Part shown: one piece after another, positions 1 through 63,546 of the stretch
How the letters are laid out: every line of letters begins with the position of its first letter
Numbering within the stretch: the stretch's first letter is position 1
Origin: a virus
Taxonomy: Duplodnaviria; Caudoviricetes
IMG/VR virus record: IMGVR_UViG_3300020122_000568
Location: 1-63,546 of that record
Length of the DNA: 63,546 nucleotides
Strand: one strand, 5' to 3'
Position numbers and translations under genes: made by a program
Notes under the pieces: generated by a model
Database searches by the model: none
Told to the model about the DNA's origin: nothing
What the model saw: the letters and a program-made list of their open reading frames with translations, nothing else

Positions 1-127
1 ACGGCCCCGACGACGTGGTGGGCGAGTTGGCGTGCAAGCTGATCGTGGTGAATCAGCGCTACCGCGACGCCGACCTGGACGAGGTCGACCGCTCGTGAGC
101 CAGGAATTGGCCATCGTATGGTGCGCG
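1..127. repeat. Terminal direct repeat (identical to 63420-63546); circular-assembly overlap
   Basis: First 127 nt are identical to the last 127 nt. Confidence 0.97.
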
Positions 128-246
128 AATCCGCGTTGCGTTCGCTGTTTCGTGGCGCGGCGTGGCCGTTCGTATTGCAGTAGCGCTTGCTCGCATGCCG
201 TGAATGACCATCGCCGATGGGTCAAGAGCAAGGGCAAGGTCCGCTC

Positions 247-567
247 GTGAGCCGCGCTGAGATTGTGCGCGCGCACTTGGAGCAAGCCGTCGAGGCGGTG
301 CTCGTCCTGCGTTCGATTGGCGCGTGGACGGTGACGCCGATTGCCGGCGAGGCGGGCGACGTGGACCTCGGCTATCGCGCCGAGTCCGAGTTGCAGACGT
401 TCGAGTCGCTGGGCGGGGAAAGGCGACTTGCGCATGCGGACATGGTCGACGGCCACGTGCGCGTGATCTCGACGGTGACACTGGTGATTGGACGAACGCG
501 GTTCATCGCGTCGCGCGAGGACGTCATGCCGCGCCCCGAGTTCGAGCGGCGCATGAGGGTCGCATGA
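247..567 (+). CDS. Hypothetical phage protein
   Basis: ORF with GTG start overlapping the upstream TGA, in a tightly packed early operon. Confidence 0.55.
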   Translation: MSRAEIVRAHLEQAVEAVLVLRSIGAWTVTPIAGEAGDVDLGYRAESELQTFESLGGERRLAHADMVDGHVRVISTVTLVIGRTRFIASREDVMPRPEFERRMRVA

Positions 568-834
568 CGGGCGAGGAGACGCGCGTGGAGCGCCCGCTGC
601 AGCTGACGCCGCTGGTGCCCGAGAAGGAGCCGGCGACGCCCGCGTGGTGGCGATGGGTCGAGCAGGAGTTGGCGGCGCAGGGATACGGGGAGGAGGCGCG
701 CACATGCTGATCGCGGGTCCGTTACACGAAGTCTACTGGGGCATGTTCCGCGCTCGGTACGTCTCGCCGGTGCTGGCGCGAGTCGTGCGCTGGTCGTGGG
801 TCGCTGGGCTGTTCATCTGAGAGGGGGCCGCCAC

Positions 835-2076
835 ATGAAACGCATCGAATCACTGACGGAAGCGCAGGTTGCGCGACTCGACGAGTTCCGCGACAAGTGG
901 CTCGCCATCGGGTTGTCGACGGCGCCGGCCGATCGCGTGGAGGCCGAACGCGGCGTCGAGCTCGCATATCGCGCCGCCGGTCTCGAACCGCCGCGCATTC
1001 GCATCTGGCTCCGTTCCCCGCTCGAGGGAATTATTGGAGCGGCCTACCTCGCCGAAATTTCGCGGCGTATCAAAGAGGCTCCGAAGTCAGCACGAAAGGC
1101 CACGCCGCGAAATTTCGGCGAGCCGGTAAAGGCCAAAGTCAGGGACCAAGTCGGGGACCAAGTCAGGGACCAAGTCAGGGCCCAAGTCAGGGCCCAAGTC
1201 TGGGACCAAGTCGGGGCCCAAGTCAGGGCCCAAGTCGGGGACCAAGTCGGGGACCAAGTCGGGGACCAAGTCAGGGACCAAGTCAGGGCCCAAGTCGGGG
1301 ACCAAGTCGGGGCCCAAGTCGGGGACCAAGTCGGGGCCCAAGTCGGGGCCAAAGTCAGGGACCAAGTCGGGGACCAAGTCGGGGCCCAAGTCTGGGCCCA
1401 AGTCAGGGCCCAAGTCAGGGACCAAGTCAGGGCCCAAGTCAGGGCCCAAGTCTCGAATGCCTGCTTCGGACAGCACGAAGCAGGCTGGGCGAGTTTCTAT
1501 GATTTCTTCGGCAGCGCTTGCGGGCTCGCCGCCGTAGATCGACTCGCCGGACTCACGGCTATCACGCGCGCGGCGGGGTGGTGGTGGCCGTTCCGCGGCG
1601 CGGTCATCTTGACCGAACGACCATGTTTTATTGCGCGCGACGACCGCGGTCGACTGCACTCCGAGACTCGGCAGGCGATCGAATATCCCGACGGCTGGGG
1701 AATCCACGCGTGGCACGGGACGCGTGTGCCGGCGGAGTGGATCACGAATCGCGACAAGATCGACCCGTCGACGGCGCTGACGTGGGCCAATATCGAGCAG
1801 CGACGGGCGGCGGCCGAGATCATCGGGTGGAAGCGCGTCTTGGAGCAGTTGCCGTCGAAGGTCATCGACGCTGACAGTGACCCCGAGATCGGGACGCTCA
1901 TCGAAGTGAACCTTCCCGATGCTGGCCCCGCGAGGTTCCTTCAGGTGCGTTGCGGAACCGGCCGCACGTTCGTTCTTCCTGTGCCCCGAGAAATGCGCAC
2001 CGCCGTCGAGGCGAACGCGTGGACGTATCCGACGATGACACCGCAACGAATCAGAACATTGGAGGCTCGCACATGA
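835..2076 (+). CDS. DUF6745-like protein with central tetrapeptide repeat
   Basis: N-term WLAIGLSTAPADR, C-term GWWWPF..VILTERP..RLH..AIEYPDGWG..AWHG..NIEQRR motifs; ATG at 835. Confidence 0.8.
   Translation: MKRIESLTEAQVARLDEFRDKWLAIGLSTAPADRVEAERGVELAYRAAGLEPPRIRIWLRSPLEGIIGAAYLAEISRRIKEAPKSARKATPRNFGEPVKAKVRDQVGDQVRDQVRAQVRAQVWDQVGAQVRAQVGDQVGDQVGDQVRDQVRAQVGDQVGAQVGDQVGAQVGAKVRDQVGDQVGAQVWAQVRAQVRDQVRAQVRAQVSNACFGQHEAGWASFYDFFGSACGLAAVDRLAGLTAITRAAGWWWPFRGAVILTERPCFIARDDRGRLHSETRQAIEYPDGWGIHAWHGTRVPAEWITNRDKIDPSTALTWANIEQRRAAAEIIGWKRVLEQLPSKVIDADSDPEIGTLIEVNLPDAGPARFLQVRCGTGRTFVLPVPREMRTAVEANAWTYPTMTPQRIRTLEART
1141..1452 (+). repeat. 12-bp coding tandem repeat, 26 units of (A/G/T)GGG(A/C)CCAAGTC encoding [R/G/W][D/A]QV
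   Basis: Read directly from the sequence. Confidence 0.95.
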
Positions 2077-2432
2077 AAGAGATCAAGAAGAGCGGCGCGC
2101 AAGGTGACGTGATTTTCCGTCGCGTGAAGGCGCTTCCCAATGGAGTCGTCGAGAAGAAGATCGAGGGCGAGATCATCGTCGCCCACTCCGAGACCGGCCA
2201 TCACCACGTCGCCGAGAGCCCGGGCGAGGTCGCCTTCTTCTCGACCAAAGATCCGCTGGTGTCGTATCTGCGCGTGAAGGGCGAGTACGCGGACATCGTG
2301 CACCACCGCCCTTGGGATACGCACGAGACGCTGCGGCTGCTGAGCGACGGGACGGGCGAAGGCGAGACGATTTGGGAGATCGGACGCCAGCGCGAATGGA
2401 CTCCCGAAGGCTACCGGATCGTCGCCGACTGA
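2073..2432 (+). CDS. Small conserved phage protein (QGDV / HSETGHHH motifs), partner of the DUF6745-like gene
   Basis: ATGA overlap with upstream gene, RBS GGAGG, His-rich motifs. Confidence 0.75.
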   Translation: MKEIKKSGAQGDVIFRRVKALPNGVVEKKIEGEIIVAHSETGHHHVAESPGEVAFFSTKDPLVSYLRVKGEYADIVHHRPWDTHETLRLLSDGTGEGETIWEIGRQREWTPEGYRIVAD

Positions 2433-2492
2433 TCGACGCCGCGGCGCCTCAGCGCGTGAATCTGAGGCAATCGCAACCAGGGGAGTTACGCA

Positions 2493-2711
2493 ATGCAGGC
2501 CAAGGTCATCGACGCCGCCGATCGTTTCGCGCAACGCCGTGCTGCGCATCGTGCAGCCGTCGGCTTCGACTACTACGATGCGGGCGAGCGCAAACGGCGG
2601 CGCTGGGACCGAGTCTTCGCGTACGCCGGCGCGACGCTGGCCGCGGTCTCCATCGGCGTCGGGTTCGCGATCGTTTTCGGGTCGAAGGTGCTCGACGCGG
2701 TGCTGCCGTGA
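2493..2711 (+). CDS. Hypothetical membrane protein
   Basis: RBS GGGGAG; C-terminal hydrophobic helix. Confidence 0.6.
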   Translation: MQAKVIDAADRFAQRRAAHRAAVGFDYYDAGERKRRRWDRVFAYAGATLAAVSIGVGFAIVFGSKVLDAVLP

Positions 2712-3343
2712 GCGCCGTGGCGGCGAAGGAGGCCGTGCGTGAGCGGCCGATCATTTTCTCGGGAGCGATGGTGCGCGCGATCCTCGCCGGCACCAAGACG
2801 CAAACGCGCCGAATCGTCAAGCCGCAACCTGCATGGACCGATATCTCGCCGGCCCTACTCGCGCGGTGCCCGTACGGAACGCCCGGCGATCGGCTGTGGG
2901 TGCGCGAGACGTGGAGAACAATGGAGCGAGAGGAGGACATGGTCGATGGCGTGCGTTTTCTCGCCGACGCCGCCTTCGTTCCGATCGAGAACACTCGCCA
3001 AGCAGCCGACGCATGGGTGGCAGCCCACGCCAATGGCAAGCACGGCGTGTCGTTCCGTCCATCGATCCACATGCCGCGGTGGGCCTCGCGCATCGACCTC
3101 GAAATCACACGCGTGCGCATTCAGCGGCTGCAGGAGATCAGCGAGGAGGACGCACGCGCCGAGGGTGTCGACGAACTCGAAGTGAAGGTTACCGAGGTCA
3201 ACGGGAAACCGGCCGGCGGCGGCATCGTGCTCGACGCGCCACGTGTTCGCTTCTGCGCGCTGTGGAAGCACATCAACGGCAGTGACTCGTGGCCGTCGAA
3301 TCCGGTTGTCTGGGTGCTCGACTTCAAGCGCGTGCGCCCGTGA
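2708..3343 (+). CDS. ASCH/PUA-like phage protein
   Basis: ERPIIFSGAMVRAILAGTKTQTRR...GDRLWVRETW...PSIHMPRWASRI..LQEISEEDARAEG..NPVVWV signature. Confidence 0.8.
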   Translation: MSAVAAKEAVRERPIIFSGAMVRAILAGTKTQTRRIVKPQPAWTDISPALLARCPYGTPGDRLWVRETWRTMEREEDMVDGVRFLADAAFVPIENTRQAADAWVAAHANGKHGVSFRPSIHMPRWASRIDLEITRVRIQRLQEISEEDARAEGVDELEVKVTEVNGKPAGGGIVLDAPRVRFCALWKHINGSDSWPSNPVVWVLDFKRVRP

Positions 3344-3491
3344 GCGCGCTCGATCGCGACGAGCACGGCGCCATCACCGGCCCGTATCGCCACAAGCGCG
3401 CGCTCGCATACGAGGACAAGGTCGTGCTGGTCATGGTTGTCGCGGGCGTGCTGACGGCGGGCGCGCTGGCGTGGCTCGTGAGGCTGTTCTA

Positions 3492-4403
3492 GTGGCGGCG
3501 GCATTGCTCGCGACAAGGAGGCGCGATCCCGATATCCGGTGCGACAGCATCGACGCGTGGCTAGAGGCGCGCATCAGCATCGGTATCGGCGGCAGTGAGT
3601 CGGCGGCGCTGTTCACCGATGAGCGCGGTCATTCACGCAGTCCGTTCAAGAGCGCGTACCGACTGTGGCAGGAGAAGCGGCGCCTGGTGCCGTCGTCGTC
3701 GTCCGAGACCGAGTGGATGTATTGGGGCAAGCGCTTCGAGGAGCCCATCGCACGGCATTTCGCCGACGTCTCTCGTGCGCAGGTGGTCGACCCCGGTGCT
3801 TACTCGATCTTCCGCCATCGCACGGCGCCGCTGTTCGTGACGCCCGACCGCTTCATCGTCGAGGGCGACGTGCTGATTCCGCTGTCGGTCAAGAACGTGT
3901 CGCAGTGGAAGGCTGACGAATGGGCCGGCGAGGAGTGCCCGTTCTTCTACTGGGTGCAGCTGCAGCAGGAGATGGACGTGATCGAGGCGCCACGCGGGAC
4001 GATTGCGGCGCTCATCGGCGGCAACCACTTCGTGCGCCGCGACTTCGAGCGCGACGACGAGTTCCTGTCGGTGCTGCACGACAAGACGACGTCGTTTTGG
4101 GACGGGCATGTGCTGACAGGCGTGCCGCCACACGTGGACGCCAGCGAGTCGACGACGGATGGGTTGAAGCGAGCGCACGTGCGCGACGACGGGCGCGTGA
4201 TCGAGTTGCCGCCCGAGGCGCTGGAGTGGACAACGGCCATCCGCGAGGCGCGCGCGGCAGCCGAAGCGGAAGAACTGAATCGCAATCGCATTCGGCAGGC
4301 GATGGGGTCGGCAGCGGTCGGGCGCATGAGCGACGGCTCCGAGTGGAGATGGAGCGGTGAGCCGCGCCGGCTGCGGCATTTCAAGCCCAAGGGCAAGAGG
4401 TGA
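3492..4403 (+). CDS. YqaJ-like viral recombinase exonuclease
   Basis: WLEAR..GIGGSE..SAYRLWQEK..WGKRFE..TPDR..QLQQEM motifs; adjacent to recT; start uncertain. Confidence 0.85.
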   Translation: MAAALLATRRRDPDIRCDSIDAWLEARISIGIGGSESAALFTDERGHSRSPFKSAYRLWQEKRRLVPSSSSETEWMYWGKRFEEPIARHFADVSRAQVVDPGAYSIFRHRTAPLFVTPDRFIVEGDVLIPLSVKNVSQWKADEWAGEECPFFYWVQLQQEMDVIEAPRGTIAALIGGNHFVRRDFERDDEFLSVLHDKTTSFWDGHVLTGVPPHVDASESTTDGLKRAHVRDDGRVIELPPEALEWTTAIREARAAAEAEELNRNRIRQAMGSAAVGRMSDGSEWRWSGEPRRLRHFKPKGKR

Positions 4404-4405
4404 AC

Positions 4406-5404
4406 ATGGCGACGACGACGACAGCAATCGAGAAGAAGCGTGAGCCGACGGCGATCGAGCAAATCGGCCAGATGCTCGAGGAGCGCAAGTCCAAGCTGGC
4501 GAAGGTGCTCCCGAAGCACATCTCAGCCGATCGCCTGGTGCGCGTCGCGCTGCTGGCGATGGCGCGCAATCCCGACCTGCTGCTCTGCACGCAGGCGTCG
4601 ATTGCGATCGCGGTCGAGCAGGCTGCCCAGTATGGGCTGGAGCCCGGTGGCCCGCTCGGCGACGCGTACCTCGTGCCGTATCGCAATAACAAGCTCGCCG
4701 AGAAGGCCAAGCGCGAAGGCCGGGGCCCGACGCACGAGTGTCAATTGATCCTCGGCTACCAGGGAATGATCTCGCTCGCGCGCCGGTCGGGGGAGATCGC
4801 CAAGATCGAATCCCGCATCGTCCGCGCCGTCGACGAGTTCGACTACCAGTACGGCGACGCTCCGTATCTGCGCCACAAGCCGGCGCCTGGGGATGACGAG
4901 GAGCGCGGCGAGCTCGTGGGCGCCTACGCGGTGGCGACCCTGCGCGACGGCACGAAGCAGTTCGAGGTCATGACCTACCAGCAACTCACCAAGATTCGCG
5001 ATCGCTCGCGTGCGTCCGATAACGGCCCGTGGAGAACCGACTTCGAGGAGATGGCGCGAAAGACGGTCGTGCGGCGCTTGTTCAAGTACCTGCCGAAGTC
5101 GGTCGACATGCGCACGCAGTTGGACCGCGAGGACAACGCGGAGGCGGGAATCTTCGAGGACGCGAGCGGCGGCGAGATCATCGACGGATCGATCGTGGAG
5201 CAGCGCAACACGTTGTCGAGCATCGTCGAGGCGGAGAAGAAGAAGGCGCGTGGGACGAAGTCGGAGTCGCGCGGCAAGGTCGCCGATATGCCGGCGAGCG
5301 AGACCGTCATCGACACGCGCGACCATGCGCCGAACTGCGCGACGCGGGCGCCCGACCCGGGGCCGTGCACGTGCAGCGATGACGACGGCGACGTAGCAGC
5401 GTAA
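4406..5404 (+). CDS. recT: RecT single-strand annealing protein
   Basis: GLEP..LGDAYLVPY..CQLILGYQGMISLARRSG..GPWRTDFEEMARKTVVRRLFKYLPKS. Confidence 0.93.
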   Translation: MATTTTAIEKKREPTAIEQIGQMLEERKSKLAKVLPKHISADRLVRVALLAMARNPDLLLCTQASIAIAVEQAAQYGLEPGGPLGDAYLVPYRNNKLAEKAKREGRGPTHECQLILGYQGMISLARRSGEIAKIESRIVRAVDEFDYQYGDAPYLRHKPAPGDDEERGELVGAYAVATLRDGTKQFEVMTYQQLTKIRDRSRASDNGPWRTDFEEMARKTVVRRLFKYLPKSVDMRTQLDREDNAEAGIFEDASGGEIIDGSIVEQRNTLSSIVEAEKKKARGTKSESRGKVADMPASETVIDTRDHAPNCATRAPDPGPCTCSDDDGDVAA

Positions 5405-5724
5405 GGTGAGGGTGTTCGACGGCTGCGGCGGGGCGAGATGACCCGCGGTGGAGTGATCAACCGGGCCAACCCCAGGGCCCCGCACGTTGAAGCCGACGAG
5501 GGTGGGTCCTCGTCAAGCCGGGGCAGGACCGGCCAGCCGTCCCGAAGGAAAGGAGGTGGACGATGCGCCATTCCGGGTAAATCCGGGCGTGCCTGGTAGC
5601 GGCACGGGCGACGACGGAAGCACAAACGAAGCAGAGAGGCACTTCGTGTGTCCCTCCTCCGATGCGGCACTGACGTGCCGCCGTGGCTCGCGGGGAACCT
5701 GCGTCAAGGGTGCCCGCACTTTAC
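5401..5724 (+). ncRNA. Putative large structured non-coding RNA (unknown class)
   Basis: Intergenic; closing stem 5401-5417/5708-5724 and at least 7 nested stems; strand assumed from operon direction and G-U pairs. Confidence 0.5.
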
Positions 5725-5735
5725 CGAGGAGTCCA

Positions 5736-5918
5736 ATGGAAGCACCACCGAACGAGTACATGGTCGGCATCGCGGGCGACAAGATCGTGATCATGATGCA
5801 GCCGCGCGCGCCGATGACGCGCAAGCAGGCGCTGGGGCTCGCGGCGTGGCTGGTCGCAATCGCCGATCCCACCGTGGATGATTTCTCGAACATGCTCGCC
5901 GCGGTGCTCGACTCATGA
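5736..5918 (+). CDS. Hypothetical protein
   Basis: RBS GAGGAG before ATG. Confidence 0.6.
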   Translation: MEAPPNEYMVGIAGDKIVIMMQPRAPMTRKQALGLAAWLVAIADPTVDDFSNMLAAVLDS

Positions 5919-6060
5919 GGGCCGATCGAGTCGTCCTCGCGCTGCAGTTCTTCGTCGACGCCATGGTCGTGTCCGCGTGGCTCGTCGGCGTCGCGCTGGG
6001 CGTGTGGGAGTACCAGGAGCCCGACGACTACGACGACGTCGGCATCTTCGGAGCGTACAC

Positions 6061-6507
6061 GTGAGCCGCGCGGATAAGACAATCCGCTTCCTAACGGCGC
6101 CCGCGCGCAAGCGAGTTGCGTCGAAGCGAACGCGAGCACAGGGCAAGACCTACGCCGACGTGATTGCGATTGTCGACGACGTCCACTACGAAGGCCACCG
6201 CTGGCGTCTCGGTCGCATGGGCACCGGCTTCTTCGTGCAGCTCGTCTATGACGAAGCCGACGTCGACACTGGCAAGGTCGAGCCGCAGCACGGCCGCAAG
6301 TGGTACGTGTCGCCGCACTCGACGCGCAGCGAGATCGTGCAGACGATGCTGCTGGCCGCGATCACGAGCGCCGAGCATCGCGTGCGCGAGCACTTCCGAT
6401 ATCGCAACGCGCGCGTGTTCATGCCGCACTTCAGCGTTGACGCCCTTGCGAGGCTGTCGTCGGCGATCGGCGGCAAAGATGTGCGTGCGCCGAAGGAGAA
6501 GCCGTGA
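6061..6507 (+). CDS. Conserved hypothetical phage protein (GRKWYVSPH motif)
   Basis: Overlapping start/stop; protein-like composition. Confidence 0.65.
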   Translation: MSRADKTIRFLTAPARKRVASKRTRAQGKTYADVIAIVDDVHYEGHRWRLGRMGTGFFVQLVYDEADVDTGKVEPQHGRKWYVSPHSTRSEIVQTMLLAAITSAEHRVREHFRYRNARVFMPHFSVDALARLSSAIGGKDVRAPKEKP

Positions 6508-7253
6508 CCTCGCGCCCTGCCACGTGGGCGGCAGAATGGACGATGGCCGAGGATGCGCTCGTACGCTCGCTGTACGCCGTCCAAGGCGCCAGGGCATGCG
6601 CGGATGCCCTGCCCGGTCGCAGCGTCACTGCTGTGATGAAGCGTGCGCGCAAACTCGGGCTCGCCACGCATCGACGGTGGACCGATCTCGACTACAAGCG
6701 CCTGCGCCTGCTGTGGGGCGATGGCTTGTCGCTGGAGACGATCGCGAAGAAGCTCGGGCGCACGCCGAAAACGACGTACTGGCGCGCGCAGCATCTGGGC
6801 CTGCCGTTGGGTTGTCCTCAGGGGTACGAGTATCTGACGGCGGCCAGCGAGCGCACGGGCTACGACAGGACATCGTTGCGCATCATCCTGCGATGGGCGG
6901 GCGTCGATGTCTATCGCGCCATCACGCGCGAGTCGAAGCCACGCGGCCGGCTGAAGCGGCACTCATTTCGCCACCATTACGTCGATCCCGATCGCGTCGA
7001 TGAAGCGGTCGCCGGATGGCTGCGCACCGAATGCGTCGAGGCGGCTGCGCGGCGTATCGGCGTGTGCGGTGAGACCATTCGACGGTGGCTGATTGATGCA
7101 GGGCATACGCCGCCGACGAAACCGAGGGCACGTTGGCGCGTGGAATCAGCGGAGATCGATCGCGTTGCTGCGGATGGGCTGCGGAGATTCGCCAAACATC
7201 GGCGACCACGCGTGCGAGGCGACCGCGGTAGGTTCGCGAAGGTGGCGGCATAA
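6504..7253 (+). CDS. Multi-HTH DNA-binding protein
   Basis: Repeated WT..E..L / IAKKLGRT Myb/HTH-like segments. Confidence 0.65.
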
Positions 7254-7636
7254 TGGCCACGCGTCGCCTCCCCGTCCTCCGTCGCGACTGCGCCCCCGGC
7301 GGCTCGCTGCACATACGCCCGTGCCCATTCGCGTCGTGCAAATGGCAGAACGAGGACGGCACGTGCGTGCTCGACATCGCCGACGACGGTGGCGCCACGC
7401 TGCACGAGGTCGGCGAGCACATCGGCGTCACGCGCGAACGGGTGCGGCAGATCGAAACGAACGCCTTGCGCAAGCTCGCACGGGCCGCGCGCAGGCATGG
7501 GCTGACGGTTGAGGACGTTCTCGGCATCAACCGGCCGCGGCATGCGCTGGATTTCGGCGCCAACACCGACAGCCGAGGGCGCGATCGATCGAAGTTGGCG
7601 GTGTATCGCGAGCGTTGGGAGCAGAAGCACGGATGA
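7253..7636 (+). CDS. Zn-finger + sigma-70 region 4 HTH protein
   Basis: [40 protein letters not shown]. Confidence 0.85.
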
Positions 7637-8170
7637 GCCGCGCGCGCCGAAGCTTCGTGCCGCACTGCTGCTTCTGCTTCGCCTCTGAGGGTGAGGTCGA
7701 GTTGAAACGCGTGCGGAACGGCATCACGGGAACGGTCACGATCTGGTGCGTGGACGCTGCGGCGTGCAGGGAGAGGCAGGCGAGACAATGAGAGGCAGCG
7801 TGACACCCGCGGAACTAGCGGGCGAGATTGCGTCGGTCGTTTACGGAACGGACGACATCTGGTCCATCGAAGATGCTCGCTGGCTGGGGATCATCACGCT
7901 CGCGCTTGACGGCAAGACCGACGACGTTCGCGCAGCTGTCTGGAACATAGTCGAACGTCGCGCCGCCGCGAAGAGGCGGTGAAGCATGGCCGCCTGCGCC
8001 CACTGCGGCGAGCACCTGCGCTGCATCTGCCCGAAGGAGGAGGTCGACAAGACGCCGCACTGCTACGTCTGCGGCGCGAAGGTCCCGGGCACGAAGACGC
8101 ACTTGTGGATCATCGTCACTCCGTTCGTGTGCGCGGGATGCCGGCGGTTGCACTTTGTGGATGAGGCGGC

Positions 8171-8539
8171 GTGATGATCGAGATCGCCGCCAACGTCATG
8201 TACGACGAAGATGAACTCGTCGCCAAGCTCGGCCTGAGCCGTTCGTGGCTGCGGCGCACCGTCGGTGGCTTGCTGGCAGGGCGTAAGCGTGTGTACCGTG
8301 GCGCAGACCTCTTGGCGAGGATGCGCCCGTGCAGCACAAGAAACGCTTCACCGTCAGCGTCGAGCGGCGTGGGAAGTATTGGCAGGCCCGGGTCTACTTC
8401 GAGGGCGAAGGCGGGAACAGCCGGCGATTCTCTACCGGCGTCGCGATCGGAGAGCGGTGGCGGGAGTCTAAAAGAGCGGCTGAGAAGGTGGCGGACGAGC
8501 ACGCCGCGAAGCTCGCCAATCAAACATCGGTCGCAGTAG
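8171..8539 (+). CDS. Putative excisionase / HTH protein overlapping integrase
   Basis: YDEDELVAKLGLSRSWLRR winged-HTH-like N-terminus directly upstream of int. Confidence 0.55.
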   Translation: MMIEIAANVMYDEDELVAKLGLSRSWLRRTVGGLLAGRKRVYRGADLLARMRPCSTRNASPSASSGVGSIGRPGSTSRAKAGTAGDSLPASRSESGGGSLKERLRRWRTSTPRSSPIKHRSQ

Positions 8540-9450
8540 ATGCCGACAACGATCACTCGCTGGACGCTGTAGCCGAGCGCATGCTGCACCAGAAGATGGC
8601 CGATGGCCGACGCGATCGAGCTGTCGAATTCTTGGCGCAGACGATCGACAGCCACGCCAAGCCATTCTTCGGCGCCACGCGCGACGTGCGCACGATACGC
8701 CGGCGTGACCTCGAAGCGTTCAAGGGTGACCTGCGCTCCCAGGGATACGCGCCGACGACCATCAACAACGCGCTCACCGGCATTCGTCAGATCTTGAAGT
8801 TCGCGTACGAGGTCGAGGAATCGATCGAGGCGATTCCGATCGTAAAGAACGTCGAGGTCGACAAGCGCGGCAAGGGCAAGCCGATCACCCCCGAACAGGC
8901 GGCGCGCTTCATTCGTTCGTTCTTGCCGAACGAGCGCGAGGAGCGCGAGTTCAACCTCTTCTTGCTCAACACCGGCCTGCGCAAACACGAGTGCCTGGCC
9001 ATCCGGTGGGACTGGGTCGACTGGAAGGCGCGCGAGGTCAGCATCCCAGCCGAGGTGCGCAAAGGCGGCAAGCCGCAGCGCGTGCCGACGCAATTGAATG
9101 AGGTTGCGTTCGGCCTGTTGGAGCGCCGCCGAGCTCGTCCAGAGCAGCCGAGCAAGCAGCGCGTGTGGTGGCAGTTGAAGACGTACGACGATGCCAGGCG
9201 GCGCGCGGCCGCGAAGGCGGGCATCGCCGGATACCGGCATCACGACGCCAGGCACACGCGCGCGACGCAATTGGGCGCCGAGGGAGCGACCGCGATCGAC
9301 CTGCGCGACCAGATGGGCTGGTCGACGCTGGCGATGGTAAATCGTTACACGCACCCCGATAAGGCGCGCGCGAAGAAGATGGCTGACAGAGTTCAACTCG
9401 GCGCCAGCCCGTCACGTCGAACCCGTCACAGTGGCAAAAAAGATGAATAA
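8329..9450 (+). CDS. int: Tyrosine integrase
   Basis: TGLRKHE, HHDARHT, MGWST..RYTH catalytic motifs; N-terminal arm-binding-like region. Confidence 0.95.
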   Translation: MQHKKRFTVSVERRGKYWQARVYFEGEGGNSRRFSTGVAIGERWRESKRAAEKVADEHAAKLANQTSVAVDADNDHSLDAVAERMLHQKMADGRRDRAVEFLAQTIDSHAKPFFGATRDVRTIRRRDLEAFKGDLRSQGYAPTTINNALTGIRQILKFAYEVEESIEAIPIVKNVEVDKRGKGKPITPEQAARFIRSFLPNEREEREFNLFLLNTGLRKHECLAIRWDWVDWKAREVSIPAEVRKGGKPQRVPTQLNEVAFGLLERRRARPEQPSKQRVWWQLKTYDDARRRAAAKAGIAGYRHHDARHTRATQLGAEGATAIDLRDQMGWSTLAMVNRYTHPDKARAKKMADRVQLGASPSRRTRHSGKKDE

Positions 9451-9628
9451 TTCTCAGAGACGGTATCTGTTTTGAAGACTGGGCCCAGCACCAGCTCAGG
9501 ACGCGCTTCCATGATGGTAACTACCGGTCTATTCTCGGATTCCGACGGGAGAGGGAATTGGCGGAGATTGCAGAAGTCGGCCAAAGTCGTCCTCGGGGAC
9601 ATTGTTGGCCCGTCACGAAACCCGTCAC
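9408..9628. mobile_element. attP: four CCCGTCAC arm-type direct repeats (9408, 9422, 9609, 9621) around a tRNA-Sec core
   Basis: Two pairs of identical 8-mers flank a tRNA fragment right after int. Confidence 0.8.
9469..9510 (-). tRNA. selC: Partial tRNA-Sec (5' half through the UCA anticodon loop); att homology segment
   Basis: Minus strand GGAAGCGCGTCCTGAGCTGGTGCTGGGCCCAGT-CTTCAAA-AC resembles the bacterial selC 5' half; 3' half absent. Confidence 0.8.
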
Positions 9629-9716
9629 GCTCGTCTGTTGATCCATGACGGCGAGCGTAGCCGAAACGCATCACCACTGCGAGGCCTGCCAATGGGCAGC
9701 CAAGGAGAGAGCGCGA

Positions 9717-9851
9717 ATGAAGCCGAAGAAGACGAGCAAGAAGGTCACGAAGACGACGGCGGGCAAGACGACGAAGGCGAAGTGGGGCCTTCGAAAAGAT
9801 GGCAAGCCGAAGAAGAAGCCGGGGCCGCGCGCGAAGAAGGTCGCGCCATGA
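9717..9851 (+). CDS. Small Lys-rich (histone-like) basic protein
   Basis: MKPKKTSKKVTKT...GLRKDGKPKKKPGP; RBS AAGGAG. Confidence 0.6.
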   Translation: MKPKKTSKKVTKTTAGKTTKAKWGLRKDGKPKKKPGPRAKKVAP

Positions 9852-10144
9852 AGCTCCGCCCGCTCAATGACATCGTCATGGTGCAGCGCAAGCCGAAGGA
9901 GGAGCGCTCGGCGGGCGGGATCGTGATCCCCGAGAACGCGCAGGAGAAGACGACGACCGGGATCGTGATGGCCGTCGGTCCGGGCGCGGTGGACGATCGA
10001 GGCGAACGGCGCGCCATCGACGTCCGCGTGGGCGACGAGATTTTGTTCGGTCGCTACGCCGGGACGGAGGTGCAGATTAGCGGCGAGGACTTCGTGATGC
10101 TGCGCGAGACGGAGATCTTCGGCGTCGTCGGCACCAAGCAGTAG
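9848..10144 (+). CDS. groES: Co-chaperonin GroES
   Basis: MKLRPLND..SAGGIVIP..AVGPG..VGDEILFGRYAGTEV..LRETEIFG. Confidence 0.95.
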   Translation: MKLRPLNDIVMVQRKPKEERSAGGIVIPENAQEKTTTGIVMAVGPGAVDDRGERRAIDVRVGDEILFGRYAGTEVQISGEDFVMLRETEIFGVVGTKQ

Positions 10145-10657
10145 CAGCACGCGGCGGCGGCGCGGAAGCGTCGCAGTCGCCCCAAGGAGGTTCGATGCGC
10201 TTGTGCAAGTGTGGTCAGCCATCGGAACTGACGCATTCATGCGGGCTTGCGCCACCGCCGCTGCAGGGTCAGGCCGCATGGAAGCCCGCGAGGCTGTGCT
10301 CTGCGCATTGCTGGCATCCGAAGGCGTGGGAAGGGGGCTTCGTGTGCTGTTTCTGCGGCGAGACGAAACGACTTCCAGGGCATGGGCCCTATGCACCATG
10401 AGGAGGACCGAATGAGCAGCATGGGCAGTATGGCCGCGCTGTCCGCGGCGGCGCGGGAGACGGTAGCGGCGATGGCGGTCGTCGTCGAGTGCACGCGTCG
10501 TCTCGTGCCGCTGGCGAAGAACACGATCGACCTCGACGCGGTGGGCGCGCTGGTTCAGATCGTGGCGCGCGTGCATCACCACCTCGACGAGCAGCGCGAG
10601 AAGTGGGAACAGCGCGCCAAGCAGAGGGCGTCGAGACGGTAAACGAAGGGAGCGATA

Positions 10658-11479
10658 ATGGAGGAGGCAACGCAGGAGAATGAATTTCGTCGCTGGGCAT
10701 CGATCGAGCGCCTGGAGCAAATGGTCTCGATCACTGAGAAGGTCCACGGCTCCAACGCCCAGATCCTCGTGACCGAGACCGAGGTGCGGGCAGGCTCGCG
10801 CGAGCGTTGGCTCGACCGCATCCAAGACAACTACGGATTCTGCGCGCACGTCACCGAACACGCCGACGAGATCCGCGCCCTGCTCGGACTCGGGCGCCAT
10901 TACGGAGAGTGGTACGGCGCCGGAATCAACTCCGGCTACGGCCTGAAAGAGAAGCGCCTCGCCCTGTTCGACACGCGATGGGCCGACAAGCCGCGCCCAT
11001 CGTGGTGCGATGTCGTGCCGGTGATCTACCGTGGCCTGTACTACCCGGCTGCGCTCTCCGAGGCGATGGAAAAGCTGAAGACGGGCGGCTCGGTCATCCA
11101 GCCGGGTTTCATGGGCGCCGAGGGCGTGGTCGTTCGATTCGAGCGGTCGGGCGTGCTCATGAAGCACGTGTTCGCGTTGGAGGACACCGCGTGGCGGAAG
11201 GGCTATCGCGATCCTGAGACGAAGAACGCCGAGCGCGAGGCGAAGAACGCGCTGATCGCCGAACTGGGCGCGAAGTATCTTCAGCCGATCCGCCTGGAGA
11301 AGCTGTTGAGCAGCGACGAGCAGTACCGCATCGGCTACCCGCAAACGCTGCCACAGATCGTCAAGCTCTACTGCGCCGACCTTGAGCGGGAGACTCCAGA
11401 CTTGGATCCCGAGGCGTGGAAGGCGGCGAAGAAGACGCTGTTCCATTTCGTTCGCAGCCAGATCGAAGGACAGCGGTAG
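10658..11479 (+). CDS. RNA ligase (Rnl2-like nucleotidyltransferase)
   Basis: TEKVHGSNA motif I, GSR, YGEWYG, LFD, EGVVVR. Confidence 0.85.
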   Translation: MEEATQENEFRRWASIERLEQMVSITEKVHGSNAQILVTETEVRAGSRERWLDRIQDNYGFCAHVTEHADEIRALLGLGRHYGEWYGAGINSGYGLKEKRLALFDTRWADKPRPSWCDVVPVIYRGLYYPAALSEAMEKLKTGGSVIQPGFMGAEGVVVRFERSGVLMKHVFALEDTAWRKGYRDPETKNAEREAKNALIAELGAKYLQPIRLEKLLSSDEQYRIGYPQTLPQIVKLYCADLERETPDLDPEAWKAAKKTLFHFVRSQIEGQR

Positions 11480-11647
11480 CCATGGAAGTCGCCCGTCAAC
11501 GCGTCTCGCTATGGCTGTCGCGTCTGGAGTGGTTCCGCATCGCCCGCTCGCTCGGCGTGCGCGACGATGAGGAGACCAACGCCTACTTCGCGATGATGGA
11601 CGGCGAGCAGCGACGTAGAGCGTTGCGGCGCGTGTGGTTCAACTGAC

Positions 11648-12547
11648 GTGCTGGCGATCAGTCGCGACGGCACCGTGCGCGAGGTCGACTGGCCGATTAA
11701 CAGGCTGCATGTGGAACGCGTAGAACGCGTATCACTGCAGCGTGGATTCGATCTCACGGCGACTAGCGACGACCGTCCGCTCGCCTACGAATCCCAGTAC
11801 TACCTGCACCGCATGCCCGACTACGTGTTCGTTGAGGCAGGCATGCCACTGAGCGTCGCCAACGGCGTCTTGCGCACAGTCATGCGCCTCAGCCCCGCCG
11901 AGACGGTGCAAGACGCCGCCCGTGACGCTCTCTCGGTTTACATCAACGCACGCATGTCTCCGCGTCTGCTGCAGGAGATGACCGCGTACCTGCACAGCAT
12001 GGGCGTCGTGGAAGATGAGCGTCGTCCGGGCGGCGTCCGGCTCGTCGGCCGCCAAGAGGCAGAGCAGCGATTGATGGACCTCGCGCGCGACGAAAGCGAT
12101 CGTTGGGCGCGCGCTCAGTCGTATGGACGCACGCCGCGCGAGATGGAGCTCGAAGACGAGGTAAGGCGGCTGCGCCATCAGGCATGGAACGCCGAGATGA
12201 ACGCAATCGGCGCATCCATGGAGCGGGTGAAATCCATGAACGACGAACTCGCACGCCTGCGCGAGGAGAACATCCGCCTGCGCTCGTGGCGCTTCGGCCG
12301 CGGCGTCCCGCACAGGCTGGCGCTGCCGCAGTTCTCCGAGGCGTTCCCGCAGCAGCACGGCCGCTGGAGATGGCTGGAGGTTGACGGGGAGGCCCGCAAG
12401 TCGCCACCGATGGCGGAGCCGCGGCCGCGGGCGATTGCCGACGACGATGGACGCGAGGCATGCGCCGGGTGCCGCGGGCCGCTGCATTGCGGGCGGTGCT
12501 ATGCGTGCCGGCCGCTGACAAGGATGGAACAGGTGGAGGTGGATTGA
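11648..12547 (+). CDS. Hypothetical protein (coiled coil, C-terminal Cys cluster)
   Basis: Long ORF in operon. Confidence 0.55.
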   Translation: MLAISRDGTVREVDWPINRLHVERVERVSLQRGFDLTATSDDRPLAYESQYYLHRMPDYVFVEAGMPLSVANGVLRTVMRLSPAETVQDAARDALSVYINARMSPRLLQEMTAYLHSMGVVEDERRPGGVRLVGRQEAEQRLMDLARDESDRWARAQSYGRTPREMELEDEVRRLRHQAWNAEMNAIGASMERVKSMNDELARLREENIRLRSWRFGRGVPHRLALPQFSEAFPQQHGRWRWLEVDGEARKSPPMAEPRPRAIADDDGREACAGCRGPLHCGRCYACRPLTRMEQVEVD

Positions 12548-12737
12548 TGGGAATGAAGGTCCGCGCAGACAGCCACCTGCCGCTGTGGCGTCAGTCGATC
12601 AACCGTTGGCCCGCCGACCGTCGGGAAGCGTGGGAGCACTTGGCGGCGAAGTTGGAATACGAGGCCGCCGACTTCTACCCGACGCGCGAGGCGGCGGAGA
12701 AGGCAGCGTGGGAAGTGCTCGCGGTGGAGGTATCGCG

Positions 12738-13202
12738 ATGACCGTCGACATCGACAAGCTCGAAGAATTGGCGCGCGCGGCGCCGTCGTCTGACTGGTAC
12801 GTCGAAGAGGAGCCCGACGAACAGGGCAGGACCATAGTGTACATGCCGCCAGGGGAAGCGTCATACATCGCCGCCACTGATCGAAAAGTCGTGCTCGAGC
12901 TGGTGCAGCGCCTGCGCGCGGCCGAGGGCACGGACGAGCCCGGCTATCACGCCGAGATGGCGATGAGCCGCGAGGACGCCGAAGCCGTACAGAATTGGGC
13001 CAAGGACGCGGCAGTGCGGCAGCGACTGGCGCTACTCGAGGCGATCGTGCGCGACCTGGCGGCGAAGGAACCGGCGGTCTACTTCCCGATGGGTGGCGAC
13101 TGGGCATGCGTACTGTGCTCTGACAGCGTGAAGCGCGTATCAGATCCGATGCTGCACGACATCGAATGCCCGTACCGCCGCGCCGTCGAGGCGATTCGGT
13201 GA
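12738..13202 (+). CDS. Hypothetical protein (Ea22/ead-like N-terminus)
   Basis: IDKLEELARAA..W...ASYIAATDRKVVLELVQRL. Confidence 0.6.
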   Translation: MTVDIDKLEELARAAPSSDWYVEEEPDEQGRTIVYMPPGEASYIAATDRKVVLELVQRLRAAEGTDEPGYHAEMAMSREDAEAVQNWAKDAAVRQRLALLEAIVRDLAAKEPAVYFPMGGDWACVLCSDSVKRVSDPMLHDIECPYRRAVEAIR

Positions 13203-13483
13203 ACACCTGCGGCACGTGCAAGCACTGGGGCAGGCCGGGAGACGTTGGCGAAACGTTCCGCCCGTGCCGAGCTGTCATCCATGACAGCAGAGACTGCACC
13301 GGCTCCTCCGGAGATGAGTTCATGACGGACGAACCGATCGACGATTGGGAGCGGAGAAAACGAGAAGAGGTGATCGCCATTCGCAAACAGAAGGCGGTCG
13401 TTAAGGATGGATCGGGTTACTTCGCCGCGCTGAAGACGCGGCATGACTTCGGCTGTGTGCTATGGACGGAGTCGACACGGTGA
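13199..13483 (+). CDS. Cys-containing hypothetical protein
   Basis: TCGTCKHW...DFGCVLW. Confidence 0.6.
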   Translation: MNTCGTCKHWGRPGDVGETFRPCRAVIHDSRDCTGSSGDEFMTDEPIDDWERRKREEVIAIRKQKAVVKDGSGYFAALKTRHDFGCVLWTESTR

Positions 13484-13801
13484 GCTATCGAGAGAGCGAA
13501 GCGCCAACGGCGCCCGATATCGTTCGGTGCCTTCATTGCGGACAGCCGCACCGCGACGACGATCTCGATCACGTAGCGGAGGACGGGAGCACTTGTTACT
13601 TCGCTGACCGCGTCGAGGCGATGCGATGAACGAAGACTTTCCGCCATGCCCGTACTGCGAGCATCCGATGCTCGTCCTCGACACCGCCGCCTCCGTCGCC
13701 GAATGTCACATGTGCGAAGCGTGCAAGGGAGCGACGGTGACGCCATTCGCGTATCCCGATGAGATCGAGATCAACATCGGATTCTCTGACGAGGATACGC
13801 G

Positions 13802-14023
13802 ATGAAACTACGCGTGCGCTGCACCTTCGAGATCGACGTGGACGTTCCAGACGACGAGGACTACGACGCCATCTTCGACATCGAAGACAATCATTGTCCA
13901 GGAACGGGCATCGTCGGCGCAGCGCTCGAACGCGTGATGGCCGATCACGAGGAGACAAGAACGTGTTGGGCCTGTGCGCTGGGAGGCAAGTGCCAGATCG
14001 TGGATGGGGGAGGGGTTGATTGA
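13802..14023 (+). CDS. Hypothetical protein
   Basis: RBS GAGGA; HCPGTG motif. Confidence 0.55.
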   Translation: MKLRVRCTFEIDVDVPDDEDYDAIFDIEDNHCPGTGIVGAALERVMADHEETRTCWACALGGKCQIVDGGGVD

Positions 14024-14296
14024 TTGCCCGGACGGGCGAGGGATGATACGAGAGGCGGGATGAGAGTCGGAAGGGCCTATTTCGAGCACAGTTACTACGG
14101 GTGCGAGAGCGGTTGCTGTGGCTGCCGCATCATCGTCGAGTTACCCGATGGCACGGAGAAGTCCTGGTTCGATTTCAGTCACGATGACGACGCCGCCGAG
14201 GAAGAAGCACGTACACGAGCCGCTGAATTCGGAGTGCCACATGAAGAGGAGCCCGGAGAGCGCGAGAAGCTGAAGACCTGTTGGTGACCGGCGCGC

Positions 14297-14812
14297 TTAG
14301 TAACCAACGGCAAATTGTAGGTGCATGGCGTCAGGCTTCTGCCACCGCCCGCCCCACACCCATCCGCGGCGCTCGAACTCGGCGATCCATGCCGCTGGGA
14401 TGTCGTAGCGCAGGACGCCGTCCATCGACAGCGGGTTCGCGTCAGGGTTGAGGTCGACCGCGATCCCCCACGAATGCGTCGACAGGTCGCCGTTGACGCG
14501 CTTGGGCCGCGGCGCGAAGCAGGCGAGTGAGACGATTCGATAGCCGTCGCCGAGCGCGATGCACGCTTCGAACGCGTCCAGCAAGACGGCCTTGACCTGC
14601 GCGTTGACGTAGAGCCGCCCTTTCGGCATCCACGGCGCGAACGCAACGGCCATGTTCGCGTCTTCCCAGCCCGGCGTGGTCACACGACCGCCCGCGACCT
14701 GGATATCGCCGTAGCGCGCGACGAGCTCGGCGCGGCCCCGCGGCGGCGCGAACCATCCGGGGATGGCCGAGACGAGCAAGGGATCGATGGGCGTGAGCGG
14801 GGGCGCGTTCAT
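14297..14812 (-). CDS. Endolysin, M15 family peptidase
   Basis: PRPKR..LSTHSWGIAVDLN..WGGRW..PDAMHLQ. Confidence 0.9.
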   Translation of the reverse strand: MNAPPLTPIDPLLVSAIPGWFAPPRGRAELVARYGDIQVAGGRVTTPGWEDANMAVAFAPWMPKGRLYVNAQVKAVLLDAFEACIALGDGYRIVSLACFAPRPKRVNGDLSTHSWGIAVDLNPDANPLSMDGVLRYDIPAAWIAEFERRGWVWGGRWQKPDAMHLQFAVGY

Positions 14813-15177
14813 CGGCACACCGCCGGCTCGTCTCCTTCGCTCCAGCACACGCGGCCGCGAAGAGCGTCGATCATCGGGAACTCGGCGAGGTAGCGCTCTT
14901 CGCCGTGCGCGCGCACGCACGGCGCCCATCGGTGCGTCCCTGGCCATTGCGCGCTGCCGTTGATGGCGCTCGGTTCGCACCGCACGTGGACGATGGCGTC
15001 GTGGTCGGTCGGGTTGTGCGCGACAACGATGGTGCCGGCACGACCGTCCGCGAACCAGGCAGCGGGCGAACCTCCGACGGTGACCGCGAACGGCTCAACA
15101 GGGCGATCGGACACGTACGGCAGCGACGGAGCGCACGAAGCGACGGCGACCGCTAGGAGCAGCGCGCGCGTCAGCAT
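14809..15177 (-). CDS. Putative lipoprotein (possible o-spanin)
   Basis: LLLAVAVASC lipobox next to endolysin. Confidence 0.55.
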   Translation of the reverse strand: MLTRALLLAVAVASCAPSLPYVSDRPVEPFAVTVGGSPAAWFADGRAGTIVVAHNPTDHDAIVHVRCEPSAINGSAQWPGTHRWAPCVRAHGEERYLAEFPMIDALRGRVCWSEGDEPAVCR

Positions 15178-15476
15178 GGCTCTTTCTCCTCGTGCTCGCA
15201 CAGCGGGCACAGCGAGCGGTCGGCGTCGTCGGTGAAGAACGAACGGCCGCATCGCGCGCACTCGACGCGGTAGACACGCCGCCAAGGCCACGACTCAGGC
15301 ACCAGCGCGCTCCTTCTCGTAGCAGTGGACGCAGAGGCGCCGGTCGTCGGTGTCGATCATCAGCATCTCGCGACACGCCATGCAGCGGCAGAGGTCGCAG
15401 TCGTAGAGGGCCACGCGATCGTTCTGCGTCTGGACCGCGATCGTGCAGCGGTCGCAGATCGCAACGAGGTGAACCA

Positions 15477-16160
15477 TCAGCCGCCCGCGCGCTCCGCGCA
15501 CGAAGTCGCCTTCGCCGCTGCCGCCGGGTGCGCCATCAGGAACAGGTTCGCGCCGTCATGCGCAGCCTTCAGCGTCGACGGCGCCGCCGCATCGGGCACG
15601 GCCCCGCCGCTCGGCACGCTGGGCAGCGGGTGCGTCGCCTGCCACGCCTTGACCGCGCACGCGACCAGGAACTCGCCGTCGGTGCCGGCGTAGACCAGGG
15701 CTTCCAGCGCCGCCGCTACGGGGCCTGCCGCGGCCGCCGTGGCCATGACCGCCTCGACCTGCTGCGGAATCTTCTGCGCCGCCGCTGGGAGCGCCGCCGC
15801 CGCCTCGGTCTTCAGGCACGCCTTGTAGGCCTTGCCGTAGGGCGTCGCGCAACTCGAGAGCAGCGGGATGAGCATCAGCGGCAGGAGCGCGCCAGCGGGC
15901 GGGCCGGGAGGCAGTGCGAGGCCCTTGGGCTGAGAGGCGAGGCCCGGGAGCGACAGCCATCCGCCGGCGATGCCCGTCTTGCCGTGCTCGGCGACCCAGG
16001 ACAGGCGGTCGGCAACGCGGCCGAGCTTGGCGCCGGCGTCGGGAGAGATGGCGCCGATCTGCGTCAGCACGTTGCGAACGGTGCCGAGGATGGTCGCGGC
16101 GGCGGCGAGCAAGGCGAGGGCCTGCCCCCAGTGGGCTTGCGCCCAGAGTACGTAGTGCAT
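15477..16160 (-). CDS. Membrane protein (holin/spanin candidate)
   Basis: Two hydrophobic segments, lysis-module position. Confidence 0.5.
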   Translation of the reverse strand: MHYVLWAQAHWGQALALLAAAATILGTVRNVLTQIGAISPDAGAKLGRVADRLSWVAEHGKTGIAGGWLSLPGLASQPKGLALPPGPPAGALLPLMLIPLLSSCATPYGKAYKACLKTEAAAALPAAAQKIPQQVEAVMATAAAAGPVAAALEALVYAGTDGEFLVACAVKAWQATHPLPSVPSGGAVPDAAAPSTLKAAHDGANLFLMAHPAAAAKATSCAERAGG

Positions 16161-16178
16161 GGTCGTCTCCTTGCTGGT

Positions 16179-16511
16179 TCAGCCACGGCCGTATTCGAGG
16201 CGCAGCCAGGCGGTGATGTTGTCGACGTCGTGGCGCAGCTGGCGCACGGCGGCTTCGAGGTCGGCGAGGCGAGAGCGGTCAGTGCGCGGCGCGGCCGCGG
16301 CGAGTTGGCGGTTGGCCTCGTCGATGTCGCGCGCCGGGTCTACGAGCGGCATCGGCCCCGAGTCGTCCCATGGCGACGGCGGGAGCGCATCGGGCGCGCG
16401 CGCTGGCGATGTGAGCGCTACGACCGCAGGATCGTCGGGCGACAGCGGGCGCAGGTCGGGACGCGTCCACGGGGTCACGGGCGGCGTCTCGTCTGCGTCG
16501 CGGCGCTTCAT
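16179..16511 (-). CDS. Hypothetical protein
   Basis: ATGA-coupled ORF. Confidence 0.55.
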   Translation of the reverse strand: MKRRDADETPPVTPWTRPDLRPLSPDDPAVVALTSPARAPDALPPSPWDDSGPMPLVDPARDIDEANRQLAAAAPRTDRSRLADLEAAVRQLRHDVDNITAWLRLEYGRG

Positions 16512-16906
16512 CGGCCGGCCAGGTGGCGGACGATGGCTCCGATGATGGCGCCGCCGATGGTCAGCGCCGCCACGATCAGCTTGTCGCGGATCTTCTTCTT
16601 CGCGTCGCCACCGCCGCGCAACTGCAACGCGAAGCTCGCGGTGATGCGATCGTCTTCCGACGCTGCCTTCACGAGCGCCTGACGTCCATCGCGAAGCTGT
16701 GCGAGAACGGCGCGGTTCTCGGCGAGCGCATCTTGCATCTCGCGGCGGGAGCGTGCGTCGAGGCTGTGGCTGGCGGAGATGATGCGCACGAGGCGTTCGA
16801 TCTGCATGACGGCCTGCGCGCTGAGCCCGGCGATGCGGTCGATCTTGCTGTCGAGGTCAGCGGGCGCGGGCGGGCTGGAGCGCGGCGTCTCGTCCTTCGT
16901 GCTCAT
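16508..16906 (-). CDS. Coiled-coil protein with C-terminal TM (holin-like)
   Basis: RBS AGGAG; LIVAALTIGGAIIGAIV. Confidence 0.55.
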   Translation of the reverse strand: MSTKDETPRSSPPAPADLDSKIDRIAGLSAQAVMQIERLVRIISASHSLDARSRREMQDALAENRAVLAQLRDGRQALVKAASEDDRITASFALQLRGGGDAKKKIRDKLIVAALTIGGAIIGAIVRHLAGR

Positions 16907-16994
16907 CGCGTTGCTCCTGCTCCTGGCGTTCAAATGCGTCGACGGTGCGCGCGAGACTCGCGACCGCCTGTTCGAGTTCGTCCATCGGTTGCTC

Positions 16995-18536
16995 CTAGTG
17001 AACGACGAAGTTGTCCCAGCGCGCGAGACCGGTGCGGCTGCAGTCATTCGAGCTCGCGAATCCGATTCCGGGCGCGCCGTGCAGCGTCGCATCGGTCGTG
17101 CTCAGCTTGGCGACGTCGTCGAGGTAGATCGTGATGACGTCGCCGACGACGGTGGCGCGCAATCGATGCTGTCCTTTGGCCTGCCCGCCGATCGCGGCGA
17201 CCGGGTGCCACGCGCCGTCGAGGAAGTATGCAAGACCGACGTAGCCGCCATACCACGGGTCCCACGTCCACGTCGCGATCCACCACGACGCCGAATCGCG
17301 CACGCGGAACGCCACCGACGTATCGCCGCTGCCCCATGTGCCGAGTCGACCGTCGACGCTGACGTCTTGGTCGCCGGCAAGGCGCGGATCGCTGACCCAC
17401 GCCACGCACGGGACCTGCTCCAAGAACGCGGCCGCGCCGTTGAGGATGCCCCACGACGATGGGAAGTGTCCGCCGGCGACGCATCCCTGTTGCCACGTCA
17501 GCGGACCGATAGAGCCGCCCTCCGTCGATCCGAGCGATGGCGCGTTGAAATAGGCGTAGGTCTGGTCGTCGCGATTGAAGCTATCGCAGACGCGCGCGCC
17601 CGCAGGACACGCTGCCGGCGTCAACCCGCGCGAGCCCGGCTCCGGCGGAATCACCGCGCCGAATGGGTGATCAGTCGTCGTCACCCACTGCGGCGGCACG
17701 CCAACTGGCGGCTCGGTTGCCTGTCCGTAGACGGTGCCGAGCGCGTCGTTGTCGGGACGTCCCGGGTGATGCACGCGCGGGCCGGTCGTGTCGCCGCCGT
17801 TGTAGCCGTCGCTGAGGTCAGCAATGATCGTCGCCGGCACCGTGTAATCGACGAGCAGGTCGGGCACGCGTCCGAAGCCGGTATCGTCGTTGGTGCTGTA
17901 GAGTCGTTCGGGCACCCAGGCTTGAATCCCCGTCGGAAAGAACGTCGCTTGATCGTAGACGCGCAGCTGCGCAAGGAGACCCGACCACGAGATATGATTC
18001 GAGCCGCCGACGTACAACACGCCCGCGCCCCATCCGCTCGGCGGCTCCGTGCGAGTGCCGGCCTGCTGCACCATTCCACATGGGATGCCGTCGACACGCG
18101 TGACCGCGATCGGATTGCCGGTGGCGTCGTTCTGCAGAGACCAGCTGAGCTCGAACCACCTCGACAGCACGCCGTCGTCGCATCCAAAGGAGACGCTGCC
18201 GCTGCCGGTCCAGTAGTTGCCGGCGCCGAGGCCTGACAGAAGCAGCGCGTGCGCGCCGCCGTAGCCGTCGCTGATGAGGTACCCCGACGGCGATGCGGGA
18301 TCGTTGCGAATCCACGCTTGCCACGTCGCCGCGGTGCCAAGACTGGCGGACGGCGCCCAGAACGTGCCGTGGTTGACGTGCTGGGTCCCGCCGTCGGGAG
18401 TGGACGAGCCGAGCAACTGAAGAAATGCCTTCGGCGCCGTGGTCGACGTCGAGCGACCCGCCTGCGCGTCGATGCGCGCGATAGGTTGCGGCGCGCAGCC
18501 GGCGAGGAGCGCTGCGAGGAGCAGAGACAAGCGCAT
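16995..18536 (-). CDS. Lipoprotein with LamG/concanavalin-like beta-sandwich domains
   Basis: LLAALLAGC lipobox; WQAWIR..VDG..LYVGG..WSGLLAQLRVYD; CDSFNR..WDNFVV. Confidence 0.7.
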   Translation of the reverse strand: MRLSLLLAALLAGCAPQPIARIDAQAGRSTSTTAPKAFLQLLGSSTPDGGTQHVNHGTFWAPSASLGTAATWQAWIRNDPASPSGYLISDGYGGAHALLLSGLGAGNYWTGSGSVSFGCDDGVLSRWFELSWSLQNDATGNPIAVTRVDGIPCGMVQQAGTRTEPPSGWGAGVLYVGGSNHISWSGLLAQLRVYDQATFFPTGIQAWVPERLYSTNDDTGFGRVPDLLVDYTVPATIIADLSDGYNGGDTTGPRVHHPGRPDNDALGTVYGQATEPPVGVPPQWVTTTDHPFGAVIPPEPGSRGLTPAACPAGARVCDSFNRDDQTYAYFNAPSLGSTEGGSIGPLTWQQGCVAGGHFPSSWGILNGAAAFLEQVPCVAWVSDPRLAGDQDVSVDGRLGTWGSGDTSVAFRVRDSASWWIATWTWDPWYGGYVGLAYFLDGAWHPVAAIGGQAKGQHRLRATVVGDVITIYLDDVAKLSTTDATLHGAPGIGFASSNDCSRTGLARWDNFVVH

Positions 18537-18539
18537 CGG

Positions 18540-19466
18540 CTATTGCTCCGCCGGGAAGGAGGCCATATCGAGGCTGAAGCTCGCCGTCGAGTTGGAGGCG
18601 AGGTTGGCGCAGCTTACGTTTCCCGAGGAGTCGATCTGCACGACCGAGAAAACGCCGTTGCTGTACGAAGGCAGAAATTTCGTATTCAAAGGCCTATATC
18701 CCGCCGGGAACGTGAACACCGTCGCTGTAATCGATGAGCCATTGTGCACAAGCCCACGAATGTGCACCCAACCGATTGCGTCTTTGTAGTAGCCGACGTT
18801 GTCATAGGGCGCTCCTAGGTTGGTCCAGCTGTTGAGCAGCGTCGGTGCCGTCCATGAAATCGTCGGCGGCACCGCGCTCGTCGCTGTCGTCGTGTAGAAG
18901 CTCGACGAATTGCTCGTCGCGACGGTGAAAATGTTCGTACCGTTGCTGTAGCCGTACCACCAGCCGTGCGAGCCGTTGACGACGACCTTGCTGGCGACGC
19001 CGTCGACGTTGCCGCTCGAGCCGGCGATAGTGATCGTGTTCGTCGCTGAGGCCGAGCCTGATTCGTCGGTGATCGCCAAGTAGAACGGCACCGACGCAGT
19101 TCCCGCCGAGACCGTGAACGTGACAGTGCGCGCGGCCGTGATCGACGTATACGCAACCACCGTGTCCGTCGTGGCCGTCGTATAGTTCGCGTCGGCGACG
19201 GCGTGACGGCTCTGCGCGACGCCGCTTCCACCGCCGGCACCGATGGCAATATCAGAACCGTCGCTCTTGCGAAAGTTGGGCTGGTTGCCGTTGCACCAGT
19301 AGCCGGTGTCGCCGCTCTTGATCGGTGGCGACGTATTCGAGTAGCACTTGAACGCGCCGGCCGAGACCGTCGGCCCGGTGGCGGCGGCCTGCAGCGCGAA
19401 CGACAACGCGGCCACGACGACCAGCGCGAACACGCCAAATCGTTCGCGTCGGGAAAGGTTTCGCAT
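18540..19466 (-). CDS. Tail-fibre-like protein with N-terminal signal peptide
   Basis: Signal-like N-terminus; C-term YYKDAIGWVHIRGLV..VFTFPAGYRP fibre-type domain. Confidence 0.65.
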   Translation of the reverse strand: MRNLSRRERFGVFALVVVAALSFALQAAATGPTVSAGAFKCYSNTSPPIKSGDTGYWCNGNQPNFRKSDGSDIAIGAGGGSGVAQSRHAVADANYTTATTDTVVAYTSITAARTVTFTVSAGTASVPFYLAITDESGSASATNTITIAGSSGNVDGVASKVVVNGSHGWWYGYSNGTNIFTVATSNSSSFYTTTATSAVPPTISWTAPTLLNSWTNLGAPYDNVGYYKDAIGWVHIRGLVHNGSSITATVFTFPAGYRPLNTKFLPSYSNGVFSVVQIDSSGNVSCANLASNSTASFSLDMASFPAEQ

Positions 19467-19530
19467 GGTTATCCTGTGGGGTGGAAACTTTCAGGAGAAA
19501 TCGGCGATAACTACAGGTGTGGAGGCGTGG

Positions 19531-19722
19531 ATGCGGAGCTTGATTCTGGTGGCGGTGGCGGCGGCGCCCATGGTGCTCGGATGCACGGGATCGGATGGGA
19601 TCCCGATCGAACCCAAAGTGGACACATCATCGCAGGTATGCATTGCCGTAGCTTCCGCCGACGGCGGAACCTCATACATGCTCGGCGATATGATGTTTTC
19701 CGAACCCTCCTGCGCTCGCTAA
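19531..19722 (+). CDS. Small lipoprotein, antisense to the late operon
   Basis: RBS GGAGG; MVLGC lipobox. Confidence 0.55.
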   Translation: MRSLILVAVAAAPMVLGCTGSDGIPIEPKVDTSSQVCIAVASADGGTSYMLGDMMFSEPSCAR

Positions 19723-20979
19723 TCACATTCCGGTGACGAACTGATCGGTCCCGAAGATGCTGACCATGATCAGGTCTCCGCTTGCTCCGTTGGTCGGCCC
19801 GGTTCCTCGCTTGCAAACGCGTAGCGTCCCGTCGGTGTGGAAGTTCAGAGCGAGCCCGTTGCCACCGCTGATGTAATCGAAGAAGTACAAATCTGTGGGC
19901 AACGCGCCAGGCCCTGTACCGGTGAAGAACCCCTTCGTCTGCAATGCCGGCGTCGCACTTCCTGGCGCGTCGAGGTGGATCGGGGTCGTAATGGATTCGA
20001 CGGCGCCCAAGGTCGTCGCATTTCCGAGAAATGCGAGCGTCACGACCACGAACCGATGCCGCCAGTCGATCGAATTGTCGAGCAGAGAACCGGGGCCAGT
20101 CGATTGATCGGCGGTGGTGGTCAGCAGTTTGAAGTGACCGAAGTATGAAACGTATGACCCCCAGCGCTCCGACGGTAGAGAACCAGCAGTCTTCTCCGAA
20201 ATCGCTCCCGAGTAGAACGACATCGGTCGAAGCCCATGCATGCGGTGCTGCTGCAGCCATCCACCGTTCCACGCTGGCGTAATCGCTGACTGCGCGATGG
20301 CCGTCCCCGACGTGTAGCCGTTCGCGACGGTGATATAGGCGAGCGCGAAGTTGAAGCTGGTCGCCGTGTCGGCGGGAAGCGCGGCGTTGATCTGCGCGGT
20401 GGTCGGAGGCGTCGCGCCCGTGAGGAAGCCTTGGTTGACGGCCAACTGAACTTGCGGGACGTCGTAAAGGTTCACCGACTGCGTGCTGATGCTGCCGTCG
20501 ACGACGCTCTTGATCTTCCGGCTCTGCGTGGAACTGGTGCCGGTGCTTGCCTGCCCGATCCCGGTATAGGCGGCGCCACCCGGCGGAGAAGCGATCGTAG
20601 CCGCGACCTGGCGATTGACGGTCGCATAGATGAGGTCGTAACGGTTCTGGCCGCTCGAATTCGAGGCGATGTTGGCCGGAATGTCGTCAGAGGCATCGAG
20701 CTTCGCAGCGTAGGTGATGGCCGTCGCCAGCGACGATGATGCGAGAAAGTATGCTGGCTGGCACGTGACCTTGCCGTTGCTTGCGCTCGGAATGAGAAGC
20801 AGGCGCGGGTTGACGCTCGCCGTCTCCTCGAGGATCGGCATCACCTTCTTGAGCACCTGCCCCGGCGTGAGCAAGACTTCGAGGGCGCGATCGTCAGCGT
20901 ACGCCGCAATGTCGCAATTGCGCTGGAGTTCGGGCGTCGTAAGCGACTGCCCGTCATTCCAGATCGATCGAATGAGCAT
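19723..20979 (-). CDS. Tail fibre / baseplate-attached protein
   Basis: NRYDLIYATV..FALAYITVANG..I pattern typical of fibre N-termini; position. Confidence 0.65.
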   Translation of the reverse strand: MLIRSIWNDGQSLTTPELQRNCDIAAYADDRALEVLLTPGQVLKKVMPILEETASVNPRLLLIPSASNGKVTCQPAYFLASSSLATAITYAAKLDASDDIPANIASNSSGQNRYDLIYATVNRQVAATIASPPGGAAYTGIGQASTGTSSTQSRKIKSVVDGSISTQSVNLYDVPQVQLAVNQGFLTGATPPTTAQINAALPADTATSFNFALAYITVANGYTSGTAIAQSAITPAWNGGWLQQHRMHGLRPMSFYSGAISEKTAGSLPSERWGSYVSYFGHFKLLTTTADQSTGPGSLLDNSIDWRHRFVVVTLAFLGNATTLGAVESITTPIHLDAPGSATPALQTKGFFTGTGPGALPTDLYFFDYISGGNGLALNFHTDGTLRVCKRGTGPTNGASGDLIMVSIFGTDQFVTGM

Positions 20980-20990
20980 TTGGAAGGCTC

Positions 20991-22025
20991 CTAGACCGCT
21001 CCGTTGAGCAGCGGATCGACGAACGCAAACCACGACACGCCGCCCGCCTTGCGCTGTTCCACTTCGTTGCGAATCTGTTCCATGAGGGTGTTTCCGACGG
21101 GCCCGCAGAATCCCGGGGACCACGTGGGCACGACGCCGTGCGACGGCTGCGTCCCGTACGTCGGATCGGTCGGGTCGTTGTTGCTGTGCGTGACCACCGG
21201 ATCGCTCGTAGTCGCGGGAGCGCAATAGTCAGTCACCGCCGCCACCGTGTTGCAGAACGGCATTTGCGAATCGTCGTTGCTGTCGCTCTGCAGAACTATG
21301 AAGAAGATCGCTCCCACCGCAGGCACGGTGTACACAGGCGGGTTGCTTGCCTTGTCCGGGTAGTTGGCGAGCAAGCGACGAGACCTGCTTGCCACCACGG
21401 TTTGGTTTGTCGTGGATGCTCCAAGTTGCGGTTGCGTCCACGTCTGCCACGGAGGGAGCACGCCGTGTTGCGGCTGCGTGCCGTAGGTGCTGCTGGACGA
21501 GTCGTTGTTGCTGTTCTTGACGACAGCATCGCTCGTGGTCGCCGGGCCGCAGAACGCCGCGTCTACGGTCTCGAAGAACACTGGTGCCAGCTGCGTGTAC
21601 TGCTGCGCGATCGCGATCACCGCCGGCTTGATCGCATTCGGCGTCACGACATCGACCGGGGCCAGCAGTCGAGCTCGATACGTCGGATCGTCCTCGGCCG
21701 CCAGGCGCGCTTTCTTGAAGATGTCGCCCCAGACGTCGAGCCACGACGTATCCGCGAACCGTGGCGACTGCTGCGCCTCGAGCACGAACGAGGCGCGCGC
21801 CCACATGGCGTTCGCCATCTCGCCCCAGGTCTGCAGGAGCGTGTCGCGAATCGCCGATGAGCCGCCGCGGAAGGCACCGGGAAGCAGCGACAGCAGGTCC
21901 GCCAGCGTCGACGTCGTGACGGTCGATCCAGCGGCGAGCGACACCGTCGGGTTGGTCTTGTCGATGACGATGTTGCCGTCGTCGGACGCCGGCAGGACGA
22001 TCGAGTCGTCGGGCGGGAGAATCAC
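20991..22025 (-). CDS. Baseplate wedge subunit (gpI-like)
   Basis: WLDVWGDIF..RLAAEDDPTYRARLL; KAGGV C-terminus. Confidence 0.7.
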   Translation of the reverse strand: MILPPDDSIVLPASDDGNIVIDKTNPTVSLAAGSTVTTSTLADLLSLLPGAFRGGSSAIRDTLLQTWGEMANAMWARASFVLEAQQSPRFADTSWLDVWGDIFKKARLAAEDDPTYRARLLAPVDVVTPNAIKPAVIAIAQQYTQLAPVFFETVDAAFCGPATTSDAVVKNSNNDSSSSTYGTQPQHGVLPPWQTWTQPQLGASTTNQTVVASRSRRLLANYPDKASNPPVYTVPAVGAIFFIVLQSDSNDDSQMPFCNTVAAVTDYCAPATTSDPVVTHSNNDPTDPTYGTQPSHGVVPTWSPGFCGPVGNTLMEQIRNEVEQRKAGGVSWFAFVDPLLNGAV

Positions 22026-22543
22026 TGCGGCACCGACGGAATCGTGATGAAGGCGTTTCCCGAGCTATCTGCGAAGCCGTGCGTCTGCTCGCCGGTGGCC
22101 GCGAGGCGCAGCTTGCCGGTGCCGGTGTCGATCGTGAGGCGCCCGGAGGCCGCGGCGAGACCGGTGATCGTCGGCGCCAGCGCTCCCCAGAAGCACACGC
22201 GCGCGACGGCGTTGGCACTGGCGCCGTCGATGGCGATGCCGAACAGGATGGTCACGTCCTGCGTGAATCCACCGGTGGCGAGCTTGCGCCAAGGAAATTT
22301 GCCGATGCCGAGCGCCTGCGTGGTGTCGAAGACGATGGCGTCGCCGACGTTGCACCCTGTGAAGATGGGGACGCGCATGATCTTGGCGCCCGACCACTGG
22401 TCATCGATGCCTTGCTGCTGGATGGCGCGAATCTGGTCGTCGATGTACGCGCGCGTCGGCGCGCCGGCGCGATTCGCCGGCTGTCCGCCAAAGGCTGGAT
22501 CGACGACGCCGGTACGGAAGAGGGTCGACGGATATCCGGCCAT
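22022..22543 (-). CDS. Structural protein
   Basis: Position in baseplate module. Confidence 0.6.
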   Translation of the reverse strand: MAGYPSTLFRTGVVDPAFGGQPANRAGAPTRAYIDDQIRAIQQQGIDDQWSGAKIMRVPIFTGCNVGDAIVFDTTQALGIGKFPWRKLATGGFTQDVTILFGIAIDGASANAVARVCFWGALAPTITGLAAASGRLTIDTGTGKLRLAATGEQTHGFADSSGNAFITIPSVPQ

Positions 22544-22552
22544 GGATTCTCG

Positions 22553-23782
22553 CTATTGGGTGAGCGGCCCGGCGACCGACAAGAAGATCGACGAGGAATT
22601 GACGATGTAACGCGGGATCGTCGTCACACCGCTGTAGTTGCTGATGCCGCCGCTGATGCCGAGCCGGCGCACGTCCGCAGTGGGCGAGGTCAAGATCGCC
22701 GTCTGCACCTCGGGGTGCGCTTGCTCGCACGAGCCGATGATCTGGTTGAGGAAGTATTCGTCCGCCTGCTGGCGATTGGTGAAGTAGGAGATGATATTGG
22801 CGACGGCCTGGGCGGTGATGGCCGCGGTGTTGTAGTTCACGAGGGGCCGCTGCATGTAGATGGTCCCAGTGATCGTGACGACGGTGATCGCATACGGCAA
22901 CACGAACACCGGAACACCGAAGGCGCGCCAGTTCTCGAGCGCGGAGGCGACGGCCGTTTGCAATGCCGGCGGCAGGTTGTAGTTGACGTCTCCGCAGAAG
23001 AGCTTGACCGTGCCGTCGCCGGGCTCGATCGGAACGATGCTGGTAGCCAGCACGCCCGGGACCTGCGCCGCGCCGACGATGAGCGCGCGCTTGGTGCCGC
23101 GCTTCTTCGAGTCGTCGAACGCCGCTTGCTTGAGCCGCGCGCGCAGTTGGTCGTTGGTCTCCTGGTCAGCACCGCCGCCAATCGGAGGCGGCGCGGCGAG
23201 AGCGCCGAGCACTGAATCGCCCGCAGTCGGCGTGTAGAGCGCCCACGTGGTGTCGCCAAGCGTGTCTTGAATCGTGGTGATCGGATTCTGCCCAGCCGCC
23301 GTGAAGGCGAGGTTGCCGATCACGCCCGCTTGCGTGCATGCCACAGGCACCGCGACCTTGAGCGTGTTCTGCGCGACCGAAACGTCCTGCGTGGCGGTGA
23401 AGTTGACGGCCGCGGTCGAGGGCGGAACCGCCGGCGCAACGAATCGAGTGCCGTTCGGAATCACCGTGGCGGCCGTGCCGCTGCGCTGCAGGTAGACCGT
23501 CGTGGTGGCTGCTGCGGCAGGGAGGCGTCCGTCGTTGAAGAGGTCGGCGGCGATGATGTCGAGGTCGTCGTCGACGGCTGAGACGAGCGAACGGGCGGCG
23601 ACGCGATCGGCGATGTGAGCGGTGTTGCGCGCAGCGAGCGCGGCGAAGGCCGAGAGCGCAAGATCCCAGCGAGAGCCAGGATGGAGGTTGACGGCTCCCG
23701 TGCCCTGGGGGTCTTGAAGCGAACGGATCTTCGCCTGACCGATCTGAACGAGCTCGGTCGGGGTCGGCAGTTCGTTGGCCAT
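22553..23782 (-). CDS. Baseplate J-like protein
   Basis: DLDIIA..RLPAAAAT..IPNGT..GGADQETNDQLRAR. Confidence 0.9.
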   Translation of the reverse strand: MANELPTPTELVQIGQAKIRSLQDPQGTGAVNLHPGSRWDLALSAFAALAARNTAHIADRVAARSLVSAVDDDLDIIAADLFNDGRLPAAAATTTVYLQRSGTAATVIPNGTRFVAPAVPPSTAAVNFTATQDVSVAQNTLKVAVPVACTQAGVIGNLAFTAAGQNPITTIQDTLGDTTWALYTPTAGDSVLGALAAPPPIGGGADQETNDQLRARLKQAAFDDSKKRGTKRALIVGAAQVPGVLATSIVPIEPGDGTVKLFCGDVNYNLPPALQTAVASALENWRAFGVPVFVLPYAITVVTITGTIYMQRPLVNYNTAAITAQAVANIISYFTNRQQADEYFLNQIIGSCEQAHPEVQTAILTSPTADVRRLGISGGISNYSGVTTIPRYIVNSSSIFLSVAGPLTQ

Positions 23783-23785
23783 CGT

Positions 23786-24472
23786 CTACGTCGCCCCGCC
23801 GGGCACTTTCACAGCTACGGTGTCGTCCACCGCCACGAGTTGCACCGTCGCGCGGCTCTGCACTTGCCCGCTTCCGTCGGCGATGGTCTGAAGGCTGATT
23901 CCGTTCTGCCGCACGCGACCGTCCTCGGCCCACACGCGCTTGAGCTTGGCGGTCATGCTGGAAATCTCCGTTGCGGTGCCGGGGCCGTTGACTCGCAGCT
24001 TCATGCCCGCGCCTGCGAGCGGCCGGTGGAAGATCTCGCCGGGGGCGACGAGCGCCATCGCGACGAGGTCATTGATCACGCACTGCTTGCCGCGGACCTG
24101 CGGAATGTCGCCGTCGGCGGTGAGCGTGTCGGAGAACCAATCCATGTCGACGCCGAACGCTTCCGCCTCTGGGTCCTCGCCGGGGGTGTTCGGCTGAATC
24201 AGGATCAGCGGGGTGCGATAGCCAACGAGGCCCGTGGGCGCGCCCGGGGCGTTGGGCATCGTGACCTGATAGGCGATGCCGTCCTGAAGCGGACCCGACA
24301 GAGCGAGTTCGACCGTCGTGACGCCGGTCAGGAACGCGAAGTTGACGACGGGGACGTTCGGACCATTGTCCGGCCGCGAGAGCACGTAATCGCCCGGCGT
24401 CGTCGACGGGACGCTGTCCGTCGTAACCGAGATGCGCGTCGGTTGCGGCGATACGAGAGATAGGATTTGCAT
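23786..24472 (-). CDS. Baseplate gp25-like sheath initiator with N-terminal extension
   Basis: DGDI..V.G..PGEIFHRP..G..EDGRV. Confidence 0.65.
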   Translation of the reverse strand: MQILSLVSPQPTRISVTTDSVPSTTPGDYVLSRPDNGPNVPVVNFAFLTGVTTVELALSGPLQDGIAYQVTMPNAPGAPTGLVGYRTPLILIQPNTPGEDPEAEAFGVDMDWFSDTLTADGDIPQVRGKQCVINDLVAMALVAPGEIFHRPLAGAGMKLRVNGPGTATEISSMTAKLKRVWAEDGRVRQNGISLQTIADGSGQVQSRATVQLVAVDDTVAVKVPGGAT

Positions 24473-24475
24473 GGG

Positions 24476-25564
24476 CTACGCTGCTTCGGGCACGCGGACG
24501 TACTTGCCGACGACGAGGTCATCCTGACGAATGCCGAGATCGAGCGCGCGCGACCGCGATCCGAGCTGCTGCAGCGCAATCGACTCCAAGGTGTCGCCCG
24601 GCTGCACGCGATAGAGGCGCGTCGCCTGCCGCACCTGGGCCAGCGTCAGCGCGCGGATCTTGCGCATGTTGTCGAGGATTTGATCGAGCAGCACTTCCGA
24701 CGCGTAGAGCGACGACCACCACGCCGTCTGATTCGTGGCGTTGTTGACGACCATCGTTGCGTCGGCGCGCGACTGGTCGAGCACGGCCTTCAGGTTTGCG
24801 ACGTTTTGCTGCGCCGCCTGGCAGGCCGACTGCACGTTGCGCATCGCCGTCAGCGCGTGCTGCGGCGTCGACAGCGTGGCCGCGCCGAACTTGGCGGCGT
24901 AGACGGTGACATTGTCGAGCGAGCTTGTGAGGCTTCCCCACGCACTTGCGATCGTGGCGCTGACCGCGGCAGTGATGGCCAGCGCGAGCATTTGCGCCTG
25001 CTGCGCGCGCGCGTTGGCGGCCATCTGCGCGGCGATGTCGTCGGGGGCGGCCGGCTTCGACGAGATATCCGTCTGCTCTTGCGACTTCGCCACCGACGGC
25101 GGAACCGCGATGAAGAACGTCAACTCGTAGGCGATGTTCGACGAGTCCTCCTCGCTGAACTTCGCTTCCTGCAGGAGTCCGTAGCGCTCGTCGCCTTCCC
25201 ACGTGATGCGCACCGGGTTGGCGCGGTGGCGAATCTGCTCGAGGCCGTCGCGCATCGATCGTGCGTGGCCAACGGTGCCGCCCTTGCCGTCGGGCTTGCC
25301 GCCTTTGGCCTGCTGGTCCATGTGATCGCGGAAGGCGCCCTTGAGCACGAGCGGGCGCTGCTTGATCGCCATGACCTGCACGACCGGGCGCGTGTTGCCG
25401 GGAAGGTAGATGCCACCGTCGGCGATGTCGACGGCGCCGCCGGACTCGAATGCGGCGAGTTCGCGCTTGCGACCCCACGGGAGATCGTCGCCCTTCAGTT
25501 CAACGACGAGGCCTCCCTGCACGTCCTCGGCGATGAGGACGGAGGTCGGGTTCAGACTCGCCAT
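24476..25564 (-). CDS. LysM-domain tail tube initiator
   Basis: YRVQPGDTLESIALQQLG LysM at C-terminus. Confidence 0.8.
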   Translation of the reverse strand: MASLNPTSVLIAEDVQGGLVVELKGDDLPWGRKRELAAFESGGAVDIADGGIYLPGNTRPVVQVMAIKQRPLVLKGAFRDHMDQQAKGGKPDGKGGTVGHARSMRDGLEQIRHRANPVRITWEGDERYGLLQEAKFSEEDSSNIAYELTFFIAVPPSVAKSQEQTDISSKPAAPDDIAAQMAANARAQQAQMLALAITAAVSATIASAWGSLTSSLDNVTVYAAKFGAATLSTPQHALTAMRNVQSACQAAQQNVANLKAVLDQSRADATMVVNNATNQTAWWSSLYASEVLLDQILDNMRKIRALTLAQVRQATRLYRVQPGDTLESIALQQLGSRSRALDLGIRQDDLVVGKYVRVPEAA

Positions 25565-25567
25565 GGG

Positions 25568-26308
25568 CTACCCGTTCTTGATGATCTGCGAGTTGAACGT
25601 CCCGCCGTTGAGGAGGCCAATCAGCGTTCCGCAGGCTGTCGCGGCGGTGGTTTGAGCTGGCGCGAGGATTCCCGTCGGCACCACCAGTGCATTGATCATC
25701 GTCTGCATCGCAGTGACCCACGTCGTGAGCGAAGTCTGGAACGTGTCCCACAGCGGCCCGGGGTGAGCGCTGCCGCCAAGTTGGATCGTCTGCCCCGTGG
25801 TGGGTGTCAGCACGATTCCGCCCTGCTTCGTCAGAGTGATCGTCGCGACGGTGCCGCCGGTGTTCGACTTGATGAGCACCTGATCGCCGGTGGATTCGAG
25901 GTGTAGGGCTTCAGGCGCCGAGATGCCGCAGTTGCTGCCGTCGAGCCACGAGGGAACCTGCGGCGCATTCGGGCCGCCGTCGCCGAACAGAATGAGCGCG
26001 ACGCCGGGGCCATCGGCGTCAGCTGGGCGCAGGACGGTGACGCTCTCGCCGCCCTTGGGCAGCCGCCACATGATGTCGAGCGGCACGAACAGGCGGCCCT
26101 TGATCGGGCGTCCGCCGTCGGTGTTGACCGCGTCGACCTTCGATTCGCGGCAATGGACATGGACGTCGCTTTTGTCGCTGGCGATCTCGTAGTTGCTGCC
26201 GCCGTCGATGTTGGAGATGAACCCGGCGATGACCTCGCCGAGATCTCCCACCGCATGCAGCATGCGCATGGTGGCGCCGGCGAGCACGTTGCGAAGGTCG
26301 TGGCGCAT
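25568..26308 (-). CDS. Baseplate spike (gpV-like)
   Basis: WRLPKGGESVTV OB-fold motif, beta-rich C-terminus. Confidence 0.65.
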   Translation of the reverse strand: MRHDLRNVLAGATMRMLHAVGDLGEVIAGFISNIDGGSNYEIASDKSDVHVHCRESKVDAVNTDGGRPIKGRLFVPLDIMWRLPKGGESVTVLRPADADGPGVALILFGDGGPNAPQVPSWLDGSNCGISAPEALHLESTGDQVLIKSNTGGTVATITLTKQGGIVLTPTTGQTIQLGGSAHPGPLWDTFQTSLTTWVTAMQTMINALVVPTGILAPAQTTAATACGTLIGLLNGGTFNSQIIKNG

Positions 26309-27756
26309 CAGAGATCGATCAGGTTGATGAATTGGACGTGCGTCGACGCGCGATCCATCGACCAAGAGTGATGGATGGTGTGCGCGTAGAACAGGCTCGA
26401 TTCGCGGTTCTTGATGGCGTTGAAGAGCGCGCGCGCCGTCTGCTCGTCCATCTGCATGCGCTCCTTGAGCAGTTTCACTGCCGCTTCGGTGTTCTTGGTG
26501 TTGCGCAGTTCGGCTTCGAGGCGCGGCGTGACCTTGACGGTGATGCGCGAGCCGTTGCGGAGCTTGAACAGGTCGTCATCCCAGACCGGCGTCTCAAGGT
26601 GGCAGTCGAGCTCTTGCCGCGAGCGCTCGCGATAGATGCGCTCGGCGATGGACTGAAGAGCGTCTTTCGTGTGCACGCCATCTGGGATCGAGAAGACATC
26701 GCGCGGTGGCGGATTTACCTGGTTCGTCTTACGCGGATGGCTCTGCTTCGTGCTGCCGAGCTTCGGGCGCTTGCGACTCAGGAGCAGCGCATCCGACGGG
26801 AAATCTGCATACTGCGCCCGCCGCGTCGTCGGGTCGTAGCTGATGACGCGAACGCCCTTTCGGTTGCGCAGGAACTTCTTGGAGTAGCTGACGCGCAGGA
26901 GGTTCGAGCCTTCCTCACCGAACACGAACGTGTAGGCCGAGTCGGTCTGCCCGAGTGCGGTGTTGACCGCGGCAGCGGCTGCTGTGCCGGCGGCGGTGAG
27001 GCCGAATGCGGGCGTCGGCGGCGCGTAGCCTGCGCCCGATCCGAGGAGGATGCCCTTGTCGTTGCCGAAGGCGTCGGTGGGCTTGCGCAGGACGATCTTG
27101 CCGAGGTCAACGCTCACCAGCACGTTGAGCAGCCCGCACGCGTGCTCGATCGCCTCCCACGCAGTGACCTCGCGCTTGAGTGGGACGTACCCACTCTGAT
27201 GCCGCGCCGCCACCGAGGTCGCCAGCGTGCGCGTCAGAAGGCCGGCGCCGTTGTCGGTGATGTCGACTTCAGTGGCGTCGATGCCGAGGCCTTGGACGAT
27301 GCGGTTGATGGCCTGCTGGATCGTGTCGCTGTACTTCGGTGTCAGTGAGATCGGCAGCGGCTTGATATCGCGCAGCACCGACGACAAGTCGCGCGCCTTA
27401 AGCCGCACGCACAGCCCCTTGTTCGTGAACTCCTCGTCGAGCGAGTCGACGTAGCCGACGAAGCGAAGATACTGGACCTTGCGCACGTCGTCGTCGACCT
27501 TGCGCACGGCGCCCATGAACAGTTGGATCGCGATGCCGTGAATCGAGCGCGGGTCGAACGTCAGCGCGGAGGTCTCGATCGTGACCTCGCACGTCGAGGC
27601 TTCATGGTGCGGAGGAAGCGTCCATTCGGCCGACGTGGGCGTGAAGCCGCTCTCGAAGTCGTCGCCGTTGGGGCGGACGATCTTGAGCACCACGAACGCG
27701 CGCGGGTAATAGACGAGCGGCGCGGCGATGCCGCTCGGCGTGGACGGTCCCGGCAT
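26308..27756 (-). CDS. Baseplate hub (gpD/gp44-like)
   Basis: FVGYVD..LKARDLSSVL; follows tape measure. Confidence 0.7.
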   Translation of the reverse strand: MPGPSTPSGIAAPLVYYPRAFVVLKIVRPNGDDFESGFTPTSAEWTLPPHHEASTCEVTIETSALTFDPRSIHGIAIQLFMGAVRKVDDDVRKVQYLRFVGYVDSLDEEFTNKGLCVRLKARDLSSVLRDIKPLPISLTPKYSDTIQQAINRIVQGLGIDATEVDITDNGAGLLTRTLATSVAARHQSGYVPLKREVTAWEAIEHACGLLNVLVSVDLGKIVLRKPTDAFGNDKGILLGSGAGYAPPTPAFGLTAAGTAAAAAVNTALGQTDSAYTFVFGEEGSNLLRVSYSKKFLRNRKGVRVISYDPTTRRAQYADFPSDALLLSRKRPKLGSTKQSHPRKTNQVNPPPRDVFSIPDGVHTKDALQSIAERIYRERSRQELDCHLETPVWDDDLFKLRNGSRITVKVTPRLEAELRNTKNTEAAVKLLKERMQMDEQTARALFNAIKNRESSLFYAHTIHHSWSMDRASTHVQFINLIDL

Positions 27757-27771
27757 GTGGTGTGACCGCTA

Positions 27772-29406
27772 CTAGTAGTGGACGGTCGAGAACTTGTTAC
27801 GCGCGCTCTGCGTCGGGAACGACACGGCGTCGCTCACGGCGTCCTTGATGAACTTGTACGTGTCGATGCGAACGCGGTCGGCGTCGCGGGCGTCGTTGAT
27901 CGTCTGCTGCACCGTCATGTTGACGTTGACGTTCATGTTGCCCTGCTTGGTCGTGTTGGCCATGCCCAGCAGGTAGTCGGCCAGGTTGCTCTTGGAGGGA
28001 CCGCCACCAGCTGCGGTCTTCGCCGGCTTCGGGATCGGCATGTCGCCGAACAGCGAGCCGATCCCGTTGTCCTTGAGGCGCGAGAGAAAGTCGTTCCGCC
28101 CCGACTCCTGGCGCTCGCGGAAGCGGCGGTTGCCTTCCTTCTCGCGGCTCGACATGGCGTCGTCGATGTCTCGGTCGGTCGCGCCCGCCGGGATGATGCC
28201 GGCCTTCTTCATCAACCAGCGCATCGGCTTGACGTCGATCATGTCCTCGAACGACTCGCGCAGTTCGTCCATGTAGGCGATCGCAACGGCGAGCGCAGCG
28301 ACGAGCGCTGAGACGGCGACGACGATGGCTCCGATCGGATTGGCCGCCATGGCGATGTTGAGGCCCCACTGCGCCACCGTGAGCGCTTCGAGCGCGACTG
28401 CCTTGACCCCCGCCAAGATGAGCCACCGGCTCTCCCACACGAATGCGGCGGCGAGCGCGAGGCGGTAGACGCCCCAGGTGGCCGCGACGTAGGCGATGAC
28501 GGCCGAGATGGTGCGGAAGTGATTGGCGAGCCACACGATGACGTCGCCGAGCTTCTTCGCCCACTCCCAGACGAACTTGATGGCCTGGCCGAGACCTTCG
28601 CCGAGGCGCTTGGCGAAGAGGTCGACCGAGACGCGGTTCTTCTCGTACCAGGTGTTGACGTCGATCAGCACGCGCTTCAGCGATTCCAGCATCGGAACGG
28701 CGACGTTGCGCTTGAAGAAGTTGAAGTACGTCTCGGTCGTGGTGCTCACCGAAGTCCACGTGTTGCCGGCGGCAGCGAGCGCATCGTCGAAACCGCGCGT
28801 CGCCTTGGACAGGGCCTCCCAGCGCTTCTCCGGGCTCATCTCGTTGAACGCCTTTGCGTCGGAGATGCCCAAGAGCGGCTTCAGGTGCATGAACAGGGCG
28901 TTGGAAGCGCGTGCGCGGCCCTCCATGAGCATCTGGAGCTCGCGTCCGACCATGGCCGAGTCCATGCGGAAGAGGCGGCCGATGCCTTGGTACTTCAGCG
29001 CGACCTCTTCGATGGCCTTGATCGACTGCCCCGATTCGACGCCGCCGGGGAGCAGGCCGCGGAAGATCTCCTGCACGTCCTCGAACGTGCCTGGCACCTT
29101 GGCCGAGCGCATCATGAGGTCGTCGAGCAGTTCGCGGCTCATCATGAGCGCGCGATTGAATCCGTCGGGCCCCTTCGTGCCTGCCGCGCCGAACGCCTGA
29201 AACATGCCGGCGAAGGCGAGCCGCGTGTCCTCGGCCTTCTGACCAGCCACGATCAGACTCTCGCCCACGCCCTTGAAGAACCCCGTGACCATCCCGGCGA
29301 GGTTCGCCAAGTGGTCGAACATCGACGACAGGCGCCAGACGCGGCTTTCCGCGTCGCCGCTGTTCATGCGGTAGTTGAGCGCGATGTTGTAGGTCGTGTC
29401 GGCCAT
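27772..29406 (-). CDS. Tape measure protein (short, 544 aa)
   Basis: Ala-rich helical; LNIAMAANPIGAIVVAVSALVAAL motif. Confidence 0.85.
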   Translation of the reverse strand: MADTTYNIALNYRMNSGDAESRVWRLSSMFDHLANLAGMVTGFFKGVGESLIVAGQKAEDTRLAFAGMFQAFGAAGTKGPDGFNRALMMSRELLDDLMMRSAKVPGTFEDVQEIFRGLLPGGVESGQSIKAIEEVALKYQGIGRLFRMDSAMVGRELQMLMEGRARASNALFMHLKPLLGISDAKAFNEMSPEKRWEALSKATRGFDDALAAAGNTWTSVSTTTETYFNFFKRNVAVPMLESLKRVLIDVNTWYEKNRVSVDLFAKRLGEGLGQAIKFVWEWAKKLGDVIVWLANHFRTISAVIAYVAATWGVYRLALAAAFVWESRWLILAGVKAVALEALTVAQWGLNIAMAANPIGAIVVAVSALVAALAVAIAYMDELRESFEDMIDVKPMRWLMKKAGIIPAGATDRDIDDAMSSREKEGNRRFRERQESGRNDFLSRLKDNGIGSLFGDMPIPKPAKTAAGGGPSKSNLADYLLGMANTTKQGNMNVNVNMTVQQTINDARDADRVRIDTYKFIKDAVSDAVSFPTQSARNKFSTVHY

Positions 29407-29548
29407 CAGTCTTCACCCGATTGGCGCCCCGCCTCGCCCTCGGCGCGCACGCGTTTCTGCAGGGCGTTGGCGATGGAGTAGAGGCGTTGGAGCGGCCAGG
29501 ATTCGATCTCGCTCAATTGCTGGTGGCCGTAGCGCATGACCATGACGA

Positions 29549-30013
29549 TCAACTCGTCGAAACTCGCCTCATCGTCCCCCGCAAAAAACCGGCACGCTCC
29601 CGATCGGCCGGCGACGGCGACGTCATCCTCTGCACCACCTCGAGCGCGGCCTGATAGTCGGTCACGTCGTCGAGCAGCACGTCGAGAGAGCGCGGTCCGC
29701 CGTCGACGATCAGTTCCAACTGCGTTGGCTTGATCCACTGGTCTTCGGTCACGCCGTCGAGCATGGCGTTGATATCCGGGATCTCCGTCAACTGCTGGTC
29801 TTCGCCGGCCACGAACTTCCATTCGAGCGGCGGCGTGATGCCAGCGAAATTCTGCTGCAGCAGTTCGTGCGCGAGCGCCAAGCTTCCCGCGTGGCTCGAT
29901 AGGTCCTTGCGCGCCCCCACCTTGTCGACGGCGAGACGGAACTGCTTGGTGCCGATGTGGAGCACGCGGATGGCGCGCCCCGACGGCAGCACGGCTTGCG
30001 CGTAGACGGCCAT
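29549..30013 (-). CDS. Tail assembly chaperone (frameshift-extended form ends at 29406)
   Basis: Between tube and TMP; slippery T-TTT-TTG near 3' end. Confidence 0.75.
   Translation of the reverse strand: MAVYAQAVLPSGRAIRVLHIGTKQFRLAVDKVGARKDLSSHAGSLALAHELLQQNFAGITPPLEWKFVAGEDQQLTEIPDINAMLDGVTEDQWIKPTQLELIVDGGPRSLDVLLDDVTDYQAALEVVQRMTSPSPADRERAGFLRGTMRRVSTS
29582..29588 (-). other. Programmed -1 frameshift heptamer TTTTTTG
   Basis: GGT TTT TTG; -1 frame stays open to 29406 (FAGDDEASFDELIVMVMRYGHQQLSEIESWP...). Confidence 0.75.
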
Positions 30014-30459
30014 CAGAGCGTCGCCTGGAATGCGAGGTCTTCGAACTGCAGGTCGAGCGTGTGCTTGACGCGATCGTCCTTGCCGCTGATGTTGATGTCC
30101 ATCTTCGACGTTCCTCGCTGGAGGATGTAGCCGTGGAAGGTGCCGTCGCGGTTGGCGAGCACGAGGCCGACGGAGAGCTCTGGGACAGCCTGGTTCGCTT
30201 GGCGCGCGGCCTTCTGCGCGAGCAGCGCGGAGACGATCTGCGCACCGGCGTACTGCAAGACGATCTTGGCGTCGTAGCCGATGGTCTGCTCGTCGGTGCG
30301 GTCGCGGAAGCGATTCAGGAGCTTGTCGCGATACTGCACGACCTGCTCGGTGACCTGCACCGACTCGGCGTTGTCGGTCTGCTGGAGAGCATTGCCGGCC
30401 AGGTAGATCGTGAGCGCCACCTTGGCCCCGGTGAGCGGTAGGGCTGGAATGCCGGACAT
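30013..30459 (-). CDS. Tail tube protein
   Basis: 148 aa beta-rich, directly after sheath. Confidence 0.75.
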   Translation of the reverse strand: MSGIPALPLTGAKVALTIYLAGNALQQTDNAESVQVTEQVVQYRDKLLNRFRDRTDEQTIGYDAKIVLQYAGAQIVSALLAQKAARQANQAVPELSVGLVLANRDGTFHGYILQRGTSKMDINISGKDDRVKHTLDLQFEDLAFQATL

Positions 30460-30491
30460 GGATTACCTCGTGAGGCGGAGGATTGAAGGGA

Positions 30492-32312
30492 CTACGAGAC
30501 GGTGACGACGACCGACGGGCCCCAGTTGATGTTCAGGAAGATCTCTTCCATCGGGGCCGGCGTGTTGCCGGTCGAGTTCATGATGAACTGCCCGAGCGCC
30601 GCGGTCTGGACGGTGTTGCTGGTCTTGATGTCGAGCGGGGCGACGCTGTTGAAGCGGCCCTTGAGCACTTCGCTCTGCAGGTAGTTGTCGATCGCGTTCT
30701 TGATCTGGCGCTGGTTGTCGATGATGTTGGGCCCGTTGACGAAGGTGAAAATGGCGTTCTTGATCGCCTTGGCCTCAAAGTCCTTGATGCGGCGGGTGAC
30801 CGCGTAGCGCTTGTTGGCGACGTTGGACGTGGTGCGGTCGTGCAGCGCCGCGAACGGACCCGACTCCAGTCTGATCGGAAGGCAGATGCCTGCCTGCGTC
30901 GCCTGGTTGCGCACGGTGTCGTCGCCCGTCGAGAAGTTCGTCGCCGGGATCGACGCGATGCCGTTGTAGTAGGTGGTGACGCGCGGGTCCCACCACGAGT
31001 GCGACTGCTGCGGCTCGAGGTTGATGATGGCCGAGGCGATGAAGGTCGAGAACGGCGTCAACTGCGGGTTGCCGAAGTCGTCGAGCACGTTCACGAAGGC
31101 GCCGGCGTAGATGACGCGGTCGTCGACGTAACTCTGCACGTTCGTCAGCACCGTCGAGAAGGTGCTGTTCGGAGACTCTTGGATGACCGCCATGCGGTCC
31201 GTCTTGAGGTCGACGTGGGCCTGCAGGTTCGCGTTGGTGGCAGTGCGGATCGAATCGCCGCAGTCGTCGATGCACACGACGCGCACGCCGTCGACGAGGC
31301 CCAGCTGCGTGAAGCCCGTGTTGTAGTCGGTCGCGGTGATGGCGATACCGTTGCTGCCGCCCTGGAAGTTGTAGGTCGCGTTCGCGGGCCGGGTGACCGG
31401 CGTGTTGATGAGCGCCAGCGAGGCGATGAGACGGCTCGCGCTGGTCTGCTGGGAGGTCAGCAGAATCGCGGTCGCCTGCGTCTGCAGGTTCGGATAGCGC
31501 TCGGAGGTGGTGCCGGTGTTGGCGTTCGTCAGGTTGATGACGAGGTCGAAGTGGTTGGCGATGCCGTCCGAGGCCGCGAGCACCTGAGCCGTCATGGCGC
31601 CGCCGTTCGGCATGGTGCCGGGGAACAGCGCCACGAGCTCGGCCACGGCGACGTTGGACGAGTCGAGGAGGTAGCACACCGCCTGCGTGTATCCGGTCGT
31701 GTTCGCCGTGGGGAGAGCGGAGCCGCCGGCGATGCCGGTGTCGTTGAACGTCGTGCCCGCGATGGCCGTGCCAACCTTGCCCGTGCTCGACGGCGTGCCG
31801 CTCGAAGCCGTGCGATAGACGTTGTAGGTGGTGGCGCCGACGACGCTCGACCAGTTGATGGTATTGAAGTTGGTTCCGTTCAGCGTTGCGTTGCCGGTGG
31901 TCGTCGTGACGACTTGGGAGCCGATGGTCTCGCCAGCGGCGTTGTTGGCAGTGACGGCGTACGAATAGGACGTCGCGCCTGGCGTGCCGCCTTGGGTGAT
32001 CGTCGTGATGAGTGGAGGCAGGAGGCCCTGCGAGCCGCCGAGGATGCGCACCATGCACCACGGCACGCTCTTGCGCCGCATCGTCGCGTAGTAGCCCGTC
32101 GAGGTGTGCGCGCTGCCGGCGGGGAAGTACGTCGCGATCATGTCCGACGACGACAGCGGCGTGTAGAACGCCTTGACCGGGCCCCACTCGCTCTGCATGA
32201 CGAGGCCGACGAAGCCGTTGCTGATCGAGTCGATGAGCGTCGGCGTCGCTTGCTCGATCGGGAAGAATCCCGGCTGCTGAACAGCCGCGATGCTGGTCGC
32301 GAAGAGGGACAT
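30492..32312 (-). CDS. Tail sheath protein with inserted FN3/Ig-like domain
   Basis: SEWGPV; VTRRIKD..FVNGPN..PMEEIFLNI; insertion SYAVTANNAAGET..WSSVVGATTYNVYR. Confidence 0.88.
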   Translation of the reverse strand: MSLFATSIAAVQQPGFFPIEQATPTLIDSISNGFVGLVMQSEWGPVKAFYTPLSSSDMIATYFPAGSAHTSTGYYATMRRKSVPWCMVRILGGSQGLLPPLITTITQGGTPGATSYSYAVTANNAAGETIGSQVVTTTTGNATLNGTNFNTINWSSVVGATTYNVYRTASSGTPSSTGKVGTAIAGTTFNDTGIAGGSALPTANTTGYTQAVCYLLDSSNVAVAELVALFPGTMPNGGAMTAQVLAASDGIANHFDLVINLTNANTGTTSERYPNLQTQATAILLTSQQTSASRLIASLALINTPVTRPANATYNFQGGSNGIAITATDYNTGFTQLGLVDGVRVVCIDDCGDSIRTATNANLQAHVDLKTDRMAVIQESPNSTFSTVLTNVQSYVDDRVIYAGAFVNVLDDFGNPQLTPFSTFIASAIINLEPQQSHSWWDPRVTTYYNGIASIPATNFSTGDDTVRNQATQAGICLPIRLESGPFAALHDRTTSNVANKRYAVTRRIKDFEAKAIKNAIFTFVNGPNIIDNQRQIKNAIDNYLQSEVLKGRFNSVAPLDIKTSNTVQTAALGQFIMNSTGNTPAPMEEIFLNINWGPSVVVTVS

Positions 32313-32328
32313 GCTGATCCTCGGCGGG

Positions 32329-32370
32329 AAAATGAAAAGGGCGTCCCCCGGTCGAGCCGGAGCGACACCC
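32329..32370 (-). terminator. Putative intrinsic terminator/attenuator before sheath gene
   Basis: GC hairpin followed by TTTTCATTTT on minus strand. Confidence 0.55.
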
Positions 32371-32396
32371 TCGTGTTGATGGTTACGGAACTAGAA

Positions 32397-33290
32397 CTAG
32401 GAGCAGGTGACCGTGGTGCTGCCGGAAACGGTCATGTACGTGGCGGTGATGGTGGCCGTGCCGACGCTGACGCGCGTGACGAGACCGGTCGAGTTCACGG
32501 TTGCCACCGCTGGGTTCGACGACACCCAAACGGACCACGCGGACACATCGACCGTCGAGCTATCGGCCAACGTCGACGTTGCGGTCATCTGCTGCGTCGG
32601 GCTGCCGCTGGTCAGCGTCGGATTCGCGGGCGTGAGCGCCATCGACGACGGCGTCTGCGCGAGCTGGTAAAGCTCGTTCGAACCGCCGTTGACCGCCATC
32701 TGCATGACGATCGTCTTCATGAGCGGCTTGGTGTCCTGCGCCATCAGGTAGATCAGCGCCTCACCGTCCCAGGTCGCGCGCCATTCGCCCATGAGCGCGG
32801 GGTCGCTGCCCTCTCGCGGACCAGGCGCCGGCTCGAATCTGAACTCGGCGGTGACCGAGAAGTACGTCGGGATCGGAATCACCAATCCCGGCGCCTGCGC
32901 AAGCTCGGGCTGATTGCCGGCGACGCCGAGCGTGACATCGGCGGGTACGTTCACGAGCGGCGTCACCGAGGCCGCGAGGTCGTCGCGCAGCGACTCGTAT
33001 TGCGCCCATGCGTCGAGTTGCAGCGGAATCTTCAGCTTGCCGTAACTGTAGAGCACCGTGCAGTTGACGCCCGTCGTCGGCGTCACGCTCCACACTACCG
33101 GCTGGTGATACTCGGTAACCTGCCCGTCGGAAGGAGCCAGCACGGTCAGCGACTGCGGCGGGAACGCCCGCTGCGGCGTCGGCCAGTTCTCGGTGACTAG
33201 CAGGCTCGGCCACGACGCCGACAGGTTGGTGCGCAGGTAATTCGCGAGCGCGAGGCGCACCGCCACTTTTGCGTTGGGCAGGAGCGCCAT
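32397..33290 (-). CDS. Tail completion protein with C-terminal Ig-like (Big_2) domain
   Basis: WVSSNPAVATVNSTGLVTRVSVGTATITATY. Confidence 0.75.
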   Translation of the reverse strand: MALLPNAKVAVRLALANYLRTNLSASWPSLLVTENWPTPQRAFPPQSLTVLAPSDGQVTEYHQPVVWSVTPTTGVNCTVLYSYGKLKIPLQLDAWAQYESLRDDLAASVTPLVNVPADVTLGVAGNQPELAQAPGLVIPIPTYFSVTAEFRFEPAPGPREGSDPALMGEWRATWDGEALIYLMAQDTKPLMKTIVMQMAVNGGSNELYQLAQTPSSMALTPANPTLTSGSPTQQMTATSTLADSSTVDVSAWSVWVSSNPAVATVNSTGLVTRVSVGTATITATYMTVSGSTTVTCS

Positions 33291-33299
33291 GGGTTCACG

Positions 33300-33737
33300 T
33301 CAGGTGATGAGAGACTTGAAGATGAGGCTTGCGGCGATCAACTCGATCTTGGGAATCGACCGGCGCACGAACCACGTCGGCGGCGTGCCCTGCTCTCCGA
33401 TCTTGCGCTGGACCGCGCGCGCCATCGCGAACGGGTTCTCGGCGCCCTTCAATTGGCACCAGCGAATCAGCGGACCCAGCGGCGGGAAGTGCGGCAGCGT
33501 TCCGTATTCGACGTGCGCGGCATGCGGCGCGTCGATCGTGATCTTGGCACCGTCTGCGGTGGGCTCGGCTCCGATCGAGCGCTTGAGGTCTCCGAATGCC
33601 ACCGGCGCCGCGGCCGCGATGATGGCGGCACCTTGTACGGCGACCGTCAACTGCGCGACCCTGAGCCGGCGGATACGCGCTTTGTCGTGCGCGACCAGCA
33701 TCGGACCGAGTTGCGCGGCGGAGATGTTGTGGACCAT
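33300..33737 (-). CDS. HK97 gp10-like neck protein
   Basis: APVAFGDLKRSI..HAAHVEYGT. Confidence 0.8.
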   Translation of the reverse strand: MVHNISAAQLGPMLVAHDKARIRRLRVAQLTVAVQGAAIIAAAAPVAFGDLKRSIGAEPTADGAKITIDAPHAAHVEYGTLPHFPPLGPLIRWCQLKGAENPFAMARAVQRKIGEQGTPPTWFVRRSIPKIELIAASLIFKSLIT

Positions 33738-34195
33738 CAGCCGCGGATCGGGCCGTGGAGTTGGCGCGCGATGATCGTGTAGCGGAACGCGCGATCGAAG
33801 CGAAACTCGACAGCCTCGCATTCGATGGGAGCCGCTTCGTCGCCCGTCAGGATGATCGCGACGTCCTGCGGAATCGTTCCCGGTCGGATGTTGAGTTGCG
33901 CCGGCGTGAAGCCTCCGGTCGTGGGCGTCGTGTAGCGCGGCGTGATGGCGTCGATGCGGAAGTCGCCGAGTCGGTAGGTGCCGCCGCTCGAGGCAACCTC
34001 TTGCGTGGTGACGACGCGGACGCGCGGCGGCGGATTGATGTCGACGTCGGTGTTCGTGGTGCCGAGCTCGCCCGGGTAGGCACCGCCCCACGTGCGGCTG
34101 CGCAGCGTGACCGTGTAGCGACGGAAACCGAGCGTATTGGGGATTCCGCGCAGTGAATCGATCGCCGGCAGAAGGCCGTCGCGCAGCGTCGCCAT
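33737..34195 (-). CDS. Head closure protein
   Basis: Position in neck module. Confidence 0.6.
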   Translation of the reverse strand: MATLRDGLLPAIDSLRGIPNTLGFRRYTVTLRSRTWGGAYPGELGTTNTDVDINPPPRVRVVTTQEVASSGGTYRLGDFRIDAITPRYTTPTTGGFTPAQLNIRPGTIPQDVAIILTGDEAAPIECEAVEFRFDRAFRYTIIARQLHGPIRG

Positions 34196-34199
34196 GGGG

Positions 34200-34577
34200 T
34201 CACATCACCGTGATCGATTGGTTGTTGGTGCGATTGAGGCGCGGCACCATCACCGTCGCCGACAACTGGTCGATCCAGTATTCGCGCAGCCGATTCAGCG
34301 AGCGGAATGCGTTCAAGGCGTCGATCTTGACCTCGCCGATGACTTCGGTCGCCTGCGCCTGCAAGAGGACCTGCGTCTGCAGTTGCACGTCGATGGCGGC
34401 GAGGTTGGTCAAGATCGTGTTGCGGACGTAGCCCTCGGCCCAGGTCAGGTCGAGATTCTTCTGGACGACGTCCTCAAAGACGATGGCGACGTCGAAGAAG
34501 GGGATGGCGCGCGCCGTGAGATTGCCGTAGCCGAGGTAGAACTTGCATTGCTCGAGCTCAGCCTGCGACAGCGCCAC
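34200..34577 (-). CDS. Head-tail adaptor
   Basis: Position; LSQAELEQCKFYLGY. Confidence 0.6.
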   Translation of the reverse strand: MALSQAELEQCKFYLGYGNLTARAIPFFDVAIVFEDVVQKNLDLTWAEGYVRNTILTNLAAIDVQLQTQVLLQAQATEVIGEVKIDALNAFRSLNRLREYWIDQLSATVMVPRLNRTNNQSITVM

Positions 34578-34589
34578 GATGCACCTCTA

Positions 34590-35012
34590 TCAGCCCGAGG
34601 GAAGAACGATGCGCTTCTGCGATCGCGCCATCTCCGCCTTGATCATGTCGACCGTCGCGTCGTCGCCACCCTGCGGCGCCAACGGGCGCGGCGGGTTGAT
34701 GGCGTTCTGCTCCTCAAGCTCGCGCTTGATGAAGTTGACCGAGGCCGCGTGCGACTTGGCGCGCATCTCGATCGTGACTTCGCCGGGCAGCGTGACCTGA
34801 ACGCCGTGGCGAGCATGATCGGCTGCGAGCGCTCGATCACGCGCTTCTGTCGACGCCTTCTCGGCCGCCATCTCGGCCTTGATCTGCGCCAGCGTCGACT
34901 CCTGCGAGCGGCGCTGCTCGTCTGCGGGCAGGGGATCGCCGGGAAGCCGCGCCGGCTGCGTCGCAGCGACGACCGCCGTCTTCGCTTGCGGTTGGTGCTG
35001 ATGCTTGCTCAT
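34590..35012 (-). CDS. Hypothetical protein
   Basis: RBS GGAG; operon ORF. Confidence 0.6.
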   Translation of the reverse strand: MSKHQHQPQAKTAVVAATQPARLPGDPLPADEQRRSQESTLAQIKAEMAAEKASTEARDRALAADHARHGVQVTLPGEVTIEMRAKSHAASVNFIKRELEEQNAINPPRPLAPQGGDDATVDMIKAEMARSQKRIVLPSG

Positions 35013-35024
35013 GCGTCACTCCGA

Positions 35025-35399
35025 TTAGTAGATCGGAAACCCGGTCGCGTCGATGATGAGTTGCGACGACGTCACGGTTCCGGTCGACGTGTAGCGGCAG
35101 CGGAACTGCTTGCAGCCGAAGACGAACACGGTCAGAGCGAGGTTGCCCGACGCCACGAGCGCGCCCGTCGACGAGATCGCGCCCTGAGCGTACATGTCCT
35201 CCCACGTCGAACCGTCGGGGTTGAGCACCTGCGGAAACACCGTGGCGTTCGTGAGCGAGCCGAGCGTGAACTTGACATGGATGATCACGCCGTACGACAC
35301 CAGCGACGACGGCGGCAGGTTGATCGCCGTCGAGTTTCCCGACGCAGCCAGCGGCGTCAGGGTCAGGAGGTTCGGATACTGAATTGCCCGCGTAGGCAT
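35025..35399 (-). CDS. Putative capsid decoration protein
   Basis: Beta-rich, after MCP. Confidence 0.55.
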   Translation of the reverse strand: MPTRAIQYPNLLTLTPLAASGNSTAINLPPSSLVSYGVIIHVKFTLGSLTNATVFPQVLNPDGSTWEDMYAQGAISSTGALVASGNLALTVFVFGCKQFRCRYTSTGTVTSSQLIIDATGFPIY

Positions 35400-35422
35400 C
35401 GTGGAATCCTTGGATGGTGGTG

Positions 35423-35472
35423 AAAGAAAACAGGCACGGCGCCCCTGCTACTGCCTTGGAGCGCCGTGCCTG
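35423..35472 (-). terminator. Intrinsic terminator after major capsid gene
   Basis: CAGGCACGGCGC/GCGCCGTGCCTG stem followed by TTTTCTTT. Confidence 0.8.
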
Positions 35473-35491
35473 CGGGATGGGTGCGCGATGC

Positions 35492-36640
35492 TTACGTGGT
35501 GAGGATTTCCTGGACGAAGGTCGAGTCCTGGATCGCCCAGCCCTCGTGCGCGAGCCAGACGAACCGAGCGAAGCGGCCGAAGTCGTCGGCCTTGTCGCGC
35601 GCGGCCCACGCGTCGCGGCTCAGCGCCCAGGTGAGCGCCATCGGGGCGATCACGAGGCCCTTGTAGCCCGTGACCGAGCCCGCTCCGAGGTTGGTCGGCA
35701 CCGGCATGCGCTGCGACTCGCAGAGCACGACGTTCTCGATCACGCCGACGTAGCCGGGGAAGAGCACGTTGTAGTTGTTGAAGACGCCGAGCGGCTGATA
35801 GCGGGGGTCGTTCTTCAGCTGCTGGATCTGGTGCGGGTGGAACACGCCCACGTATCGGCCGTCGAAGTCCAATCCTGGCACGTAGCGCGTCTTCAACTGC
35901 TCGACGGCCTTGAACACGAGGTCCAGCGTCATCGGCTCGTTCGCCGATCCGGTGAGCGCCGCGTTGCTCGCTGCATCGGCGCCGCGCGTGATGCCGTTCG
36001 CGTTCGACTCGGCGGCGGCGACGAGGTAGTTGATCAGCGTGTCGTCGAGGAACTTGTAGCGGTCGCGGCGAAGTTGATTGCCGATGTCGGCGAGCAGGTC
36101 GTGCGCGGCGCGCGCCTGCGTGAACAGCGTCATCGACAGCGGCACGACGTTGGCGTTCGGGTCGCCGGGGCCGCCGTACTCGTAGATGCTCACCTCGATC
36201 TGATCGCGGGTGATCGCCTGCGTGTTGCCGGCGAGCTTCGTCTGCGGCGCGATGCGGCGGTTGGCCAGCGTGGTCGCGCCGTCGGTGAAGCGCGGACGGT
36301 TGACCTTGATCGTGGTGCCGGGCTGTGCGGCCGTCGGCTCCATCGTGATCATGCCGGGGAAGGTGAAGTTCTGACCGGCCAGCGTGAGCGGGCCGCCCAT
36401 GCCTCCCGACATCGCCCAGACGGTGTTCGCGAGCGCGCCGACGTCGGCGACGCGGCCTTCCTGGAGTTGCAGCATCGCCGCGTTGTAGGCGTCGTTGCTG
36501 GCGAACCCTGCGGCCTGAGCCGCCGCGTACGCCCAGCGAGCGAAAACGAACTGCGGATCGGGGACGACGAGCAGGCGCTGCGTGAGGCGGTCGGTGAATT
36601 CTGCGGAGAGGATGACATCAGAAGACGGAACGTCGGCCAT
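35492..36640 (-). CDS. Major capsid protein
   Basis: PGTTIKVNR, YVGVFHPHQIQQL, VGVIENV, DDFGR; strong RBS AAGGAGG; after scaffold. Confidence 0.85.
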   Translation of the reverse strand: MADVPSSDVILSAEFTDRLTQRLLVVPDPQFVFARWAYAAAQAAGFASNDAYNAAMLQLQEGRVADVGALANTVWAMSGGMGGPLTLAGQNFTFPGMITMEPTAAQPGTTIKVNRPRFTDGATTLANRRIAPQTKLAGNTQAITRDQIEVSIYEYGGPGDPNANVVPLSMTLFTQARAAHDLLADIGNQLRRDRYKFLDDTLINYLVAAAESNANGITRGADAASNAALTGSANEPMTLDLVFKAVEQLKTRYVPGLDFDGRYVGVFHPHQIQQLKNDPRYQPLGVFNNYNVLFPGYVGVIENVVLCESQRMPVPTNLGAGSVTGYKGLVIAPMALTWALSRDAWAARDKADDFGRFARFVWLAHEGWAIQDSTFVQEILTT

Positions 36641-36754
36641 AGAACGGCCCTCCTTTTAGCCGCCGCTCCAATTCCCTCTCGTCAGCCACCGACGGGATGC
36701 CGGTGGTTCACGACAGGGCTGATGTGTGGATTCGGCGTGTGATCGAAAAAGCGG

Positions 36755-37519
36755 CTACGACCAGTCCGAGTCGATCGCGTACTGGTTGGCCGCGTAGAAC
36801 TGAGCTGCGAGGCGCTGACGGCCGATCTTCTCGGCCTGGGATTCGTTCGGTCGCTCGGCCCGCATCTGCTCCCACGTCTGCTTGGGCGTGGGGTTGGCGG
36901 TTGCCGGCGGCGCTTTCGGGTTCGTGGCGTTGCTGGTGTTGGCGGGATTCGCCGGCCTGGCGTCGGTCTTCGCCTGCGCGCTCGCCGCCGCTGCTTCTTT
37001 GACGGTGATAAGTCCCGAGTCCTTGGCCGTCTTGATGGCCTTGAGCCGAGCCTCGAGCGAGTCGCCCGCAGTCGCTGCGATGAACTTCTGCAGGCCCTCG
37101 GGCAAGGCTGCGAACTGCTCGTCGGCGTACGTCTTGGCGAGCGATTCGTAGGCGCCGATCTGCTCCTTCATTGCCTTGAGTTCGGCTTCTGCCTTGTCGG
37201 CGCGCGCCTTCTCGGCCGCGCTCGCAGCCGTCGCGGCTGATGCCTGCTCGTTGGCGTCGGCGAGGCGAACTTTGCCGTCCTTGATCTGGTCCAGCATGCG
37301 CGCGCGCTCCGACTTACCCTTGACGCCCAGATCTTTGAGCAGCCCATTGGCGCCCTTTGCCTCGGCCTTTGCCTTGAGCTCGGCCTCGCGTTCGCGCTTG
37401 GTCGGCTTCAACGCCTCACGTAGCGCCTCGACGACCGGCTTGGCGTTCTGCTGCGCCTTGGGCGCAGGCTGCGCGACAGCAGCGGGCGCACCCGTAGCGG
37501 GCGCATTCTCATCGGCCAT
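36755..37519 (-). CDS. Capsid scaffolding protein
   Basis: Ala/Lys/Glu coiled coil upstream of MCP. Confidence 0.7.
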   Translation of the reverse strand: MADENAPATGAPAAVAQPAPKAQQNAKPVVEALREALKPTKREREAELKAKAEAKGANGLLKDLGVKGKSERARMLDQIKDGKVRLADANEQASAATAASAAEKARADKAEAELKAMKEQIGAYESLAKTYADEQFAALPEGLQKFIAATAGDSLEARLKAIKTAKDSGLITVKEAAAASAQAKTDARPANPANTSNATNPKAPPATANPTPKQTWEQMRAERPNESQAEKIGRQRLAAQFYAANQYAIDSDWS

Positions 37520-37661
37520 GGCTGTTCTCCTTCCGCCGCGCTATGCGGCACCGACCGGATTTCGCCCGCGATGCGGGCACCGTTCCGTCGAGACGATTGG
37601 AGTGGATGCCGGTGTACGAAGCCCACCGGCAGGCGTTGGAGAGCGGAGAGCGAAGCGAGAC

Positions 37662-38147
37662 TTACGTGGTGCCGAGCGCGCCCTGAGTGATCTGCGCAGC
37701 GAAGACGAGACCGAAGAATCCGCCCGGAATCGCGGTGGTGTTTGCGACCTCGGATCCGCCCGTGCCGTTGGCACCAGTGAACAGCTTCACCAGCACCAGG
37801 TTATTGGTCGACGCGGCGCTGATGGGCGTGACCGAGCCTCCGGTGGTCAGCGCGATCGACGCATTGTCGACGTCCCACGTGTTGGTGCCGTCGTAGTAGT
37901 CGCCGAACGCGCGCGCCCACAGGACGTTGATCGCGGTGACGCCCTGGCGCGATCCGTAGCCGGTCGTCTGCGCCGTCGTTCCCGTGAAGGCCTGGCAGAG
38001 GTCGACGTTGGCACCGCCGGTGGCGTACGTGCCGGTCACTTGGACGGCGACGCGGAAGAGGTGCAGCGGAGCGTTGGTTGGCGAAGCGAAGCCCTGGTAC
38101 GGTCCCTTGACTTCGTCGAGAACGAAGCCCGAATAGGTCACGGCCAT
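37662..38147 (-). CDS. Putative virion structural protein
   Basis: Thr/Gly-rich beta protein in head module. Confidence 0.6.
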   Translation of the reverse strand: MAVTYSGFVLDEVKGPYQGFASPTNAPLHLFRVAVQVTGTYATGGANVDLCQAFTGTTAQTTGYGSRQGVTAINVLWARAFGDYYDGTNTWDVDNASIALTTGGSVTPISAASTNNLVLVKLFTGANGTGGSEVANTTAIPGGFFGLVFAAQITQGALGTT

Positions 38148-38217
38148 GTGAATCGTCCTTTCATGTTGGCCAGGTCGAAGCCGTGGCCCATTGGCGAAAC
38201 TCGGATGATGAGACGAA

Positions 38218-38646
38218 CTAGAAGTACAAGCCGCCGGTGCTGTTCAGGCGGGTGACAGTCACGCCGGCGGTGTAGATCGCCCCAGCGCCACCGGCGGTGT
38301 TGCCGACGCAGATAACGACCGCTGCGCCGCCAACGGGGATGAGCAATCGAAATTGCTGCGCGGTGCCGCCGCTTGTTGCCGGCAGTGACGTCAGCGGGCC
38401 ATAGGTCGTGCCGCCGGTGACCGGGTTACCTGAGCCGCCAACGTTCACGAGGATATTGGCGGTGTTGGTATCGGGCGTTCCGGTCTGCCCGGTGATGACG
38501 CTGACGAAGAACATCGTCGGGGTCGAGTTACCAGCTGCCAGCGTGCCGAGGCTGACGATCACCGTATTCGCCGCCGGTGCAGCGGCCGTGGCTCCAGCCG
38601 TAATGAGCGACTGAACTCCGAGCGTATTGGCAATCGTCAGGGCCAT
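38218..38646 (-). CDS. Putative virion structural protein
   Basis: Thr/Gly/Ala-rich. Confidence 0.6.
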   Translation of the reverse strand: MALTIANTLGVQSLITAGATAAAPAANTVIVSLGTLAAGNSTPTMFFVSVITGQTGTPDTNTANILVNVGGSGNPVTGGTTYGPLTSLPATSGGTAQQFRLLIPVGGAAVVICVGNTAGGAGAIYTAGVTVTRLNSTGGLYF

Positions 38647-38659
38647 TGGCTATTCGTCC

Positions 38660-39133
38660 TCAGTATCCGAGCGACTTGACTGCCGCGTCGGCGTCGTCGT
38701 TCCACTGCATTTTTCCGTCGGCCTTCTTGCGTGCGCTTGCGATGCAGTCGTAGGCGTCCTTCTTGGCCCAGCCGAGCGCACGCAGCCAGAAGTAGACCGT
38801 CGAAGGGGCGCGGTTTTTACCCTCTTGGCAGTGCACGAGAATCTTCGTTCCCGGGCGCGCGAGAGCTCCCATGATGAAATCGTACGAAGATTGAAACCAC
38901 TCGGGCGGCTTCGGGTCGTCGCTCGCGTCGTCGTCGGGCGTCGGGTTGGACGCGTAGGACATGCCGGCCTTCTGCACCCACCCGTCCTCGCCGTCCATTT
39001 CGTCGCCGCCTTCGGAGTGGCGGAGATTGAGCACGTGCGTGAAGCCGTCGGCGGCGATCTTGCGCGCGTCGTAGAGACTCGTCAGTTCGGCGCCCACGGC
39101 AAGTCGCCGAGTCACCCAGCTGTAGTCGGGCAA
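38660..39133 (-). CDS. Dual-specificity protein phosphatase (CX5R)
   Basis: GFTHVLNLR..ILVHCQEGKNRAPS. Confidence 0.9.
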   Translation of the reverse strand: MPDYSWVTRRLAVGAELTSLYDARKIAADGFTHVLNLRHSEGGDEMDGEDGWVQKAGMSYASNPTPDDDASDDPKPPEWFQSSYDFIMGALARPGTKILVHCQEGKNRAPSTVYFWLRALGWAKKDAYDCIASARKKADGKMQWNDDADAAVKSLGY

Positions 39134-39144
39134 GATGAACTCCT

Positions 39145-40836
39145 CTACGGCTTGGGCGCGCCGACTCGCTGCGCCTGCTTGGGCTTGGCGAGGCGATTGG
39201 TAGCCGGCGTCGGCGGCTTACCGTTCGGTGGCGTTCCGGTCTGGTCTCCTGATTGCGCGACTGCGGCCATTGCCTGCGCGGTCTGGACTGCGTCCTGCTG
39301 CGCCTGCTGCTTCTCGTCGTCGATCGTATCGAGCTCCGCGCCCACGTCGGTGATCGAGAACAAGTCGGCCACCAACTGCGTGGCCTTCTGACGCGAGACC
39401 AGTCCTTCCTTCTTCGCCGCCGCGGCCGATTGCACGAGCGTGCTCACCTCGTCCGACTGGGGCGAGAAGAAGCGACCCCACTGCAGGCGAACCGGGAACT
39501 CCAGCCATGGGCCGCCGAGTTGCGCCGTCATCATGAGCTTGACGGCCTTCGACACGCCTTGGATGAACACGTCTTCGCCACGCGTCTTGACGGTGCAGAT
39601 CATCCGCAGCGCGAGGTTGATGACGTCGCCGAAAGCGTCGTCGCCGAGGTCCTTTCGCAGGTCCGAGGCCAGCGCGATCATCGGCGCGTGCAGATACTCA
39701 AGCACGACGCCCGAGATGTTGCGTCCCTTGACGGCGTCAGCGTCGGCAATGACGATGCGAACCGCTTCGCAGAAGCGCTTGTGCAGGTCGGAGGTCAATT
39801 CCGATGCCGACACTGCTCCCGAGCCTTCGGCTTCGATCAACTTGATGTCGGCGGGCTTGTCCTTGCCCTCATCCTCGATATCCCAGATCTTGGCGGTCGA
39901 CTTCTGCAGCGCCTGCCGATCTCCGACCGGAACGTTCTTGCGAACCCACTGCGGATCGAGGTTGTACTCGACGCTGCGGCCGCGGAGGCTGTAGACGTAA
40001 TTCACTCGGTCGAGCAGTCGGTAGAGCGCAGGATCGATGACCGGTACGCCGTCAATCGCATCGCTCGACATCGGCAGCGTGCGCACCCAGACGACGGGAC
40101 AATACCCGAGCGCGTGATTCACCGATTGGCTGGAGTCGACGGTCCAGATCGGCGGCTGTCCGGTGACCCTGACCGGCTGATAGACGGTGTCGTTCTGCTC
40201 GTCGATGACGCGCCGGAACCAATAGTCGACGCTGCGCACCTGCGCCGTGCCTGGGATCTGCTCCTCGCGCGGGAACTTGTAGCAGATGTCGAGCGACTGC
40301 AGCTTCGACGGGTCATCGGGTGACCACGACGGGGTGCAATGCTTGCCCGGCTCGACCGAGTAGCGCAGTTTGCCGGCTTTGAAGCACAGCAGCACCGCGC
40401 AACTGCTCGTTACGAGCGCCTTGCGGCTGTATTCTCCGACCGCGCGATCGAGCTTCGCGGAGCGCACGACCTCCTGCACGAACGTCGTCAGCGCGGTCGC
40501 GTCGTCATCCCACAGGCGTGGTCCGATCTCATCCGCGTCATCGTCGTCATCGGTGCGGGTCGCTGCGATCGTGACCCTCGGGAAGCGCGCACCGCCCCAA
40601 ACGAAGGAGTGGATCGTCTCGATCGCCGTCTTGAAGAGCGGGATGATCTCGCGCGGCTTGCGACGATTGAGGGCGACCTCAGTTTCCCAACTCGCCTTGC
40701 CTTCGTACTGGAGAGAGTCGTAATAGAGCTCGGCGGTGTTGGCGCAGCTGAAACGCGCCGTCTGTCCTCCGACGATCGCCGGCTGTTGGACGAGGTCACG
40801 CGGCGGCGTGTCGAACTTCGGGGACGTCTGAGGCAT
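39145..40836 (-). CDS. Portal protein
   Basis: 563 aa between terminase and head genes; HALGYCPVVWV, ISGVVLEYL. Confidence 0.8.
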   Translation of the reverse strand: MPQTSPKFDTPPRDLVQQPAIVGGQTARFSCANTAELYYDSLQYEGKASWETEVALNRRKPREIIPLFKTAIETIHSFVWGGARFPRVTIAATRTDDDDDADEIGPRLWDDDATALTTFVQEVVRSAKLDRAVGEYSRKALVTSSCAVLLCFKAGKLRYSVEPGKHCTPSWSPDDPSKLQSLDICYKFPREEQIPGTAQVRSVDYWFRRVIDEQNDTVYQPVRVTGQPPIWTVDSSQSVNHALGYCPVVWVRTLPMSSDAIDGVPVIDPALYRLLDRVNYVYSLRGRSVEYNLDPQWVRKNVPVGDRQALQKSTAKIWDIEDEGKDKPADIKLIEAEGSGAVSASELTSDLHKRFCEAVRIVIADADAVKGRNISGVVLEYLHAPMIALASDLRKDLGDDAFGDVINLALRMICTVKTRGEDVFIQGVSKAVKLMMTAQLGGPWLEFPVRLQWGRFFSPQSDEVSTLVQSAAAAKKEGLVSRQKATQLVADLFSITDVGAELDTIDDEKQQAQQDAVQTAQAMAAVAQSGDQTGTPPNGKPPTPATNRLAKPKQAQRVGAPKP

Positions 40837-40845
40837 TGACCACCG

Positions 40846-41250
40846 CTATGCGCCGACGGCGAAGTTGAGCGTGATGAGCGACGTCGGCACGACCTCATCC
40901 TTGAGGCCAGCGCCCGACGTGATGAAGACGTCGTAGAAGTACATGCTGGCCGTCGCGTAGAGCAGGTTCGACTGGCCGAACGTGAGCGTGAACGTGCCCT
41001 GCCCCTGTGTTGGGTTGGTCAGCGAGAGCGTCAGCGCCAGTGCGACCGGCATGCTGCTGTTGCTCTGCGCCACCTTCCACCGCATCAGGCCGCTGTACCC
41101 GGTCAGGTTGATCGCGGTGCCGTTCTGCCCGGTCACCGTCAGCGGAAACGTGATGTCTTCACCGGCGGGAAACGTCTTGTCCTGGCGCGTGGGGACACTG
41201 GTGCCGACGGTGCCGTCCATGACGACGCCGCTGAGTGCGAACTGCGCCAT
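40846..41250 (-). CDS. BppU-like beta-sandwich structural protein
   Basis: GTAINLTGYS..GQGTFTLT..YFYDVFI. Confidence 0.6.
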   Translation of the reverse strand: MAQFALSGVVMDGTVGTSVPTRQDKTFPAGEDITFPLTVTGQNGTAINLTGYSGLMRWKVAQSNSSMPVALALTLSLTNPTQGQGTFTLTFGQSNLLYATASMYFYDVFITSGAGLKDEVVPTSLITLNFAVGA

Positions 41251-41311
41251 GCGGGCTCCAGTGCTGCGTCAAGTTACGAATCAGGTCGAGCGCGAGGGGT
41301 TTTCGTAACGG

Positions 41312-41668
41312 CTACGACGCCGCGAGAAACACTGCCGGACGCGTCCAGCCGACGACCTGCCCGCGCAGCACCCAGCGCGGCTTGATGCCCTTCTCGGGGG
41401 TAATCCCCAGAGGATCACCAAAGACGTGGACGCGAAACACGACGGTCAGTTCGCGGGTCGACTTCCGCAGCTTCTCGCGCACCAGCACCGGTTCGCGCAC
41501 GCCGATGCGTAGGCCAACTTCTTCGTAGACCTCACGCACGAGCGCATCGATCATCGACTCGCGTGGCTTGACGCGGCCGCCGATGAGACGTGGCCCCTTG
41601 GGCGTGGCGTTGACGAGCACTTCGTCGCCGCGCTGGATGATGGCGCGAACGACGACGCGGGTGCGCAT
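41312..41668 (-). CDS. Nudix hydrolase
   Basis: GGRVKPRESMIDALVREVYEEVG Nudix box. Confidence 0.9.
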   Translation of the reverse strand: MRTRVVVRAIIQRGDEVLVNATPKGPRLIGGRVKPRESMIDALVREVYEEVGLRIGVREPVLVREKLRKSTRELTVVFRVHVFGDPLGITPEKGIKPRWVLRGQVVGWTRPAVFLAAS

Positions 41669-41672
41669 GGAC

Positions 41673-41924
41673 TCATCCCTTGATCTGCGGACCGACGCCG
41701 GCGGGCACGATTTCGATCTGTGACCCGCCGCTTTTGACGATCTCCTGCATGCGTTTCTCGCGCAGGTTCTCGACGATCTGCGCCAGCAGTTGGAGTGCCT
41801 GCGTGGTCGGCAACTGCGTCTCGAGGTTGATCACGCCGCCGGCCAGTTGAAATACGCCCAGCAGGAGAATCGGCTGGGGCGGCGTCGCGAACTGCTTCGG
41901 AGGCGTCCCGTTATTGTCACCCAT
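41673..41924 (-). CDS. Hypothetical protein
   Basis: Operon ORF. Confidence 0.55.
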   Translation of the reverse strand: MGDNNGTPPKQFATPPQPILLLGVFQLAGGVINLETQLPTTQALQLLAQIVENLREKRMQEIVKSGGSQIEIVPAGVGPQIKG

Positions 41925-42168
41925 ACAGTAACTCTGCGCCTCGACGCGACCGCCGGCTACTTCTTGAAGCGCCCGACGCGCTGGTCGAAGCAAGGGCCAC
42001 ACAGTTCGTTGCCTTGCAGGGGCCTCGTGCAGCCGTTGCAGTACCACTGCGTGGCGTCCTGAGCGCTTGCGACTTCTTGTGCGCCAGCGGCACCGCCGAC
42101 GATGGTCACGGCGAGTAGGTCGCGGATCTCGCGGAGCAGTTCGATGGCTCGCTCGTCGGCGATGGCGC

Positions 42169-42495
42169 TCACGGCAGCGTTGCTCCCAGCGCAGCTGCGC
42201 TCGTCGCGAACACGCGCACCACCCTATCGTCCTTCACGGTCGGCGCGGCCGGCTTCGACACGAACACCGCCCACGAGCCGCCGAGCGGCGTGGCCTGGTG
42301 AAGCACGTACCCCTTGGCGACCACGGCGGCGGTGAACGCGTCACGGTCGGCGTCGAGGATGACCGCCTTGTTCACCAACGGCGATCCTGGGATATGGCGA
42401 TGGAGAGTGGCGAATTCATCGCGGCGCGCGGGCCACGACGTCGTGTCTCCACAGTCGTCGACCCAGGCGCCGCACTTGTCGCAGGCGGCGCGCAT
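42169..42495 (-). CDS. Hypothetical protein
   Basis: Operon ORF with CxxC. Confidence 0.5.
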   Translation of the reverse strand: MRAACDKCGAWVDDCGDTTSWPARRDEFATLHRHIPGSPLVNKAVILDADRDAFTAAVVAKGYVLHQATPLGGSWAVFVSKPAAPTVKDDRVVRVFATSAAALGATLP

Positions 42496-42496
42496 C

Positions 42497-43039
42497 TCAC
42501 GCTGCTCCGCCCATCGGACGCATCGAGGCGTGCGCCCACTTCTTGGCCTTCGCCTCGATCAACTGGCGCTTGATCGGCTTGGCGTGATCGATCAGTAGCT
42601 TTCCGTCGAGGTGGTCGACCTCATGCAGCACTGCGCGCGCCAGCATACCGTCGCAGTCCATGCGCGCGCCGCGGCCGTTGAGTTGCGTGAAGCGAATGGC
42701 GCATGTCGTCGCTCGCGTGACCTCGACGCGCACGCCGGGGAAGGACAGACAGCCCTCGGCCTCGGTGGCCATCTCGTCCCCCAGCGCCTCGACGAAGGGG
42801 TTGATGAGCGCGATCGGCTGATGCTTGCCATCTTCTCCGCCGACGACGCGCGGGCTGAGCACGAAGACGCGGACGTTGGCGCCGATCTGCGGGCCAGCGA
42901 CGCCGAAGGCTCGAAAGGCGCGCAGCGTATCTTCGAGGTCGATGATCAGAGCGAACGTTTTCTCGTCGAGGGTCGTCACGTCGGTGGACGCTTCACGCAG
43001 ACTCGAAGCGGGATAGAGGACAATCGGCTGAACGGCCAT
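42497..43039 (-). CDS. def: Peptide deformylase
   Basis: GVAGPQIG, EGCLS, HEVDHLDG motifs; TGATG coupling to terL. Confidence 0.93.
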   Translation of the reverse strand: MAVQPIVLYPASSLREASTDVTTLDEKTFALIIDLEDTLRAFRAFGVAGPQIGANVRVFVLSPRVVGGEDGKHQPIALINPFVEALGDEMATEAEGCLSFPGVRVEVTRATTCAIRFTQLNGRGARMDCDGMLARAVLHEVDHLDGKLLIDHAKPIKRQLIEAKAKKWAHASMRPMGGAA

Positions 43040-44568
43040 CAGCGAAATCCCTCCAAGTTCGTATTGCGTTTCTCTTCCTCGGCGCGCTCCCAATACTCAT
43101 CAGACGTCGGCGCATCAAACGTCGCTGAAGTGCCCATCGTCGGGCGGTTGAAGACGGCGAGCGCGAGCGCATCGGCGCGGTCCGGCGAGCGTCCCAGTCG
43201 CTCCCTGAGGTCGTCCTTGCTCTCGACCTTGATGCGGCCGCGGAGGTCGAAACCGTAGATGGGCGCCACGAGCTCGGCGGCGAGCTTTTCGTCGCGCGGG
43301 ATAGCGCCGCCGGCCTTGAGCCAGTCGCGCAGCGCGAACCAAAGCTGGTCGCGGAGCCGAGCGTACGTGTCTCCGGTGGACGCCTCACCGGCGTTGACCT
43401 CGACGACTTCGAGTTCGCGGTCGTCCTTGAGCACATCGACCGCGCCGCCGCCAACGCCTGCACCGTCGACCTTCACCAGCGGTCGCTCAGCAGGAACGTC
43501 CATGCCGTCGCCGGCGATGCGTAGGTCGCGCGCGATGCGCTTCACTTCGCCGCACAGGCGCAACGTATCAGCTCCGCGCAAGATGGTCGGCGCCATCGCC
43601 TTGTGACCACGCCGCGGCCAGATGACGGATTCGTCATCGCCGAAGCGCGCCACGTCGACGCCGATTTCGAGTCGGCCATCTTCGTGGGTGTCGTCGTAGC
43701 GAGCGAGTGCTGCCTCGACCAGCGCGAGACCGATGACGGCATTCTCAGCCTGCGATGGGAATTCGCCGAGCACGTGAACCTGCCAGAACGGCGATTCCTC
43801 GCCCCACTCCTGGCGCATCTCCTCGATCCACTCGCGCGTGGCGAGCCCGGGAATGACGTCTCTCCCTTCGATGTAGTTCGGTGTCTCCATCGACGAGACG
43901 TGGAACAGCTTCCAAAACTGCCGCTTGGTGGTGAACGCGTCGTAGAAGGTGCCGCTGGTCTTGGTCGGGTTGCCGAGCACGAGAAGCGAAGCGCCGCCGG
44001 CGCGGTTGCCTTCGATGGCCGCGAAGATTTCCTCTTCGACGCCCGAGCCTTCGTCGACGATGAACAAGACGTCGGCACCCGAGATGCCGGCCATGCGCTC
44101 GGGCTCGTTCGTCGAGAACCCCATCATCTCGCGACCGTCGAGGTAGACCAAGCCGCTTGCGGGAGACTCGTGGATCTCGCCGCCGAGCACCTTCTCGCCG
44201 CCAGCCTCGCGATAGATGCGACGCGCCTCGCGCCAGAGGATGATCTCGACCTGGCGGGCGGTGGGCGCCGTCATGATCACGCGCCCGCGCTTTTTCGTGC
44301 CCACCCACCACAGCCCGACGGCGGCGGCAAGCGTGGACTTTCCGATCTTGCGACCTGAGCGCACGGCCACGCGCTTGTGCACGGCGATGGCGCGCATGAT
44401 CTCGGCCTGCCGCGCCCACGGCGTGAGGTTCAGGGCCTTTTGGACGTATTCGACCGGATCATTGCCGTCTCGCGGTGCCTGGACGGCTTGGTCGTGCTCG
44501 GCGGCACGGCGTTCTCCCTGCTTGGCGGCGCGAAGGCTACCCCTCAACTCCTTCGCTACCGAGGTCAT
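43039..44568 (-). CDS. terL: Terminase large subunit
   Basis: SGRKIGKST Walker A, FIVDEG Walker B, GNPT, GVDVARFGDD, SPDRADAL. Confidence 0.95.
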   Translation of the reverse strand: MTSVAKELRGSLRAAKQGERRAAEHDQAVQAPRDGNDPVEYVQKALNLTPWARQAEIMRAIAVHKRVAVRSGRKIGKSTLAAAVGLWWVGTKKRGRVIMTAPTARQVEIILWREARRIYREAGGEKVLGGEIHESPASGLVYLDGREMMGFSTNEPERMAGISGADVLFIVDEGSGVEEEIFAAIEGNRAGGASLLVLGNPTKTSGTFYDAFTTKRQFWKLFHVSSMETPNYIEGRDVIPGLATREWIEEMRQEWGEESPFWQVHVLGEFPSQAENAVIGLALVEAALARYDDTHEDGRLEIGVDVARFGDDESVIWPRRGHKAMAPTILRGADTLRLCGEVKRIARDLRIAGDGMDVPAERPLVKVDGAGVGGGAVDVLKDDRELEVVEVNAGEASTGDTYARLRDQLWFALRDWLKAGGAIPRDEKLAAELVAPIYGFDLRGRIKVESKDDLRERLGRSPDRADALALAVFNRPTMGTSATFDAPTSDEYWERAEEEKRNTNLEGFR

Positions 44569-44983
44569 CAGCGAGAATGGCGAGGACACGTTCGAACTCC
44601 TCCGCGCTCAGGCCCGCCTTCAGCCGCACCATCGCGTCGCGCAACTCGCTGCGGACCTTGGCCTCGACGCGCACGGTGTGGCCGTAGCGCTCGGGGAAGC
44701 GGCGCTCGAGCAGCCAGGCGGCGGCGGTCCAGTGGCGCGGCTTCTGGGAAGCGCTGCGGATCTTCTCCAGCGCCTCCGTCTCCACCTGCGCGTTGGCAAG
44801 CTCGAGGGCGTCGAAGAACTCGGCGTAGGGCTGCTCGCCGGCGCGGCCGCGCTTGATCCAGTGGTAGACGGTGGACTCGTCGAGGTTGCAGGCGGCCGCG
44901 GCCGTCTTCAACCAGTGGCCTTCCGCCACCAGCTTGCAGAACTTGTCGCGCAGCGTCGGCGTGAGGTCGGACGGGCGACCCAT
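44537..44983 (-). CDS. terS: Terminase small subunit
   Basis: MGRPSDLT HTH, AAAWLLERRFPERYG; upstream of terL. Confidence 0.8.
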   Translation of the reverse strand: MGRPSDLTPTLRDKFCKLVAEGHWLKTAAAACNLDESTVYHWIKRGRAGEQPYAEFFDALELANAQVETEALEKIRSASQKPRHWTAAAWLLERRFPERYGHTVRVEAKVRSELRDAMVRLKAGLSAEEFERVLAILADDLGSEGVEG

Positions 44984-45339
44984 CAGTCGCTCCGGTGTTG
45001 CATCGCCATCGCCAGCATGCCGGCCATCTCGATCTGAGCCGACAGCCGGTGCAGGTGCGCAACCGCAGCGCTCACGGCGCGCGCGCCGTCGCCCGTCAGG
45101 CCGCTACAGGCCTTCAGGAGCGCGCGGATGATGACCGTGGTGTCGTCGGGCTCGCCAGGGGCGTCCAGGCGCACGCGCAGCGCCTCACAGGCCATCGCGA
45201 ACGCGGCGGGCGCGACCGTGTACTCCTTGCCTCCCGACTTGAAGCTGAAGCCGTCGAGGTCTTCCCACCCTTCCGCGAGTTGCGCGAGGGTTGCCCCGAT
45301 GACGGCGCGCGCGGCGGCGCTGATGACCGGTTCGCTCAT
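44983..45339 (-). CDS. Hypothetical protein
   Basis: Coupled ORF. Confidence 0.55.
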   Translation of the reverse strand: MSEPVISAAARAVIGATLAQLAEGWEDLDGFSFKSGGKEYTVAPAAFAMACEALRVRLDAPGEPDDTTVIIRALLKACSGLTGDGARAVSAAVAHLHRLSAQIEMAGMLAMAMQHRSD

Positions 45340-45938
45340 CGCCTGGACTCCAGCGTCGGTTTCCGCGGCGCACTCTTCAGCGCGTTCCGCAGTTCGAGCA
45401 GCGTCATTCCCAGAGCCCGTGCGCGTTCCTCGTCGACGAACCACGGCCGGTGACCGCACGAGCAGGCGATGTGCACGCCGAGGTTGCGCCAGTCGACGAA
45501 CACTACGCTGTGCCAGCCGTGGACGTCGCCGCACAGCACGTGCAGCGCTTCGCGCGCCGTCTGCGGTGGCAGATGGGGAGCGAGCATGGCGGACCTCGAT
45601 ATACTGAGTGGAGTTACTTCACGAGATGACGTACAGGCGGCGAACGCGCATTCCGAGCGGGAGCGAGCGATCAAGGGCGGCAACATCCGCCATGGTTCCA
45701 CGCGGCAAGAACGCGGTCTTCTTCTTGACCGTATCGATCGCCTGCTTGACCTTGTCGAGCGTCAGATTGCGAAGACATTCTGTCGCGAGGGACGCATTCG
45801 AGTACGTGGTCTCGTGGATCTCCCGCTGCGCAAGCGCCATCGCCGGCCCAGGTCGCCCCGGGGAAACAGCACAGTCGCGCGCGTGATCCGTATACGCCGC
45901 GCCGCAGTGGTCGCAGACCTCGACGTTTCCAACCCGGC

Positions 45939-46268
45939 TCATCGGTACGGCCCCGCCGGCTGCGCGCCGTTCGCCTCGATCGTCCACGCCCATCGCCACA
46001 TGCGGCGCCGGCGCCAATTGCGCGCGCCGAAATAGACCATGCGAAGCCAGAAGAGCGGCGACTCCGCGTCGGCGTCCGTGGCGAAGGCGTCCATGTCCAC
46101 CAACTTGGCGATGGAGCCGCCTGCGATCAGCGCCGCGCCGATACCGCCGATGATGGCGAACGCCCGCTCCACGGCCAGCGGCGTGACGACCGCTTCGAAG
46201 CTCAGCAGCGACAGGTCGAACACGGCGAGGGCGTAGATGAAGACCCAGAGCGCGCGCAGCCACTTCAT
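45939..46268 (-). CDS. Membrane protein (2 TM)
   Basis: RBS AGGAG; hydrophobic segments. Confidence 0.6.
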   Translation of the reverse strand: MKWLRALWVFIYALAVFDLSLLSFEAVVTPLAVERAFAIIGGIGAALIAGGSIAKLVDMDAFATDADAESPLFWLRMVYFGARNWRRRRMWRWAWTIEANGAQPAGPYR

Positions 46269-46319
46269 GTTGCTTGCTCCTGGGCTCAGCCTACGTGCGC
46301 GCGATCGACGGCGCTACTT

Positions 46320-46964
46320 CTACGCGGCCAGCCGCTTCCGAATCTTGCGCAGCGCTCGGCTCTCGATTTGACGCACGCGCTCTCGCGACACGTCGTACGT
46401 CACGCCGATCTCGTTCAGCGTCTCACGGTCGTCGGCCAGAACGCGCCGCTGCACGACGTCGCGCTCGAAGTCGCTGAGGCCGACGAGGAAGCGCTCGACG
46501 TGATCGTGGCCGGCACACTGGCGCTCGGCGGCGACTTCATCCGGGAGCGGCCGCGTGTCCACCAGGCGGTCGAGGTACGTCTCGTCGTGGTCGCGCGGCT
46601 TGTCGTCGAGAGACGCGTCGCGCTTCGGCCACTTCTTGTCGCGCATGTTCGTGCGCACCACCGACGGCTGCTTGACCGCGTATACGCCCATCTGCGCGCG
46701 CACCCACAGGACGGCGTACGTGCCGAAGCGATGGCCGCGGTCGAGCTCGAACCGCTGCAGCGCAATCAGCAGGCCGACATTGCCCTCTTGGACCAGGTCC
46801 TCGAGCGGCAGGCCACGCGACGCCCAGCGCGAGGCGTGAAGCATCACCAGGCGCTGATTGCAGAGTACGAGGCGATCGCCGGCGCGCCGGTCACCGCCGC
46901 GGTACCGCACCAGCAGCTCGTGCTCCTCCTCGCGGCTCAGGATGGGGTGCTTGCAATTGCGCAT
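46320..46964 (-). CDS. Sigma-70 family sigma factor (putative late-gene sigma)
   Basis: DLVQEGNVGLL..RF..FGTYAVLWVR; [20 protein letters not shown]. Confidence 0.92.
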   Translation of the reverse strand: MRNCKHPILSREEEHELLVRYRGGDRRAGDRLVLCNQRLVMLHASRWASRGLPLEDLVQEGNVGLLIALQRFELDRGHRFGTYAVLWVRAQMGVYAVKQPSVVRTNMRDKKWPKRDASLDDKPRDHDETYLDRLVDTRPLPDEVAAERQCAGHDHVERFLVGLSDFERDVVQRRVLADDRETLNEIGVTYDVSRERVRQIESRALRKIRKRLAA

Positions 46965-47000
46965 TGCCCATCCTCCGTCCTCGCGCGCGCGGGCGCTACT

Positions 47001-47498
47001 TCAGTGCCCTCCCAGTGCGCGACACAGACGAAACCACGGCGGAACGTAGCAACGCCCGTCCATCGCCGTGCGCTCGCCGGCGCCTTCGCAGTCGCCGACC
47101 GCATCGGGATCATAGATCACAGCGCCCGCCGCATCGCGGCACGGCGGCACACAGTTGCCGGCGAGTTCGCATATGGTTGGGTCGTGGCACACGACGTTGC
47201 CGCTGCCGCAGCGCGGGCCGTCGCAGATGCCGTCGGTCGTGCAGATGAGGCCCGCGGCGCAGATGGGGCACACGAGGTTGCCCACGCACTCGGGCGCGTA
47301 GGTCACGTCGAGGTGGCAGTCGTTCTCGGGGTCGCAGGGGTAGCCGACGCCGCCCGCCGCCATGTCCGCCGGCGCGCCAGCATCGACGCCCGCGTCATCG
47401 CCGCCGGACGCCAGCGCCAGCAGCGACACGGCCTGCGCGTCAAGGCCAGCGGGAGCGCAGCCGGAGAGGACCAGCACGAGGACCGCGAACGACTTCAT
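47001..47498 (-). CDS. Cys-rich lipoprotein
   Basis: LVLSGC lipobox, DAGVDAG linker, many Cys. Confidence 0.7.
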   Translation of the reverse strand: MKSFAVLVLVLSGCAPAGLDAQAVSLLALASGGDDAGVDAGAPADMAAGGVGYPCDPENDCHLDVTYAPECVGNLVCPICAAGLICTTDGICDGPRCGSGNVVCHDPTICELAGNCVPPCRDAAGAVIYDPDAVGDCEGAGERTAMDGRCYVPPWFRLCRALGGH

Positions 47499-47811
47499 CG
47501 GCGCTCCGCAGCCTGCGCCGTCGGCTCGACGAGCCGCCAGTTGTTTTCGAACGCCGCGCGCGCGGCGGCCTTGCGCTCACGTGCGCTCAGCTTCCGCACG
47601 CCGAACACGTCGGCGTCTCGGCTCACCTTGTGGACGCGCCCGCACGTGCACGCGTTTCGGATTGGACCCGTCTGCGCGCTCAGGCGCTGGCCGACAGTCG
47701 AACACGCCATCGTCCCCTCCGATGCTTGCTGAAAATCGCTTTTAAATGGCTGGATCAACAGGATGTTTAGGCGACGGCAGCGGTCGCCGGTGACCTGTTA
47801 TCGTTCTGCTC

Positions 47812-48486
47812 TCAGCGGCCCACGCGCGCCAGCAGCTTTCGCACCGTCGTCGCCTGCCACGCGCCGCCGCGCTTGGTGCGCAGCCCTTCCGCCGTGAGCG
47901 TGCGGCCGATGGCGCTCAGGTTCACGCCCGCCGCCGCGAGTTCCCGCGCGCGCGCCAGCACGCGCTGTTCGGCCTCATCCTCGACGAACACGTCGCCCTG
48001 CCGACGCCATCCGAGCGGCACCGCGCCGAGCCGCGCGCCGCGCGCGCGCTTGTGCCGCAGCGCCTCGCGCGTGCGCTCGCCGATGGCCTCGCGCTCCCAC
48101 TGCGCCAGCACGCCGAGCATGTTCAGCACCATGCGCCCGGCGGCGGTCGCCGTGTCGATGGCCTCACCGACCGACAGCAGCGCGCCGCGGCCCTCGGTGA
48201 AGTAGCGCTCGACGAGCTGCGCGAGGTCTCCTACGCTGCGCGTCAGCCGGTCAAGCTTGGCGACCAGCACGCCGTCGGCGCCGCCGGCGCGCAGCGCCTT
48301 CAACGCGCGCCGCAGCCCCGGGCGCCGCAGCGACTTGGCGCTGATGCCCGCATCTTCCTCGACCGCGACGAGCTCGTGGCCGTACAACTTGGCGTAGGCC
48401 TCGCCGCGGGCGCGCTGCGCCGCGAGCGAGACGCCTTCGGTTGCCTGTTCCTCAGTGCTGACGCGGCAATAAAGCACCAACCGCAT
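47812..48486 (-). CDS. Serine recombinase (resolvase/invertase type)
   Basis: YCRVSTEEQ, DAGISA..RPGL, KLDRLTRS, ERE.IGERT. Confidence 0.92.
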   Translation of the reverse strand: MRLVLYCRVSTEEQATEGVSLAAQRARGEAYAKLYGHELVAVEEDAGISAKSLRRPGLRRALKALRAGGADGVLVAKLDRLTRSVGDLAQLVERYFTEGRGALLSVGEAIDTATAAGRMVLNMLGVLAQWEREAIGERTREALRHKRARGARLGAVPLGWRRQGDVFVEDEAEQRVLARARELAAAGVNLSAIGRTLTAEGLRTKRGGAWQATTVRKLLARVGR

Positions 48487-48890
48487 GCCGCGCACCCCGG
48501 GTTGTACTTGACGGGCGTCTACTTCAAGCCCTCTTGAACTTGGTCCGCGCGGGCATGCTCACCGACGACAGAACGGCAGGTCCAACTGCTCGCGCGGCGC
48601 ACCGATCACAGCGGCCACGCGCCCATCGCGCCGGCGCACGAGCCGCACCGCGCGCACCGGCACCCGGTGCTCGGCGGCGACCACCTCGCGGATGAGCGCC
48701 CGCTTGCGCGCGCCCGAGCGCTGCCACGCCGCCGCAAGCTCGTAATCGAGCAGGTCGACCATGGTGCGCCTCTTCTTGGGTCGTAAGCGCCGGCGGCGGC
48801 GAATACACGCCTGGCACAGTCGAAAGTGCCCGATCCATTACCGCGAACCTAGGAGAGAAAGGTTCTGATGATGGCGGAAGATGCAGAAGG

Positions 48891-49166
48891 TTACCTTGGT
48901 GCAATAGGCCGTTTCCGAGGGATGCGATCGCCTGTTTCCTGTCGACGAGGACGACGACGACGCCCGCGACGAGTCACCCAATCGCGAATGTCATCTTCGT
49001 ACGACCACGCGAACCCGCCTGGGTAATAATGAATCGGGAGAGGATCAGGCTTCGCTGGATCCGATGCCCGACTGGCGGTACTACGAGCGTACGGTCTGCC
49101 GAGGAGTTGACCTATGTACCATGCGATCTCCTTGAGGCCCTCAAGGCGTCGGCGAGGCTGCTGCAT
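48891..49166 (-). CDS. Small HTH DNA-binding protein
   Basis: LEGLKEIAWYIG..RSTASR..P...W. Confidence 0.6.
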   Translation of the reverse strand: MQQPRRRLEGLKEIAWYIGQLLGRPYARSTASRASDPAKPDPLPIHYYPGGFAWSYEDDIRDWVTRRGRRRRPRRQETGDRIPRKRPIAPR

Positions 49167-49196
49167 TCGTCACCGCCTTGGTGACGATTATGCATT

Positions 49197-49237
49197 AGGT
49201 TGTATATGTTCGCGAGGTTACTAAGGTTCAAAAGGTT
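49197..49237. promoter_or_regulatory. Five A(G/T)GTT direct repeats with exact 9-bp period in a divergent promoter region
   Basis: Starts at 49197, 49206, 49215, 49224, 49233. Confidence 0.6.
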
Positions 49238-49261
49238 ACAGTCGCGCCGAAGGAGGAAACT

Positions 49262-49795
49262 ATGTCGCTTCGAAGCTCGACCGGGACTCAACTCGCGCGC
49301 GCCGAACTCTACGCATTCGACGACAAGGGCAACCGCATCGCCACCGCTGGCCGCGGCGCGAACGTCATGCCGGTCAAGGAGACGCGCACGTACGTCGAGC
49401 CGGCGACCGTCAGCGAGAGCCAAGACGAACGCCGCGCGCGCGAGGGCCGTCAGGCACGTATCCTCGCCTCGCTCACCGATGACGAGGCGACGGTGCTCCA
49501 CTATCAGGGCAAGCTCGTGTGCCGGATCCAGAAGCCTCGCGAGGTGGCCGGCGGCGACGTCGCGGAATATTTGAACGCGGGCTACGTGCTCAAGCCGGGG
49601 TCGGTGCGATTGCTCGAGCGCGATGGGTTGCCGCCGGTCGAAGTGGCGACCGTGATCGGCTTCGAAGAGGTGCAGGTCGAGCGGCTGAGCTACGACGAGA
49701 TCGCCGAGCACTTGGGCGTGAGCATCCACATGGTCAACAAGCTTGTGGTGTCGGCGAATAAGAAGTTGCGCGCGCTGCGATCGGTCATTTTTTGA
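49262..49795 (+). CDS. Protein with C-terminal sigma-70 region 4-like HTH
   Basis: RBS AGGAGG; LSYDEIAEHLGVSIHMVNKL..ANKKLR. Confidence 0.75.
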   Translation: MSLRSSTGTQLARAELYAFDDKGNRIATAGRGANVMPVKETRTYVEPATVSESQDERRAREGRQARILASLTDDEATVLHYQGKLVCRIQKPREVAGGDVAEYLNAGYVLKPGSVRLLERDGLPPVEVATVIGFEEVQVERLSYDEIAEHLGVSIHMVNKLVVSANKKLRALRSVIF

Positions 49796-50252
49796 TCGAG
49801 CCCAACTGCGGACGCGGCTGCGGAGACGGCACCCCCACTATCGACTTTCGTTCGCTGCGGAACTCTTCATAGGAGCGCAGTCGTCCTTCCAGAAATCGCT
49901 GGTCGTAGTCGGCTGCGGCGCGCTCGCGATCGCTGCCAAGACTGGCTCTGTCGACATGCTTGTTCGCGTGGTAGGCCCGCGCCTCCTGACGATGACCGCG
50001 TAACATGTGGTCATCTTCGATTTCGCGTTGCTCAACATCGGTCAGCAGGTGGATCACATTCAATCGACGTTTCGTGTGGATTCCTCTCCTGTAGAGATAT
50101 CGGCGCAAGCGAGGCTCGATCCTCTTCTTGTCGATCCCGGATGTCTCCACCAGCCATTCGTCACTGACGTCATCACCACGCTTCAATCGATCGACGTGCG
50201 GCTTCAGTCTCACCCATGCCGCTTCAATTTCGTATTTCGATAGAATCGCCAT
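49785..50252 (-). CDS. Hypothetical protein downstream of GGY-NN array B
   Basis: RBS GGAG; co-oriented with RAMP-like gene. Confidence 0.7.
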   Translation of the reverse strand: MAILSKYEIEAAWVRLKPHVDRLKRGDDVSDEWLVETSGIDKKRIEPRLRRYLYRRGIHTKRRLNVIHLLTDVEQREIEDDHMLRGHRQEARAYHANKHVDRASLGSDRERAAADYDQRFLEGRLRSYEEFRSERKSIVGVPSPQPRPQLGSIKK

Positions 50253-50280
50253 TGATTATCTCCATGTTTTTTTCCATCTC

Positions 50281-50395
50281 CCCCCATTGGGGGCCATGCC
50301 TTGCCATGCCACGCCTAGCCCCGCCTCGCCCGACCAGGCCTTGCCTGACCACGCCAAGCCGAGCCTTGCCCTGCCGAGCCCATCCAGACCTTGCC
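50281..50395 (-). ncRNA. GGY-NN pentamer array B (20 units) + terminal hairpin; putative guide RNA
   Basis: GGCAA GGTCT GGATG GGCTC ... GGCAT then GG CCCCC-AAT-GGGGG. Confidence 0.85.
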
Positions 50396-50399
50396 CGGA

Positions 50400-51038
50400 C
50401 TATTTCGTCCTCTTCACAGTCGCCGTAAACATTCCGTACATTCCCGGCTTCTTCGGCGACGATGGGCGCCAATCGCCGACGCCGGCCTTTCCCGCCCCGT
50501 ACCACAGCGTCTCAATGCGATCCTCTCCACTGAGCAGATCCTCATTGTCGGTCTCGAACATGGTCGTCGCCGACCAGTGATCAAACCGCGGACGTACGCG
50601 CGTATGAGACTTCCCATTGATGTTGCACGGCTTGACGAACAATGCGAATCCCAGCGCGCGCACTGCTTGGCAATGCTCCGCGAAGCCGCCGTCGATACGC
50701 TCGACGTCGGCGCGCGGAATGGTCTTGCCGTTCACGAACAGAGGTACGTAGAAGTCACTGAAGAACATCGACTGCGAAGCGGACTTCAATGTCTTCTTGT
50801 TTCCGATGCTCACGCCGCTGCCCGCCTTCAGCAGAGCAGCCAGAAAATTTTCTGCTGGGATGCAGACACACTCGTCGTTGACGTAGAGATACGACTTCCA
50901 CGTGTCAGCCGGGTGCCGGTCATCGCCGGCCTTTCCTCCCTTGCGTCCACGAGCTGCTATTGCGTCGCGCGCCTCGAGATTGTTGTGGTGCATGAGCAAT
51001 GGCGTCGTGCCTTCGATCGTGACTTCGAATCGCTCCAT
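50400..51038 (-). CDS. Solo RAMP/Cas7-like RNA-binding protein (Vipr-like)
   Basis: FEVTIEGTTPLLMH, IPAENFLAALLKAG, RVRPRF..W, Gly-rich loop GAGKAGVGDWRP..GMYGMF. Confidence 0.8.
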   Translation of the reverse strand: MERFEVTIEGTTPLLMHHNNLEARDAIAARGRKGGKAGDDRHPADTWKSYLYVNDECVCIPAENFLAALLKAGSGVSIGNKKTLKSASQSMFFSDFYVPLFVNGKTIPRADVERIDGGFAEHCQAVRALGFALFVKPCNINGKSHTRVRPRFDHWSATTMFETDNEDLLSGEDRIETLWYGAGKAGVGDWRPSSPKKPGMYGMFTATVKRTK

Positions 51039-51150
51039 CGTTTGCTTACCTCTCGCGATGTGCCTCTCTCGGCTCTCTCGGAGTATTCCGAACTGGCCGA
51101 ACTGAACACCATCGCGCGTCGGAATGGGTTCCGGCGCGCTGTGCTGTCAT

Positions 51151-51230
51151 GCTCCATTGGAGCCCTCGCCATGCCGCACCCCGCCCGGCCTTACCGCACC
51201 TCGCCTGGCCGCGCCCAGCCGAGCCCAGCC
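51151..51230 (-). ncRNA. GGY-NN pentamer array A (13 units) + terminal hairpin; putative guide RNA
   Basis: GGCTG GGCTC GGCTG GGCGC ... GGCGA then GG GCTCC-AAT-GGAGC. Confidence 0.85.
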
Positions 51231-51234
51231 GCAT

Positions 51235-51489
51235 TCACCTACAAATCGACGCCCCCGCACAAGTCCACTCGTCGCCGCCATCGCTGCGCACGCACCCGAG
51301 CGACGTCAACTTGTCGTCAACCGCTTGGTCGATCGCAGCCTGCACCGCCGCCGACTGAAGCTTGCACTTGTCGACGAGATCCTGCTCCAGCGTCGCGAGC
51401 TTCGCGTCCACGATTCGCTCGCACTGCTGCTGCAGATCGGGCGGCACGCACCCGCACGCCAGCACCGCGCACAAGGTCAGCACGCGCAT
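51235..51489 (-). CDS. Small lipoprotein
   Basis: MRVLTLCAVLACGC lipobox. Confidence 0.55.
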   Translation of the reverse strand: MRVLTLCAVLACGCVPPDLQQQCERIVDAKLATLEQDLVDKCKLQSAAVQAAIDQAVDDKLTSLGCVRSDGGDEWTCAGASICR

Positions 51490-51855
51490 CGGCGATACCC
51501 CGCGACCTGCACGAGCGGTATCGTCGCCTCGCACGGGTCAGCCTCCACGCCGCGCGCATCCAGTCGTTCGGCCCAGCGGTGAGCCTGCGATCGCGACATC
51601 AGCTTCGACCGCGCGACGGTGCCGTCGGGAAAGCGCACGAGGATGTACCAGCGGTCGTCGGCGCTCACGTTGCGCCGCCGTCCTTGGTGGTGTTGCAGAT
51701 GATCTCGACGATGATCGCGGCATCGGCGAGTGCATGAACAATTGCCGCTCGGCGCGTATCACAGGTCGCGGTGGCCTTGCTGTCGCCGCATCTCGCGACG
51801 GCGCGCCAGCGGTCACCCTGTGGCTCGACAGCGAGTGTGATAGCGAATTCGTGTC

Positions 51856-52323
51856 TCACGTGCCGTCCTTCGCTTCGAGCGCGGCGAGTGCGCGACCAAG
51901 TGGGCACGATTCGATGTGCTCTCCTTCGGGACGGCATCGCTCGCAGTCCGACGAGCAGACGATCGCGAACTCGTCGATGAATTGTCGCATCACCTCGCGA
52001 AGTGCCACTGCTTCGGCATGAGCCTCTTGCATCCGGTGCAACTCCGTTTGTAGTTCCGCCGCCTCGGCCTGGGCCGCGTCAAGATGCTCGCGCGTTTTCA
52101 AATAACGCTGTAGGTGACTATCTCGCTCGGCCCGGGCCGCGTCACGCTCGGCAATCACTTCAGCTTGGGCTTTCTTATCCTCATGCTTCCATGCTTCGTG
52201 TTGCTTACGCATTTCCATCAGCTCGGTCTTCGTGCGCTCGTGGTCGCCGCGCTCGGCACTGATAAGCGCGTTGAGGCAGAAGGTACACATGCCACAGCCG
52301 GGCTCAGTCGTCTCCACGCACAC
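51856..52323 (-). CDS. Coiled-coil hypothetical protein (start may be further upstream)
   Basis: Operon ORF. Confidence 0.5.
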   Translation of the reverse strand: MCVETTEPGCGMCTFCLNALISAERGDHERTKTELMEMRKQHEAWKHEDKKAQAEVIAERDAARAERDSHLQRYLKTREHLDAAQAEAAELQTELHRMQEAHAEAVALREVMRQFIDEFAIVCSSDCERCRPEGEHIESCPLGRALAALEAKDGT

Positions 52324-52724
52324 GATGGCGCCGACCTTTGAGCAAGGCTTCGTCGCGTTCGGCGGTCAGTTGCGCGATGCGCGCGACATAATCAGCGAGC
52401 AGTGCAGATTCGTCGGTCATGCGTCGGTCCCCCGGTCCGTCAGGATCGTTGTGTTCCGGGTCGATGGTTCCGCAGTAGGCGCACCAGACGCGCGAGCATT
52501 CGTGACCGGGGCAGCGCTCGATCACGGCCAGCCAGCCGACGGCTTCCATGTCGGTAATGGCTCCGGTGGAGCGAAGGGCCTCGATCGCGCCCTTCATTCG
52601 CTCCATGGCCAAATCGCTGGCGTCGTCGCGAAGAGCCATGCGCTGGGCCTTCAAATAGTCGGCGGCCGAAATCCTCTTGCGGTCGTCGTCGGTCATTATC
52701 GGCTCCACGTGGGAATGGTAGTTC

Positions 52725-53237
52725 TCACGTTTTCAGATTGAGTAGACGCTTGACGGTCTCCGCCGTCGCCTCGGTCACCTTGCCGTTGATCTGCGCCCTG
52801 ACCTCTCTCGCGGCCTTGTCTACCGCCGATCGGATTTCCTTGGCGGCGACGTCCTCGACGGCGCGCGAGATCGCCCATTCGGCGCGCGTCCGACGATCAT
52901 TGTCGTAGTAGTCGGGCGCCTTCACGCGCCCCTCGCGGTCGACCTTTTCGTCGAGCCACGCCTGCACCTGCCTGGCGATGCGCGCGCGGAACGTGATGGG
53001 CTCGCCGACTGGTTCGCCAACTTCGTTCGTCGGCTGGATCGGCTTCGCCAGGTGGTCGTCGACGATGCGCTCGACCTCGGCGTCGATCTTCTCCGCGACC
53101 TTCTCTGCGGCGAGATCCCCGATGTGCGAGCGCATGCCGATCTCGTGATCCCCGCCGTGCAGGATGTTGTTGGAGATGTCCTCGACGACCTTGTTGGTCA
53201 ACTCCTCGATGCCGGGCAATTCGATCTCGTATTTCAT
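52725..53237 (-). CDS. Conserved hypothetical phage protein
   Basis: RBS AAGGAG; TNEVGEPVGEPITFR motif. Confidence 0.7.
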   Translation of the reverse strand: MKYEIELPGIEELTNKVVEDISNNILHGGDHEIGMRSHIGDLAAEKVAEKIDAEVERIVDDHLAKPIQPTNEVGEPVGEPITFRARIARQVQAWLDEKVDREGRVKAPDYYDNDRRTRAEWAISRAVEDVAAKEIRSAVDKAAREVRAQINGKVTEATAETVKRLLNLKT

Positions 53238-53965
53238 TGGTCGCTCCTTCGAATGTGAATCGTCATTCCCGCGACCGCCGCGCGTCGACTCGCACGACAT
53301 ATACGTCGGCCCGTCTCGCCACACGCGCCCATCGATCGTCTCTACTGTCCAGAGTGCGCGACGACCATGTCGTTGGCGCTGATGCAAGCGGCGCCGGCTC
53401 ATTTCGCGCCCCGCCGCGCGTCGACAAAGCCAGCACAGTGCCCGATGCTTTGGTGGCATCGACTCGAGATCATGCGCGTCGTACGGCATGCCGCAGCGTC
53501 CGCATAGCGCATTCGCTACGGGCTGCGCATGATCTCGCCGCTCGTCGAGCGCGGCCTTGCCGTCGGCGTCGGTGAGGATGGCGTCGATCTCGTTCTGCTC
53601 TTGCAGAGTCGAACCCCGAGGCATGCCATGCCCCCGCACCATGCGAAGCGCCGCGAGTGCGCGACCGAGCAGGGCCCGCAGGTTGTTGCGCGCGGCGATG
53701 CCCATCTCGTCGACGCGTTTGAGAGCAGCGATCTCCTCGTCGCGCTGGCGCAACTCGGCGCGCACATGATCGACTTCGCCGAGTAGCCAATCGATGTCTT
53801 GCTCGGCCGTTGTCGAGATGACATCGCCGGTAATGACGCCACCGACCGTCACGACCTCTCCAGCCCTCAATCGGCGGTTCAACTCGGCCGTCTTCTCCGC
53901 TTGCCGCTTGCGATCGACTTGCCGTTGACGAATATCAGCGACGGGATCGCAGACCTTGGGACCGC

Positions 53966-54826
<861 letters not shown>

Positions 54827-55473
54827 CGCATCACCGGCGCCTTTCGCACCGCCATCACGAACGGGCAGCGGCCGCAGTAGAAGTGCAGCGAGTACAGCGC
54901 CTCGACGACGTCACACCAGTCGTGGCCGAGGAGCATGCAGAGGAGTTTCACCGCAGCCCTCCCGTCGCCTCGTACGGCTTCTTCACGACGCCATGCCCGA
55001 GGCAACACTCGCAGCGCACGACGTGATACGACGGCACGCGGTCGCGCACGCGCAACTCCTCGTGCGACCCGCGCCCAACGCAGCGGCCGCAGACTTCGGT
55101 GTCGCCGCGCTTCAACTGGTCGTCGACGCGTCCCCAATGGCGCGAGATGGCGATGACGGTGACGACGCCAGCAACGAGTACGATGCTGAGGTACACGGTC
55201 AACATGAACTCGACGAGTGACATCACTGCACCGTCCCGCGCTCGACGACGACGAACTTGACCATGTCCAGCGCGCGATTGACGTCAGCGATCGTGGCCTC
55301 CGACGGGTCCGGCAACTGACTCCAGAACGTCACGATGCCGAGCAGACGGAATAGATTCTCTCCGATGCCGTCGGACAACGAGGAATCGCCGGACTTCGAC
55401 AGCGCGTTGAGCGCAAGCAGAAGCTCGTCGCGCTTCCGGTCGAGACGCGCACGCAGGCGCATCGCCGCGGCGC

Positions 55474-55803
55474 TCATGGCTGCGCCTCGACGGCTCGCGC
55501 CGTGATCCAACTCTGACCCCTCCAGCGGGCGGTGCCGACGATTCCGAGCTTGCGCAGCTTGCCCAGCGCCCGCGTTACGTGCTCGCGACTGCAGCAGCAG
55601 AGTGCGGCGAGCTCGACGTGCGTCGCCTGGAACTTGGTTGCGCCGCGGTCGTGCAAGAGAATGCGCACCGCCACCTTCAAGCGCGCCTCAGCGGTGTAGC
55701 AGCTCAAGATCTGGATCCACTGCATCAGCGTCACGTGGAACTTCTCGACGATGACGGCCATCTCCCCGGGCGTGATCGGCACGGTCCGGTCGGCGCGAGT
55801 CAC
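55474..55803 (-). CDS. Crp/Fnr-type HTH-only protein
   Basis: ATHVELAALCCCSREHVTRALGKLRKLGIV. Confidence 0.75.
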   Translation of the reverse strand: MTRADRTVPITPGEMAVIVEKFHVTLMQWIQILSCYTAEARLKVAVRILLHDRGATKFQATHVELAALCCCSREHVTRALGKLRKLGIVGTARWRGQSWITARAVEAQP

Positions 55804-56129
55804 GGCTGCTCCTTGGTCTCGGCGATGTCGAGCAGGTCGGTGTCACGCGTCGAGACCGGAGCGACGACGATGCGCTTGCGGGCGATCTCGTCGGCGACGA
55901 TCTCGATTGCCGTCTGCCTTGGCTCTCCGCATCCGCCGGCGTGAACTGGGCGCTCGTCGGGATGGCGCACAACACCGCCCTGCACTGCGATCGTGCGCGG
56001 ACGATCGGGATTCATCGACGGATGCTCCGCGATCAACTGCATGAATCGCTCATGCAATCGCTTCTTCGGGGTCTTGTTCCGCTTCAGGTCCTCGGCCCAA
56101 TGAGATAGCGTCATCCGGTTCAACATCAA
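55800..56129 (-). CDS. Hypothetical protein
   Basis: Coupled ORF with RBS. Confidence 0.55.
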   Translation of the reverse strand: MMLNRMTLSHWAEDLKRNKTPKKRLHERFMQLIAEHPSMNPDRPRTIAVQGGVVRHPDERPVHAGGCGEPRQTAIEIVADEIARKRIVVAPVSTRDTDLLDIAETKEQP

Positions 56130-56325
56130 CGCACCTCCCCTGCGGCGCTCTCACGCCGCTGCAACTCCCGTATCCAGGTCATCACCTTCGCGAATGCGAT
56201 CGCATGGCCTTCAGCCACCGACGTGCTCGCTCGGGCTGCCTCGGTAGCGGCCTGCAAACAGCGTCCGTGCAACTCCTCGAGCAGCCCGCGCTCGTAGTCG
56301 ACGCGTTCATCGCCCTTGCGCTTGA

Positions 56326-57690
56326 TCACCGCTGCCATGACTGCTCCTGTTCCGTAGCGCTGAGGTCGACGAAGCGCCCAAATCGCGGTTGCCACCCGAG
56401 GCGCGTGGTCCCGATGGGTCCGTTTCGCTGCTTGGCGATGATGACTTCGCAGATGCCCTTGTCCTGCGTCTTCGGTTCGTAAACTTCGTCGCGGTACAAG
56501 AACGCGATGACATCGGCGTCCTGCTCGATTTGTCCGCTGTCACGCAGGTCGCTCAAGATGGGACGCTTGTTCGATCTCTCCTCGCACTTACGGTTCAACT
56601 GCGCCAACGCGACGACGGCTCCGTTGATCTCCTTCGCGAGCGCCTTGAGCCCGCGCGACACGGCGGCGATCTCCCGCTCGCGGTCAAGCTCGCCTCGGCG
56701 CGACTGCGCACTGACGAGCTGCAGGTAATCGACGATCACGACGCACGGACTCCCGGACGCTCCTTCGGTCAAGCGCCACCGACGAGCGCGCGAGCGGATG
56801 CCGATGATGTCAAGCGTTCCCTCGTCGTCGACCCACAGTGGGCGGCGCGCGAGAACATCGCCGGTGCGGCTGATCGCCTTCCAGTCGTCTCCGGTCAGGT
56901 GTCCAGAGCGCATGCTCTGCGCGTCGACGCGCCCCTCGCACGCGAGCATCCTCTCGACGAGAGACAGATTCGACATCTCCAGGCTGAATACGAGCCCCGG
57001 AAAGCCGCGCGCGGACTGCGCCACCGCCATATTGCCGGCGAAGGCGCTCTTGCCCATCGACGGCCTCGCCGCGATGATCCAAAGCTCTCCGGGGTGCAGC
57101 CCTGTCGTCGTGCGGTCGAGTTCGGAGAACGCCGTCGTGATTCCCAGCGCCGCGGGGTTGTGGCGGTTCTCGTATCGGCGCTCGATATCGCGAATGGACT
57201 CATTCAGCAGCGGATTGACATGCCGGGCCTGTTGCTTCACGACGTCGCCGCGCTGAAGGTCGAGTAGTGCCGCGTCCACCTGCGAGAAGAATTCGTCGTC
57301 GCCGGTGTCAGCGTCGTACGCGAGAACGCGCAACTCGTCCGTCAACTCGGCGTATCGGCGCCGGCGCGCCTTCGAGCGGACGATTCGCGCGTGGTAGGCG
57401 TGATTCTCGACGGTGACGACCTTGCACATCAGGTCGGTCAGGTATTCATCGCCGCCGGCGGCATTCAGGCGGTCGAAGGTTCCATCGCCTCGCATCCGAT
57501 TCGCGACGCTGACGGCGTCGATCGGCTGTGAGTCGCTATCGAGCGCCACGATCGCCTCGAAGATTACGCGCAGCGCCGGGTGGCAAAACTCCGGCGGCGT
57601 CACCTCAGCGATCACCTCGGGCAGAATGCGCGGGTGAACCAAGATGCCACCGACGAGTTGAGCCTCGGACTCAATAGCACTCGGCGTCAT
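56326..57690 (-). CDS. dnaB: Replicative DNA helicase DnaB
   Basis: AARPSMGKS, FSLEM, IVDYLQL, QLNR, DLRDSGQIEQDAD, KQRNGP. Confidence 0.96.
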   Translation of the reverse strand: MTPSAIESEAQLVGGILVHPRILPEVIAEVTPPEFCHPALRVIFEAIVALDSDSQPIDAVSVANRMRGDGTFDRLNAAGGDEYLTDLMCKVVTVENHAYHARIVRSKARRRRYAELTDELRVLAYDADTGDDEFFSQVDAALLDLQRGDVVKQQARHVNPLLNESIRDIERRYENRHNPAALGITTAFSELDRTTTGLHPGELWIIAARPSMGKSAFAGNMAVAQSARGFPGLVFSLEMSNLSLVERMLACEGRVDAQSMRSGHLTGDDWKAISRTGDVLARRPLWVDDEGTLDIIGIRSRARRWRLTEGASGSPCVVIVDYLQLVSAQSRRGELDREREIAAVSRGLKALAKEINGAVVALAQLNRKCEERSNKRPILSDLRDSGQIEQDADVIAFLYRDEVYEPKTQDKGICEVIIAKQRNGPIGTTRLGWQPRFGRFVDLSATEQEQSWQR

Positions 57691-58727
57691 GTTCTCGCGG
57701 CCCCCGCTTCACGCAAGCGGCCATGGCTTGCGAGGATCGTCTTGACCTCTGCGATCTCCTCCGCCGACGGTGGCGGCATCGCCGGTGCGTGTTCGAACGG
57801 CTTCGAGTAGGGCCTCTCGTCGGGGACGGGAGCCCGATAGCGATCGTCGCGAGACGGCGGTTTGCGCCTCGGATCGCGCGTCCCGTTCAAGACCTCCTGC
57901 ACCGCCCCCCAATGCCGCGGCTCCTCGAGTTTGTACGGCACCAGCGACGGCTTGATGCTGAGGCCACCGACGTATGCGACGAACGCGTCGATCACCCGCG
58001 GAGCCAACTCTGACGCGCTCTCGCCGCGTGACCTTGCCAGGTCTTCGATGAGCCGCGCCGCCACGTCGAGATTCGGCGCAAGAATCCCGGTTTTCTGCAG
58101 CCACAACTGGCGCAGGGACTCCAGGTTGATCTTGTCCGTCGAGTCTGGCTGATGAGGTGCCGGCTGGGATGCGGGCTCCTGCTCCATTACGCGCGCGCGC
58201 GCGGTGTGTATATTCTTCTCTTGATCTTGATCTTCTACTTCTGCGGGCCGGTCGCCGGAGGCTTGCCGGATGTCTGCCGGCAAAGATCCCGCACCGACGG
58301 GAAACGACGCCTGACAGGTGGAAATTGGGGCGCTGGCGATTTTTGGGGGTGCCGGCGCTCCTGATGGGGGCTCGCGGTCCTTTCGGAGGCCCGGTTGGCA
58401 GCGGCTGAAGCCATCGGCGGCGATCCAGCGCACGCCGTCTCGTTCGTAATACTGGATCAGGTCGAGCTCAGCCATCGCGATCAGGTATTGCTCGATCTGC
58501 TCGGCGGTGACTCGGCGGATGAGCGGCATGACCATGCCCTTGACGAGCAGCGGATCGCCGAACATGCGGCCCTCGACGTCCAGGTGGGGGATGAGCCATG
58601 CGTGAAGCGCGAGCACGTATCCGCCGTGCTCTGGTCCCATACGTTCCACTACGAGTTCGATCAGTCTCGGGAGGACGTGATTGACGCTGATCTTGCGGAG
58701 GAGCATCCGTCCCTGTGCCATCGTCAT
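57687..58727 (-). CDS. Replication initiator protein
   Basis: N-term WLIPHLDVEGR..DLIQYY winged-helix-like, low-complexity linker; upstream of dnaB. Confidence 0.75.
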   Translation of the reverse strand: MTMAQGRMLLRKISVNHVLPRLIELVVERMGPEHGGYVLALHAWLIPHLDVEGRMFGDPLLVKGMVMPLIRRVTAEQIEQYLIAMAELDLIQYYERDGVRWIAADGFSRCQPGLRKDREPPSGAPAPPKIASAPISTCQASFPVGAGSLPADIRQASGDRPAEVEDQDQEKNIHTARARVMEQEPASQPAPHQPDSTDKINLESLRQLWLQKTGILAPNLDVAARLIEDLARSRGESASELAPRVIDAFVAYVGGLSIKPSLVPYKLEEPRHWGAVQEVLNGTRDPRRKPPSRDDRYRAPVPDERPYSKPFEHAPAMPPPSAEEIAEVKTILASHGRLREAGAART

Positions 58728-59113
58728 GCCTCCAACGGGGTGATGAGCAATTCGATGCGGGGTCGCTTGGGGTCGGCGTCGAGCTTGCTGCCGTCCCAGC
58801 ACGTGATGAACTTGTCGTCCTCGACGACGCCGGCTTCTTGCAGCATGTCGGCGAGCGCGGCGAAGAAGTTATTCAAGTCTCCCGTGCGGCGTGCGCGATA
58901 GAACGTCGCTACGATCGCGCACGGCCGGCGCAGTGGCTCATGGCAGATCGGAAACCACTGCACGCGCGCCTGCGGAATCGCCGCCTTCAGCCATCGCGCG
59001 TACGGCTTGCTCGGAAGCGGCAGCCAGCGCCCCTTCACCTTGACGAGGCGCTGGCTGTTCTTCTTCGTCCTCGGCGCGCCGAAGATCGTCATATGGAAGC
59101 GCGTCGCCTCCAT
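58724..59113 (-). CDS. rusA: RusA-like Holliday junction resolvase
   Basis: PRTKKNS, GDLNN..LADMLQ.AGVVEDD, PRIEL. Confidence 0.8.
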   Translation of the reverse strand: MEATRFHMTIFGAPRTKKNSQRLVKVKGRWLPLPSKPYARWLKAAIPQARVQWFPICHEPLRRPCAIVATFYRARRTGDLNNFFAALADMLQEAGVVEDDKFITCWDGSKLDADPKRPRIELLITPLEA

Positions 59114-59529
59114 TACGCGGCCGTGGGCGCGTCCCCGCCGTCAGGCTTTCCACCCTTGGCTGTCGACTTCTTCTTGTCTTCTTTCTTGCCGCCGACGGGG
59201 AACAGCTTCACCTGCTTCTCGGAGGCGGTCATCGCGCGCGAGTCGATCTCGGTGTTCGTGTCGGTGCGGATGAGCCGCATCATCGACGTCTTGTGGTCCT
59301 CCTTCCACACGCACTCGACGGGGCGGAACTCGGACCGGCTCTTGACGACGGTGGCGAGTTGGTTGATCTCCTCGCCGATCGTCTTGAGCTCGGAGCCGAA
59401 GCGCTCGGCGTGAGCCTTCTTCTCCGACTCCACCTCGTCGTACTTCTTCACCGCGCTGGCCAGCTTGTGGGCGCGCAACTTCAGGTCCTCGTCGGAGAGC
59501 GGGCAGGACAACGAACGGATTTCGGGCAT
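59113..59529 (-). CDS. Conserved hypothetical phage protein
   Basis: RPVEC..IRTDT.EI..RAMT..E.Q..LF. Confidence 0.7.
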   Translation of the reverse strand: MPEIRSLSCPLSDEDLKLRAHKLASAVKKYDEVESEKKAHAERFGSELKTIGEEINQLATVVKSRSEFRPVECVWKEDHKTSMMRLIRTDTNTEIDSRAMTASEKQVKLFPVGGKKEDKKKSTAKGGKPDGGDAPTAA

Positions 59530-59619
59530 AGCGATCCCTCCCTGTGCTCGCCGAATACACTGCGAGCGTTCGCGCACGAAGCGCGGTTCAGATGCCGATG
59601 CGCGACCGCAGCCGCGCGC

Positions 59620-60189
59620 CTATCGTTCACCGCCGAGACGCCGGCGGGGCTTCTTGAATCCAGATGGCAATCCCGGAACGGAGGCGAGGTCCGTCGTGTT
59701 GTTCAAGAGATAGTCGATGACCTTGCGCAACAGTTCTGGGTCATCCTCGAATAGGCCCATCGCGCGATTACATCGATTGCACAGCAGACCTCTTATGCGG
59801 TTAGTCTTGTGGCAATGGTCGATGTAGAGACGTTTTCCAGGGTCAGGACAGACCGAGCAGATCGCGCACATGCCATTTTGCGCTGCGGACAGTTTCTCGT
59901 AGTGTTTCGGCGTCAGACCATGAAGCCGAAACAGAGTGATACGTGCGTTGATTGCGCGCATCTTCTCGGGGTTCGCCTTCATCCATTCTTTGGTCTTCTT
60001 GTCCTCGCACTTGCGACAACGCGATCGAGAGAACCCGTTCTTTCGCACGCCGAATTCGACCAGTCTGTCTTTTGTCTCTTGGCACAATGGACAGCGCTTC
60101 GTCGGGGTTCCGCCGATGCCGCGCGCCTTGTGCGCGGCGGCGATCTTGAGTCGCTGCTCTAGTGACATAACCTGGAAACGCTTCGGCAT
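59620..60189 (-). CDS. Endonuclease VII-domain (HNH-type) nuclease
   Basis: QNGMCAIC..IDHCHKTNRIRGLLCNRCNRAMG. Confidence 0.88.
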   Translation of the reverse strand: MPKRFQVMSLEQRLKIAAAHKARGIGGTPTKRCPLCQETKDRLVEFGVRKNGFSRSRCRKCEDKKTKEWMKANPEKMRAINARITLFRLHGLTPKHYEKLSAAQNGMCAICSVCPDPGKRLYIDHCHKTNRIRGLLCNRCNRAMGLFEDDPELLRKVIDYLLNNTTDLASVPGLPSGFKKPRRRLGGER

Positions 60190-60363
60190 CAGCCTCTCCC
60201 GTGTCCAACATGCCAAGCGCGGCAAAACCTGCACCTGTAAACACGTAGCCTGTCTCCCGTCGCGTACCCATTGCGAGATGGCGTGCGCGATTGCTTGGGC
60301 GTGGCCGTCGTGACGTTGTTTTTCACCGCACGACTTTCGACGGAGCCGACGCTTGCTCGACAT
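60189..60363 (-). pseudogene. Small Zn-ribbon gene apparently interrupted by a 1-nt insertion
   Basis: 175 nt; removing one G gives ...DGDRLRVYRCRFCRAWHVGHGRG* ending in TGATG. Confidence 0.5.
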
Positions 60364-60365
60364 GA

Positions 60366-60845
60366 TCACCGCCCCTTCGTCGCGGCGCTCACGGCCGCCT
60401 CCAGTAGTTCGACGTCGACGCGATAGAACTCGCGCGCGATCATCGCCCCGAGGAACATCCGCCACAGCGGCGTGCGCATCAGGAACGACAGCAATGCCGC
60501 CTCCGACGTCGACAGTTGCACGGTGTCCCTCACCTCCGGCTCGAGCAGTCCCGCGTGATGGCACCCCCAGCCGATGAACCCCTTCGCCGGGTTCAGTTCG
60601 GCGAGCAGCGGCAGGGCCTGCACCAGGTGGATCTGCCGCGGACGCTCCCCGCTGATCATCTCGCTTAACACCGACGGAGCGACGCCGATGCGCGCGGCAT
60701 ACGACGCCTGTTTCGTCTCGCGCACGCCCGCCGCGAACCACTGCCGCGCGAGGGCCATGGCCTCGGGAGTTCGCACGTCGACGCTTTGGAGCGATGCGGA
60801 TTCGCACACGCTTCGCAGTGCGAGGGCGGTACGTGTTTGGCTCAT
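60366..60845 (-). CDS. HTH protein in cII position
   Basis: KQASYAARIGVAPSVLSEMISGER; follows cro. Confidence 0.7.
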   Translation of the reverse strand: MSQTRTALALRSVCESASLQSVDVRTPEAMALARQWFAAGVRETKQASYAARIGVAPSVLSEMISGERPRQIHLVQALPLLAELNPAKGFIGWGCHHAGLLEPEVRDTVQLSTSEAALLSFLMRTPLWRMFLGAMIAREFYRVDVELLEAAVSAATKGR

Positions 60846-60864
60846 GACCGGACACCGACGCGCA

Positions 60865-61074
60865 TCAGGCGGCCCGCTTGCGCTTGGCGGTGAAACCGAA
60901 CAGGTCGTTCGGCATGACGACGCCGCCGGTGCCGTGGACGATCTTGCGGATGACCTTGGCGCTCCAGTCTCCCCGGGCGTCACCGCGGTAGTACGTCGCT
61001 CGCGAGATCCCGATACGATCACAGAAGTCGCCCACCGACTCGTTCCTGCTTTGCAGGTATTCGCCAATCTTCAT
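60865..61074 (-). CDS. Cro-like repressor
   Basis: FCDRIGISRATYYR..TGGVVMPNDL; divergent from cI. Confidence 0.8.
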   Translation of the reverse strand: MKIGEYLQSRNESVGDFCDRIGISRATYYRGDARGDWSAKVIRKIVHGTGGVVMPNDLFGFTAKRKRAA

Positions 61075-61085
61075 ACCGACCATCT

Positions 61086-61157
61086 TGTCGCAAATTTGCA
61101 TGCACAAGTCAAATGCGATTTTGCGACAGCCGCACGTCGTGTCTCAAATGTGAGACA
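61086..61157. promoter_or_regulatory. Three operators (consensus TGTCGCA-N4-TGCGACA) overlapping the leftward promoter
   Basis: 61086-61103, 61111-61128, 61140-61157; minus-strand TTGACT-17-GACAAG. Confidence 0.75.
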
Positions 61158-61172
61158 TTTTCGATCACGGTC

Positions 61173-61604
61173 ATGAAGGACAAACCATGGTTGCCACGAT
61201 GGAATGGAGCCGCGCTGCGGGCGGTCATGAAGGAGCGAAATCGGTCCGTGGATGAGGTGGCGGAGGCGCTGAAAATCGACCGCAGCAACATCTACCGCTG
61301 GCTCGACAATGAGACGAGCCCCCACGGGCAGTACCTAGTCGGCCTGTCGCTGGTCCTCGACCACGCTGCCGTCCGCTTCTACGAGGTGGACGCGTTTCAT
61401 CAATCCCTCAACGAACTCGCGGCGGGGGCGCATCCCGTCGAGACGCCACTGCTCGCCGACGGTAAGGACGTCGGCGCGCGCGCGTTCCGGGCTATTGGGA
61501 GCGCTGCAAAGACGGTATCAACTGCGAAAGGAGGGCGCCGATCTGTGGCAGGGCGTGCTTCGGAATCCAAGCATGGGCACCGCTCGACGAAGCCTCGCGC
61601 TTGA
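61173..61604 (+). CDS. CI-like XRE repressor (no S24 peptidase domain)
   Basis: LRAVMKERNRSVDEVAEALKIDRSNIYRWLDNETSP. Confidence 0.8.
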   Translation: MKDKPWLPRWNGAALRAVMKERNRSVDEVAEALKIDRSNIYRWLDNETSPHGQYLVGLSLVLDHAAVRFYEVDAFHQSLNELAAGAHPVETPLLADGKDVGARAFRAIGSAAKTVSTAKGGRRSVAGRASESKHGHRSTKPRA

Positions 61605-61848
61605 GGGCGTCGTCTCCGGACATGACTGCGATCGCTGCGCCTGGGCTGACCCGTAACAGCAACGGAACCGCCTCGATTCCGCTCTCATCCCCAAGTAGAA
61701 CGTCAAGCAGTATCGCATCGGGCTGATACTTGGCGGCCACGCTGATCGCCGTCGCCACGTCCGTGGCGATGTACGTCTCGTGTCCAGCAAGCAGTCGCCG
61801 AAGCGATCGCAGCAACGCAAACTCGTCGTCGACAATCAATACGCGCAT
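61492..61848 (-). CDS. Stand-alone response-regulator receiver domain
   Basis: MRVLIVDDE..PDAILLDV..SG..VMSG..GAHAWIPK. Confidence 0.85.
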   Translation of the reverse strand: MRVLIVDDEFALLRSLRRLLAGHETYIATDVATAISVAAKYQPDAILLDVLLGDESGIEAVPLLLRVSPGAAIAVMSGDDALKREASSSGAHAWIPKHALPQIGALLSQLIPSLQRSQ

Positions 61849-61964
61849 CGTCACGGGCACGTCATCATACGACGAATCAGGTTCGCGATGTACCCAGTCG
61901 CCAAATCAATTCCCGCGTTTGTACGGTTATATGTGGGTGCGAGTCGGGCGACTGTGTCCGCATC

Positions 61965-62237
61965 GTGCCTCCATCCGACCGGCGGGATCTGTTCCTACGG
62001 TACATTGCCGCCAATATCAAAATGCGGCGCATGACTCGACGCATCACGCAAGAGCAGTTGGCCGAGTTGGCCGGTGTTGACCTGACCTTCTTTCAACGCG
62101 TCGAGACAGCGAAGACGAACCTGAGCATCGATGTGCTCGTGAAGATCGCCGACGCGCTCGCCATCGCTCCGCACGAGCTGCTGCGCCCCGCCCGCTTCCG
62201 CGCTCCTCGTCGCGGCCGCCCTCCTATTCGTCGCTAG
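61965..62237 (+). CDS. XRE-family HTH regulator
   Basis: ANIKMRR..ITQEQLAELAGVD..RVE..TNLSIDVLVKIADAL. Confidence 0.85.
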   Translation: MPPSDRRDLFLRYIAANIKMRRMTRRITQEQLAELAGVDLTFFQRVETAKTNLSIDVLVKIADALAIAPHELLRPARFRAPRRGRPPIRR

Positions 62238-62294
62238 AAATCTCGACCTCTCGTGCGGAGCAGATGGGGAAATTCCCGTCTGAGCACGATGCCT

Positions 62295-62346
62295 TGTCGC
62301 AAATTTGCGAATAATGCTTGACGTCGTTTTGCAAATTTGCGACAAC
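62295..62346 (+). promoter_or_regulatory. Two operators and the rightward early promoter
   Basis: TGTCGCAAATTTGCGAAT (62295) and TTTTGCAAATTTGCGACA (62327); TTGACG-17-GACAAC. Confidence 0.72.
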
Positions 62347-62352
62347 GTTCTC

Positions 62353-62592
62353 ATGCGCACCACGAACCGCCTCCCCGCCGCCGAATCTCCCGTCGACGCC
62401 GCCAAGCGCGCGCTCCGCCATCGGGCCTACGTTCTCGCCGGTCGCAAGGCCGCGGTGGAGCGCCATCGCGATATCAGTGACGACCAGCAGCGCTTCGTGG
62501 ATGAAGCGGCTGACGCGTTGTATGCAGCGGCGCGCGAGCTTGTGCTCGCCGAGCAGGCCGCGAAGGCGGATGCGGCGTCGGTGATCCAGTGA
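62353..62592 (+). CDS. Hypothetical protein, first gene of rightward early operon
   Basis: ATG just after the operator. Confidence 0.55.
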   Translation: MRTTNRLPAAESPVDAAKRALRHRAYVLAGRKAAVERHRDISDDQQRFVDEAADALYAAARELVLAEQAAKADAASVIQ

Positions 62593-63271
62593 GCGCCGAT
62601 TTCGACGCTGACGACCGCGACGCGCTGGCGAACGATCGCGCGTACGCCGAGGTGAAGTCGGGCGACGTCCGCTGCACGTACGCGCGGCCGTGTGGGACGT
62701 GCGAGTCGTGCAACCCGCAGCCTTGGACTTGCGATCATTGCGGGTTCAGTGTCTGCCGTTGCCGCGACTTGTTCAGCGAGGCGGCGCTGCTGATGGCGGG
62801 CGTGATCGTCGAGGAGCGGTCGTGAGCGGCGCGGAGAAGGATGTGCGGCTGCGGCTGCGGGAGCGACTGAGCGCGATTGCCGCGCAGCTTGCGAGCGCAC
62901 CGGCTGCGGCGAAGGCCAGCGCTGAGGGGTGTGTCGCGAAGCAGTGCGCCGCGCAGCGAGTCGTCGGCGACGAATTCGCGTACCGAGCGGGCTATCTCGC
63001 GGCGGCGTGCGAGGACATCGCGAAGCAGTTGCAGCGGCTGATCGCGGTGTCGTTGTGAGTGGCATGGTCAAGCCTGCCGCCGCGCCCGGCGTCGACGTTC
63101 ACGAGGGGACGCGCATTGCGATCGCATACACCGTGCGTGCCATCGCGATGCTGATCGACACGAAGATTCACGAGCACGGGAACGAACCCGACGCAGTGGC
63201 CGCACTGAAGGAGTTGCGTGCCGCCGTCGAGGATTGGGGCGCGCAGCAGAAGCGCGCGGTGGAGGTGAACC

Positions 63272-63517
63272 ATGGGCAGTGAGGTATTGGCGACCAAGCG
63301 CGCGCTCGACCTGAACGGCTGCGAGATCTATCCCGAAGATCGCGTGCGCCTCGCGGGCACGCAGATGGAGGGCGCGGTCGCCGACGTGCGCGGCGATCTT
63401 GTTCTCGTCCACTGGTGGAACGGCCCCGACGACGTGGTGGGCGAGTTGGCGTGCAAGCTGATCGTGGTGAATCAGCGCTACCGCGACGCCGACCTGGACG
63501 AGGTCGACCGCTCGTGA
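63272..63517 (+). CDS. Hypothetical protein
   Basis: RBS GGAGG; runs into the terminal overlap. Confidence 0.6.
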   Translation: MGSEVLATKRALDLNGCEIYPEDRVRLAGTQMEGAVADVRGDLVLVHWWNGPDDVVGELACKLIVVNQRYRDADLDEVDRS

Positions 63518-63546
63518 GCCAGGAATTGGCCATCGTATGGTGCGCG
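63420..63546. repeat. Terminal direct repeat (copy of 1-127)
   Basis: Identical sequence. Confidence 0.97.

What the first reader, a model, noticed from the sequence alone, without database searches (positions are those of the whole stretch)
49785..51235. Candidate RNA-guided system: solo Cas7/RAMP-like protein flanked by GGY-NN pentamer arrays (VIPR-like)
Seen (minus strand): array A (13 units) - hairpin - structured leader - 212-aa RAMP-like gene - array B (20 units) - hairpin - 155-aa unknown gene. Each array starts within 5 nt of an upstream stop codon and has an invariant GG(C/T) triplet (one GGA) alternating with a free dinucleotide. There are no cas1/cas2, nuclease or repeat-spacer CRISPR genes. 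Established: Cas7-family RAMPs polymerise along guide RNA with a fixed nucleotide step. Inference: one subunit binds each GGY and displays the NN bases, so the dinucleotides form a non-contiguous programmable code, probably used to silence competing phages or host genes. This matches my recollection of recently reported phage VIPR systems, which should be verified.
Basis: partly seen in the sequence, partly recalled or inferred. Interest (0 to 1): 0.96.

Follow-up and report, generated by a model that had tools for sequence, protein, structure and literature searches.

The report
VIPR guide-RNA system in a phage
A complete temperate phage genome carries a VIPR system (a small Cas7-like protein, two guide RNAs built of GGY-NN pentamers, and a small helper protein), a phage weapon first described in 2026 preprints, so this is a clear new example of a known kind rather than a new kind.

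Summary
On the minus strand lie 13 GGYNN units (51230-51166) and 20 units (50395-50296, one GGA). Each starts 4 nt after a stop codon and ends in a 5-bp hairpin. They flank a 212-aa gene, which is followed by a 155-aa gene. Simulated sequence never gave more than 5 units in a row.

The 212-aa protein is a Vipr homolog. A family profile hits the solved "SUSP1 Vipr protein" at E 8.9e-23 over its full length. The model has a RAMP fold. The five published GGY-reading residues are conserved.

In 75 of 80 viral loci with homologs, such arrays lie on the gene strand; none lie on the other strand. The 155-aa gene belongs to a family next to vipr in 113 of 162 loci and is remotely like the vap1-position gene of a SUSP1-like phage.

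This is a new member of a known kind. Its own features are a simple CAAUG-loop hairpin tail with strong covariation and a long 20-unit guide. No target was found. Transcription could not be tested.

The parts
51166..51230 (-). vrRNA-A guide tract: 13 GGYNN units with NN = TG TC TG GC CA GA GC AA CG GG GC AT GA, giving 26 specifying bases and a 38-bp gapped footprint under the 1-nt skip rule
   Evidence: It starts 4 nt after the stop of ORF 51235-51534.
51151..51163 (-). Tail hairpin of vrRNA-A: GCUCC-AAU-GGAGC, directly after the terminal GG
   Evidence: fold. (covariation over 55 distinct tails).
51039..51150 (-). Structured leader between tail A and the vipr start codon, with two further hairpins. 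It may belong to the vrRNA-A tail or to the vipr 5' UTR; this is undecided.
   Evidence: 51039-51170 folds at -51.2 kcal/mol, z -3.04.
50400..51038 (-). vipr: 212-aa Vipr (ancestral RAMP / Cas7-like) protein
   Evidence: GGY-reading residues H17, R149, D189, W190 and R191 are conserved.
50296..50395 (-). vrRNA-B guide tract: 20 units (third is GGA), 40 specifying bases, a 59-bp gapped footprint
   Evidence: It starts 4 nt after the vipr stop codon.
50281..50293 (-). Tail hairpin of vrRNA-B: CCCCC-AAU-GGGGG, followed by an A-rich stretch and the GGAG ribosome-binding site of the next gene
49785..50252 (-). vap-like accessory gene: 155 aa, with a winged-helix-like N-terminal half and a long antiparallel helical hairpin
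51235..51534 (-). Upstream ORF (99 aa as listed; possibly starts at the internal Met before a signal-peptide-like LTLCAVLACGC stretch). Its stop codon abuts vrRNA-A. It is context, not shown to belong to the system.
   Evidence: no family.

Best explanation
This is a VIPR (Viral Interference Programmable Repeat) locus in a complete, temperate, tailed-phage genome. Its order is vrRNA-A, vipr, vrRNA-B, vap.

By homology with the characterised SUSP1 and P. fulva systems, the likely mechanism is as follows.
1. The two GGYNN tracts are transcribed with the flanking genes (inferred from the 4-nt stop-to-array gaps).
2. One Vipr protomer binds each pentamer. It sequesters GGY through H17, R149, D189, W190 and R191 and exposes the NN dinucleotides.
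3. The filament, capped at its 3' end by the short hairpin tail, reads double-stranded DNA with the 'two paired, one skipped' rule. That gives 26 and 40 specifying bases.
4. Binding blocks transcription of the bound gene, helped by the small winged-helix-like Vap protein.
5. The probable targets are competing phages, prophages or satellites in the unknown host.

Shown here: the anatomy, the homology, the fold, conservation of the RNA-reading residues, the linkage of arrays and vap with vipr across loci, and covariation in the tail hairpin.

Inferred: transcription and processing, RNP formation, DNA targeting, and the biological target.
For: (1) Arrays are real and non-random. Runs of 13 and 20 units compare with a maximum of 5 in 200 simulations, and they are the only such runs in the window.

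(2) Homology. PHROG phrog_4652 matches at E 6.2e-15. A profile of 45 homologs hits PDB chain 36pp_D, 'SUSP1 Vipr protein', at E 8.9e-23 over profile 1-214 and chain 1-190 of 202; the next hit is at E 0.0032. hhalign against the vipr of Felixounavirus ESCO50 gives probability 99.4%, E 6.9e-22.

(3) Fold. The AlphaFold2 model has pLDDT 92.4 and pTM 0.87. Foldseek against the PDB gives 57 matches at E <= 0.001, topped by chains of type III-A Csm and type VII effector complexes (best E 3.2e-6, TMq 0.47).

(4) Residues. Preprint 720927 names SUSP1 residues that read G1, G2 and Y3: H17, R138, D177, W178 and R179. They align to H17, R149, D189, W190 and R191 here. R149, D189, W190 and R191 are invariant in all 45 aligned homologs. 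H17 is invariant in the 20 closer ones.

(5) Linkage. 75 of 80 IMG/VR loci with a homolog have at least one array (>= 8 units, >= 80% GGY) on the gene strand, and 0 of 80 on the other strand (241 arrays against 0).

(6) Stop-to-array spacing. In 44 of 113 loci with a downstream array, the array starts within 10 nt of the vipr stop; in 68 of 113 it starts within 30 nt.

(7) Tail. Over 55 distinct tails chosen by loop motif only, the 5-bp stem is paired in 86.2% of cells against 63.1% in shuffles. There are 58 double-change cells against 14.1 expected, and 0 of 500 shuffles reach either value. Slid registers give 29-44% paired.

(8) Vap. The 155-aa protein has a 66%-identical homolog on a 2,950-base contig, the same length as the contig of the 86%-identical Vipr. 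Its family has 163 representatives at E <= 1e-3. Family hits occur in 113 of 162 vipr loci, always on the vipr strand: 102 downstream, 15 upstream, 2 overlapping. hhalign against the gene in the vap1 position of ESCO50 gives probability 90.1%, E 1.6e-6.

(9) Viral context. PHROG hits include integrase, RecE/RecT, large terminase, portal, major head, tape measure, baseplate and DnaB. The record is a single-contig virus record with a 127-nt direct terminal repeat.

(10) No self-target. The best matches under the 1-nt skip rule are 17 of 26 and 21 of 40. The preprint reports the same for its systems.
Against: - No natural target was found, so the biological role here is unsupported by direct evidence.
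- No sigma-70-like promoter or intrinsic terminator was found on the minus strand near the arrays. One promoter-like site was found on the plus strand, against 0.8 expected.
- The tail is a plain hairpin, not the pseudoknot tail of the SUSP1 clade, so 3' capping may work differently.
- The single-sequence match to SUSP1 Vipr is weak (E 0.094); the homology rests on profiles.
- The Vap-to-Vap1 link is remote: probability 19% with a 5-sequence profile and 90% with 68 sequences.
- The winged-helix call for Vap rests on weak Foldseek matches (E 0.05-0.2).
- Residues that contact DNA in SUSP1 Vipr (K33, R39, K82, K88) were not mapped.
Confidence: 0.88

Rival explanations
1. It is a genuine VIPR locus, but it does not act against competing phages. 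Its guides would regulate the host or the phage's own life cycle, for example by silencing host genes or controlling lysogeny, or it would act from the prophage as superinfection immunity only.
For: The phage is temperate: it has a tyrosine integrase at 8329-9450 and a serine recombinase at 47812-48495. No phage target turned up in IMG/VR with five exact 9-unit windows. The preprint notes targets in lysis-lysogeny regulators for the P. fulva prophage system.
Against: No site in the phage's own genome reaches 80% NN match; the best are 65% and 53%. The host genome is unknown, so host targeting could not be tested. In the characterised clades most targets are other mobile elements (18 of 20 and 48 of 66, as reported in preprint 720920).
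Confidence: 0.15
2. The locus is a decaying or orphaned VIPR remnant. The arrays and genes would be present but no longer functional.
For: No target was found and no expression data exist. One unit in array B is GGA instead of GGY.
Against: Both ORFs are intact. All mapped RNA-reading residues are conserved. 32 of 33 units keep GGY. Both tails keep a perfect 5-bp stem. The genome looks complete. The preprint mentions frequent internal degeneracy in working vrRNAs.
Confidence: 0.05
3. The pentamer tracts are not guide RNAs. They would be translated low-complexity peptides (for example the 62-aa ORF 51046-51234, which reads through array A) or DNA-level elements such as G-quadruplex-forming GG runs.
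For: An ATG overlapping the upstream stop opens a 62-aa ORF through array A. Gene callers have extended a homolog, P0003, through its array. GG runs spaced by 3 nt could in principle form two-tetrad quadruplexes (my inference).
Against: A 5-nt period cannot keep a reading frame. Arrays in relatives have 8 to 38 units with no preference for multiples of 3. Conservation is of GGY at the nucleotide level with free NN. The arrays are strictly on the vipr strand (241 against 0) and end in a covarying RNA hairpin. Homologous tracts are experimentally shown to be Vipr-bound RNAs in SUSP1 and P. fulva (preprint 720920).
Confidence: 0.02
4. It is a minimal or degenerate CRISPR-Cas remnant: a solo Cas7 of a class 1 system using crRNA-like guides.
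For: The best structural matches are class 1 backbone subunits.
Against: There is no repeat-spacer array and no cas gene among the 14 neighbours scanned. No Pfam RAMP family is hit. The sequence-level relative is Vipr, not any Cas7.
Confidence: 0.01

Closest known systems
VIPR systems, in particular the type II systems of Escherichia phage SUSP1 and a Pseudomonas fulva prophage (bioRxiv 10.64898/2026.04.26.720920, .720927 and 10.64898/2026.10.15.759431)
   Same: - A Vipr protein of about 200 aa, homologous over its full length, with the same GGY-reading residues.
- Guide tracts of GGY/NN pentamers on the gene strand, both upstream and downstream of vipr.
- A structured 3' tail.
- A small accessory gene next to vipr, remotely similar to the gene in the vap1 position.
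- Phage-borne, with no cas genes among the neighbours scanned and no self-target.
   Different: - About 21% identity to the SUSP1-type protein.
- The tail is a 5-bp hairpin with a C-AAU-G loop, not the roughly 40-60-nt pseudoknot tail described for the SUSP1 clade.
- One guide has 20 units. The preprints give 9-16 for the SUSP1 and P. fulva clades (720920) and 10-12 for typical arrays (759431).
- The second guide lies between vipr and vap. In the SUSP1-like phage ESCO50 the order is 2 guides, vipr, vap1, guide.
- The genome is high in G+C (65%) and temperate.
- The VIPR type (I-VII) cannot be assigned here, because the classification data are in supplements that were closed.
Class 1 CRISPR-Cas backbone subunits (Cas7 family: Csm3/Csm5 of type III-A, Cas7 of type VII)
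   Same: The RAMP/RRM fold (Foldseek E down to 3.2e-6). By the preprints' account, both polymerise along a guide RNA, with a thumb that flips out bases at a fixed period.
   Different: - The period is 5 nt on the RNA and 3 nt on the target, not 6.
- The guide is a non-contiguous code in a tandem repeat, not a spacer between repeats.
- There is no Cas5, Cas6, Cas10 or large subunit, no adaptation genes and no CRISPR array.
- No Pfam RAMP model is hit.
TIGR-Tas (tandem interspaced guide RNA systems).
   Same: Both are phage-associated, compact, RNA-guided DNA-targeting systems whose guides come from tandem arrays rather than CRISPR repeats.
   Different: As recalled, the protein family is different (a Nop-domain protein, not a RAMP) and the guide logic is different (two spacers reading both DNA strands, not GGY/NN pentamers). 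No similarity between Vipr and Tas proteins was seen here.

Membership tests
VIPR system | Vipr protein homologous to the characterised Vipr (SUSP1) | tested here: met
   The 45-sequence profile hits PDB 36pp_D 'SUSP1 Vipr protein' at E 8.9e-23 over the full length. hhalign to the ESCO50 vipr gives 99.4%, E 6.9e-22. The single sequence gives only E 0.094.
VIPR system | RAMP fold (RRM core with G-loop and thumb) | tested here: met
   The AF2 model has pLDDT 92.4. Foldseek's best hits are type III-A Csm and type VII complex chains, 57 of them at E <= 0.001. Assigning the G-loop to GxGDWRP (186-192) and the thumb to the beta-hairpin 132-152 is my reading, based on the alignment to SUSP1 residues.
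VIPR system | Residues that read G1, G2 and Y3 of the repeat (SUSP1 H17, R138, D177, W178, R179) | tested here: met
   They align to H17, R149, D189, W190 and R191 (residue list from preprint 720927). Four are invariant in 45 of 45 homologs. H17 is invariant in 20 of 20 closer homologs.
VIPR system | vrRNA tracts: at least 4 tandem YNNGG/GGYNN units with free NN, beside vipr on its strand | tested here: met
   13 and 20 units on the vipr strand, against a maximum of 5 by chance. 75 of 80 homolog loci have the same.
VIPR system | Conserved structured 3' tail after the repeat tract | tested here: met
   A 5-bp hairpin follows both tracts. Covariation over 55 tails: 86.2% paired against 63.1%, with 0 of 500 shuffles as high. 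The shape differs from the SUSP1 pseudoknot.
VIPR system | Accessory vap gene in the operon | tested here: met
   The 155-aa gene's family is next to vipr in 113 of 162 loci, always on the same strand. Remote similarity to the ESCO50 gene in the vap1 position: hhalign 90.1%, E 1.6e-6. Identity with 'Vap1' as defined by the authors could not be checked because the supplements were closed.
VIPR system | vrRNAs are expressed and co-purify with Vipr | not testable with these tools
No RNA data were available.
VIPR system | Natural targets that obey the 1-nt skip (xNN) rule, with no self-target | tested here: inconclusive
   No self-target: the best are 17 of 26 and 21 of 40. No target turned up in 5 exact 9-unit scans of IMG/VR; the single hit extended to only 24 of 34. 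None was found in 949,431 bases of held loci; the best were 19 of 26 and 24 of 40. The host genome is unknown.
VIPR system | Minimal locus without cas genes or a CRISPR array, typically on a virus | tested here: met
   The record is a complete phage genome. No cas or named defence family was hit in the 14 neighbours scanned. No repeat-spacer array was found.
Class 1 CRISPR-Cas (Cas7/Csm3 backbone) | CRISPR repeat-spacer array and partner cas genes (Cas5, Cas6, large subunit) | tested here: not met
   None were found in the window region. No Pfam RAMP family matches the protein. Only the fold is shared.

The most novel reading that the evidence does not exclude
This locus and its metagenomic relatives may form a VIPR subtype that the main texts of the preprints do not describe. 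In this reading:
- The guides are carved directly out of mRNA 3' ends, since the arrays start 4 nt after stop codons here and within 10 nt in 44 of 113 relatives.
- The guides are capped by a minimal 5-bp hairpin with a conserved C-(A/U)AU-G loop instead of a pseudoknot.
- They can be much longer: 20 units here, reading a 59-bp gapped site, and up to 38 units in relatives.

That would mean the pseudoknot tail is dispensable for filament capping, and that the filament has no fixed length limit.
Probability: 0.3. Interest if true: 0.55.

Novelty: new member of a known kind. Interest (0 to 1): 0.4.

Why it matters
VIPR is a very recent discovery: RNA-guided recognition of double-stranded DNA through a gapped 2-of-3 code, proposed as older than CRISPR.

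This locus adds a clean, complete example from a high-G+C temperate phage that is far in sequence from the two characterised systems (about 21% identity). All RNA-reading residues are kept, but the tail is different and much simpler, and one guide is longer.

For people engineering or classifying VIPR, it offers three things:
- A compact test case: about 1.45 kb with two guides and two genes.
- A test of whether the tail pseudoknot is needed, and of how guide ends are defined.
- Evidence that the small accessory protein family is conserved across distant branches.

It does not open a new question by itself.

Tried and rejected
Target search.
- Under 0-, 1-, 2- and 3-nt skip rules, the window holds no match beyond chance other than the arrays themselves.
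- Five scans of IMG/VR used exact 9-unit xNN windows: units 1-9, 7-15 and 12-20 of guide B, and units 1-9 and 5-13 of guide A. They gave one hit (L163). It matched only 6 of the next 16 specified bases (24 of 34 in all) on a low-G+C contig, so I rejected it as chance.
- These exact windows would miss targets with scattered mismatches.
- The 165 held loci gave nothing.

Host.
- There is no tRNA in the window.
- The large terminase has only distant relatives, at most 37% identity, among cultured phages of many hosts.
- The host stays unknown.

Close relatives.
- The single-protein scans of genome and metagenome contigs found no relative.
- The alignment-based scans gave relatives of at most 63% identity.
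- The closest homologs (86%, 79%) are known only as proteins.

RNA families. Rfam gave only one sub-threshold chance match.

Promoters and terminators. The consensus scan showed nothing on the minus strand near the arrays.

Vap fold.
- Foldseek gave no match at E <= 0.001. The weak rows were winged-helix regulators.
- VIA-align wide was dominated by the C-terminal helical hairpin (Z at most 8.2) and says nothing specific.
- The Vap profile found nothing meaningful among solved structures (best E 0.03, a designed binder) or in Pfam.

Other points.
- A possible loop-loop pairing between tail hairpin A and the next hairpin was considered and dropped, because tail B has no counterpart.
- Complex prediction was not used: a filament on RNA is outside what it tests, and no protein-protein binding claim is made.
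- The VIPR type could not be assigned. They may already contain this tail class or near-identical loci.


Full report
**What is there**

All features below are read on the minus strand.

- The upstream ORF 51235-51534 ends with TGA. Four bases later a tract of 13 pentamers of the form GG(C/T)NN begins (51230-51166).
- The tract ends in GG and a perfect 5-bp hairpin, GCUCC-AAU-GGAGC (51163-51151).
- A 112-nt leader follows, with two more hairpins. The stretch 51039-51170 folds at -51.2 kcal/mol, z -3.04.
- Next comes a 212-aa ORF (50400-51038).
- Four bases after its TAG a second tract of 20 pentamers begins (50395-50296; the third unit is GGATG). It too ends in GG and a hairpin, CCCCC-AAU-GGGGG (50293-50281).
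- An A-rich stretch, a GGAG ribosome-binding site and a 155-aa ORF (49785-50252) follow.

These two tracts are the only runs of four or more GGYNN units on either strand of the window. In 200 second-order Markov simulations of the window the longest run averaged 3.46 units and never exceeded 5.

**The 212-aa protein**

- Pfam finds nothing. PHROGs gives phrog_4652, of unknown function, at E 6.2e-15.
- The big protein collection holds 82 homologs at E <= 0.001. None carries a Pfam domain or an informative name.
- The single sequence matches only one solved chain, weakly: 36pp_D, 'SUSP1 Vipr protein', at E 0.094 through a GVGDWRP motif.
- A profile of 45 homologs matches the same chain at E 8.9e-23 over profile positions 1-214 and chain residues 1-190 of 202. 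The next hit is at E 0.0032.
- hhalign against the corresponding gene of the SUSP1-like Felixounavirus ESCO50 gives probability 99.4%, E 6.9e-22, with 21% identity.
- The AlphaFold2 model is confident: pLDDT 92.4, pTM 0.87. Its best Foldseek matches in the PDB are chains of type III-A Csm and type VII effector complexes. The best is at E 3.2e-6, and 57 matches reach E <= 0.001. This is a RAMP fold.

The cryo-EM preprint (10.64898/2026.04.26.720927, Results part 1) names the SUSP1 residues that hold the repeat:

- H17 and D177 read G1.
- R138 and W178 read G2.
- R179 contacts Y3.

Through the alignments these correspond to H17, R149, D189, W190 and R191 here. R149, D189, W190 and R191 are invariant in all 45 aligned homologs. 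H17 is invariant in the 20 closer ones. I did not map the DNA-contacting residues (K33, R39, K82, K88).

**Do relatives carry the arrays?**

A scan of IMG/VR with the alignment returned 80 loci, the best of 184 confirmed.

- 75 of 80 have at least one array of >= 8 units with >= 80% GGY on the gene strand. 0 of 80 have one on the other strand (241 arrays against 0).
- Array sizes run from 8 to 38 units.
- The five loci without such an array are L009, L011, L033, L036 and L048. Four of them have shorter or more degenerate runs; L009 has none.
- Over 157 loci with room downstream of vipr, 113 have a downstream array of >= 6 units. In 44 of these it starts within 10 nt of the vipr stop codon, and in 68 within 30 nt.

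The tight stop-to-array junction seen twice in the window is therefore a family trait. It argues for co-transcription with the upstream gene. That step is inference.

**The tail**

Among 486 arrays in the window and 162 loci, the commonest hairpin loop right after the array is AAU. I selected tails by the loop motif alone, [CT][AT]AT[GA] near the array end, without regard to stems. I kept all 53 distinct ones plus the window's two, including five rows that clearly do not form the hairpin.

For the 5-bp stem around the loop:

- 86.2% of 275 cells are standard pairs, against 63.1% in shuffles.
- 58 cells carry changes on both sides, against 14.1 expected.
- The covariation score is 0.623 against 0.196.
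- 0 of 500 shuffles reach any of these three values.
- Sliding the partner by 1-3 columns drops pairing to 29-44%.

Observed stems include GCUCC/GGAGC, CCCCC/GGGGG, GUUCC/GGAAC, GAGCC/GGCUC, GUGCC/GGCAC, GGACC/GGUCC and AUCCC/GGGAU. So the tail of this clade is a short hairpin with a conserved C-(A/U)AU-G top. The SUSP1 clade is instead described as having a tail of about 40-60 nt with a pseudoknot. The sequences are related to one another, so the shuffle test overstates significance somewhat. The slide control does not have that weakness.

**The 155-aa protein**

- It has no Pfam, PHROG or PADLOC family.
- It has one close homolog, at 66% identity, on a 2,950-base contig.
- tblastn found it next to vipr in three held loci: L081, L082 (upstream there) and L117.
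- A profile of these five sequences found 163 representatives at E <= 0.001 among 1.84 billion proteins.
- An HMM of 68 members hits ORFs in 113 of the 162 vipr loci, always on the vipr strand: 102 hits downstream, 15 upstream and 2 overlapping. Of 104 loci with at least 1,500 nt of downstream sequence, 76 have it within 1,500 nt. Three of these loci seeded the profile.
- The model (pLDDT 94.7) has a helix-strand-helix-helix-beta-hairpin half (residues 5-69) and two long antiparallel helices, 72-98 and 108-139.
- Foldseek gives only weak matches (E 0.05-0.2), nearly all to winged-helix regulators: MarR, GntR, ArsR and Z-alpha. The wide VIA search sees only the helical hairpin.
- hhalign of the 68-sequence profile against the gene that follows vipr in phage ESCO50 gives probability 90.1%, E 1.6e-6 over 107 columns. 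The 5-sequence profile had given 19%.

I read it as a Vap-type accessory protein, probably DNA-binding. This fits the preprint's statement that the vap genes of types II, VI and VII encode predicted DNA-binding proteins. The later preprint reports that SUSP1 needs both vipr and vap1 to plaque on a satellite-carrying host.

**Context**

- The window is the whole record: one contig, held as a virus record.
- Its first 127 bases equal its last 127. This is the usual sign of a circular assembly, so the genome is about 63.4 kb and complete.
- PHROG hits: RecE-like and RecT-like genes (3243-5404), tyrosine integrase (8329-9450), baseplate wedge (22553-23782), tape measure (27772-29406), major head (35492-36640), portal (39145-40836), large terminase (43039-44589), serine recombinase (47812-48495) and DnaB-like helicase (56326-57690).
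- The VIPR locus sits at the far end of the minus-strand block that holds the helicase. It converges with a plus-strand gene carrying a sigma-70 region-4 HTH (49262-49795).
- No cas family or named defence system hits the 14 neighbours scanned.

**What is known**

Three preprints describe VIPR.

- bioRxiv 10.64898/2026.04.26.720920. I read the abstract, all of Results, Methods sections 18, 20, 26 and 27, and passages. It reports Vipr (an early-branching RAMP), vrRNAs of alternating GGY/NN, recognition of double-stranded DNA with one skipped base per two paired, transcriptional repression, programmable phage defence, seven types and six vap genes. It also reports that its systems have no self-targets at >= 80% NN match.
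- bioRxiv .720927. I read the outline and Results part 1. It gives the filament structures.
- bioRxiv 10.64898/2026.10.15.759431. I read the abstract, outline and passages. It shows the phage-satellite arms race and solo vrRNAs.

A full-text search for 'vrRNA' found only these three plus one language-model preprint that mentions the word once; the other listed hits are unrelated. Supplements were closed. I could not see the type tables, the tail logos of other types or the locus lists, so I cannot assign a type or say whether this tail class is already catalogued.

**Targets**

I applied the published rule, replacing each GGY by one wildcard and searching both strands.

- The phage itself holds nothing above 17 of 26 (guide A) and 21 of 40 (guide B). 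This agrees with the reported absence of self-targets.
- Five IMG/VR scans with exact 9-unit windows gave one hit, which failed on extension at 24 of 34.
- The 949,431 bases of held loci, which include 162 other vipr loci, gave at best 19 of 26 and 24 of 40. So there is no sign that these guides aim at the related VIPR systems I hold.
- The host is unknown, and the larger collections were no longer available for pattern scans.

The target remains open.

**Verdict**

The locus meets every membership criterion of VIPR that can be tested from sequence:

- a homologous Vipr with a RAMP fold and conserved GGY-reading residues;
- GGY/NN tracts on the gene strand;
- a structured tail;
- a vap-type neighbour;
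- a viral setting without cas genes among the neighbours scanned.

Expression, RNP formation and targeting are inferred from the characterised relatives. It is a new member of a known kind. Its own points of interest are the minimal covarying hairpin tail, the 20-unit guide and the guide placed between vipr and vap. I put the odds that it is a functional VIPR system working as described at about 0.88, and the interest at 0.4.

Noticed in passing
window 1-127 and 63420-63546: The first 127 bases are identical to the last 127. This is the signature of a circular assembly, so the record is probably a complete phage genome of about 63.4 kb.
   Followed up: partly
window 1136-1452 (+), inside ORF 796-2076: A 12-nt tandem repeat of 26.4 copies at 91% match. 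It encodes a run of four-residue repeats of the type QV(R/G/W)(D/A) in a 426-aa protein of unknown function, which has only weak PHROG hits.
   Followed up: no
L165 (Gordonia phage Ecliptus, OP820472.1) 1956-2796; also the hits in Gordonia and Mycobacterium phages: Cultured actinobacteriophages carry VIPR-like loci annotated only as hypothetical proteins. Ecliptus gp19 matches the Vipr profile (hhalign 99.0%, E 3.7e-18; its motif is GVGEWRP). It is followed directly by runs of 4-9 GGYNN units. There were 39 weak tblastn hits in all: 29 Mycobacterium, 7 Gordonia, and one each of Escherichia, Salmonella and Vibrio.
   Followed up: partly
window 53966-54826 (-): A DUF5131 protein (Pfam E 1.2e-72; phrog_2045). 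It matches two PADLOC candidate-defence models, PDC-M41B and PDC-M30B, at E 2e-49 and 1e-47.
   Followed up: no
window 51235-51534 (-): The ORF whose stop abuts vrRNA-A has an internal Met followed by a hydrophobic stretch ending in LACGC. It may be a small lipoprotein or secreted protein. It has no family.
   Followed up: no
window 49262-49795 (+): A 177-aa protein with a sigma-70 region-4-type HTH at its C-terminus (Pfam E 3.7e-6). It converges on the vap-like gene, and the two ORFs overlap by 11 nt at their 3' ends.
   Followed up: no
L066, L067, L075, L077 and others (IMG/VR loci): Many relatives have long trains of arrays separated by only 2-3 nt, so the pentamer register shifts between neighbours. 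They also have single arrays of up to 38 units (L071). This probably corresponds to the 'staggered arrays' mentioned in the preprint.
   Followed up: no
P0003 (homolog) and window ORF 51046-51234 (-): Gene callers and ORF lists read through the pentamer arrays. This gives false N-terminal extensions or Gly/Arg/Ala/Trp-rich ORFs. It is an annotation artefact to expect at VIPR loci.
   Followed up: partly

What the first reader, a model, noticed from the sequence alone, without database searches (positions are those of the whole stretch)
50281..51165. Both arrays end in the same covarying 3' hairpin
Seen: array A ends GG-GCTCC-AAT-GGAGC (51151-51165) and array B ends GG-CCCCC-AAT-GGGGG (50281-50295). 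They share register, the CC-AAT-GG core and a 5-bp stem, with compensatory changes at two stem positions. This argues for selected RNA structure (3' handle, processing or capping signal) rather than a microsatellite.
Basis: seen in the sequence. Interest (0 to 1): 0.8.

Follow-up and report, generated by a model that had tools for sequence, protein, structure and literature searches.

The report
Hairpin caps on phage VIPR guides

Summary
On the minus strand, two period-5 (GGYNN)n arrays each end in a 5-bp stem with an AAT loop. The stem starts directly after the last in-phase GG. The two stems differ by two compensatory pair changes.

The locus is a VIPR system (bioRxiv 10.64898/2026.04.26.720920):
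- The 212-aa gene between the arrays is a Vipr RAMP protein. Its family profile matches PDB 36pp 'SUSP1 Vipr protein' at E 2.9e-23, and its model resembles Csm3/Cas7.
- The arrays are vrRNAs of 14 and 21 YNNGG repeats.
- The hairpins are their 3' tails.

Evidence from 164 loci that encode relatives of this Vipr:
- 607 of 608 arrays lie on the vipr strand.
- 268 of 531 distinct array ends carry a hairpin of at least 4 bp at exactly this offset, against 19-31 at offsets 0, 1 and 4.
- Stems covary freely.
- A covariance model built without the window finds only these two sites in it.

By analogy with the SUSP1 3' pseudoknot, the hairpin most likely caps the guide and fixes the repeat register. 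Here it is a 13-nt minimal form.

Expression, processing and targets remain unshown. This is a new member of a known kind.

The parts
51164..51233 (-). vrRNA A guide tract: 14 YNNGG units (13 GGYNN units plus a leading TGCGG). It starts 2 nt after the stop codon of the upstream 99-aa ORF.
   Evidence: unit list and NN dinucleotides. Y is C or T in all units, and there are 9 distinct NN among 14.
51151..51163 (-). vrRNA A 3' tail: hairpin GCUCC-AAU-GGAGC, directly after the last GG.
   Evidence: present in the MFE fold in both contexts; model R2, built without the window, scores 38.3 bits, E 2.5e-7..
50400..51038 (-). vipr gene, 212 aa, a RAMP-fold protein.
   Evidence: family profile against PDB 36pp_D 'SUSP1 Vipr protein', E 2.9e-23 over the full length; pLDDT 92.1; top Foldseek hits are Csm (type III) and type VII Cas7-type RAMP subunits; phrog_4652, unknown function.
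50294..50398 (-). vrRNA B guide tract: 21 YNNGG units. It starts 1 nt after the vipr stop codon. The third GG unit reads GGA instead of GGY.
   Evidence: 11 of 84 hairpin-ended arrays in related loci also have 21 or more units.
50281..50293 (-). vrRNA B 3' tail: hairpin CCCCC-AAU-GGGGG (alternative register with an AAUG loop). It ends 28 nt before the start codon of the next gene.
   Evidence: R2 31.7 bits, E 9.8e-6..
49785..50252 (-). Candidate vap (Vipr-accessory) gene, 155 aa, with winged-helix-like topology followed by long helices.
   Evidence: homologs directly downstream of vipr + array in L202 and L268; a 66%-identical homolog on a 2950-bp contig, the same length as the contig of the 86%-identical Vipr; pLDDT 83, order H-E-H-H-E-E; only weak matches (best E 0.046), mostly winged-helix regulators.

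Best explanation
The two hairpins are the 3' tails of two VIPR guide RNAs (vrRNAs) of a soil phage. The minus-strand operon runs: upstream ORF, vrRNA A, vipr, vrRNA B, a winged-helix-like accessory gene.

Inferred mechanism, following the published model:
- Vipr protomers polymerise along the GGY/NN repeats, one protomer per 5 nt.
- They hold the GGY triplets and expose the NN dinucleotides.
- The NN dinucleotides read double-stranded DNA with one skipped base per unit and silence it.

The helix that begins directly after the last GG ends the repeat tract. [quoted passage not shown] It may also mark or protect the mature 3' end once the guide is cut from the polycistronic transcript. In this Vipr clade the tail is reduced to a 13-nt hairpin of 5 bp with a 3-nt loop. 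Its shape is conserved but its stem sequence is not.

Shown here: the identity of Vipr, the array architecture, and the position-specific, covarying hairpin. Inferred: transcription, processing, Vipr binding, and the cap or nucleation role.
For: 1. Protein.
- A profile of 45 homologs matches PDB 36pp_D 'SUSP1 Vipr protein' at E 2.9e-23, positions 1-214 against 1-190.
- The AF2 model has pLDDT 92.1.
- 63 Foldseek matches have E <= 0.001, and all those listed are CRISPR type III Csm/Cmr or type VII effector complexes.

2. Arrays.
- They fit the published vrRNA definition of GGY/NN repeats flanking vipr on its strand.
- In 164 related loci, 607 of 608 arrays are on the vipr strand.

3. Hairpin position.
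- A perfect hairpin of at least 4 bp starts at offset 2 of a terminal unit at 268 of 531 distinct array ends.
- The counts at offsets 0, 1 and 4 are 20, 31 and 19. Offset 3 gives 111, but this is inflated by nested stems.

4. Covariation.
- There are 37 distinct 5-bp/3-nt-loop hairpins in 40 loci.
- In the 36-row alignment all 5 pairs show double changes. 53 cells changed on both sides against 11.7 in shuffles, and 28-40% of cells pair when the partner is slid. RNAalifold predicts the same helix.
- A selection that ignores pairing (three in-phase GG units plus AAT at +7..+9) gives 60 distinct sites. Of these, 50 have 5 of 5 Watson-Crick pairs and 5 have 4 of 5. None has 5 of 5 when the arm is slid by 1-2 nt. 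There are 11 different stems.

5. Strand.
- Among 44 sites with one non-Watson-Crick pair, 19 are G-U and 4 are A-C.
- L202's third tail keeps its outer pair as G-U.

6. Model.
- Model R2 was built only from other loci. It finds the two window sites at E 2.5e-7 and 9.8e-6, and the next hit is at E 0.26.

7. Closest locus held, L202 (63% Vipr identity).
- It has vipr, a 23-unit array and GG-ATCCC-TAT-GGGAT, followed by a homolog of the 155-aa gene.

8. SUSP1.
- SUSP1's own tails also begin their first helix directly after the last GG (my reading).

9. Phylogeny.
- Tail class follows the Vipr tree: 41 changes against a shuffled mean of 76, and as low in 0 of 200 shuffles.

10. Self-targeting.
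Against: - No target was found for either guide.
- 263 of 531 array ends in related loci lack a hairpin of at least 4 bp at this offset by my criterion. Tails are therefore heterogeneous, or many of my 'ends' are internal breaks, staggered junctions or other tail types.
- Alignment A3 was picked for perfect stems, so its 100% pairing is circular. Only searches are free of that.
- Array B has 21 units, outside the 9-16 stated in the discovery paper.
- The cap role rests on SUSP1's much larger pseudoknot. The P. fulva complex is reported to lack such a marker, so a structured cap may not be essential.
- A 5-bp stem is weak on its own. Folds of the whole regions are not clearly better than shuffles for A (z -0.86).
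- The accessory-gene assignment rests on synteny and weak fold matches.
- Relatedness inflates tree-clustering and shuffle statistics.
Confidence: 0.88

Rival explanations
1. The hairpin is mainly an endonucleolytic processing signal, like the repeat hairpin that Cas6 cuts. It would define where the guide is released from the operon transcript and would play no part in the finished Vipr filament.
For: Both arrays lie inside an operon with no room for their own promoter. A starts 2 nt and B 1 nt after a stop codon, and no promoter-like or terminator-like site lies at the arrays, so some processing is needed. The discovery paper reports ribozyme-interspersed arrays in other types, which shows that 3'/5' end formation is a recurring need.
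Against: In SUSP1 the tail stays on the mature RNA and is seen in the complex. The third paper treats the tail as what makes a vrRNA competent for Vipr complex formation. No nuclease gene is evident in the locus. This reading does not exclude the cap role.
Confidence: 0.2
2. The hairpins are intrinsic terminators or attenuators that set the relative expression of vipr and the downstream gene.
For: Each lies in the untranslated stretch upstream of a gene.
Against: There is no U-run after either stem, and the terminator scan finds nothing there. The stems are only 5 bp. The same hairpin type occurs between consecutive arrays in other loci, where no gene follows (for example L159 and L123).
Confidence: 0.03
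3. The inverted repeats act in double-stranded DNA, for example as operators for the winged-helix-like accessory protein or as recombination sites.
For: A DNA-binding-like protein is encoded next to them.
Against: Stem sequences change freely while pairing is kept, which is the opposite of a protein-read DNA site. Wobble pairs are G-U on the array strand (19) far more often than A-C (4). The position is tied to the strand and register of the repeats.
Confidence: 0.03
4. This is a chance palindrome or a by-product of microsatellite slippage.
For: The 7-mer core CCAATGG is not rare, with 11 copies in the window over both strands.
Against: The joint chance of two such hairpins at fixed positions is about 2e-6, and they are the only AAT-loop hairpins of this kind in the window. 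The NN spacers are diverse, so the arrays are not slippage products. The feature recurs in unrelated sequence backgrounds.
Confidence: 0.01

Closest known systems
vrRNA 3' tail of the Escherichia phage SUSP1 VIPR system (type II VIPR; bioRxiv 10.64898/2026.04.26.720920 and 10.64898/2026.04.26.720927)
   Same: Both are structured elements directly 3' of the last GG of a GGY/NN guide tract, on the vipr strand. In both, the first helix starts at the base after the GG (my reading of SUSP1 DNA). The partner protein is homologous. There is one guide upstream of vipr and guide(s) downstream.
   Different: SUSP1's tail is a roughly 40-nt conserved sequence that folds into a pseudoknot and is called 'invariable'. 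Here it is a 13-nt simple hairpin with no second helix. The two tails of one locus differ in stem sequence. Ten related loci also carry two different stems. Vipr identity to SUSP1 is so low that it is detectable only by profile: single-sequence E 0.094 against profile E 2.9e-23.
Repeat-derived 3' hairpin handle of class 1 CRISPR crRNAs (Cas6-bound stem-loop)
   Same: A variable guide is capped at its 3' end by a small conserved stem-loop. The guide is bound by a filament of RAMP-fold subunits. The discovery paper itself draws this parallel.
   Different: There is no CRISPR repeat-spacer array, no Cas6, no adaptation genes, and the periodicity is 5 nt rather than 6 nt. The guide is read non-contiguously. 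Membership in CRISPR-Cas is not claimed.
TRAP-binding (G/U)AG repeats with 2-3 nt spacers in Bacillus trp leaders (recalled, no call)
   Same: Period-5 triplet-plus-spacer RNA repeats are read by an oligomeric protein, one subunit per repeat.
   Different: The triplet is different and the protein fold is unrelated. TRAP repeats act in attenuation, not guidance. This was my first working idea and was dropped once Vipr was identified.

Membership tests
VIPR system (Vipr + vrRNA) | A Vipr protein: a small (~20 kDa) RAMP homolog with a glycine-rich loop. | tested here: met
   212 aa. The profile hits PDB 36pp_D 'SUSP1 Vipr protein' at E 2.9e-23 over the full length, and the G-x-GDWRP stretch aligns. 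G183, G186 and D189-P192 are invariant in 45 homologs. The fold matches Csm3/Cas7-type RAMPs. The thumb domain was not inspected separately.
VIPR system (Vipr + vrRNA) | vrRNA tract of tandem YNNGG units with conserved GGY and hypervariable NN. The paper states 9-16 units. | tested here: met
   A has 14 units and B has 21. B is longer than the stated range, but 11 of 84 hairpin-ended arrays of related loci also have 21 or more units.
VIPR system (Vipr + vrRNA) | A structured 3' tail directly after the repeat tract. | tested here: met
   A 5-bp hairpin with a 3-nt loop follows both arrays. The same position and covarying stems occur in related loci. The form differs from the SUSP1 pseudoknot.
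VIPR system (Vipr + vrRNA) | A minimal locus with an accessory vap gene, encoded by a virus. | tested here: inconclusive
   Viral origin is met: the record has direct terminal repeats and 100% estimated completeness. The 155-aa downstream gene is syntenic in L202 and L268 and has a winged-helix-like topology. Its Foldseek matches are weak (best E 0.046), and I could not compare it with vap1-6 because the supplements are closed.
VIPR system (Vipr + vrRNA) | vrRNAs are expressed as small RNAs of about 100 nt and co-purify with Vipr. | not testable with these tools
   This needs small-RNA sequencing and a pull-down.
VIPR system (Vipr + vrRNA) | Natural DNA targets match the NN code with one skipped base (>= 80% NN match), and there is no self-target. 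| tested here: inconclusive
   No self-target: the best matches are 64% and 52%. No outside target was found, but only exact 10-unit patterns could be scanned. Four genome hits do not extend beyond the seed.
VIPR type I-VII assignment | Vipr phylogeny, vrRNA architecture and vap identity as defined in the discovery paper. | not tested
   The type definitions are in supplementary data that I could not open. The architecture of one guide on each side of vipr and a putative DNA-binding accessory gene is compatible with the DNA-binding-vap types (II, VI, VII), but no type is assigned.
Rfam RNA families | A match at a family's gathering score. | tested here: not met
   0 matches in the whole window on both strands.
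Intrinsic terminator | A G+C-rich stem followed by a U-run. | tested here: not met
   No terminator-like site lies at either hairpin, and no T-run follows either stem.

The most novel reading that the evidence does not exclude
In a large, mostly uncultured Vipr clade the vrRNA tail is reduced to a 13-nt hairpin. Only its shape and its position, starting on the base after the last GG, are selected. Vipr (or the filament end) would then recognise a generic helix rather than a sequence. Tails within one locus would be interchangeable. Guides of 21 or more repeats, beyond the reported 9-16, would be loaded from this cap. That would make this clade the smallest natural VIPR guide scaffold.
Probability: 0.5. 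Interest if true: 0.5.

Novelty: new member of a known kind. Interest (0 to 1): 0.4.

Why it matters
The finding re-derives, from raw sequence alone, a feature of the VIPR systems described in 2026. It places an uncultured 63.5-kb soil phage in that family.

- Annotation: no curated library used here names the protein or the RNA. ORF callers also read through such arrays (Donkeykong gp48).
- Biology: the tail can be as small as a 5-bp hairpin, with stems that drift by compensatory change. This bears on how the Vipr filament is started or ended.
- Engineering: a 13-nt tail would shorten synthetic guides.

The general concept is already in print, so the result is not surprising in itself.

Tried and rejected
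1. First working ideas, dropped once the literature search and the profile match identified VIPR: a TRAP-like or ring-protein binding site, two-tetrad G-quadruplexes, a Rho rut site on the C-rich complement, and a coding pentapeptide repeat.

2. Close relatives.
- Single-protein scans of viral contigs with the 212-aa and 155-aa proteins found no relative.
- blastn of the locus against the phage collection gave only a short match of array B to an array in Mycobacterium phage Donkeykong.
The closest DNA held is L202 at 63%.

3. Targets.
- Four exact 10-unit one-skip patterns (3' ten units of A and B, 5' ten of A, middle ten of B) gave 0 hits in viral contigs.
- The two 3' patterns were also run against genome contigs. 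A gave 4 hits in unrelated taxa that match only 0-2 of the 8 further bases. B gave none.

4. Expression. No RNA holder was listed for the stretch (after four unanswered tries: 76, 83, 89, 94).

5. Natural variation. Contigs of four soil DNA runs were identical to the window where they covered it, so they gave no variation to test.

6. Libraries. Pfam, NCBIfam and PADLOC gave nothing for Vipr or the 155-aa protein. PHROGs gave only phrog_4652, unknown function.

7. Model R1 included the window's own sequences. It was replaced as evidence by R2.

9. Supplementary files of the VIPR papers were not opened. They may already show tails of other clades and the type of this clade.

Full report
**What is in the sequence.**
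- The window is a complete virus record of 63,546 bp with direct terminal repeats.
- Read on the minus strand, 51233..51164 and 50398..50294 are arrays of 5-nt units with GG at fixed phase, a pyrimidine next and two free bases. There are 14 and 21 units.
- They are the only runs of 5 or more such units in the window, on either strand.
- Each array is followed at once by a hairpin: GCUCC-AAU-GGAGC at 51163..51151 and CCCCC-AAU-GGGGG at 50293..50281.
- The 5' arm starts on the base after the last in-phase GG in both. The two stems differ at the outermost and the third pair, each time on both sides.
- A perfect hairpin of 5 bp with a 3-nt loop occurs at 186 of 127,066 positions of the window. These two are the only ones with an AAT loop.
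- RNAfold keeps the hairpin in every context tried. For B it prefers a register with a 4-nt loop, because there is a sixth G.

**Context.**
- Both arrays are intergenic in one minus-strand gene string: a 99-aa ORF (51534..51235), array A, a 212-aa ORF (51038..50400), array B, then a 155-aa ORF (50252..49785).
- Array A begins 2 nt and array B 1 nt after a stop codon.
- No promoter-like or terminator-like site lies at the arrays, and neither stem is followed by a T-run.
- Rfam gives no match in the window at gathering thresholds.

**How the element was identified.**
Most hits were GGC/GGT-NN arrays with diverse spacers, often several per locus, often just upstream of genes, and often followed by some hairpin.
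[quoted passage not shown] I read its abstract, Results, Discussion and four Methods sections, plus passages found by term. I did not see its supplements.
- The preprint describes VIPR systems as follows:
  - a small phage-encoded RAMP protein, Vipr;
  - vrRNAs of 9-16 YNNGG repeats whose NN dinucleotides read DNA with one skipped base per unit;
  - a 3' 'tail' with conserved secondary structure, a pseudoknot in the SUSP1 clade;
  - an accessory vap gene.
- From passages of a third preprint: the shared tail is treated as what makes a vrRNA competent for Vipr complex formation.
- From passages of a fourth: period-5 VIPR arrays were recovered from intergenic sequence at large scale.

**Membership tests.**
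- Alone, the 212-aa protein matches the PDB chain named 'SUSP1 Vipr protein' only weakly (E 0.094).
- A profile of 45 homologs matches that chain over its full length at E 2.9e-23, and the glycine-rich G-x-GDWRP stretch aligns.
- Its AlphaFold2 model is confident (pLDDT 92.1, pTM 0.87).
- The model's Foldseek matches are Csm and type VII Cas7-type RAMP subunits. 63 have E <= 0.001.
- The family is large: 655 representatives at E <= 0.001 among 1.84 billion proteins.
- Pfam, NCBIfam and PADLOC do not name it. PHROGs has it as phrog_4652, function unknown.
- The 155-aa protein has homologs directly downstream of vipr plus array in L202 and L268.
- It also has a 66%-identical relative on a 2950-bp contig, the same length as the contig that holds the 86%-identical Vipr.
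- Its model has a helix-strand-helix-helix-strand-strand order followed by long helices.
- Its fold matches are weak and are mostly winged-helix regulators (best E 0.046, none <= 0.001). It is a plausible vap, not a proven one.

- *Strand.* 159 of the 164 loci hold arrays, and 607 of 608 arrays are on the vipr strand.
- *Position.* Among 531 distinct array ends, a perfect hairpin of at least 4 bp with a 3-5 nt loop starts at offset 2 of a terminal unit in 268.
  - The counts are 20, 31 and 19 at offsets 0, 1 and 4.
  - Offset 3 gives 111, but this count includes the inner part of longer stems.
  - The common forms are 4 bp with a 4-nt loop (116 sites, often GTAT) and 5 bp with a 3-nt loop (83 sites, mostly AAT).
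- *Stem diversity.* The 5-bp/3-nt class has 37 distinct sequences in 40 loci, and ten loci carry two different stems.
- *Covariation.* In a 36-row alignment that includes the two window sites, all five pairs show changes on both sides.
  - 53 cells changed on both sides, against 11.7 in shuffles.
  - Pairing falls to 28-40% when the partner is slid.
  - RNAalifold predicts the same helix.
  - That alignment was chosen for perfect stems, so its pairing rate is circular.
- *First check free of that bias.* I selected sites by sequence only: three in-phase GG units and AAT at +7..+9.
  - This gives 60 distinct sites in 28 loci.
  - 50 have 5 of 5 Watson-Crick pairs and 5 have 4 of 5.
  - None has 5 of 5 when the 3' arm is slid by 1 or 2 nt.
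  - There are 11 different stems.
- *Second check.* A covariance model built from 34 tails of other loci, without the window, finds the window's two sites at E 2.5e-7 and 9.8e-6. The next hit in 63.5 kb over both strands is at E 0.26.
- *Strand of the structure.* Of 44 sites with a single non-Watson-Crick pair, 19 are G-U and 4 are A-C.
- *Closest locus held, L202 (63% Vipr identity, partial gene).*
  - It has a 23-unit array after vipr that ends GG-ATCCC-TAT-GGGAT, followed by the homolog of the 155-aa gene.
  - It has a further array whose tail is GTCCC-TAT-GGGAT, which keeps the outer pair as G-U.
- *Phylogeny.* Tail class is clustered on a FastTree of 142 distinct Vipr sequences: 41 changes against a shuffled mean of 76, and as low in 0 of 200 shuffles. 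Relatedness alone can produce such clustering.

**Comparison with SUSP1.**
- I located vipr in the SUSP1 record with the profile (E 4.5e-24) and read its four arrays.
- In my reading, each tail begins its first helix on the base after the last GG, as here. That helix encloses the 5' arm of a second helix, which gives the published pseudoknot of about 35-40 nt.
- The window's tails keep only a first helix, with a 3-nt loop.
- The junction geometry is therefore shared, while size and topology differ.
- Here the two tails of one locus also differ in sequence, whereas the paper calls the SUSP1 tail invariable.

**Mechanism.**
- Shown here: a Vipr homolog, two guide-like arrays on its strand, and a position-specific hairpin with covarying stems.
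- Inferred from the papers: the arrays are transcribed with the operon; Vipr polymerises along GGY/NN at one protomer per unit; the NN dinucleotides read DNA with one skipped base.
- A role purely as a processing mark is a live, non-exclusive rival.
- Terminator, DNA operator and chance readings are contradicted.

**What is against or missing.**
- 263 of 531 array ends in related loci have no such hairpin by my criterion. Some are internal breaks or other tail types, such as the roughly 50-nt structured tails of L126-L157.
- Array B has 21 units, beyond the stated 9-16. However, 11 of 84 hairpin-ended arrays in related loci also have 21 or more units, against a median of 13.
- Neither guide has a self-target: the best matches are 18 of 28 and 22 of 42. 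This agrees with the paper's control.
- No outside target was found either. Only exact 10-unit patterns could be scanned.
- The P. fulva complex is reported to lack a pseudoknot-like marker, so a structured cap may not be universal.
- Nothing here shows transcription, processing or binding.

**Verdict.**
- The element belongs to a kind already in print since 2026, so the locus is a new member.
- The part that may add something is the minimal, sequence-free hairpin tail and the long guide B.
- The supplements that I could not open may already cover tails of other clades.

Noticed in passing
L290 617-1003 (Mycobacterium phage Donkeykong NC_051648.1 36870-37256): The annotated CDS gp48 'hypothetical protein' is about 330 nt of GGCNN repeats with occasional 4-nt units. 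It lies just upstream of gp49, whose C-terminal part weakly matches this Vipr (35% identity over 74 aa, E 0.2). It looks like a staggered vrRNA array mis-annotated as a gene. 33 Mycobacterium and Gordonia phage records gave such weak Vipr-like hits.
   Followed up: partly
window 51105-51148 (-), core 51114-51139: A second, stronger bipartite stem-loop (CGCGC.CGGAA....UUCCG.GCGCG type) lies in the 110-nt stretch between tail A and the vipr start. It has no counterpart after tail B and no T-run. Its function is unknown.
   Followed up: no
window 1136-1452 (+): A 12-nt tandem repeat (26 copies, 91% matches) lies in frame inside a 426-aa ORF (796..2076). It encodes about 26 tetrapeptide repeats of the form Q-V-(R/G)-(D/A).
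   Followed up: partly
window 50224-50505 (-) and 51147-51281 (-): Mechanical ORFs of 93 and 44 aa run straight through the arrays. GGYNN repeats contain few stop codons in any frame, so gene callers can mistake vrRNA arrays for genes.
   Followed up: no
L126-L128, L137, L139-L157 (arrays upstream of vipr): Many related loci have arrays that end in a different, roughly 50-nt conserved tail. It begins with a short hairpin (for example GCTG-AATT-CAGC) followed by a longer helix. This may be the ribozyme-type or another tail class mentioned in the discovery paper.
   Followed up: no
L031 about 4486-4605 (-): One array is followed directly by a sequence that looks like a tRNA T-arm and acceptor 3' half (GGTTCGA-containing helix). 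This is my reading and was not checked with a tRNA finder.
   Followed up: no
window 49262-49795 (+): A 177-aa ORF with a sigma-70 region-4 match (E 3.7e-6) converges on the end of the VIPR operon and overlaps the 155-aa gene's stop by 11 nt.
   Followed up: no
window 50200-51300: Contigs from four further soil-metagenome runs match the locus with 0 differing letters where they cover it. The same phage strain therefore recurs in several soil data sets, which may belong to one campaign.
   Followed up: partly
L202 1240-1350: The closest related locus has a third array after the accessory gene. The window has none there, because the convergent sigma-like gene follows instead.
   Followed up: partly

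Follow-up and report, generated by a model that had tools for sequence, protein, structure and literature searches.

A probable VIPR guide array beside a predicted vipr gene in a soil phage

VIPR systems and the soil phage locus

VIPR is a phage-encoded, CRISPR-like system of RNA-guided DNA silencing based on a minimal RAMP protein, Vipr, and was first described in 2026 (bioRxiv 10.64898/2026.04.26.720920). As reported in that preprint, the guide RNAs (vrRNAs) consist of YNNGG repeats in which GGY is conserved and NN is hypervariable, followed by a structured 3' tail, and in the described layout one vrRNA lies upstream and the others downstream. One Vipr protomer is described as binding each repeat and sequestering its GGY (10.64898/2026.04.26.720920, 10.64898/2026.04.26.720927), while the NN pairs read dsDNA and pass over exactly one target base in each unit (10.64898/2026.04.26.720920). 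This rule was obtained by joining the NN pairs with 0-3 gap bases on both strands, from which a gap of exactly one emerged; according to the same preprint no PAM is required, either strand can be targeted and binding silences transcription (10.64898/2026.04.26.720920). Coding sequence belonging to rival phages and satellites makes up most of the natural targets given there, the skip falling on the wobble position, and seven VIPR types have been published (10.64898/2026.04.26.720920). The reference systems are those of Escherichia phage SUSP1 and of a Pseudomonas fulva prophage (Vipr, vrRNA and vap), with the structure PDB 36pp (10.64898/2026.04.26.720920, 10.64898/2026.04.26.720927). In the SUSP1 Vipr, the residues reported to contact GGY are H17, R138, D177, W178 and R179, and the pocket is said to exclude purines at the third GGY position (10.64898/2026.04.26.720927).

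The window analyzed here is the whole stretch of 63,546 nt, a complete record with 65% GC. Judged by its genes for an integrase, RecE/RecT-like proteins, a DnaB-like helicase, the small and large terminase subunits and repressor-like regulators, it is a temperate, tailed phage. A near relative was not found among 50,697 cultured phage records (megablast with 24.9 kb of the genome), and the large terminase displayed at most 37% identity to its cultured-phage relatives. The phage DNA was present in soil and rhizosphere metagenome runs. Array B, the repeat tract under study, was recovered letter for letter in contigs of four further soil-metagenome runs, which may share one sampling campaign, and therefore did not arise as an artefact of assembly in a single data set. 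The contigs of these four DNA runs were identical to the window over the covered parts, thus no guide variation was seen.

The locus is arranged on the minus strand in the order vrRNA-A, vipr, vrRNA-B and a gene of 155 aa, and the two arrays A and B fill both intergenic gaps flanking vipr. The features were as follows:

51164..51233, minus strand: repeat tract of the putative vrRNA-A, 14 YNNGG units upstream of vipr, parsed from the sequence
51151..51163, minus strand: predicted 3' tail hairpin of vrRNA-A, GCUCC-AAU-GGAGC, immediately 3' of the final unit
50400..51038, minus strand: vipr (P0002), predicted 212-aa minimal RAMP protein between the arrays
50294..50399, minus strand: repeat tract of the putative vrRNA-B, 20 in-phase YNNGG units (50294-50393) and an out-of-phase TCCGG at the 5' end
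50281..50293, minus strand: predicted 3' tail hairpin of vrRNA-B, CCCCC-AAU-GGGGG, immediately 3' of the final unit
49785..50252, minus strand: 155-aa gene (P0003) directly downstream of vrRNA-B, a candidate accessory (vap) gene by position only
56326-57690: DnaB helicase gene, marking the early/replication region in which array B sits

The vrRNA-B tract begins immediately after the vipr stop codon. Read on the plus strand, positions 50293-50397 are made up of 21 successive 5-nt units without an indel (17 GCCNN, 3 ACCNN and 1 TCCNN). On the minus strand, in the frame 50296-50395, they form 20 phase-locked GGY+NN units, the scaffold triplets being 16 GGC, 3 GGT and 1 GGA; the single GGA among the 20 counts against the VIPR reading. 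The NN series of array B is AA CT TG TC AG AA TC TT GT CA AA CT CG GA GG TA GT AT AA AT, with 26/40 A/T (35% GC), and this parse reproduced exactly the series and the A/T count given in the preliminary description. The NN series of array A, GC TG TC TG GC CA GA GC AA CG GG GC AT GA, has 64% GC.

Windows of 20 phased positions were scored for GCC over the whole 63,546-nt genome. Array B contained 16 GCC at the 20 positions, and the top 40 windows were all located at 50228-50348 or at 51118-51188, the latter corresponding to array A, which ranks second among the phased GCC regions of the genome. The complementary motif GGC reached a maximum of 5/20. Array B is far beyond chance.

The protein encoded between the arrays, P0002, has 82 homologues in a large protein collection, none of which belongs to a Pfam family. 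A profile of 43 homologues matched PDB 36pp (36pp_D), the 'SUSP1 Vipr protein', over the full length (1-215 vs 1-190, E 1.7e-23), and the single sequence gave a weak match to the same protein (E 0.094, residues 134-193). SUSP1 H17, R138, D177, W178 and R179 align to H17, R149, D189, W190 and R191 of P0002, respectively. The last four of these, as well as the G-loop motif GxGDWRP, are invariant in all 43 homologues. An AF2 model of the 212 aa had a pLDDT of 92.3, and Foldseek returned 47 PDB matches at E <= 0.001, the best at about 1e-5; all among the matches listed were CRISPR Csm or type VII complexes, with Csm and type VII Cas7 chains as the best matches. In a VIA-align comparison, 37 of the best 38 rows were CRISPR RAMPs, with Z up to 9.2. 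Judged by its profile match and aligned residues, P0002 is a Vipr-family RAMP protein that keeps the GGY-gripping residues of the solved SUSP1 complex, and according to the model its fold is that of a Cas7-type RAMP. The fold that characterizes a Vipr comprises an RRM core, a G-loop and a thumb and lacks the additional domains found in CRISPR RAMPs.

We therefore interpret array B, with a probability of about 0.9, as the guide portion of a soil-phage VIPR RNA (vrRNA). The locus is a further member of the system already described in 2026.

Some other features were observed around the locus. A DUF5131 protein (53966-54826 (-), Pfam E 1.2e-72, PHROG 2045) is encoded about 3 kb upstream in the same operon direction. 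A 177-aa ORF at 49262-49795 (+) is convergent with the locus and faces its end; it includes a helix-turn-helix resembling that of sigma-70 region 4 (Pfam E 3.7e-06). On the minus strand another possible ORF (49112-49729) overlaps this one, and the choice between them was made by GC3 alone. Third-position GC was 0.73 in vipr and 0.64 in the 155-aa gene compared with about 0.8-0.9 in most genes of the phage, and this low GC3 at 49785-51038 hints at acquisition of the VIPR locus from a less GC-rich source. A different repeat, with 26 units of 12 bp that each vary at two positions, is located at 1136-1452 of the window inside the ORF 796-2076 (+). The 426-aa product of this ORF contains it as a tetrapeptide repeat, QV[RGW][DA], and has a DUF6745 domain as its C-terminal half (Pfam E 1.5e-34).

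Target search and composition of the guides

By analogy with the two VIPR preprints, the arrays would be transcribed and cut into RNAs. Each repeat would be bound by one Vipr protomer, with GGY flipped out and the two N bases presented, and the resulting filament would pair these bases with dsDNA in the pattern NN-x-NN-x, skipping one base per unit, without a PAM and on either strand. The paired filament would then block transcription at the DNA target. For array B this corresponds to about 20 protomers and, under the one-skip rule, a predicted target of 59 bp with 65% A/T at the specified positions. Such a target would most likely belong to a competing phage or to another mobile element of the same host, as one of its genes or control regions. 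The proposal made from the sequence alone, that the NN pairs carry information on foreign DNA while the triplets serve as scaffold, thus fits the published mechanism, but the target itself was not found.

The own genome was searched at skips 0-3 with 100 controls of shuffled unit order. No self-target was found at skips 0-2, where the best matches were 21-22/40 for array B and 18-21/28 for array A, within or below the range of the shuffles; at skip 3 the top matches were the arrays themselves only. The absence of a self-match, which had been noted by eye, was thereby borne out at skips 0-2, and the preprint likewise reports the published systems as lacking a self-target (10.64898/2026.04.26.720920).

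Three sequence collections were searched under the one-skip rule only, using exact seeds without mismatch followed by full-length scoring, with the bar of 80% used in the VIPR preprint. In viral_contigs, the 8-unit seeds of array B matched 17 loci (units 13-20), 6 loci (units 7-14), 45 loci (units 1-8) and 22 loci (units 10-17), and those of array A matched 45 loci (units 7-14) and 22 loci (units 1-8). These 157 loci from six seeds are approximately the number expected by chance, and the best full-length scores were 26/40 for array B and 22/28 for array A, all below 80%. Units 11-20 and 1-10 of array B (exact, one skip) both gave 0 matches in genome_contigs, which contains 185,579 genomes with one per species, and units 11-20 gave two loci in metagenome_contigs. 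The better of these two, L287 at 29/40, was rejected as a chance match, being located in a sulfatase-like gene on a contig of 32% GC, where the skip falls on codon position 1. The search with gaps of 0-3 that had been proposed at the outset thus returned no target, neither from the own genome, where a gap of 3 recovered the arrays only, nor from the three collections at a gap of 1 with exact seeds. We do not read these absent matches as a refutation, because a seed with even one mismatch is missed and the sampling of soil phages is thin.

In an all-against-all comparison, 510 arrays were matched to 1.86 Mb of fetched loci, and the numbers of guides with a match of at least 80% were 50, 72, 50 and 59 at skips 0, 1, 2 and 4, respectively. 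The counts are similar and 1.86 Mb is too small, thus the comparison is no test of the skip rule.

The missing target bears on a second interpretation, in which array B is of the VIPR type and holds no working guide, being either a decayed or orphan array whose target is gone or a decoy soaking up the Vipr of a rival phage. We consider this unlikely. A target is absent from the own genome and, by exact seeds, from the three searched collections, and the array contains one GGA unit and one out-of-phase unit at its 5' end. However, GGY occupies 19 of the 20 scaffold positions with no break in phase and the tail hairpin is intact, while vipr is also intact with all checked contact residues kept; moreover, the collections were searched by exact seeds only, and soil viromes are poorly sampled.

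Under the preferred reading of array B as a working vrRNA, its composition may indicate the kind of DNA that would be targeted. The preliminary description had set the AT-rich NN series against the strongly GC-rich genome and had predicted a promoter-like target from it. The AT-richness is real (26/40), but it is less odd than it appears, since the mean NN GC of the 510 arrays was 48.5% compared with 61.3% for their loci. A low NN GC is expected if the base left out is in most cases the one at the wobble position, which is rich in GC. The step from AT-richness to a promoter was not supported, because VIPR targets as reported are mostly coding and the wobble skip alone lowers the GC of the NN pairs. 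Among 162 arrays from loci of 65-75% GC, 6.2% were as AT-rich as array B, while among 20-codon windows of the phage's own genes, considered at codon positions 1+2, the proportion was only 0.8%. Since AT-richness of this degree is rarer among the windows of own genes than among arrays, the target of array B is probably AT-richer than ordinary coding DNA of such a genome. By composition, this target could be a regulatory gene, a control region or an element of lower GC, and a promoter is not singled out.

Arrays, tails and neighboring genes in related loci

A total of 186 Vipr relatives in viral contigs were confirmed by tblastn, and the loci of 80 of them were fetched. In 77 of these 80 loci, GGY arrays of at least 7 units were located beside the gene on the same strand, and an array on the opposite strand was detected in none of the 80. 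The array lengths in the relatives ranged from 7 to 37 units. The converse set comprised 82 loci, of which 81 were selected only by the pattern (GCCNN)8GCC and one (L001, Donkeykong) by blastn. A match to the Vipr profile was found within about 2.5 kb of the array in 63 of the 82 loci, and several of the other 19 were cut by contig ends. A pattern of nine phased GCC was found in at least 137 stretches of viral contigs. The GCCNN repeat is a widespread phage feature.

When the region was compared with cultured phages by blastn, only the array itself matched, the match being 'gene 48' of Mycobacterium phage Donkeykong. This 'gene 48' is a GCCNN array of about 350 bp and about 68 units which is annotated as a CDS in GenBank. 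In the same locus (L001, NC_051648.1; 1681-2780), the adjacent hypothetical protein gp49 matched the Vipr profile with an hhalign probability of 98.9% (E 1e-17) and contains the motif GVGDWRPSAPK, and gp47 gave no match to the profile. 'Gene 48' is therefore probably a run of vrRNAs that was mis-annotated as a CDS, and this type of annotation error probably recurs in other actinophage records. As a cultured phage with a Vipr gene (gp49), Donkeykong would be a tractable laboratory system.

The predicted tails of arrays A and B have the same offset from the last unit, a 5-bp stem and an AAU loop, and the stems differ at several pairs with compensating changes. Among 238 arrays of the related loci, 56 were followed within 3-9 nt by a 5-bp hairpin, 26 of these with an AAT loop, 63 were joined to the following array by a YNNGGA[AT]C linker, and the remaining 119 displayed other tail forms, often with 4-bp stems. 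In an alignment of 24 sequences (the two window tails and 22 relatives), 5/5 stem pairs covaried and every cell paired; this covariation is circular for the 22 relatives, which were chosen for forming a hairpin, and non-circular for the two window tails. Rfam gave a chance-level match only (E 0.33). A promoter and terminator scan of the minus strand beside the arrays found no sigma-70-like promoter and nothing useful otherwise, and none of the 21 runs listed was an RNA run carrying the array stretch.

Head-to-tail chains of arrays of 9-23 units, joined by linkers of the YNNGGA[AT]C type, were observed in L182, L192, L199, L204, L205, L213, L215, L217 and other loci, with up to 14 arrays per related locus. 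These linker-chained arrays may represent the architecture that the VIPR preprint calls 'staggered'.

The fixed orientation and the tails also bear on a third interpretation, in which the repeat acts as DNA, in the form of protein-binding iterons, a replication origin or a recombination linker, and lies next to a RAMP gene by coincidence. This would have been a reasonable explanation of a strictly periodic intergenic repeat before the VIPR papers, and the array does sit in the early/replication region marked by the DnaB helicase gene (56326-57690). However, a duplex site needs no fixed orientation, and no array was found on the opposite strand in the 80 loci; a hairpin with compensatory changes following the arrays is a feature of RNA, and in the published system the vrRNA, an RNA of ~100 nt, is reported to co-purify with Vipr (10.64898/2026.04.26.720920). 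We regard a role of the repeat as DNA as very unlikely.

A protein-coding repeat, namely the 93-aa ORF at 50224-50505 (-) with a G-x-A-R-x pentapeptide repeat, is hardly credible in spite of its open frame and of the CDS annotation of the Donkeykong array (gene 48), because conservation follows a period of 5 nt and not the codon (three fixed and two free bases per unit in any frame), a stop in (GGCNN)n is possible only if NN is TA and open frames are therefore automatic, the ORF overlaps both neighboring genes, and related arrays are interrupted by 4- and 6-nt steps and linkers.

The 155-aa protein P0003 that follows array B had one homologue in 5.8 billion proteins (66% identity) and no family in Pfam, PHROG or PADLOC. 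In Atlas it fell into viral hypothetical clusters, with weak winged-helix look-alikes. No counterpart of P0003 was found in the 80 related loci. When 18 window proteins were compared with these 80 loci and with 523 neighboring ORFs by tblastn and phmmer, the matches were Vipr plus one recombinase, and no recognizable vap gene was found.

With array B read as a vrRNA, we suggest only tentatively, and with more doubt than confidence, that the soil-phage clade is a VIPR variant beyond the characterized type II systems. Such a variant would have a minimal handle, with a 5-bp stem and an AAU triloop replacing the pseudoknot, guides of at least 20 units (up to 37 units in relatives) and, as a new accessory protein, the orphan partner of 155 aa. 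The target of array B would then be a stretch of unusual AT-richness, such as a regulatory region or a low-GC mobile element, and not ordinary coding DNA of a 65% GC host. The skip rule in the clade might also differ if the handle or the protein diverges enough.

The present locus adds to the recently described family a soil-phage member with a long guide of 20 units and a simple hairpin handle. It also shows that the logic of a noncontiguous guide code can be worked out from nothing but the raw sequence.

Comparison with known systems

TRAP (trp RNA-binding attenuation protein) of Bacillus is an oligomer that reads (G/U)AG-NN repeats in RNA, with a triplet every ~5 nt. Its spacers carry no information, no DNA is targeted and the protein is unrelated to Vipr. 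A TRAP-like RNA-binding site was considered for array B and was superseded by the VIPR papers together with the Vipr match. An R-loop or G-quadruplex element, a Rho site, a primase or origin site and a recombination linker were dropped for the same two reasons.

Class 1 CRISPR backbones are built from Cas7-family RAMPs (Csm3, Cmr4, type VII Cas7) on crRNA, and according to its model P0002 shares their fold. As the VIPR preprints present it, the likeness extends to one protomer per RNA repeat step and to a thumb that breaks the guide-target duplex periodically. Unlike in class 1 CRISPR, neither a repeat-spacer array nor cas1/cas2 or another cas gene is present in the window: no CRISPR-type array was detected when all 63.5 kb of the genome were surveyed for tandem repeats and ORFs, and PHROG and Pfam scans (40 and 17 window proteins) detected no cas family. 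The guide is instead a 5-nt repeat that combines scaffold and code. VIPR displaces three guide bases and one target base per step, compared with one in six in class 1 CRISPR.

The closest likeness is to the VIPR references. The soil phage locus resembles them in its predicted minimal RAMP protein of phage origin, in the GGY-contact residues that are kept, in the YNNGG arrays on the same strand on both sides of the gene, in the structured 3' tails and in the lack of a self-target. Unlike in the SUSP1 and P. fulva clades, for which guides of 9-16 units are reported, the guides here have 14 and 20 units, and in place of the pseudoknot described for the SUSP1 clade, a 5-bp stem closed by an AAU loop is predicted as the tail (10.64898/2026.04.26.720920). 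The 155-aa neighbor matches no recognizable vap. As a single sequence P0002 differs enough from SUSP1 Vipr to match it weakly; its family profile aligns with that protein over the full length.
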